DNA of 48,212 nt, counting the filler, from Catajapyx aquilonaris (taxonomy: Eukaryota): assembly GCA_000934665.2 (NCBI GenBank). It is 2 parts of 2 records of this genome, joined end to end, with 100 filler letters (N's around TTAATTAATTAA, not from the genome) between each part and the next. Parts side by side here need not be neighbours in the genome. Positions count along the whole stretch, not along the records: positions 24,181 to 48,212 come from JYFJ02005579.1; 1 more part is not named here. The stretch is one strand, 5' to 3'. The first letter of the stretch is position 1. Every line of letters begins with the position of its first letter. The notes beneath the pieces were generated by a model, which did not search any database, was not told the origin of the DNA, and saw only the letters and a list, made by a program, of their open reading frames with translations. This document shows, piece after piece, positions 1 through 48,212 of the stretch. The position numbers and the translations under genes are program-made.

Positions 1-13981: not shown

Positions 13982-15199
13982 GTTCCCAGTGCATGCTTGT
14001 TCTTTCCTCAGGGAAGTCACTGATAATTCTAGAGAACTTCAATTTATTTGCCTGTACCCAAAGATGCACCATATGAACCTAGGACTGACATGTGCCATGT
14101 GCAATCAGATGTGATTGCAGGCTTTCCAAATCGTTTCCAACACTTCAAGTGGAAAATATTTCAAAATTATCAGTATGGTCGAGACCATGAGAGGGACCCT
14201 TGGGTTCCTGGCTCCTCCAGAATTAACGATCCAACTGCTCCGCAATGGTGGACAAAATTACAGCCTGGGCCATATTTGTTTTCCTCCCCCTGGTTCCGAA
14301 AGTCTTTCACAATATATTGCACTGGGAAAGTCCATCTATGCCTTTCACAAGTAGTATTTTCAAAAAGGGTATACCTCTGATCCAGATTCCCATTACAGCT
14401 GCTATTCACATAAATCACTGCACAATAGGAGTTATCTCAGGAAAGAAATAGGTCCTAATGTGGAAAAGCAAATCAGGAGGTTGGATCATATTTAAATGCA
14501 GCCATAGACAATAAAACAAATGTGTTTTATAAATCATTATTATTTTTCTTCAAAAAACAGCATCACCTACATGTAATACATCATAAACAAATCATAGTTC
14601 ATAGTTCACTATCTGCCATCATTTCCTTCAGCCAAAATACATTACCAATCCGCTGTTAAAGACCTGCAATAATTACATGCAGTATGTCAATGTGTAGTAA
14701 CAAAGGTACAAATATAAATTAAGAATAGAGCTATTCATGGAAGATGGTTAAAGAGCAGTTGAAAAATCGTACATGAAATCTTAAATTATCTTTAAAAATG
14801 GCTCTGCACAAAATTGTGTTAGTGGCACACTATAATAAAGACTGGATATCCACATGGCATGGAGCTCATACACACACAATCATCATGGCATTGTCTCGTA
14901 AAGGAGTAGCCAGTGATGGAGGTGTTACAACATCTAGCCATCTCGTTTGACTGAATACAATGTATCCTCTGGTGACTGGTCAGATATTCGCAGAGCTCAT
15001 GCCATGAAAATTTAAAAAGTCCAGAAAAAGATGGCATCATTTCATATGAGGTTGGTAACCTAATAATCAAACACTGAACCATTCATTTTATAACTACTTT
15101 AGTACATATCCTAAGCATTGCTTGACCATTACACCACTTCCCACCCCTGTCCCTTCCTCCCCGGGGAAACTACTACTCACAGAATATACCACTGACATA

Positions 15200-15442
15200 T
15201 TGGAGCACGATATGGTGGTGTAGAGGCTAACGTCACAGCCTTCCAACACCGAGGTCTCATGTTCAATCTCTGGATCAAACAGACGACGCCTTTCTCATGT
15301 GGAAAGGGTTTCGGGAGGTTCTCTCCTTGTTTGCATGGGTTTTCTTATGGTTCTCCCTCTCCTTCCACAGTCCAAAAATTTATCTTTCCCTCTCACCCTA
15401 ACCTACGCCAGAGCCTTAATTGCTTTGGCTCCCCCAACCAAC
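15200..15442 (+). mobile_element. Older tRNA-derived SINE with a V-SINE-like core
   Basis: 12-bp TSD ACCACTGACATA at 15188-15199 and 15443-15454. Degenerate A/B boxes. Core GTTCTCTCCTTGTTTGCATGGGTTTTC...CCTTCCACAGTCCAAA. Confidence 0.75.
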
Positions 15443-16208
15443 ACCACTGACATAAATCTTGACAACTTGCTATGCAGTTACAACACCCACTAGTGACATA
15501 ACAAACAACAACATGCAAGATGTCTAGTATGCCTGATTTTTTATCCTCCACTTGACAAGTGGTAAAGCACAAGAGTAGAGACTTCTGGTTAGTAGTAGAA
15601 GAGGGACCTTAGATTGGCCTATATGCCTTCATAGCAGTGCATTGCATATGTGAGGGGTGGGGTTAAGTTTGCATGAGTGGAAAGGAAATGGGATAGAGGC
15701 AAACATTTTCCATCTAGTAACTCAAAAGTGGTGTGCCAACAATGGAGACTATACTGGTAGAAGGCGGAAGGAAAGAGCTCCTGTAGTTAATGTTATCACC
15801 CTGTAGTTATAGTTTCCATTCACCTATGAATGGCCCTAAAATATTACTACCATCTCCTGCATTTCTCCCTTTAGGTATTGCTTCAACCAGGGAATGGTAT
15901 TGACATCATAAACTGTCAATTGTTACTTTCATTGTTGGCAGGAGAATAAAAGGACATCAACTTTTTTAAACACACTTTGCAAACGATGTCACATGAATTA
16001 TAATTCTACTCATTCTTTTGAATGGTGTCAGTCCATTTCGTTTAAAATCTTCACTAATGACGCAATGGGTCAATTGCTGATACCCAAAAACAATCACGCC
16101 ATTTCCCAATGATTAAACCTTCATTATTTGAAGGGATATATGAACCAAAATAATTCCAATCCCACAGTTATTCAAATAAATAAAGTTCATAATCATATCA
16201 TGTCAACC

Positions 16209-16481
16209 AGGGTGACACGATGGCCGAGTGGTTAGCGCCGCAGCCTTCCACCTCTAAGGTCCCGAGTTCGATCCCCGGACCGGACAGAGGATACTTACGT
16301 GGATAGAGTTTCGATGGGTTCTCTCCGTGTTCGCGTGGGTTTTCTCAGGGTTCTCCCGTTTCCTCCCACTATCAAAATCCATCACATTACAGGCAAATGA
16401 TTAAAGTCGGTCTGTTAAAAGATGATCTCCTAAAAAGGCCAAGGAGGCTTATCACGGGGTATCCATTATCATTATTATTTT
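16209..16481 (+). mobile_element. tRNA-derived SINE with a V-SINE-like core
   Basis: A-box TGGCCGAGTGG and B-box GAGTTCGATCCC. Core GTTCTCTCCGTGTTCGCGTGGGTTTTCTCAGGGTTCTCCCGTTTCCTCCCAC at ~16318-16369. (ATT)-type tail. 14-bp TSD ATATCATGTCAACC at 16195-16208 and 16482-16495. Confidence 0.88.
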
Positions 16482-18149
16482 ATATCATGTCAACCTTTCC
16501 ATATGCTTGAGTTGTAGATGACACCTAAAATTAGGAAAATTATGCTGGCCATTTTCTTTTTGAGCTTAAATTAACTACTCTTGTGCTTTCCCACTCCTTG
16601 TATGGGTCATAACAATCTATACCATCACGGACAAAAAAAAAGTGTATGTCTCAAAATACAGCTAGCATGTCATGGTCTGGGAGCTCCTGACAACATTCAG
16701 ACTGCCACGGAAGAAAAAAATGACCTCCTTGCATGAAAGCAGTACCCTGCAAATGCTTAAATGCAGCCGACAGGTCCACTATGGTCGAATTTCTGCACGG
16801 AACATCCTAAGTAACAAAAATATTTGTAAAAATGTTTACAAGAAGACACTCTTCTGGAAGTCTTGCACTGGAGATAATAAGCATGATCTGACATCCTAAA
16901 AATGATTTCCTTAATTTGGTCATTGCATCTACTAAACTATGCAAAATGTCAGTTGTTCTTGTTTTTATTTAAAGCTTTGAAATGTTCCAAGTCTCCACAT
17001 CGCTCATACATGCCAATTTATTTGCCTGGCACATGGGGTGGGCTACTTTCAAATTAGGAGGTAATTTTTTAATTCTTTGCAGTAGTTCATGAAACTCCAC
17101 TTTCCACTCAATCAGGTGTGACATACAAACCAGTGGGGACGAAGAAAATCTCTATATATGTTGCTGCTACAATAATACATATTCAGCACAGATCAATTTA
17201 AATGGAAATGCTGTACCTGTATGAACATTACGTTTTCTTATCACGCTGGACAAAACTTATGGGGCCATATTTAGAAACGTGGCATAGCCTGGTCTTACTT
17301 TTATTCCCAGGGGAACAGGGTGGGTCCACAAAAAACACCCATTCCAAACCATGAAATAGGCTTAACCCGGTATAGAGTGGGATGAGGCCAGATAGAACAG
17401 GGAGAGTAGTAGTATAGCATCAATGGTTGAAAGTCTGGGGATAAATCACACCACCCTTACCCTGGGAATAATGCAGAATAAGACTTATTTCTGAGTATGA
17501 CCCATGAATTCTCAAATTCTTTCTAATTATTATTAGTCTGTGAGGAGCTGAATTACTACCTAGCCCAGTCCAACATTTGCCTGGTGGACTAAGCAGCCAT
17601 AATGTGACAGCAGCCACTTTCTATCATGAGTGTGCAGATTACAATAGTGCATGGTGTTTGATGACAAGATAATTTCAAATATTACAAGGGCAAACTTTTA
17701 AACAGTAGTGACAACACTGCTTTGTTGGCACAAATGTAGCACATACAGTAAAACTATAAGTCGAACGTCCCTAAGTCGAAGTTCTCTATAAGTCGAAAAA
17801 AATGATGAGCTTGGTTGGTCACAATGTAAAATAATAGGAAATAAACTTCCCTAACTCGAATTTCTATAACTTGAAGTGCAGGCAGGGCCTTACGATGGGA
17901 TATCAATGCATTTTCGGTCTCCCTAAGTCGAAGTTCAAGTTGGCGAGTAGGAAAAATTTTCTCATTTCCCAGCGGAAGGGTCGAGAGTAGGCCACATGTA
18001 CAGAAAGGCTCAATTTCCTGATCTCCGTCTACCAGACGTACCGAAGAAGTGTTTGACTCGATTGTGACAATTGAATCCTTGAATCGAAGAGTAGGCAAAA
18101 GTCCATAACATAGTTTTTTTTACACCAAAGCAACAAGGAACATTGTAAG

Positions 18150-18687
18150 CAGGGGCGGATTTACCCTTCCTGGGGCCCTGTGCGAAAATCCCTGTGAGGC
18201 CCCCTGTCATGTGATCCAACCCGCTGAAGTACTGCCATCTCAGTGGCGGTTCCAGAAAATTTTTCTGGGGGGAGGGGGGGCAAGGGTATAGGNNNNNNNN
18301 NNNNNNNNNNNNNNNNNNNNNNNNNNNNNNNNNNNNNNNNNNNNNNNNNNNNNNNNNNNNNNNNNNNNNNNNNNNNNNNNNNNNNNNNNNNNNNNNNNNN
18401 NNNNNNNNNNNNNNNNNNNNNNNNNCCCCCCCCCTAAAACCGCCACTGTGCCATCTAGCGACGTAGAATGTCACTTGATAATTTGAGTGACGAAGTAGAG
18501 TCAGTAAACGGACGTACCAATTCACCTTTAAAAAAATATCTCCTTCCTTTGCACGGGCAATCCACCTTGCCCGGCTTTTTTCATTTATTTTATTATTTAT
18601 TTACTTTTTACGTCCGCGTCGTTGGGCCCCATTTTCCGTTGGGCCCTGTGCGGCCGCACACTCCGCACATGCGTAAATCCGCCACTG
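18150..18687. mobile_element. hAT-like MITE nested in the pogo-like element
   Basis: TIRs CAGGGGCGGATTTAC / GTAAATCCGCCACTG. 8-bp TSD ATTGTAAG at 18142-18149 and 18688-18695. Confidence 0.88.
18241..18448. mobile_element. hAT-like MITE nested in the previous MITE (contains an N gap, 18293-18425)
   Basis: TIRs CAGTGGCGGTT / AACCGCCACTG. 8-bp TSD TGCCATCT at 18233-18240 and 18449-18456. Confidence 0.88.
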
Positions 18688-20045
18688 ATTGTAAGTGTGA
18701 TAGTGGCAGTTATTTTTAAGTTTTGAACACCTTTCGTCGCTGGATATGAAGGTAGGCTTCCTTATAGAGTTCTGCGCTTTTAAAAATCGAAACTTCTCTA
18801 ACTCGAATCTTCTACAACTCGAGGTTTTTTTCCGGTCCCATGGAGATTCGACTTATAGAAGCTTTACTGTATTTATGAAACTCCTATCTGGCAAGTGCAC
18901 TCTGAGATAAGCCTATCAATCAGACCATCACAATTCGTGCCTGCTTGGAATGCATGGGATGCATTGGATGCATTGAAATGTCAGTAGGGAAAAATGTTCA
19001 AGTGGAGGTATCAACATTAACAAAACACTTGTGGACAACATCAAGGCTGGAGTACAATAACAAGGCCTGGGAGGAGCCACTGGCAGTGACCAGACCAGCT
19101 ATGATAACTGCAATAATAAATTTGTTACGCATTACCTGCTTCAAACTATCCAATAATTTATATTTAGAAATTGCTGCATTAGGTGCAGATAATACTCCAT
19201 ACACTTGTGCCAGTAGTAATCACATTGACGGTCTGGTCACTGCCACTTGCATCATCCCAACCTCACTAAAAAAATTCCTTGACAATACCCTTCCTGCTCT
19301 ACCCCAACTTAAGTTCATGACGGTGTCTCTAATGCTGCAAACATTTCTTGCTGATACATTACTTTAACCTCTTGCAAACCAACACCTGTTGTCAAGCTGG
19401 CATGAACAGTGATGGATCAACATATTTCAACCCCAAGAGGGAAAGACCCCAGTTGGGAAAATAAATTAATTAAAGAGCACAGGCCATCTATGTAAGAGTT
19501 TTGTGAGTATGTGCCAATACTTAAAGACAGACAGAACAATGCTGACACCCCTTGTTTCCAGCCTGTCTCACTGTATCAGCATGATAGTTACAGGGATGTG
19601 CCCAAGCTGCAGGTAATTTGCATGACCTCCATAATAATTAATTCCACTGGTATCCAACTGATCATTGAAAGTTTTTACCTCTTGTCCTTACAAGCCAGCA
19701 CATGCACAAAATTACTGTAATCTGCACCATTCACAACAAGTTAAATCTAGATCTTATTTCACAGCTCCGTGTGGGCAGATCATAAAAGATGTGATGTATC
19801 AAAAAAATATAATATTTTCGAGTAGACCTACTACATGACCAATGAATTCAAGTCTCGCAAATTTTTGCAAGTACAATACATAGCACGTATCCAGAAGAAC
19901 TGTAGGAGGTACTGTGGACTACATTTAAAAAAAAGTAATAAAAAACTACTGAGTAGAATCTAAGTGATACCTAGCACCTTGAGCCAATGCAGTGTTTGAC
20001 AGAGGTGCAAAATTGTTAAAATTGATCAGGCACCGATGTAGGAAA

Positions 20046-21968
20046 TCATCGTTCACCATAATCACCACTCCAGTAGTTGCTCCCAACTATGTAGCCACCT
20101 GAAAACATTTAATACATTAGCATTCCAATTTTGTGTCACTGGTTAAAGATTGCGTACTTTGATGATACATTTTAGAAATTGCCTTACACAGTGCAGTTGA
20201 ACAGGATGTTAAATTCCTAGTACCTAATATTGTGCAAAAGCAACCTACAACCACACTTCAGGGCTCATTTGCACACCACGGTAACATGCCAAATACAAGC
20301 TGTTCCAAGTTTGTGGGTCATTTTTAGTTATCACTAATATACTAATATTGCTCAAAGTAGTTACAGTCGAATCCCTTTATAACAAAATTGAAGGGAACAA
20401 AATTTTCTTTCATTATATAAAAAAATGCGTTTAAACCTCACTTTTTTCGATATTTAGGTGTTATATTAAGCCCTGGTAGCGGGAAAAATAGTTAAAAAAT
20501 TCTTCCCTGCTAAATTAGATTATCTCACAAAGCAAGGCGCAAAGTCAACAACAATAAGCTAAGCAATTCGGCTGATCAGCTAACCCGCCTGCATAATGTT
20601 CCCGCCCCAAGGGGGGAAAGAGGAAATGGGGGGGAAAGATGATAAGGAAAGGTCAGGCTCTTATCTCCCATGAATATTCCCAGGTTTTAACCACCTGCCT
20701 CCTTCCCTGGGTGGGCCACATGCTAGCAATAAATCCTGTGGGCAGCTCTGAGTCACTGAGAGACAGCCTTCCCCCTCCCAGAAAATCCTTTCCCTTCCAT
20801 TACATAGGACCTAGGACCCCAAATTATCAACTTTTGGTCTGAATGTGTGAAAAAAGATTGAATCCGGAACACACTGGTGATTTATGGCCCAATTTGCCTA
20901 CTTCCACCCTTTTTCGGCCGAGAAGAGGTGGGACTGGAGGAGCGAAATTTTTTCGTTATATGGGAACCGAAACCGAAAATCCTTCCCTTAAAACGGATAT
21001 TTTTAACATGGGTTTACATGGGGCCTCTGACGGTCACAAATTTTCTTTCGTTATATGCGGATTATATCCTGATTCGTTATAGAGGGATTCGACTGTATTT
21101 TTGTGTAGCTAGTTGTCCCAGTCCAGGTGCCACATTACTATCAAGTGGTGGAATATAGCAGTTTCTATAGAATAGGTCACCTGGTTAGGGGGCACAACAA
21201 GCTACAAAAAAGTGAAATTTTTTATAACTAAAAATACAAATATGGTTGGAACATCCTGTATATTGAACAAGTCCCACTTAACTTTTAGGAAGTTGGATAA
21301 TATGCAGAATAATTTCACAATATTGGGTTTCTGGAAAATATGTTGGCTTGTAACCATATGATAAGGACGCCAATCTGAATCAGAAAGTCTCATGGTAATT
21401 TGTCCAAAAAATTATGGCTGAGGAGTTACATTCCTGTCAGTCACTATCATCTATATAGCATTTTTGGTAAACAGTGATTTGTCCCAAAGCAATAAACAGT
21501 AAGGACTGAGCAATGCTTCGCTGACTCAGTGTAACACCTGGTCACGTATCTGCATGCTCCTTTCCTACCAACAATGCAGATCAAAATGTTCAGTGCTACT
21601 TGTTAGTTCTGATCAAGTGTCCCTTTGAAGTGGTCATCATGTAATGTGATGTGATTAGTACCCCAGATGGAATTGCCATTATTTATCACATACTTTAGCT
21701 GTCTTTTAATTCGTACCCAACAACCACTGAACACTGAGTACGTTTACAAGGGACTAAAAATCGGCCTAGCCTATGCTAGGCGAACCGGTTTACTCCCATG
21801 TAGCTGCTGGGCCTACGATAGACCGGCCTTATCTGATCCGTTGTCGGGCGCAGCCCAAACCTTTTGGGTCGGGTGGTCTACCTAAGGCGATGGCCTTGCT
21901 AAGGAAGCCTGGGTCAGGCCGATTTTTAGTCCCATGTAAACGTACTCACTGTCATTTGTCGTATTCCT

Positions 21969-22012
<44 letters not shown>

Positions 22013-22810
22013 CTGTGTCTAGTGCTCCGCCCGTTGAGGGCATCTGGCACAGGACCTTTATTATTTGCTTGATCCTTTTACGTACCGTGGGCGAAGGGGG
22101 ATGAGTGGGAGGGGATGTGCAATGCGCAGTGCAGTACAGTTGCTATGGTCATTTTGTGAATTCCCCGGGGGGTGATTAGTCTATGGAAATCCCACCCGAG
22201 ACGAAGCCAGAGATGACCCTGAGCTCTGCACAAGAAGAAGGGGGGAAATCCCCGGGCTTGGTATCGAACCTGGGACCCTTACAACCGTGGGCACATACGC
22301 TACCGCAGCACCACTCCGCCTCCCCTATTCCTACGGATACTGTTACATAACCATGTGAAAAACTGGACCAGAGAAGCATTACTCAGTCCTCATTGGTCAT
22401 TGCATCTGGACACACCGCCGCTTACCATAATTATTGCTATTCAGAAGTTTCTGTCCTTTAGCAGGGATGTAGTACTGCAGCCTAGTATATTCTCAGGACA
22501 AAGCATGAGACATTTCAATTCAGATGGTGTCCTCTACCCTTGGTATTATGCTAATCTCGGCACTTTTGTAAGGTTCCAATGCTGCAGCTGCTACCTCCCA
22601 GCAGCTATTTTGCCATAAAATACCAAGTAGCATCCCCAAGCTCATACTTGCCTGAATTGCGATTGTTGCGATCTCGGCTACGATCACGGGTTCCGCCACC
22701 AAGGCGGTCTCGCTCCCGGTCTCGTCCACCACGGTCACGTCCATCTCTATCCCTGTCGCGTCCAGTACCACCTCCACTACGGTCTCCAGCATTCTTCCAA
22801 CGATTCCTTC
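20046..22810 (-). CDS. 3' coding exons of an unidentified gene with an Arg/Asp/Gly-rich tail (RNA-binding-protein-like); 5' part absent
   Basis: Symmetric phase-1 exon 22652-22810 (TTCAG|GA AGG AAT CGT TGG..., RNRWKNAGDRSGGGTGRDRDRDGRDRGGRDRERDR...RNS) ends in CAG|GCAAGT. A compatible phase-1 exon 20046-20098 follows (TTTTCAG|GT GGC..., GGYIVGSNYWSGDYGER*). Confidence 0.5.
20364..21095. mobile_element. pogo/Tigger-like non-autonomous element
   Basis: TA|CAGTCGAATCCCTTTATAAC ... GTTATAGAGGGATTCGACTG|TA. Confidence 0.85.
21735..21948. mobile_element. MITE with ~33-bp TIRs
   Basis: TGAGTACGTTTACAAGGGACTAAAAATCGGCCT ... AGGCCGATTTTTAGTCCCATGTAAACGTACTCA. Confidence 0.8.
21970..22325 (-). mobile_element. 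tRNA-derived SINE (family A, second copy) with (TTG)n tail
   Basis: Reverse-complement homologue of 1044-1440. (CAA)n on + at ~21969-22013. 8-bp TSD TATTCCTA at 21962-21969 and 22326-22333. Confidence 0.88.
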
Positions 22811-23029
22811 CTGAATTTACATTGATGTTCATTTAGTTCCCACATTAACAACAAGGACTTCAAGGGTATCAAACAAACAGGGTAGCCAGAAAGTTTTTCC
22901 CATGGTTAGCATAAAACAATAGGATTTAGGTCCAGAGTACATACAGCTACAGCTGCATATAAATTTGCAATACCATCTTATGTTGTTTGAACAAGGTTAG
23001 CATTGACACTTGAGAGAGAAAAAGAGTTA

Positions 23030-23179
23030 AGGCCATTTCACAAAAAAAATGTCGCGCGGCAAACGGCGCGACTTGCGGCAAATTTTATTGTTGCCAATAA
23101 TTGGCAACAATAAATATAAATAAAAATTTGCCGCAAGTCGCGCCGTTTGCAGCGCGACATTTTTTTTGTGAAATGGCCT
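23030..23179. mobile_element. Palindromic PIF/Harbinger-like MITE
   Basis: TTA|AGGCCATTTCACAAAA...TTTTGTGAAATGGCCT|TTA with ~60-bp arms. Confidence 0.85.
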
Positions 23180-23291
23180 TTACTTTTGAACGAGATACAG
23201 TAACTGCAGTTTGCTGTATAATGTCCACTATATTAGACTAATAATACAGGGTGTTAATCCTAAGCGTGTCACCAGAAAAGGTGGTGGTAGA

Positions 23292-23602
23292 GGGCACAGG
23301 TGTGAGCATTTTTGCATAAGGAACTAGGGGTCGGAAACGCACCCTCTCACGCACACATCTGTACCATTGACGCTGACAATAAAACGTCTCACTTCCATTT
23401 CTCCTGACTTGTGCCCTAGCTTTCCCGGACACTGACACACTGTTGACAGTTCTGTTCTACCTGCCAAGCTCCCCTCACCCACTCGGCCGCGTGCTGCACG
23501 CCTCTTGCACACTGCCTGCCGCAAACTTGAAAGGGGCGTAACTCTGTGAGGGTGCGTTTCTGACCCCTAGTTCCTTATGCAAAAATGCTCACACCTGCGC
23601 CC
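23292..23602. mobile_element. MITE with ~55-bp TIRs
   Basis: GGGCACAGGTGTGAGCATTTTTGCATAAGGAACTAGGGGTC ... GACCCCTAGTTCCTTATGCAAAAATGCTCACACCTGCGCCC. It is followed directly by an unpaired hAT-like end, CAGGGCCGGCCCTAGG. Confidence 0.8.
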
Positions 23603-24080
23603 AGGGCCGGCCCTAGGTGGGTGCGGGGCCTAGGGCAAGAACTAAATGCGGGGCCTATTCTCCGTGAGTGAATTTCTGTACAACACGAATTGCGTATCCA
23701 ACAATTTTGTTGGCTGACTTTCTATAATAACGTACAACTGAGGGGTGTAGACAGTTGCGTTAAAAAGATTGAAATTGCAAATTTTAAACATTTAATTTTT
23801 AAAATTATACCCCTTTATTTTTCGCTGGTTTTCACGTATGTTGTAGCCCTACATGTGAACTACATGTGGCCATATCAGTCCTGTTGGCTAGTATAATACT
23901 AAGGAAGATTGGGCCTCAAGCAAGACCCCCTCCATATATGTCGTCATTATGATGGGTACACTCAACATGCAAATCGCCCCACCTTGCTCAGTGCAAATGT
24001 TGATATTCAAGTTGGGATGATCACTGGTGAGAGTACGACACATGTAAGACTCCTTTGGTAGCCCACACCCCCCTCCCCAA

Positions 24081-24180
24081 NNNNNNNNNNNNNNNNNNNN
24101 NNNNNNNNNNNNNNNNNNNNNNNNTTAATTAATTAANNNNNNNNNNNNNNNNNNNNNNNNNNNNNNNNNNNNNNNNNNNN
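24081..24180. other. Artificial 100-bp contig spacer
   Basis: Exactly 44 N, then TTAATTAATTAA (stop codons in all six frames), then 44 N. Confidence 0.92.
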
Positions 24181-24888
24181 CCTTACTGATTACCGAGGGA
24201 ACAGGAAAGCAATTACCTGGCCTGTCTGCTTACGCCTTCATTCACTGCAGATAAGGGACTATGAGATCATAAACCTAGGGAGGAGGGTTGATTAGTGTTC
24301 CTCCTGATGAGCTTAATGCTGTTACCATCTCGCAACCATGTCGTTAATGTGTCGGGAGTTCATTATGTAAGCTTATGCTTCTTATTTGGGCCGATTGCAA
24401 ATATGATGTTGGGTCAACGTAATAATGGATGGGATGATTAATGCTAGAAATCAATTTCGGAGGTTGTATATTTTTAGTGTGGGTAGTTCGCGTGCAGGAC
24501 TGGCATGCGGAAGGTCCTGAGTTCTTGCCCCTGGTCGCTCGTATGCGATGGAGGCCTGTTCTTCCAGACGAAAGTGCCCAGCTGGCTTCCTTTCATGCCG
24601 CACAACCATGTCGTAACTCTTAAACTGGCGGCATTTGGACGGTGTTTCTCCATACCACAGAGTGGGAGAATCCTTTCGTCATAATAAGTTTCGCAATTCT
24701 TGGAAGGTGCCAAAAGCAGAGCCAAATCGGATGACTTTTATGGCATACCGACAATGGGATCCGAATTTGTCATGAATTTTTTTTTGCTTGACACTTTTCG
24801 TGCTGTCACTGCATGCAAAAGAAGGAAAACCAAAGCACCACATGCCCAAAAGCTGGCCGCGACATAAGACTCATAGGACGTCCCCATG

Positions 24889-25174
24889 CACTCTTAACCA
24901 TTTACCTTCTCTAGAGAGGGTAATAAAGTGGCCATTTTTTACCTTACATTGTAGGGTAAATATTCTTGGGTAAATTGATTATAAGGTAAATTTTGCATAT
25001 ATTACCTTAGAAAATAGAGGGTAAAAAGGGCCTCTTTTTTACCCTCTATTTTCTAAGGTAATACATGCAAAATTTACTTTATAATCAATTTACCCAGGAA
25101 TATTTACCCTACAATGTAAGGTAAAAAATGCCCACTTTATTACCCTCTCTAGAGAAGGTAAATGGTTAAGAGTG
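24889..25174. mobile_element. Fully palindromic MITE with CACT termini (CACTA/EnSpm-like)
   Basis: CACTCTTAACCATTTACCTTC...GAAGGTAAATGGTTAAGAGTG with ~140-bp near-perfect arms and TG on both flanks. Confidence 0.85.
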
Positions 25175-28100
25175 TGCAACTGACCAGCAGACGATAACAT
25201 GGAGGAAATGAATTTTAAAAAACCCTCTAGAAATTTATTGCTCCAAGCTTTGTGACAAACCATGTTTGGTTAAAATATTACTTAAATGCATCGATTTTTG
25301 CACATCATTGTAGGGAAAAAAGACTATCTCAGTATTTTTTTCTGTGTGAAACAATTTTTTTAAACTACTCCGGTACTGAATAAGTCAAGATTTAACCTGG
25401 TAAGCAGATAACGTTTGCACACATTCCTGAATGATTAGCATTTTGTTGCATGAAGATTATCTTCATTATCACTAACATTTGCGGCGTCTTTGCAGGGTGT
25501 TTCCAAACTCACGAGGTAGTCTAGGAAGCACACTCCTTGTGAATATCTTACAAAATTGCTCTTCTTGATTCTGCCAGTTTCAGCTTCATAAGGCGTAGGA
25601 AGATAATAGCATATTATTTTTGTTTATTACATGACATGACAGGGAATATCCTGTGGACTAGATGAATCGGCTAACACGCTTGGTTGGGGGGTGGCATAAC
25701 CCGCAGGATGTCACTTTTTATTTATGTGGATATACTTTTAAAAGCCAACATGAATCAAAATCGCGGTGCTCACCTACTAGAATTTTCACCTTATAAATTA
25801 TCAATTTAAAAAACTAAATCAGAGCGGGAGGATGGGTACACCTTCAAGTATTAGCAGAGTATGCATCACATACATCACATGCATCTCACGTTATTCTGGT
25901 TGTATTTTACACTTTTCATTTACAGTGCTCAATAAGTTACTGTGGGTGTAGACCTACATGATCACTATTGCCAGCAATACACAAAGTGATTCAGTGAGTA
26001 TAGCTAAATAATATCAACCTAAAGCATTGATTAACAGAAATGTTCAGCAAGGTTGTTGACACGTATAAAATTCAGAGAAGGATTTTTCAACAGGTTCCAA
26101 CTGTGAAACTACTACCCAAGTCGATCTAGCCCTATCTACATTGTTGTTTTATTGAGCGTAACTTTGATGAATGGGTTACATAAATCAGTGGTGGTCAGAT
26201 AAGCATTTTCCACACTACTGTTATGTTGAGTTTATCACGAACAGTACATTAGTAGTTAAACGTACAATCCTAGAAAATGTCAGTTATCTATAATGCAACT
26301 TATTCCAATGTTTTTATTTGCATTGCAATTAATTCGTCGTTAACATAGATTCAAATTTTCCAGTTGTAAAACAGGTACTGTACAATACTCAGATTGCGAT
26401 TTGCATGGCCAGTGATCATCTCATGATTATGTCTGAATTATTTTAAAAAAATTATCTTCAGATCTGACTTGTAGTCAACCATGCCATTGCTTTGGTCTAC
26501 ACAGTGTAGGCTACTGTAACACAATATATTTCAGGGAGTCTTCTCTCTCCAACCATCTGGAAAAACAAAATTACAATTGCATGTCATGAAAAACTCATTC
26601 CAACATAATGGCCATCAAGTGGCAGTAAAACTAGCCAAAATGTGGGTATTAAAAATAAGCTGAGCATCAGTAGACCTTAACTTCCTCCTCAACATATACG
26701 TACAATACAAACGTCCCCTATAGATGGTGATGGCCTATCACCAGGTTTGGTGTCCAACTGTACTTGGGGTATTTTGAACACTCCTGCTGTCTATAAACTT
26801 GCTCTTGCCCGTCTTGTGTTTCAGAAATGCGCATTTTCTGCGGCCCAATGCACGGGAAAGAAGGGTGGAAAATTGGCTTCCGTTTTCTTCCCTGATTACT
26901 ACCGTTGCTCTGCACGCAAGTTTCAAGGGGTGATGTCACATGATTGGCGTTTACCCATCATTTTTTGAATGATGAGGCTAAAAAAAGAGCGGTATTTCCT
27001 CCCATTTTTCTGGATGAGAACCCGCGAAAAACCTGTACCCCAAGAGTTTTGATTACATAACCTCCAGACTTTTACAAGGATACCACCGCTGAGACGCCAG
27101 TCCTCGAGGTCCTAACAAAATTACTATCATCCAAACTCGTTACTGTCTGAACTATTCGAACTGATCCCTTTGCGACCGCCCGCAAGTTTCGGCAAACCCC
27201 GCACGTATATTCCGGAGTATCAATTAGTCAGTTGAATTCCGCAGCTTCTGTGATCATTAGCCAAAAAGAACAACCAACACATCATCCATCAACCGCTCTA
27301 CTGACTAGGACTGACATGCACACTATATGTTACATTTAAAAAAAAGAAGCCAAGTCATCAACAATCACGTCCGGCAGGGTCCATCCAAATCCTCTAATTG
27401 AATATAATGTTGGGTTATTTCCATCCGTAGGCGCCTCCAGAGGCTCTTGATAAATTGCAGAAAACGTCTCGGGCAATAAGTTCCCGTAATGAATCTCGGC
27501 CATAATTATTGCTTGTCAAGACAAAATCGATCGCTTTTCTCAGTTGCAATGACGTTAAGAGTCGCTTCTCAACACTATTACCCCAACGGCAATGTTGGTT
27601 CAATGGCGTTGCGTCTGGAATAAAAGCAGCAAAAAAAAAAAGTGTGTTCACACACACAAAAAAAGGAGGAGCATAGGGTGCAGTTCGCTCTTTTAAACTC
27701 AACATGGCGAAAAATGTAATCCGGATTGATGTCAGGACACTTCCAGGTCTCTCCTCCATGGACCTAAGCCTCTTTGCTGCCCCGAAGCCAAAATGGAATC
27801 GACGTTTCATTCATGTGTCGGACTAAGCTCCCCAATATTGAAAACCCGTCCTTTTATGATCCACCCTATACGATCCTTCTCTCAACTTGTTTTCACGAGG
27901 ACGTGCCAGAATATATGTATATAAAAAAAGGATGGTAGTAACGCATTCATGGCATGTGGCCAGAGCTCTAAATCAAAGCGTCATTTCAAAATCAATCTGC
28001 CGAATAGACACTTGATACATGTAAATGAAACCCGGTTGCATCTACCCATTCCTTGTCATTCCACTACTGGCTCATTAAACTGTAATTGGCAAAAGCCCCA

Positions 28101-29727
28101 CCCGATCTCATTGAACCAAATAATTATGGTACGAACGACTTATTGTCCGGTTTCCCTGCAAATATGAATATTTATCGGCGGTGTGATGAGTCCAATCACT
28201 TCATATAACGTGTGGGAGGACTGTAAACCGTTAGAGTATTAATTTGTATATCTTCAGCTATTGCATGTTGATTTCGCTCGAGCCCGCAATTAATTGGGGT
28301 GTGGTATGTCCAATTTTTTTCACACCTTGCTCCAGCCTGTCTTTTTTACAACGACAAATCCTTCAGGCAAAATAACAAACAGGTGATTGGGTATATCATA
28401 AATCAGTATTTAAGCCGAACGGTATGCCGCTTTGAGACAGTTCGCGACATTGAAGAAATGCCAACCGTAATTAATACGGTACATGGCGGAATATAAAGTG
28501 CATCCTGGACACCAACAGGAAAAGGCAATCTGCGAATCTGGCATCGACATGAGGTCCCTCGTGTAATACCACTCAATTGAAAGGGGGGGGGGGACCATTA
28601 TGCGTCGAGGCTGCTGGTGTTTAACACTATGTACGCCCAGCTAAAATCCGTGAGAATCAGCAGATGAAAGTGAGTCATTTTCTTGCCCTCTTTGAGCAGC
28701 TTTGCGCACCACAAGCACTTGGGGACACATGAATCCATCATGCCAGATACAGATTAACGTCAGAGGGTACAAGGGCATGGGATATTTTTTTTGAACTGAT
28801 TTTGATGTAGCTGCGGACTTGCAGAGCAAATCTGGCTGACATTCCACACTTTTTTTTAAACCAACGGAAATGTACTGGGCAAACTGGCAGTTAGTCGTAG
28901 ATAATAGGGTAATATTTCGCGCATAACTGTACATCCTTGCCTACTTTCGATTCTAGCCGCTTGATTGCAATTTAACCGCGGCTAAACCCCTTCCTTGTCC
29001 GTGAAAAATTGCCGCCACGCCTATTTGCCCCCTCCCGCGGAGATGGCCAGCATTAATATTCGTGGTGCATAGCTGAATAATGATAATTTGTTCTACTGTG
29101 CGCAGTTTGTCTGCACAAAAGTGCCTAAAAGGCTCCTGGATTCTTTTACTGGCAGCAATCATAAACTGATTTGGATGCCTATGAAAAATCGGACCTACAC
29201 GTCGGACCGAAACTAATGGGATGTAATAACATACATTAAGGTCTCATCAATATCAAGTGGTGGTCCGCTCTTGATGTGAGTGGCAAGAATTCTTTCTCAG
29301 ACCAAAGATATCCTCCAATTACTAGCACGCAAAGTTATGGCTCAAAACATGTATAAACCACAGCCCGTGTGTGTACCTTCTGGAGAGTTATGTACTTGCT
29401 GAACTTTCTCTCAGAGCGTCTAATTTATGGCAGGTTGGGTTAGAGAACTGTGATATTGTCACCCTGCTGTGGTTTGTCCTCACTTGAGAGCCTGCCTCTA
29501 GCAACTTTTTTTTTTTGCACCATTCCCCGCAGTTCTTTTCGGGATGAAATTCCTTCGGACAATTGCAGGTCATGGAGACCCGGATAGTTCCTTTCCATTT
29601 CTTTATTTGTGCTGCTGGTTCCGAAGGTTTCGAATCCGCGGTGGCCCATTAGGCGTAGTTTCCTTTCTCTCTATCGTATCTGTTGGCATTACTGGTGGTA
29701 ATTCCTGGTTTGTGTTTGCCATTTCAG

Positions 29728-32700
29728 GGCCCTGTCCCGGATGGGCTCCATGGCCACGGTCGGCGGCTCGCCCTCCATGTGTGAGCAGCTGCAAGGTTCC
29801 CTCATCAGCAAACAGATCCAATTCTGCAAGAAACACCCAGTATTCATGGACAGCGTGGTCTTGGGTGCCATCCACGCCATCGACGAGTGCCAGTTCCAGT
29901 TCAGGACCAGGAGGTGGAACTGCTCCACACTAGAAGACACCACCCATTGGCACAAACCCTTCCGAAGGAAAAGTGGTAATTTTGCTCGATTCTCACTCGT
30001 TGTAAAAACTGTAACCTTGCTCGAATGTTGATGTTACGCCGAGATTTTTTTTTTTTGACCCCATAAGAAAATATTCTATGGACATGAAGCCAGCTCAACT
30101 AACGCGTGGGAATGGAATCCCTGCCCACTTCACCCTTACTCTCATTCCCCAATTTGTCGTTAACCAAACTGCCCATCCAATACGGGTTGCAAAAATGCTT
30201 CTTTTCCTCCTCTGGTTCCTAACGAGGCGAAATGGACCAAAGGAGTGGAAAAGTCGGAGAAAAGAGCTCGGGCAGTCGTCTTGATCCTCGGAAAAAGCTT
30301 TTGTTGGAGGGCAGGTCGAGGAAGGTCTTCCGGCTCCGTTCCAGGAGGACAGAGTGGCAAGTCTTTCTGGAAAAGAGTAGGGGAAGGAAGGAAGGAGTGG
30401 AGAGGATGGGGGGTTAGGCTTTTTCCGCTTGGCTGTGCTGCTGGATGACGAGCTGTCGGGGCTGTCAGCCGCATTCTGCCCCGCTCAGCCCCTCATGACA
30501 GCCTCTCAGCCTTGCTCCACTGCGCTTCTATCAACCATTTACCCCCCTCCGCAACACCCTGCTTTTGCCCCCCTTCCCTACACTCACCCTCCCACACACG
30601 CACACATATACACACATCCAAGCCCCATGCATTGGCAAAGAGATGCACTAAGTGGTCTACCCCTCCCGAACCACTCTTTCCACTCCTTTTTTTTCCACAT
30701 CGCGACTCATCCAGGCTATTAGTCAGCTCGGTTGTTCAAGTGCTATTATTTGCCCTCTTCTGCTTGTTGACAAATCTGTCAGGATTTCATTCATCTGCTT
30801 CAGTCTTGTTTTAAGGACAAAGTTTGCGGAAGAATTTTGATAGTTTGATAGCCTTCCGAGAGCGAAACTTGTTCATTAAGAACCTCGGAGACGTTACTAT
30901 TTGCGCACAAAAAATAGACAGAAATGTAGAAGTAAAGATGTATCCTGGCCCGACGCAACCATCAACACACATCCAAGGTTTATGTCGTACTGTACTGTAC
31001 AGTACTGAACGTTCGTACACGAGTACTGGTGGTTGTATAACGGCAGGATGCGACTTAATTCGTTCAAAATTTTTATCAAACAACACCAAGCATTTTATAT
31101 TTAAAAGCAAGCCTGCGTAGAGGGACGCATACCTTCCAGGATACATATTGCTTGAAGTCAATTACATCAGTAATAAGACAATAATTCTGGATATACTCTG
31201 GTGCTCAAAAACTCACTATCTTAAGAAGTTGTCGGATTTATCATGGAACACCATGTATAAGTGGGATAAATAGAGTAATCCTCACCCTCGCCCAGTGTCA
31301 GCTGTGAAGCGTAGGGCATTTATAACAAAGGGCAATTTTGATGTGTTCACGTCAAGAGGCTAATGTGACACATCCGGTGAGCGCACCTAGATTCCCAGGT
31401 TACACATTTTACACACATGATGCTCGTGCAAATAATTCTAGCTTGCTAACGGAAACTTAACCATGACACTTCGATTTTTACCCTTGGAAAATGAATAATC
31501 TTGACCCAGTTCACTTTAATTGAGTCCATTTCCGATCAAGCCAAGCATTAAACATTGACCAATTAAGGCCAGTAAATTTACGGCCCTTCAATAGTTGCAC
31601 AAACATCTGGACATTTTATAGATTTTTGCAAATAAATGTCTCAAATTCAGTCCAATGGGAATTTGATTGCTATGTATTCAGGACGCCAATTATTTCACCC
31701 ATGTGTATAAAACTTTATATTATCGATAAAAAAATTCAAGCGTTGTTCAGCTTTGATATCAGATGGCCATCATTGTACTGCCGGATATGATAAGCGGCTT
31801 TTTGTGAACATCTCACCATCTGTGTCTGGTTTAACACTGGATTCCCGACAAAAAACAATATTGACTCTCCCACGTATATGACATTCACATAACCCCATCA
31901 CCACCGTGTCTGTACGAGACTAGAAGTCATACAAAATGCAGAACCACCACCCACAAAATAGGTCAATAAAATGCCTTCCTTACCCACAAACACTGGCCTG
32001 CATACACAATTAATAGTTCAGTTAAGCCCACTTTTTACTCCCATTTCTAACCCACCTTACACGACCATCATGCGCTTAAAGTCCTCTCGATGACAGCATT
32101 AAACGACACTCTCAACGTAGCGGTATATAAAAAAAGCTGCCGGACCTCGTGACAAAACCTGCTTGCCATACAAAAGGTTTGGTGCGAAGACAAGTTGGGG
32201 TTCAAAAATATGAAAAAAAAGTACTAATTCCAAATATTTGTGAATTTCAGTAATGACGTATATGTTTGGATTTTTTTTGATACACGTATTACCAATCACT
32301 GAATTGTGTGCCCAACTTGTTCATACACTTAACCATGTCTATAAGCTTCAATTGTCAGTTGATAAGGTCCTCAACAAAATCCTGTAAAGTAAAAGGGTTG
32401 AAGTCCTTCCCCTGCCGGAGCTCTCTCGGCACTTCCCCTATTAAAAATGCTAGCCCGTATTAACGGCCAGGAAAACAAGACGTCGAGAATAATCAGGTAG
32501 CTGACAAGTTGAAAGCATGGGGCTCAACCGAGCGTCGTATCGGGTATAAAATGAATCGAGATGGACGCCTCTCATGTTAGGACCCGTTCCTTGCTGTCAA
32601 ACCCCTTGTACAGCTTATTCCTGGGCTTAATTGGAGATCTAAAGCGAAAGTCTGACCAGTTTTCTGCAGGTTAGTAGAGGAAATTGGAACTGACATGTTT

Positions 32701-34941
32701 TTTTCTTCTTCTGTTTTGACACAGAGGAAGGTGCAGCACCGGTCGAGGAAGGTCAGCTTCCAGGGACGTCTTTGGCTGGAAGGGTGGAGCGCAGTCCAAA
32801 AACCGCTCCTGGAGGTAACAACATTCCAGTACTAAAATGGGAGGCAGAATAATTAATATGGTTAAAAAAATTTAGTTCCTTGATCTTTGAAAATCAGGGC
32901 AGGGAGACTTAATTGCGCAGACGTGAATCATTCTATATGGATGACATTTTATAGGTAAATACCTGTTATTCGAAACTAGTTTTTTGTGGTTGATTGCAGG
33001 GAAGAAGTTCAACTCGACGAAAAGCTCCGGGAAAAAGAAAAAGTCCAGTAAAAAATACCGACCTTCATGGGGTCCCTATCCAGTAGTGCCCTCAGGTCAG
33101 TGTGCTTTTTCTTTCTCTCTCTCGCTTTATAGCTTCAAGTCTTTTTTGCCTGAAAAGCTGACACTTTCACCTGCCCGGCCGTGGATATAGCAGTTGCGAA
33201 TTTGTCAAGTACATTTGATGTGCTAAAGTGTCAAAAAATTTTGGTGTGCAGAAAAAGATCGGGGTCGAGTTCCTAAGCTAACCCAAATAAAAACCTGTTT
33301 CCAATTCCTTTTGGTGAGAAACGACGGCCGCATTCGAAATGAATCATTTCTCGCCCAAAAAGCGCGAGTGCAATTAGCTAATTGGTTCCGTTCGGAATTA
33401 ATTGTCAGTAATGTATGCTGGCATACTCTTTTCTCTCCAATCAAACAGCGCAAAAAAATATGCGGACCAGGTCATTATTTTGCACAAGTGTGTTATTTGC
33501 TTGTTTGTTTTGTGCTTCGCTTGCAGGCACCCGAGAAGCTGCGTTCGTACACGCAATTTCCGCAGCTGGTGTGGCCCATGCTGTCACGCGTTCTTGCAGC
33601 GGTGGTGAGCTGGAGGACTGCGGTTGCGATAGGACAGTCCGTGGTTTGAGTCCAGCCGGATTCCAATGGTCCGGATGCTCTGACAACATCGACTTTGGGA
33701 CATCATTCTCCAGGACATTCGTGGACGCCCGGGAGCATCGTCTCAGTCGAAAGTCTGGATCCACACTGGCCCTCATGAACCTTCATAATAACGAAGCAGG
33801 AAGAAAGGTTGGTGGCACACCAGGCCCAAAAGCACTCCAAGTCTTTTCTGAAGCAACGAAGCAGAGATGCTCTTATTGAGATTTCCTGTCAAGTGGAAGA
33901 GACCGGAGGGAGAGGAGATCCGTCCTTCTGGAGATGCTCGTCAAAATGGGGAGCTTGAGGGCCGGATTTCCTATCCAACTACCCCTCTTCCTCTTTTCTG
34001 ACACTGTGCTTCCTTTATGCACTTGATTTAGCCAGGGGGTCCCCCTTTCATGCCGGACCGACCCTTCTGTTTTCGGGTTGTTGTTTGCCAAACAAAGAGT
34101 GAATGGACTTGTGGCTGAATGACTCCACAAAAAAGTTTCGTTGTTGTGCATGTTTTAGTAGTTTTTTAAAGTTGTTAGGATAGCAGAGTGCTACACATGA
34201 ATAGTTGGCGAATCACAAGTTATATCTGGCTCATGTCTCTTCCAGGTGATTGAGAAGAACATGAAAATTGACTGCAAATGCCATGGCGTGTCTGGATCCT
34301 GCGAGCTTAAGACGTGCTGGAGAGCAATGCCCAATTTTAGAGAGGTGAGAATATTTTTCTGCCTTGCAAAACCGCGAATTAATGGAAAATCTCCAAGTAA
34401 ATATCATCAGATATTGGATCTGATATTGAGTTTATACATATGGGCCTGAGAATTTCGTGAGAGTCATGAGTCGAATGATTTGCAGATTGGCGAGCTCCTG
34501 AAGGAGAAGTTCGATGGGGCAACTGAAGTTGAGCAGCAGAAGATTGGCTCCAGACGACAGCTGGTTCCTCGAAACGCCCAGTTCAAGCCACACACCGATA
34601 CGGATCTAGTGTATCTGAGGCGATCACCAGACTTTTGTGAATTTGATGACAGTGTCGGTTCTCTTGGCACTCATGGCAGAGAGTGCAATAAGGTAGGCGA
34701 TTGGGGACTTTGAGATGGCAAATACTTGTACTTAAATATGATCCAGTGTTGTACATGGATGGCGCATATTTATTTCCAGACATCCAAGGGAATCGACGGA
34801 TGTGACCTTCTGTGTTGCAACCGAGGCTACAGGACACATAAGGAGAGGCGTGTGGAGCGGTGCATGTGCAAGTTCCATTGGTGTTGTTATGTGGAGTGCA
34901 AAGAGTGCATTAGAGAAGTGGAAGTTCACACTTGCTTCTAG
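29728..34941 (+). CDS. Wnt4: Wnt4 ligand; spliced, signal-peptide exon not located
   Basis: Exons 29728-29975, 32725-32814, 33000-33095, 33527-33807, 34246-34344, 34486-34692 and 34780-34941, all GT-AG and in phase. Motifs [70 protein letters not shown] (acylated Ser) and the Wnt4-typical [35 protein letters not shown]. Confidence 0.95.
32725..33095 (+). CDS. Wnt4: Two extra symmetric phase-1 exons of Wnt4 (90 nt and 96 nt)
   Basis: TTCTTCTGTTTTGACACAG|AG...GGAG|GTAACA and TTGATTGCAG|GG...TCAG|GTCAGT. They translate without stops as [30 protein letters not shown] and [32 protein letters not shown], joining GTREAAF. Confidence 0.75.
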
Positions 34942-36153
34942 GACAAGTCATAAACATTTGCATTCCAGTGAATGGGATCACACTAAGGACAAGGCATGCA
35001 AGTCGTGTAGATAAAGTAGCTTCAATGGACTCTCTCAATCCCACTATTTCTTCTGACCGTAAGTAATGTATGAAGCAGTGTTCATCTGTCTCGACTTTTG
35101 GCCCCTCACCATGTACCTATAATTTATGTATAGTATGGATGTGCGTGGATGTTTTGTGTGCGTGTGTGTGTACAGGGTCCCACTTGGTGTTGAATCAACG
35201 TCAGGTAGTGTTTGTTACCTTGTAGATTGTACATTAATGGCTCAGCAAGAAAGGGATATGTGAAAATACTGATATCTCTGCTGAGAAAATATGTGGGTAT
35301 GTGTTTTTTGTTATCAAATTGCTGTAGACAATAGAATGGATAATAATCTGGATTGTGAGTGACTTTGTAACCTTCAAGTACTCAGCTGTCATTGTTGTAA
35401 TAACAACATTGTGGAAAACACTTTCATTCCTGAACTTGATTTTTAATCTGTCAACTGTCATGGGTCGAACACACATGATCTGGGTATGTCCATAAATTAT
35501 TATGTAATGCATTTGAGAGTGCAGTCTTCACTTTGCATTCAGGGAAAATTACAACACTAAACATAGGTGATAAATGTTTCACAATTTACATAATAAAGAG
35601 TGGTTCTCAATCTATTTTGTCCAAGTCCTTCTTTATTCCTGGAATTTGTCATTTGGATTTGTCATGCATGTTTGGGCAGGTAAGACACTTGTCACACACA
35701 CATACTGCCATGTAATTTATGGACAACCCTGATGTTGAAATTACACAAGTAGAAAATTAAGGTATACTACTGATCACTTTATTACAGGAAATGGTGAAGG
35801 CCACTAACACAATCAATCAGAAAAATGCAGGATACTTTCCCACATAGCAGAGTGCACCAACAGGCAGCTTTGCTTGCAGGCAGAGGTAGGGATGTCATGC
35901 AAGTACTCAAACCACAACTCCCACAGGCAACACAATGCTGCATTTGATTCCCTGTGACCTGGGAGCCAAATTGTATCTTAAGTGATTTAGGCCCAGCCTT
36001 TCACCGGGCAATAGATGCAGAAATACAGTGAAACCAGTGTATAACAGAATCACCCTGTTCAGCAAAACATTTTCTGAAATAGGCAAATTCCCACTATCTC
36101 TGACAATTCTAAACTAGGAAATTAGGTGGGTTAACATGTCTTGAATTGGTGCC

Positions 36154-36597
36154 CAGTGGTGTATTACCCAATAGGCCGAGGAGGCACGTGTACAGGGCAG
36201 CAAATTTTAGGGGGCAGCAAAATTTGCCTCCCTAGACTCAAAAGAAATTTCTCCTCGATAAAATTTTTCGCCTCCATGACATTAAATGTCATGGAGGTGT
36301 CAAATTTTATCGAGGAGAAAATTTTGACACGTGCGAAAATATATGTAGGCCCTACTTTATATGGCGTCACCGTTCATGTGCCGCCCCAAGATGAATCGCC
36401 AGATGCCGGAGACCAGTAAGGGCGAAAGTCGCATGCACCCTTCCCCGCTAAGAGAGTGGGGATCTGTGCAGGATCTACAGGCGACTTTCGCCCCTTCTTG
36501 TCTGGGCATCGGCAAATAAAAGCAGCATAAAAGTGTATAAACGCCAAGGTGAAATGAACCCCCTCACCCCCCAGAAAAAATCGAAATGACGCCCCTG
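36154..36597. mobile_element. Composite hAT-like MITE region with internal hairpins
   Basis: CAGTGGTGTATT... and ...AATGACGCCCCTG ends, with internal near-perfect hairpins at ~36238-36327 and ~36418-36496. No TSD match. Confidence 0.5.
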
Positions 36598-37391
36598 AAA
36601 CTGATCCTACATGAAATTAAAGAACAATACATCAGTAACCTAAAATATACCCCTGTGGGTTCTTAGGTGACCTGTAAGTTGCACTACTTTATTAGCACCG
36701 GTTTTTTTAGAGACTTTTGGAGTTGTACAAAATAGGAAAATCCCTAGAGAACTGACTAAATACTGGAGTACCCATTGATGCTCTTTTCACACGTTATCCC
36801 ATTGGAAACATAGTGGCCATACACTAACTGATGCAGAAGGGTTGCATAGGGTTGATTTAGAGCCCACTGCTTTCTTGTCTTATATCTCATGCAGAATTAG
36901 GTTATCTCCAACTATGTCTCGAGTAGGATTCCCTTTGACTTGTTACACAGAACTCATAAATTGTAAATCAAAAAATTTCACACGCACCTCCATAACCTCT
37001 TCCATAACTTCCTCTGTATGGAAACCTGGGAATGAAGAATCATTTACTAGACATCAAAAAATTTTGGCCAATGGTATCCATGAGCTACAAAACTGTCAGC
37101 ACAAATTTGGCCCATTGTAAAAAATACTGTATAGAAGCAGAAGTAATTGCAATGAAAATAAATAAGCAAAATCCACATGATACCTCAACAAATAATGCAC
37201 TTCCCAATTACAGAATCATGCTATTGTTTTGTTATGATTGTTACATGATCAGTATTCCCCACCCAACCTGGTGATTGCACGGAGGACCTCACACAGAGAA
37301 GGTTAATAATAATTCATACCCCGTTATCAGCCATCGACTCTTTAGAGGGGAAGTTTGTTTTGGCTGGAACTCTTTGATTTTCATTTTACTG

Positions 37392-37588
37392 TGCTCTTTG
37401 GGATAGGAAAGGGATGGAAGGAAGCGGCTGTGGCCTATTAATTACGGAAGCAACTCCGGAATTTTCCTGGAAGGACCGTGGGAAACCACAGAAAACCACA
37501 GTCAGAGTTGCCGGCCCCGGGATTTGATCCCAGGACCTCCCGATTAGCAGTCGGGACCCCATATCCCCTCCTCCAAACTGCTTCGGTG
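37392..37588 (-). mobile_element. tRNA-derived SINE (third family) just downstream of the caspase stop
   Basis: B-box-like GGGATCAAATCCC and a body GTGGTTTCCCACGGTCCTTCCAGGAAAATTCCGG...AGGCCACAGCCGCTTCCTTCCA resembling SINEs I recall from hemimetabolous insects. Confidence 0.7.
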
Positions 37589-37754
37589 CCACAAAGAGAA
37601 GGTTACACCTTAATTTTGCCATTCTAAATATGACATCATGCAAATAGCTTGACAACAACTTTATTGTCTGTAAACCGCAACCATCAAAATAATTATTTTG
37701 TAGTATTCCTGTACTTCTCAATGTCTTTTTTAAATACAAAAAATTAGTACAACA

Positions 37755-40700
37755 TTAAATGGAAGACAAGAAGCGATTAACCTGTTCACTTGTGAGTGTT
37801 GTGAGATATTCTTCAAAAAGGCTATACGTCAGGTGTCTGGCAATCATCCATTCCAGACTTTTAATGAATCCTTCCCTGTTTCGTACAAACTTCAAGTGCT
37901 TGGTGAATGTGTGGGACTGCAGCGGCATCATTTGCTTGATTGTATCATTCACTTTGGCACGTATACTACTGGCAATGCAATTGACATCTGTCAAGTTTTG
38001 CTGGATCTCATACTTGTGGCCTTTATCCTGAAGCACACGGCACAGAGACTTGATGTAAATACTCCCGGTCTCCTTGTTTCGGAACGAGGTGAAACCAGGA
38101 ACAGTGGACATGCTCATCAGATGGTCTGAGAGGTCAGGGCACAATGGTTGATTCTTAGGTCCAACGTTGTCTTCTTCACAAGGAATCACAAGTGCTGGAA
38201 TGAAACCAAATTTCAATTAGTTTCAAAAAAAGTACACAAACATCTGGTTGCCCAATGCTGCAGAGAGCAAATGAAAATATATACACACCTCCACAAAAAT
38301 CACATTTGTTAGTTTTTATTTATGGCCTACAAGCACTTAATGGAAATCCAGTTTTAAAAAGCATTTCACCTCTTGGAAATCAGATGAGCCTGTGTTAAAT
38401 TGCAATAGCCAGGGGTTGGTCTCCTTGCCTTCACATTATACGAGGGTTGATTCAAAAGTCATGGTGCGTATTTTTTAATTCAAAAACGGTAACACATACA
38501 GAAATGAACTTTGCTGAGTTTTGAAGATCTGGCGATGACAATTTTATCTGGCATATAGATGTCACCCACATCGTGAGGGGGATGGAAAACAAAAGGGGAT
38601 CGTGACCCCCTCACCGCACCATCGCCCTAAGATGGCCCGAGCCTGCCGTGCTTGGAGCTGTTGGACACTGGCTGCATGCTGGACACTCGAAGATGGACAA
38701 CACTGGAGCTTGCGTTCGAGTGTGGGACAAGTCAGAGCACTATGACCGGAGCCATGTGTCATCCATTGCCACAGACAGTTTTTAAAAAACCATTGCCCTC
38801 AGTGCGATAGAGTTCCAAGCAAGGGCAAAATGGTAGCACTTTTGCACCTCAAAGAGATGGCGAGGAACCAGTGAGGATGCCAACTTCCTGAGACCTTTCA
38901 GTCTTTCAGAGTCCTAAGCATAGTGCTCTGACTTGTCCCACACTCAAAAGCAAGCTCCAGAGTTGTCCATCTCCGAGTGTCCAGCATGCAGCGTCCAACA
39001 GCTCAAGCGTGGCTGGCTCGGGTCGCCTTAGGGCGGTGAGGGGGTCACGATCCCCTTTTGTTTTCCGGCCCCATCGCAATATGGGCGACATATATATGCC
39101 AGATAAAATTATAATCGCCGGATCTTCAAAACTCAGCAAAGTTCATTCCTGTATGTGTCACCTTTTTTGAATAAAAAACACGCGCCATGACTTTTGAATC
39201 AACCCTTGTATTTACATGTAATTTGAATTATTCTCCCTACAAGACGTAGCAGTCTCTTCTTATGTACTTTGACCAGGAAAGTGATTATCCTGCATATCCA
39301 AAAGGAGTATTTTAAATTGCAGTTAATACTTTTATGCTCATATGCACAATAAACACTTCCGCAACACAGTGTTGGACATTAATCGTGTCGTACTGCTGGC
39401 AACATTTTCCGAAGCGGCAGAAGAACGAATCGACTCAATGGAGTGAAAGCCATGCGAGCAAGATTCGTTCTTCCACCGCTTTGGAAAATGTCCCTAGCAA
39501 TACGACATGACTCAAGTCCAACACTGTACCATTATGATTGTAGCCTGCAGTGCAAAAGACCTTTGTAATGGTCTGTAATAGTTCTGCTGTAATGTAACTA
39601 CTCAAATGTATGAGTAAGTAATGCCACAGTGCAGCTACAATTTCCGATCCAAAGACGGCTTTGTTGATCGCAACTTTAAGGTTAAAATTTTCTATGGACC
39701 CCAGATGTGCGCATACCATATTCCAAATAAAACCATTTCTCCGTCACTCTCCTATTAAAAAAAAATTCGAGCGCAGATTTACAAGCAAATATAAATTTGG
39801 TATAAGGACCTATAGACAGCGACCAAAATTATGTGTAAAAAATCTCAAAACACTAGAACACAATCGTCTTCATGAGATATCCAAATGAATTCAGGTCACT
39901 ACATAAGGGTTAACTGCATCAAAGTGACATTAGAAATACTAACCTTCCTGACTCTCTTTGCCCTGGCAAGCTTGAATGAAGAACATTTTTGGCTTCTTAA
40001 TCAGAGAACGGCACTTTTTCCCAGTAAATATGTTGATAATTTCATCGATGCTTACTGAAATACAGTCTGATCCAAGAACCTCACCTGGAATGCAACAAAA
40101 AATTAGTTAAGGTAAAAAAATAAGATAAATAAATAAATAAATTAATTAATTAATTGATTTTTAAAAAACCTGTAGCTCTCACCTCGAAGGCCATGAGTTA
40201 AGATGCAAACTACCAAACTGCAACCAAAATCCACAGTACTTGCAAGAGACGACAAGTTTTTTGTCATGCTGTTATGAGCCTGGTCTTCATTTATTATGAC
40301 CTCATAGCCAAACATTTTGAATGTTTCACGCAAATTATCCCTGTCAACATCAGTTCCAATCCTGTCTTCCAGATTCTCATGAATATACTCCTGAAGAAAT
40401 AAAATGACCGTTGTAAATAGAGGATCAAAATTAAGCGTCACTGTTTAATAAACAAATGATCAACAAATCCGGACGTTATTGCCCACCATGCGTACAAAAT
40501 TAATATATTTTTTCACACTACCGAATTATTTTAAAATACAAAAAAATACATACATTTCCTTCCCATTCAATATCAGGCTCAAATGTGCGCTGGTTGATGA
40601 TAATACAGAGGCCAGCATTTTTTGGGTCCATCTTGTACCAACGAGTTGGGTCCTCTCTATTCTCAATTGGTGGAAGAGATGTGCAAGAAGCTAGACTGTT

Positions 40701-41420
40701 TACCTCAGAATTCTGTGACTGAAAGCTGGTAAGATTCACTTCTGCTTCGGACAGCCTTTCTTCTCCTTCCCCACATGCAGCCAGTAGTGACTTGAAGTAC
40801 TGGCTAATGTTTTGGGGGACACCAGCTTCCTTCAGGGCTGCAAACAGCCCTGAATAGTCATAGCAATTTTGGTTTTGTGGTTTTGTATGCTGAGATATCC
40901 ATTTAAGAAGTGCCACTTCCATCGGATCAGACAGGGCGACTCCCATTTTATACTTCAACTTCTCTTCTTCCTTCCGAGTCACATTGTTGCACAGATAAAA
41001 GAAAGCCTTCCTCAGCCTCTTAATTCGACCCCCATGAAAACTGTGGCTATCAATTGCAATTTTTGCAATATCCTTTGCAACATCTGACAGTCCTGCATAC
41101 CGTTTAACTAGCTGAAAGTTCTGTGTGAGACACAGACTCTCCACCATTTTGTCAGTCCAATTACATTTTTGGTCCTGGGCCCATTGCAAGAGTGGTCCTG
41201 GGCCGTAACTAACCTCTTGCCTACAACTCTCCAAATAGACAGCCATCTTCTGGAGGGCAAGGTCAACTTCGTTCTCAGCATCATAAAGAAGAAAAATCAG
41301 TTTCAGCTGATCCTCCTCATCCAATAGAGAGTCAATGGATTTTACTTGTTCCAAATCAATTGGTGTTCGCGCCAGACGATTATGGGAGACTGTAACAGAG
41401 TCTTCTTGAGATTCTGTCAT
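37755..41420 (-). CDS. Dredd: Initiator caspase, caspase-8/Dredd-like (~551 aa)
   Basis: Exons 40554-41420 (DED-like prodomain LKLIFLLYD..ESLCLTQNFQLVKR, then YKMDPKNAGLCIIINQRTF), 40183-40390 (RIGTDVDRDNL..VCILTHG), 39944-40084 (KPKMFFIQACQG) and 37755-38194 (STVPGFTSFRNKETGSIYIKSLC..QMMP..HTFTKHLKF). Catalytic His-Gly and QACQG are intact. The symbol reflects family similarity, not a phylogeny. Confidence 0.9.
38441..39208. mobile_element. mariner-like foldback element in a caspase intron
   Basis: TA|CGAGGGTTGATTCAAAAGTCATGG ... CCATGACTTTTGAATCAACCCTTG|TA, with inverted arms of ~300 bp. Confidence 0.85.
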
Positions 41421-43539
41421 CGTGCCTGAAAGTAATTATCAACTGTTAGAATAAACTTTTTTCATTAATTTTTACTTATAAGGTACAGCACCAAGGTAAT
41501 CAACACTTGCATCAAAACCACACAAGCCCAACCTTGACAGGGATAGTATGCCACATGTGTTTTAAAATGCAGTCAAATAAATGGCCACGAACCTTTCTTG
41601 CATCGACGCATTAAATATACAATGTGTTTTATGTACTGCACAAGATCACTTTGGCTGACACTTGGTATGCATGGATTTTGAAGGTGACACCTATTGTTCA
41701 CAATTTCACACAGAAAAAGAAATGCCTACAGCATTGAACTGCCTCCCTATCTGGAGCGATTACATGATCCAGCAGAGAGTAAATCATGAACACTAAATTT
41801 GGTTCACATCTGCTTTTATTTACAGATGTTAAGTGAAAATCCTCAGGTTCGACTAAGGCAAGTATAAACTAATGTGTTGTGTAGTCTGGGATGTGTCAAA
41901 GAAGGGCAAATCATAGGTGGAAAAACAAGTGGAAGTAACGACATTTAAAATAGATTTTCCTTAATTCAGTGTACGACCTCCTGCCTATGCATTGTAAAGT
42001 ATTATTCGGTATCTGTCATATCATCATGTAGTGACATAGGGCAATTTACCACAGAAGCACAGGGGCTCATTGGAAAAGCCTGGTCATGTAAATTGCCCTT
42101 AAAATTAAACTATACTGCCATTTTCAGCCACAGTAATGCTTTCCGACGAAAGTCGGACTCCGGACTGCGAGACACAATAGACGACACTTTCCTAGCAAAA
42201 TCATCTGGATTTTCAGTGCTCACGCGTAGGCTACAGTACATGACAGGAGACATTTACCTTAATTTTTTGAACTTTACCATCCCATTGTTTATAACAGTTA
42301 TTTAGGAAGTGTAAATGAAAGTCTCACGATGCAAAAGAAGACAGTACAGTATGCAGTGAAAAAGACCAAACAGCTACAAAAATTAAGTACGGTTTCAAAT
42401 ATTTTAAAGAATGAAATTTTCATGCACAATAATTGCATAGCTAGCCAACTGAGACCAACTCGTGAAGTTATACAGATAGCTCAGGTAACTATTAAGTCAG
42501 AATAACTGTAACATCACACCTAGTGTTAAAAAACCCACTTCCTCAACCTTTCACAGCCTCAATTTAATTTTGTTAATTACATCCAAAACACTTGTCTCAC
42601 CTGTGCAAATGCAACAAGTTACTGTCAGCACAATGTCAGGTGGCAAATACAATCAGCTAGCACAGCAAGGAGAGTTTCAATCCTTGCCTGAACCGTGCCA
42701 AAACTTGGAGTGAAGCTGCAGGCAAATCTAGGCTACGTATTTCACAACTACAGGAAGAGAAAGAGGAGAGAAAATAGATTCACCGAGGGATTTTCTCCTC
42801 AATCCAGAGGGATTTCCCCGCAGATGTTTGCCATTCAGCGGTTTACACATGCCACCGCCAGCGACCTTGCAAAAAGAAGCCAATGATATCGCATAATTAA
42901 TTGCGATCAGCCAATAGCAGAGCAGAAGTGAATGCAGCTTGTCCTTAGTAGTAGAGACGAGGAATGAACCGGACCGTTACTTGTCTGAACCGGTCCGTCC
43001 CGAGTGTGCGCATCGGAACGGATGGACCAGACTAGACGAGCACATGTTGTGAAGAAACATCGGCGGTCTTGGGGTTGATTAGGCCTGGATCCCATGGCTT
43101 ACCTGCTCTGCCTGGGTGCTCGAACCGTGCAGCTCTTCAGGCTGTACAGGCCGGGGCAGGCGGCCGCGGTGGGACACAGGAGCACGGGTGAGGACATGCC
43201 ACTCCACGGACCGCCACAGACTAATATTAGCATTTTTTTATGTAACACAATGTCATCTCTTATGCGGAGTGGCATAATAGCGGCCAGACAGGTCACCTTT
43301 CACTTACATGGTTAACTGGCAGGGGGAGGGGGAACTTCCGAAATTACCATGACACAAACACTTGCACCCTTCTCATCCATCCATCCCTGCGTATCAATCC
43401 AGGCACTTTGTTGTAAGGTTCCAGACATGCTACAGTATAAATAATAATGGTCTGTGCAAGTGTGAAGTACGGACTATGCCCAATTTAGTATTTTTAATTT
43501 TCTGAGCGCAACTGTAGCAGTGTAGGAAATCTACTCACC

Positions 43540-43830
43540 TAAGTTTGCAGTGGAGTTGGATCTATTGGGGGAAAAAAGCCTAGACATAGTCTCACAAAAA
43601 TCTATAATATTAAAATCCTTGTGGTGTTTGACCGAGCCCTCTGATTGGTCCGCCGCATATTGTTACCGCCACCTCCCCATCTAATCATGCGCAATGGGGT
43701 GTAAACAACTCCTCTGTTGGGTTGCCAGGGAAACTGACCATTACTTATCTGTATTGCTGCGCAGTTGGCAATACTGTGAAGTTGGTTACGGAGTCAGTTC
43801 CGTTTATGGAACGACAGACACAGGACAGAC
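43540..43830. promoter_or_regulatory. Putative bidirectional promoter of the caspase and POLRMT
   Basis: Lies between a - strand donor TAG|GTGAGT (43538) and the POLRMT ATG (43831). Contains ATTGG at 43644 and an NRF1/ewg half-site-like ATGCGCA at ~43687. Confidence 0.5.
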
Positions 43831-46800
43831 ATGTTCTCACTTCTCACTAATCGGGCCGTTGAAGACTGCTGGAGGGCTAACGTTACACCCTCCCCCGGCG
43901 ATATGGTGCGCTGCATAGGTACCCCAGGCTGCAGGCCTAGAAAAGAGCGAGCGAAGCAAGTGGTTTTCTAGTCCTGTGTCCTAGGAAAATGCAAGCGGAG
44001 CGAGTGTTTTCCTAGTTAGAGGTTGATCTCACATTGTAGGTTTAAAACCTCTGGAATGTTGTTACGCTACAAATACATCTGCTCTCAAACTGTGGACTGA
44101 CCTTCTTAAGCGAAGTCGGAGAAGAACTAAAAAGAAGCACTCCTTTGCTGAACTAATCGAAGGTAAGATTTTACTGATACATCAGCAGTTGTTTGATGTG
44201 ACATGAATCAGCCACCATGTAACAACAGCAATAATAATATACATACCCTTTGTATCCCGCCTTTCCCCTCCCCTTCCTCTCTCCCTTGTCCTTCCCCCCA
44301 ATTGTGCAGTACCAATGAACGTAATTATAGAGCAATGGCAATGTGTATTCAATTGAAAACATCAGACAAGCAGAACTATATCATTATTTTTTTGGATTCC
44401 AGATTTGAGAAATTGTAAAATGAAGCCTATCGTACGATGGAGTGATTTTCATTAGTTTTAATTATCATTTTCAGTAAAGGCAACCACAACGAATGACACG
44501 AAAGCTTCTGTTAGTAAACTGAAGGCAGCACAAGTAGCACTGATCAGTGACAGGCCTGAGATGTGCCTCAGCAAGCTAGGGAACCTAATGAAGAGTCCAG
44601 AGGTCCCTTCAGGAATTTTAAAGCATGAAGTTAAAGCACAAGCGCTGGAGGTCTCTGTTGTAGATGATCTGAACTGGGCAACACATGACTTGGAAGAAGT
44701 TGAGTCTGAACTGGAGATGTCAATGGCCAATGATCCTGCTACCCATGGTGACCACAAATTCAGTGATTTGGAAGCTGATTCAGAAGAACCTGCACTGCAT
44801 CATGCACAAGAGACTGTTGAGGGAGCCTCACAAAGCACTTCTGTACCAACAAAATCCAAGCAAGTGATGCTGACTTGAATTTTACAGAATTAAAAGTAAC
44901 TGAATATCTATTCACAGAAACAACCCGGAAACGAAGAAGAGTAAAGCTCCAGTTATAAGTAAAGCCAACAGAGAGAAGTTGGCTAAGACCAAGTGGGAAG
45001 AACTGGAAAGGTCGGCAAAGGAGGCAACTTTATCAAAGACTCTACATTCTTATCTTGATCTTTGCGTAAGCAAAACTTGAGGCTGTATGATTTTTTGGGG
45101 GGAAATCACCATTTTACAACTGAACTTGTGATTTTAAAAATGAACTGGTCTGAATAATACATCTGCCTTTTTTTCAGATCCACAATGGCCAACTGCAACA
45201 GGGTGTGCATACCTTTTTCCACTATCGGTGGCTTGGAAAGCACACTCAGGAAGCACCAAAAATCAAAGATGTTGACTTGTTCAACTTGCTCATGAAAGGA
45301 TTTGTACGAAAGGTAGGCAAACAAGTTCGACCTTTCCTACAAGCAATTATTTTGATTCTAAAATTATTGTTCATTTTGCAGGGTCAACTCATGCGACAGA
45401 AGGAAATGCTGAATATTATGAGGGACGATGGAGTCAAGCCTAATTTAGCTACTTATGCAGCCATCCTAATGTGCTTGGGAAAATGCCCAGTTCTTCCAGC
45501 AAATGAAACTTATTTGCAGAAAATCATTACCGATATGGAAGAAGATGTGAGATACGCAATTACTGTTGTCTCACCAAGTAATCTGATGGATATCTTTTGA
45601 CAGGGCTACACAAAGAATTGCTTGTTCAACAAATGTAAATATGAAGGGAATGAGAAGGACCTTCTTCTCAATGCTCTGCGCAGAGTGGATCCAGCTTTCG
45701 TGCCGGATGTGACTGCTCCTGATTCTCATTATGTCTGCAGGCTTCTTCATAAACTCAATGACTCTTCAAGGATCTATAACGTAAGTTCCATAAAATAACA
45801 TGTTATCCGTCTTTGTGGGACAAGTACCTGTTAATTTATCAACATTTTAACAATGTAATTTTATTACTAGATTGTGTGAATAGTCAATAATTCTAAGGGG
45901 GTGACCAAAGATGTGAAAATGTTGATATTGGCCATTCTACAACCATGGATAATGATTCTGCAGATAAACAGAGGGCTGACTGTAATAAAATTAGGATATC
46001 AGGCTTATTGGATAAAGTTCGTAGCACATTGTGTGGTGGGACATTCACATTACAAAATTGACACGTTAAATATTTCATCCTGACATGAATGTTTACGGTT
46101 CCATGCAGAGTTAGACCTTCCATGAAAGAATATGTATTATTTTTTAGTACTCATCACCTGCTCATGGAGTGGTAACCACAGAGGACCTATGGAAACTAGC
46201 TACTGAACAGTTTCACATGGAGAAGCAAGGATATGTGACAGTGGAGTCCATTGTGAAAGTACCTGAGACTGAACATGTGAATTACTTGGTATGGCATAAA
46301 TTGTATTGGCCAGGCATTTGTTGATATTAATATTCACCTGGAATTTTGTAGAGAACTGTACTTAGTGAGACTGAAGGCAGGTGGTCCAATGTGGTACTGG
46401 AAGCACTAGAGAAGGATGTCAGTGCTTTAAGGAACCAGTATGCTAACGGAAGGCTTAAGAAAGTGATGACCATCCTTCCGTACATGACAGCCCTCAGGCC
46501 TACTGAATACAAAGATATTGTGATGCAGGTATGCTGAGTAAAATACAACCTCTGAAAAGTGTCTGTTATTCAATTTCAAGATACTTTTAAAAAATTGACA
46601 AATGGTTATATCTGTGAAGCAGTGGAGCTATGAACAAGATTGAATTTTTCTGGTTCATTCTCACTTTCTGATGTGGAACGAAGTATCCTGGGAGTGGTAC
46701 TAATTGCCACGAGGCATGATTTTCAATTTGGTTCTTTTTATTTTATTTAGGAGGTACGCAAACTAGCGCAGGGATCTGAGTCCTACACCATGAGCACCAG

Positions 46801-47838
46801 GAACCTGTACAGAATGTTGGGTGAGCAGGTCATGGGGAGGTACCAGGTGAAACACAAGCTGGAATTAGGGATAATGCAAAAATTGGAGAAGGTGTACAAT
46901 GAATACTGTGATTGGTATCTCAGCAGCAATGCTGATTTTCAGAATCAGAGACAAAAGTGGCAAGACTTGATACATAAATACCAATCAGGACCAGACCTGG
47001 TAAGCAAATGGCAAATGTGGTATGCAGCTTAAATTTTTAAATGTTACCTTATGGCAGGATATTGCTGAGAAAGTGTGGCCAGCAAATATCTTGGAAGGGA
47101 TTGGGAAGTTTTTGTACAAGATCATCATTCATGACATCAAAATTAACCCTGAGCTTTTCAAGAAACACAAGAGGAACAAGTGAGTGTGATGAATATTAAT
47201 TTAATGAGATTGATTTTAAAGTCTGATTTTCACTGGCACAAAAATGTTAATTATGTCAATATCATGTACTTTGCAGTTATGAAGTGCCAGCCTTCTACAA
47301 GATATATCGTACACATGGCCACAAAATCAGGGAGGAGATCAAACCTCATCCTGTCCTTGTTCGCCTGTATGAAGAAGCTGCTGGGAAAGAGCTTGTGTAT
47401 GAGTCATGTCTTCTCCCAATGGTGTCTCCTCCCCTCCCATGGATATCAATTCAGACTGGTGGTTACCTTCTCTCCATTGCCAAGCTAGTCCGTTTGCCAT
47501 TTCAAGCACACCAGCAGAAACAGCGACTTGAGGCAGCTTCACCTCAGGAGCTATACCCATCATTAGACTCACTGAACCAACTTGGGTCCATCCCGTGGCG
47601 AATCAATGAACCCATACTGGATTTAGTGATTCAGGTTTTTAACAACAATGGAGATGATTCACTTGGAATCCCACCACCACCATCCATGTGTCCACAACCT
47701 CCTGATATGCCAAGTGAGTCAGCAGACAAACAGGAAAGATACCAGGCATACAGGCAGAGGATGTTGCTCAGGCGGAAGAAGGCTGAGATGCACAGTTTGT
47801 GGTGCGATGCATTGTACAAGCTGTCTTTGGCCAATCAT
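43831..47838 (+). CDS. POLRMT: DNA-directed RNA polymerase, mitochondrial; spliced, 3'-partial
   Basis: Exons 43831-43918, 44040-44162, 44475-44859, 44918-45065, 45178-45312, 45382-45546, 45604-45780, 46148-46288, 46352-46528, 46751-46999, 47058-47179 and 47277-47838, in phase. PPR-like FNLLMKGF..GVKPNLATYAAILMC and LPMVSPPLPW..GGYL..LDSLNQLGSIPWRINEPILD..EMHSLWCDALYKLSLANH. The start exon is less certain. Confidence 0.93.
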
Positions 47839-48118
47839 GTAAGTTTTTACTTACCATTAGACCTCATTGGGGAGGATTCTGCAGATTTTGAGTTTTTAGT
47901 TATGACAATGAAAAAAAAATGAAGTGGCCATATTAGTCCAGGGCTTTGCTGTTTGACATACAAAAACCGGCAAGAAAATAGGTTCTTTAGCAATTACATG
48001 TACAGTAAAATGTGCATAATGTATCGAAAGTATCCAGAAATCACAGTTAACAGAAGTGAGCCTGTAATTATTGAATTCAGTGTTCAAAGCAAAAATATTT
48101 CTCCTAAAGATTCTTTTA

Positions 48119-48212
48119 GGCCCGTATTCATAATGGAATTCGAACGCGGGGTCGGGGTTGAACCCGGGGTTGAGGCGGAGTTGACCCCGGGTTCGTATTC
48201 ATAATGGCCTTG
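48119..48212. mobile_element. Left end of a probable Harbinger-like MITE in a POLRMT intron
   Basis: TTA|GGCCCGTATTCATAATGG, with the motif CGTATTCATAATGG repeated internally. Cut by the window end. Confidence 0.4.

Follow-up and report, generated by a model that had tools for sequence, protein, structure and literature searches.

Two short exons lying inside the Wnt4 gene of Catajapyx aquilonaris raise the question of what an extra coding segment is doing within a Wnt fold, and whether it belongs to this animal or to a wider group. We analysed the gene in its window, the whole 48,212-nt stretch of DNA in which it lies. The preliminary description had proposed an acidic plus polybasic insert, here divided into exon A and exon B, and had implied that it was unique. 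Taken as a whole, the explanation that we favour, at a probability of roughly 75%, is that the gene is a pancrustacean Wnt4 orthologue, probably from the hexapod side of Pancrustacea, and that exon B, and probably exon A, encode this animal's form of an insert that pancrustacean Wnt4 gained a single time. Such an insert would interrupt the ancestral linker, 15 residues long, that joins the helix ending in RRWNC to the one beginning with TREAAF, and would always end in a Lys/Arg-rich stretch followed by an anchor that replaces the ancestral FGKVVTQ. Judging by composition, its conserved positive charge may hold the secreted ligand on heparan-sulfate proteoglycans or on another polyanionic matrix and thereby tune its range or co-receptor use.

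The identity of the gene as Wnt4, as originally named, was upheld by both profile and similarity searches. Five core exons (Table 1) tile positions 4-304 of the Pfam wnt profile with E-values from 6e-14 to 4e-31, which places the gene in the Wnt family, and one of them contains a CHGVSGSC motif that we take to be the Wnt lipidation site. Exons A and B have no Pfam match. The core exon directly downstream of exon B is 72-76% identical to crustacean Wnt-4; the named proteins in the similarity match lists are all annotated as Wnt or Wnt-4, with crustacean Wnt-4 heading both lists, and the gene nests within a pancrustacean Wnt4 clade in a tree confined to the Wnt4 subfamily. Exon 1, with the signal peptide, was not located, as the pattern ...TGG-[CT]T/GT (here and below, a slash marks the exon border) yielded nothing beyond an implausible frame of 13 residues at 25861-25901. 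The spliced models, of 393 aa with exons A and B and 331 aa without them, are both open through to the stop codon.

Table 1. Exons of the Catajapyx aquilonaris Wnt4 gene model, in positions of the window.
Feature	Position	Strand	Content	Pfam wnt (PF00110) match
Wnt4 exon	29728..29975	+	N-terminal helices and linker start; ends in phase 1	E 6e-14, profile 4-59
Exon A	32725..32814	+	90 nt, phase 1-1, 30 residues; probable variable middle of the insert	
Exon B	33000..33095	+	96 nt, phase 1-1, 32 residues; N-glycosylation sequon, polybasic cluster, conserved anchor	
Wnt4 exon	33527..33807	+	ends NNEAGRK	E 4e-31, profile 62-151
Wnt4 exon	34246..34344	+	33 residues, contains CHGVSGSC motif	profile 153-184
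Wnt4 exon	34486..34692	+	ends GRECNK	profile 185-252
Last Wnt4 coding exon	34780..34941	+	ends EVHTCF, stop TAG 34939-34941	profile 253-304

The sequence bears out the description of A and B as two stop-free exons in phase 1 at both ends with AG/GT flanks, and translation reproduced exactly both peptides given for them. Exon A is bordered by the acceptor tctgttttgacacag/AGGAAG and the donor CTGGAG/gtaacaac, and exon B by the acceptor tgtggttgattgcag/GGAAGA and the donor CCTCAG/gtcagtgt; both are phase-matched with the preceding exon 29728-29975 (AAAAGTG/gtaatt) and the following exon 33527-33807 (cttgcag/GCACCC). Within the 3551-nt intron there are 211 stop-free, phase-1-symmetric AG..GT candidates of 45-300 nt, and only three passed a splice filter (pyrimidine tract >=0.65, YAG, donor >=6/9): exon A, exon B and a decoy at 31763-31873. 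We ruled out the decoy for its unpaired Cys, intron-like GC of 0.43 and lack of homology. We also dismissed, as a potential third cassette, a Lys/Arg/Glu-rich open frame that lies in a purine-rich stretch at 30227-30412: its acceptor is GAG, its GTTAGG donor is weak, and it lacks homology. As for composition, "polybasic" describes exon B well, with 10 Lys/Arg and zero acidic residues, whereas "acidic" mildly overstates exon A, whose 5 Glu and 3 Lys/Arg give a net charge of -2.

By homology, exon B is a real coding exon. It is matched by crustacean Wnt4 proteins in tblastn over a 16-kb search space (E 0.003 for P0002 and P0118, 0.019 for P0003), and against 80 metagenome loci it gave four weak HSPs with E-values of 0.08-0.31. 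Exon A is probably genuine too, a view that draws on its splice sites, GC content and contribution to insert length. It has a CAG acceptor and a GTAAC donor scoring 6/9, and its pyrimidine tract (0.76) is the joint best among the gene's exons; its GC of 0.61 is core-like (core exons 0.47-0.58) and unlike that of the introns (0.33-0.46). Its codon-usage log-likelihood of 0.20 ranks 9 of 211, compared with 0.07 for the decoy and -0.15 for exon B, where the Lys run makes it negative, on a score that was derived from some 1,560 codons of the window and is a poor discriminator.

These features have to be weighed against the alternative that only exon B is real and that exon A is open by chance and has edges that happen to resemble splice sites, so that the mature linker would have 49 residues. 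No exon A homologue appeared among the matches listed when 26 crustacean Wnt4 proteins were searched against positions 20000-36000 by tblastn, and none of the 80 metagenome loci gave an HSP. Four of the six frames are open across exon A, so an open frame is by itself weak evidence for it, and the decoy also got through the same splice filter. Exon 29728-29975 joined directly to exon B stays in frame and scores 543.2 bits against a short-linker Wnt4 profile. On the other side stand the core-like GC, the codon rank and the acceptor tract, and a linker of 49 residues would undercut all 30 database inserts, of which the shortest has 62. We treat the alternative with exon B alone as a serious but less probable option.

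The implied uniqueness of the insert did not survive comparison with other arthropods. All 30 crustacean-type database Wnt4 sequences analysed carry an insert of 62-261 residues at this place, with a Lys/Arg cluster and closed by the anchor; the taxon labels of the unnamed JGI and Logan sequences among our data are inferred from similarity. The carriers comprise copepods (Eurytemora, Lepeophtheirus, Tigriopus), a barnacle (Pollicipes), krill (Meganyctiphanes), an amphipod (Hyalella), decapods (Portunus, Cherax, Homarus) and fairy shrimps (Thamnocephalus, Artemia), together with water-flea-like transcripts. An insert of this kind is thus common in arthropod Wnt4 as far as crustaceans are concerned, but not in chelicerates, myriapods or onychophorans: linkers of 14-17 residues are found in Parasteatoda, Trichonephila, Tachypleus, Strigamia, Chamberlinius, a Narceus/Glomeris record and Euperipatoides, as they are in molluscs and vertebrates. 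These canonical Wnt4 proteins, with a linker such as STLDSLPVFGKVVTQ and no insert, are 53-58% identical to the Catajapyx model in the core and keep the flanking helices and the final VV/VL pair. Across the 171 proteins collected, 132 have both boundary motifs, and their linkers are <=20 aa in 92, 21-59 aa in 3 and >=60 aa in 37. Crustacean-type sequences make up 34 of the 37 long-linker proteins; the other three (P0047, P0078 from sperm whale and P0124 from starling) lack the anchor and look like mispredictions.

Catajapyx fits the crustacean pattern closely. Its model is 57-65% identical overall to the Wnt4 of Thamnocephalus platyurus (UniRef A0A0S1NFD6, P0032), Artemia franciscana (Wnt-4a-like X2, P0044), Cherax quadricarinatus (P0118), Pollicipes pollicipes (P0126) as well as the water-flea-like Logan transcripts P0002 and P0028, and it shares with them the place of the insert (RWNCS/GTRE), the lack of Cys, the sequon, the Lys/Arg cluster and a G-P-x-P-[VI]-V anchor. 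Its 79 residues between RWNC-S and G-T-R-E, a length that includes exon A, exceed the 60 that we used to define the pancrustacean insert and lie at the short end of the crustacean range, and the middle part contributed by exon A has no recognisable counterpart in crustacean Wnt4. In a tree built on 323 core columns, from which the insert columns had been removed, all 24 sequences with an insert group together in a single clade (SH-like support 0.96), with the Catajapyx lineage falling outside the sampled crustacean orders. On this phylogenetic evidence, the insert arose once. It is a lineage-wide trait of the sampled crustacean Wnt4 proteins, not a Catajapyx peculiarity. Many of the carriers occur as unbroken cDNA-type contigs, about 1.3-2.5 kb long, indicating that the insert is expressed in relatives. 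We found no description of it in crustacean Wnt4 in the full-text literature, a search that excepted shrimp and crab Wnt4 cloning papers in subscription journals.

The exon layout also recurs in relatives. The core exon begins with G-[TI]-RE in 13 genomic-looking metagenome loci, and two of the 18 loci examined, the metagenomic contigs L066 and L070, contain the upstream anchor exon, ending in ...SNPVVPG and ...GPYPVVSP, respectively, then G+GT. It lies 439 and 363 nt upstream of the core exon in L066 and L070, and the best phase-1 acceptors give anchor exons of 168 and 351 nt that appear phase-1-symmetric. In Catajapyx (...CCCTCAG/gtcagt), as in both of these loci, the exon that carries the anchor ends in phase 1 and is followed directly by the GTRE exon.

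The extra sequence had been placed between RWNCS and GTREAAF, and phmmer alignments and the model of a relative agree in putting it in a loop of the N-terminal domain between two helices. When P0002, which is 65% identical to the Catajapyx model, is aligned to Wnt7a and Wnt3, the alignments are interrupted precisely at the insert. In the AlphaFold2 model of P0002 (mean pLDDT 84, pTM 0.80), residues 61-120 have a pLDDT of 40-58 and no secondary structure, and are flanked by helices 31-51 and 126-148. The insert is thus predicted to be a disordered loop, from this relative and not from the Catajapyx protein itself. The Drosophila Wg insert is a lineage-specific, non-conserved loop in the C-terminal half of a ligand of another Wnt subfamily; it is likewise a loop insert inside a Wnt, with no sequence relation to that of Wnt4.

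Comparison of 31 inserts (30 database sequences and Catajapyx, with duplicates and two salmon-louse skip isoforms dropped) shows that the only alignable part is the anchor, which follows the consensus (F/W/L)-G-P-x-P-[VI]-V-x-x directly before GTRE, has invariant Pro and Val in alignment A1, and includes P-[VI]-V in all 31. Catajapyx has WGPYPVVPS at the tail of exon B. The likeness to FGKVVTQG suggested earlier was recovered, as WGPYPVVPS is the counterpart of the ancestral linker end ...VVTQ or ...VLKQ: VVPS aligns to "vlkq" in an HMM built from 45 short-linker Wnt4 sequences, which fits with exon B being normally included. Upstream of the anchor, composition is conserved. None of the inserts contains Cys and 30 of 31 have an N-x-S/T sequon (NST in Catajapyx, also Cys-free). 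Lys and Arg together make up a median fraction of 0.36 of the last 25 residues ahead of the anchor, compared with 0.16 of the remaining insert and 0.167 of the core; Catajapyx has 10 Lys/Arg among these 25 residues (0.40), while the water-flea-like sequences have a fraction of 0.12-0.24 and a basic cluster further upstream.

Such a segment might have no specific function: a permissive surface loop could have expanded and evolved fast because this was tolerated, with only the anchor constrained, by packing against the fold. The variation in length, the lack of alignment outside the anchor, the predicted disorder and the missing homologue of exon A would all fit this explanation. However, every sampled crustacean lineage has kept the insert, and the absence of Cys, the near-universal sequon and a Lys/Arg cluster with twice the median density of the rest of the insert are compositional constraints that argue for selection on charge and solubility. 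A functionless loop therefore seems to us rather unlikely.

We favour matrix binding as the role of that charge, in that the conserved Lys/Arg cluster may bind heparan sulfate; a 10-residue stretch in Catajapyx resembles the Cardin-Weintraub heparin-binding pattern XBBBXXBX and is a putative motif of this kind. The same Lys cluster had been offered as a possible proprotein-convertase site, in which case the insert would be a cleavage loop and the ligand would be cut into two non-covalently associated pieces or inactivated. Lys/Arg-rich stretches do occur in all inserts, with R-x-[KR]-R in 15 of 31, and Catajapyx has a minimal R-x-x-R (RVER). However, R-x-[KR]-R is absent from Catajapyx, Thamnocephalus, Artemia, Cherax, Homarus, Meganyctiphanes and the water-flea-like sequences, so that the site is not conserved; motifs of this type should arise by chance wherever Lys and Arg abound, and the sole Catajapyx candidate sits in the unconfirmed exon A. 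We consider cleavage very improbable.

If the insert binds matrix, its splicing would matter. Exon B is probably included in transcripts as a rule, and exon A is probably included too. For exon B, normal inclusion is suggested by the 30 crustacean database models that have both boundary motifs: 28 of them contain its equivalent, a count with two duplicate salmon-louse models to allow for; the two without are predicted salmon-louse isoforms. As had been proposed, skipping both exons keeps the frame by simple arithmetic, both being multiples of 3 in phase 1-1, and the skipped product is stop-free. The linker would then shrink to 17 residues, similar to the ancestral 14-17. The tail of exon 29728-29975 itself has the ancestral linker length, to which this exon-2 tail is unusually near when compared with crustacean Wnt4, and in the comparison with the short-linker profile the skipped form comes out slightly ahead (552.7 bits) of the long form (546.4) and of the form with exon B only. 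Together, the tail length and the score make a canonical-length isoform structurally plausible.

These observations allow for A and B as regulated cassette exons, skipped in a tissue- or stage-specific manner (29975>33527 or 29975>33000) to give a canonical-length, less basic Wnt4 beside the long basic form, with different matrix retention. The phase-1 symmetry that also appears in the anchor exons of L066 and L070 is compatible with this, and Lepeophtheirus salmonis provides a parallel: its isoforms X3 and X9 have the full insert, whereas in RefSeq X14 and X21 precisely the final 68 residues of the insert (EGNG...PYPVVSP), those next to GTREMAF, are missing, so that the anchor-bearing end is lost in frame, as it would be by skipping in Catajapyx. 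However, these predicted isoforms are the only precedent for skipping and the only two among the 30 models in which the anchor is missing, and other predicted isoforms of the same gene delete or interrupt the conserved core, so X14 and X21 may be splicing noise. We regard regulated skipping as doubtful, and normal inclusion of exon B remains our preferred reading. In VEGF-A (exons 6 and 7) and PDGF-A/B, inclusion of short basic exon-encoded segments controls matrix retention and range. Exon B would work likewise if alternatively spliced, although these are unrelated proteins, the Wnt4 segment is internal to the fold, and both its binding and its alternative use are putative.

A more far-reaching proposal, hinted at by X14/X21 and by the canonical-length skip product of Catajapyx, is a matrix-retention module of pancrustacean origin in Wnt4, disordered, glycosylated, polybasic and proteoglycan-binding, which skipping would switch between short- and long-range forms, in a Wnt4 that also survived into hexapods. 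We think this full combination quite unlikely. As a separate observation, to our knowledge the published view is that Wnt4 was lost before the hexapod radiation, and the literature we searched contained no report of Wnt4 in non-insect hexapods; this genome looks hexapod-related, and yet it carries a Wnt4.

In summary, the Catajapyx insert is by itself of modest significance, since it represents, in this one gene, a trait that every crustacean Wnt4 protein sampled also has. What may merit note is the wider pattern: an insert of single origin, kept in every sampled crustacean group, in one loop, always with a Lys/Arg cluster and a conserved anchor, and on exons that can be skipped in frame. If the charge cluster does bind proteoglycans, it would be a built-in regulator of the range of a Wnt, and if the genome is that of a hexapod or of the closest relative of hexapods, the published view that Wnt4 had disappeared by the time hexapods radiated would need revising.

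Exons A and B, the two candidate exons that the preliminary description had implied to be peculiar to this Wnt4, are the local copy of a lineage-wide crustacean Wnt4 insert. They lie within a Wnt gene whose five core exons jointly tile positions 4-304 of the Pfam wnt profile; a signal-peptide exon was sought in the window and not found. Both exons are open in phase 1; each begins after a CAG acceptor with a pyrimidine tract and ends at a GT donor, and the peptides originally predicted for them were reproduced exactly. In-frame skipping of both also holds up as a possibility, as a model that includes the pair (393 aa) and one that omits it (331 aa) each read through.

Features of the window discussed in the text
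Feature	Position	Strand	Remarks
Wnt gene	29728-34941	+	
Wnt4 core exon	29728-29975	+	AG/GT bounded; Pfam wnt PF00110 match
Purine-rich low-complexity stretch	30160-30735		large Wnt4 intron
Lys/Arg/Glu-rich frame	30227-30412		rejected
Decoy exon	31763-31873		
Exon A, 90 nt	32725-32814	+	in 3551-nt intron after exon 29728-29975
Exon B, 96 nt	33000-33095	+	same intron as exon A
Wnt4 core exon	33527-33807	+	AG/GT bounded; PF00110 match
Wnt4 core exon	34246-34344	+	AG/GT bounded; PF00110 match
Wnt4 core exon	34486-34692	+	AG/GT bounded; PF00110 match
Wnt4 last core exon	34780-34941	+	stop TAG; PF00110 match
Mirror-image reading frames, second pair	~36135-36420		
Caspase-8/Dredd-like gene	37755-41435	-	
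Nested inverted repeats	38438-39211		caspase-gene intron
POLRMT, part	44462-47922 and beyond	+	RPOL_N PF14700, E 1e-23

A naive enumeration of the intron yields 211 candidates of 45-300 nt that are stop-free, symmetric in phase 1 and flanked by AG and GT, and a simple splice filter keeps three of them, the third beside exons A and B being a decoy that would bring in an unpaired Cys. Exon B is matched by crustacean Wnt4 proteins at E 0.003 (tblastn), its NST sequon standing opposite NAT of the database protein P0002, and judged from sequence it is a genuine conserved coding exon. Exon A is probably real: its openness is weak evidence because four of six frames are open there, while its GC content (0.61 versus 0.47-0.58 in core exons and 0.33-0.46 in introns) and its codon score (rank 9 of 211 on a crude score) favour it. 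The purine-rich stretch in the same intron has several frames open on both strands. The Lys/Arg/Glu-rich frame within it, which has a good pyrimidine tract upstream, was rejected for its GAG acceptor, weak donor and lack of homology.

With the GTREAAF exon as query, 346 of 502 candidate proteins reached E <= 0.001. Among the 120 matches listed, this search led to Wnt-4 proteins, the best being copepod-like transcripts and named crustacean Wnt-4 (72-76% identity). Krill, lobster, amphipod and barnacle sequences were added by a profile search built on 15 crustacean Wnt4 sequences. Both boundary motifs (RWNC and x-x-R/K-E-x-x-F) were present in 132 of the 171 collected proteins, and the linker between them measured 20 residues or fewer in 92, 21-59 in 3 and 60 or more in 37. 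Thirty-four of the 37 long-linker proteins were of crustacean type, five of these being salmon-louse isoforms; P0047, P0078 (sperm whale) and P0124 (starling), non-crustacean and devoid of the conserved insert end, or anchor, look like mispredictions and were discarded as insert carriers. In contrast, Wnt4 of chelicerates, myriapods, onychophorans, molluscs, brachiopods, echinoderms and vertebrates has 14-17 residues at this site, and on these linker lengths the insert is a pancrustacean Wnt4 trait. A tree on 323 core columns, from which the insert was excluded, unites all 24 insert-bearing sequences in one clade (SH-like support 0.96), which argues for a single origin.

With two duplicate and two skip salmon-louse isoforms dropped and the window added, the insert set comprised 31 sequences of 62-261 residues (79 in the window). 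None contains Cys, 30 carry at least one N-x-S/T sequon (the exception being the krill sequence), and all have a P-[VI]-V anchor immediately before GTRE. The window anchor, WGPYPVVPS, matches those of its relatives: VGPYPIVPQ in decapods, LGPYPVVSP in copepods, MPYPVVPP in fairy shrimps and FGPNPVVPG in water-flea-like transcripts. Lys and Arg are concentrated ahead of the anchor: their median combined fraction is 0.36 over the preceding 25 residues, compared with 0.16 over the remainder of the insert and 0.167 over the core. In P0037, a partial Daphnia pulex model, ...GRQLPTI joins straight to AAFVHAIS; the gene prediction apparently overlooked one or more exons that are present in P0028 and P0026, both water-flea-like transcripts, and in genomic contig L066.

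Eighty Wnt loci were recovered from metagenome contigs. In 13 genomic-looking loci G-[TI]-RE opens the core exon and is preceded by a frame that is short or un-Wnt-like, and an upstream anchor exon was found in two of the 18 loci examined. That of L066 (water-flea-like) ends ...SSPFGSNPVVPG then G+GT, 439 nt upstream of the core exon, and that of L070 (copepod-like) ends ...VPLGPYPVVSP then G+GT, 363 nt upstream. By the best phase-1 acceptor these symmetric exons measure 168 nt and 351 nt, respectively, the L066 boundary being consistent with the cDNA-type protein P0026 and the L070 acceptor less certain. Since the window likewise runs from a phase-1 anchor exon through a 431-nt intron to GTRE, the exon layout is conserved among the three.

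P0002, 65% identical to the window model, served as a stand-in for placing the insert in the Wnt fold. Its phmmer alignment with solved Wnt7a and Wnt3 breaks exactly at the insert and resumes at PVVPGGTRE versus PVLDKATRE. In an AlphaFold2 model of P0002 (72-sequence alignment; mean pLDDT 84, pTM 0.80), residues 61-120 lack secondary structure, at pLDDT 40-58, and this predicted disordered stretch lies between a helix at 31-51, ending before RRWNC, and one at 126-148, starting at REAAF. The guess that the exon B tail corresponds to FGKVVTQG gains support from an HMM of 45 short-linker Wnt4 sequences, in which window VVPS aligns to ancestral 'vlkq'. In the window, the tail of exon 29728-29975 alone already has the ancestral linker length, and the skipped form, without A and B, fits the short-linker profile slightly better (552.7 bits) than the long form (546.4 bits) or the exon-B-only form (543.2 bits).

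For a secreted ligand, the conserved absence of Cys, the sequon, the positive charge and the predicted disorder suggest a loop that would be exposed to solvent, glycosylated and able to bind polyanions. Our preferred reading, which we infer from composition, is that the insert would bind heparan-sulfate proteoglycans, tuning range or co-receptor use. The proprotein-convertase site that had also been suggested is unlikely, as the window lacks R-x-[KR]-R and the motif occurs in only 15 of the 31 inserts. The only precedent for skipping comes from salmon louse (Lepeophtheirus salmonis), for whose Wnt-4 gene numerous isoforms are predicted: in RefSeq X14 and X21 exactly the final 68 residues of the insert, up to GTREMAF, are missing. 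Noise may account for these two models, since sibling isoforms of the same gene (among P0016, P0018, P0022, P0023 and P0025) look non-functional, with ~60 residues inserted after NNEAGRK or the conserved core deleted. Apart from X14 and X21, every crustacean-type model from the databases that has both boundary motifs retains the anchor, which argues that exon B equivalents are normally included.

The window also holds a caspase-8/Dredd-like gene, with a 305-aa exon matching Dredd_N (PF23725, E 4e-15) and, weakly and below cut-off, Dredd_2nd; two further exons match Peptidase_C14, one with the QACQG active-site motif. The inverted repeats (arms up to 146 nt, 90-95% complementary) form a ~770 bp palindromic element within an intron of this gene, probably a transposon remnant. 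A further pair of mirror-image reading frames lies at ~36135-36420.

Sequences with the crustacean insert have stood in databases for years, and no description of it was found in the portions of the full-text literature covered, including PMC8711157, PMC8579682, PMC7616481, PMC9459440 and PMC5111886. Interest in the window insert is modest as long as neither regulated skipping nor proteoglycan binding is demonstrated. The window Wnt4 branches as sister (support 0.94) to a clade of fairy-shrimp and water-flea-like sequences, outside which it falls with support 0.995. The partial gene for mitochondrial DNA-directed RNA polymerase (POLRMT) has the springtails Orchesella and Allacma as best named relatives (63-64% identity over a 153-aa query fragment), and in a tree of 316 columns, built without branchiopod, copepod or remipede sequences, it groups with two springtails (0.79) inside hexapods (0.86). 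Given these two placements, the genome looks hexapod-related. Published accounts place a loss of Wnt4 in insects or ahead of the hexapod radiation (PMC9459440, PMC5111886); if this genome is that of a hexapod, a true Wnt4 in it would contradict the stated loss.
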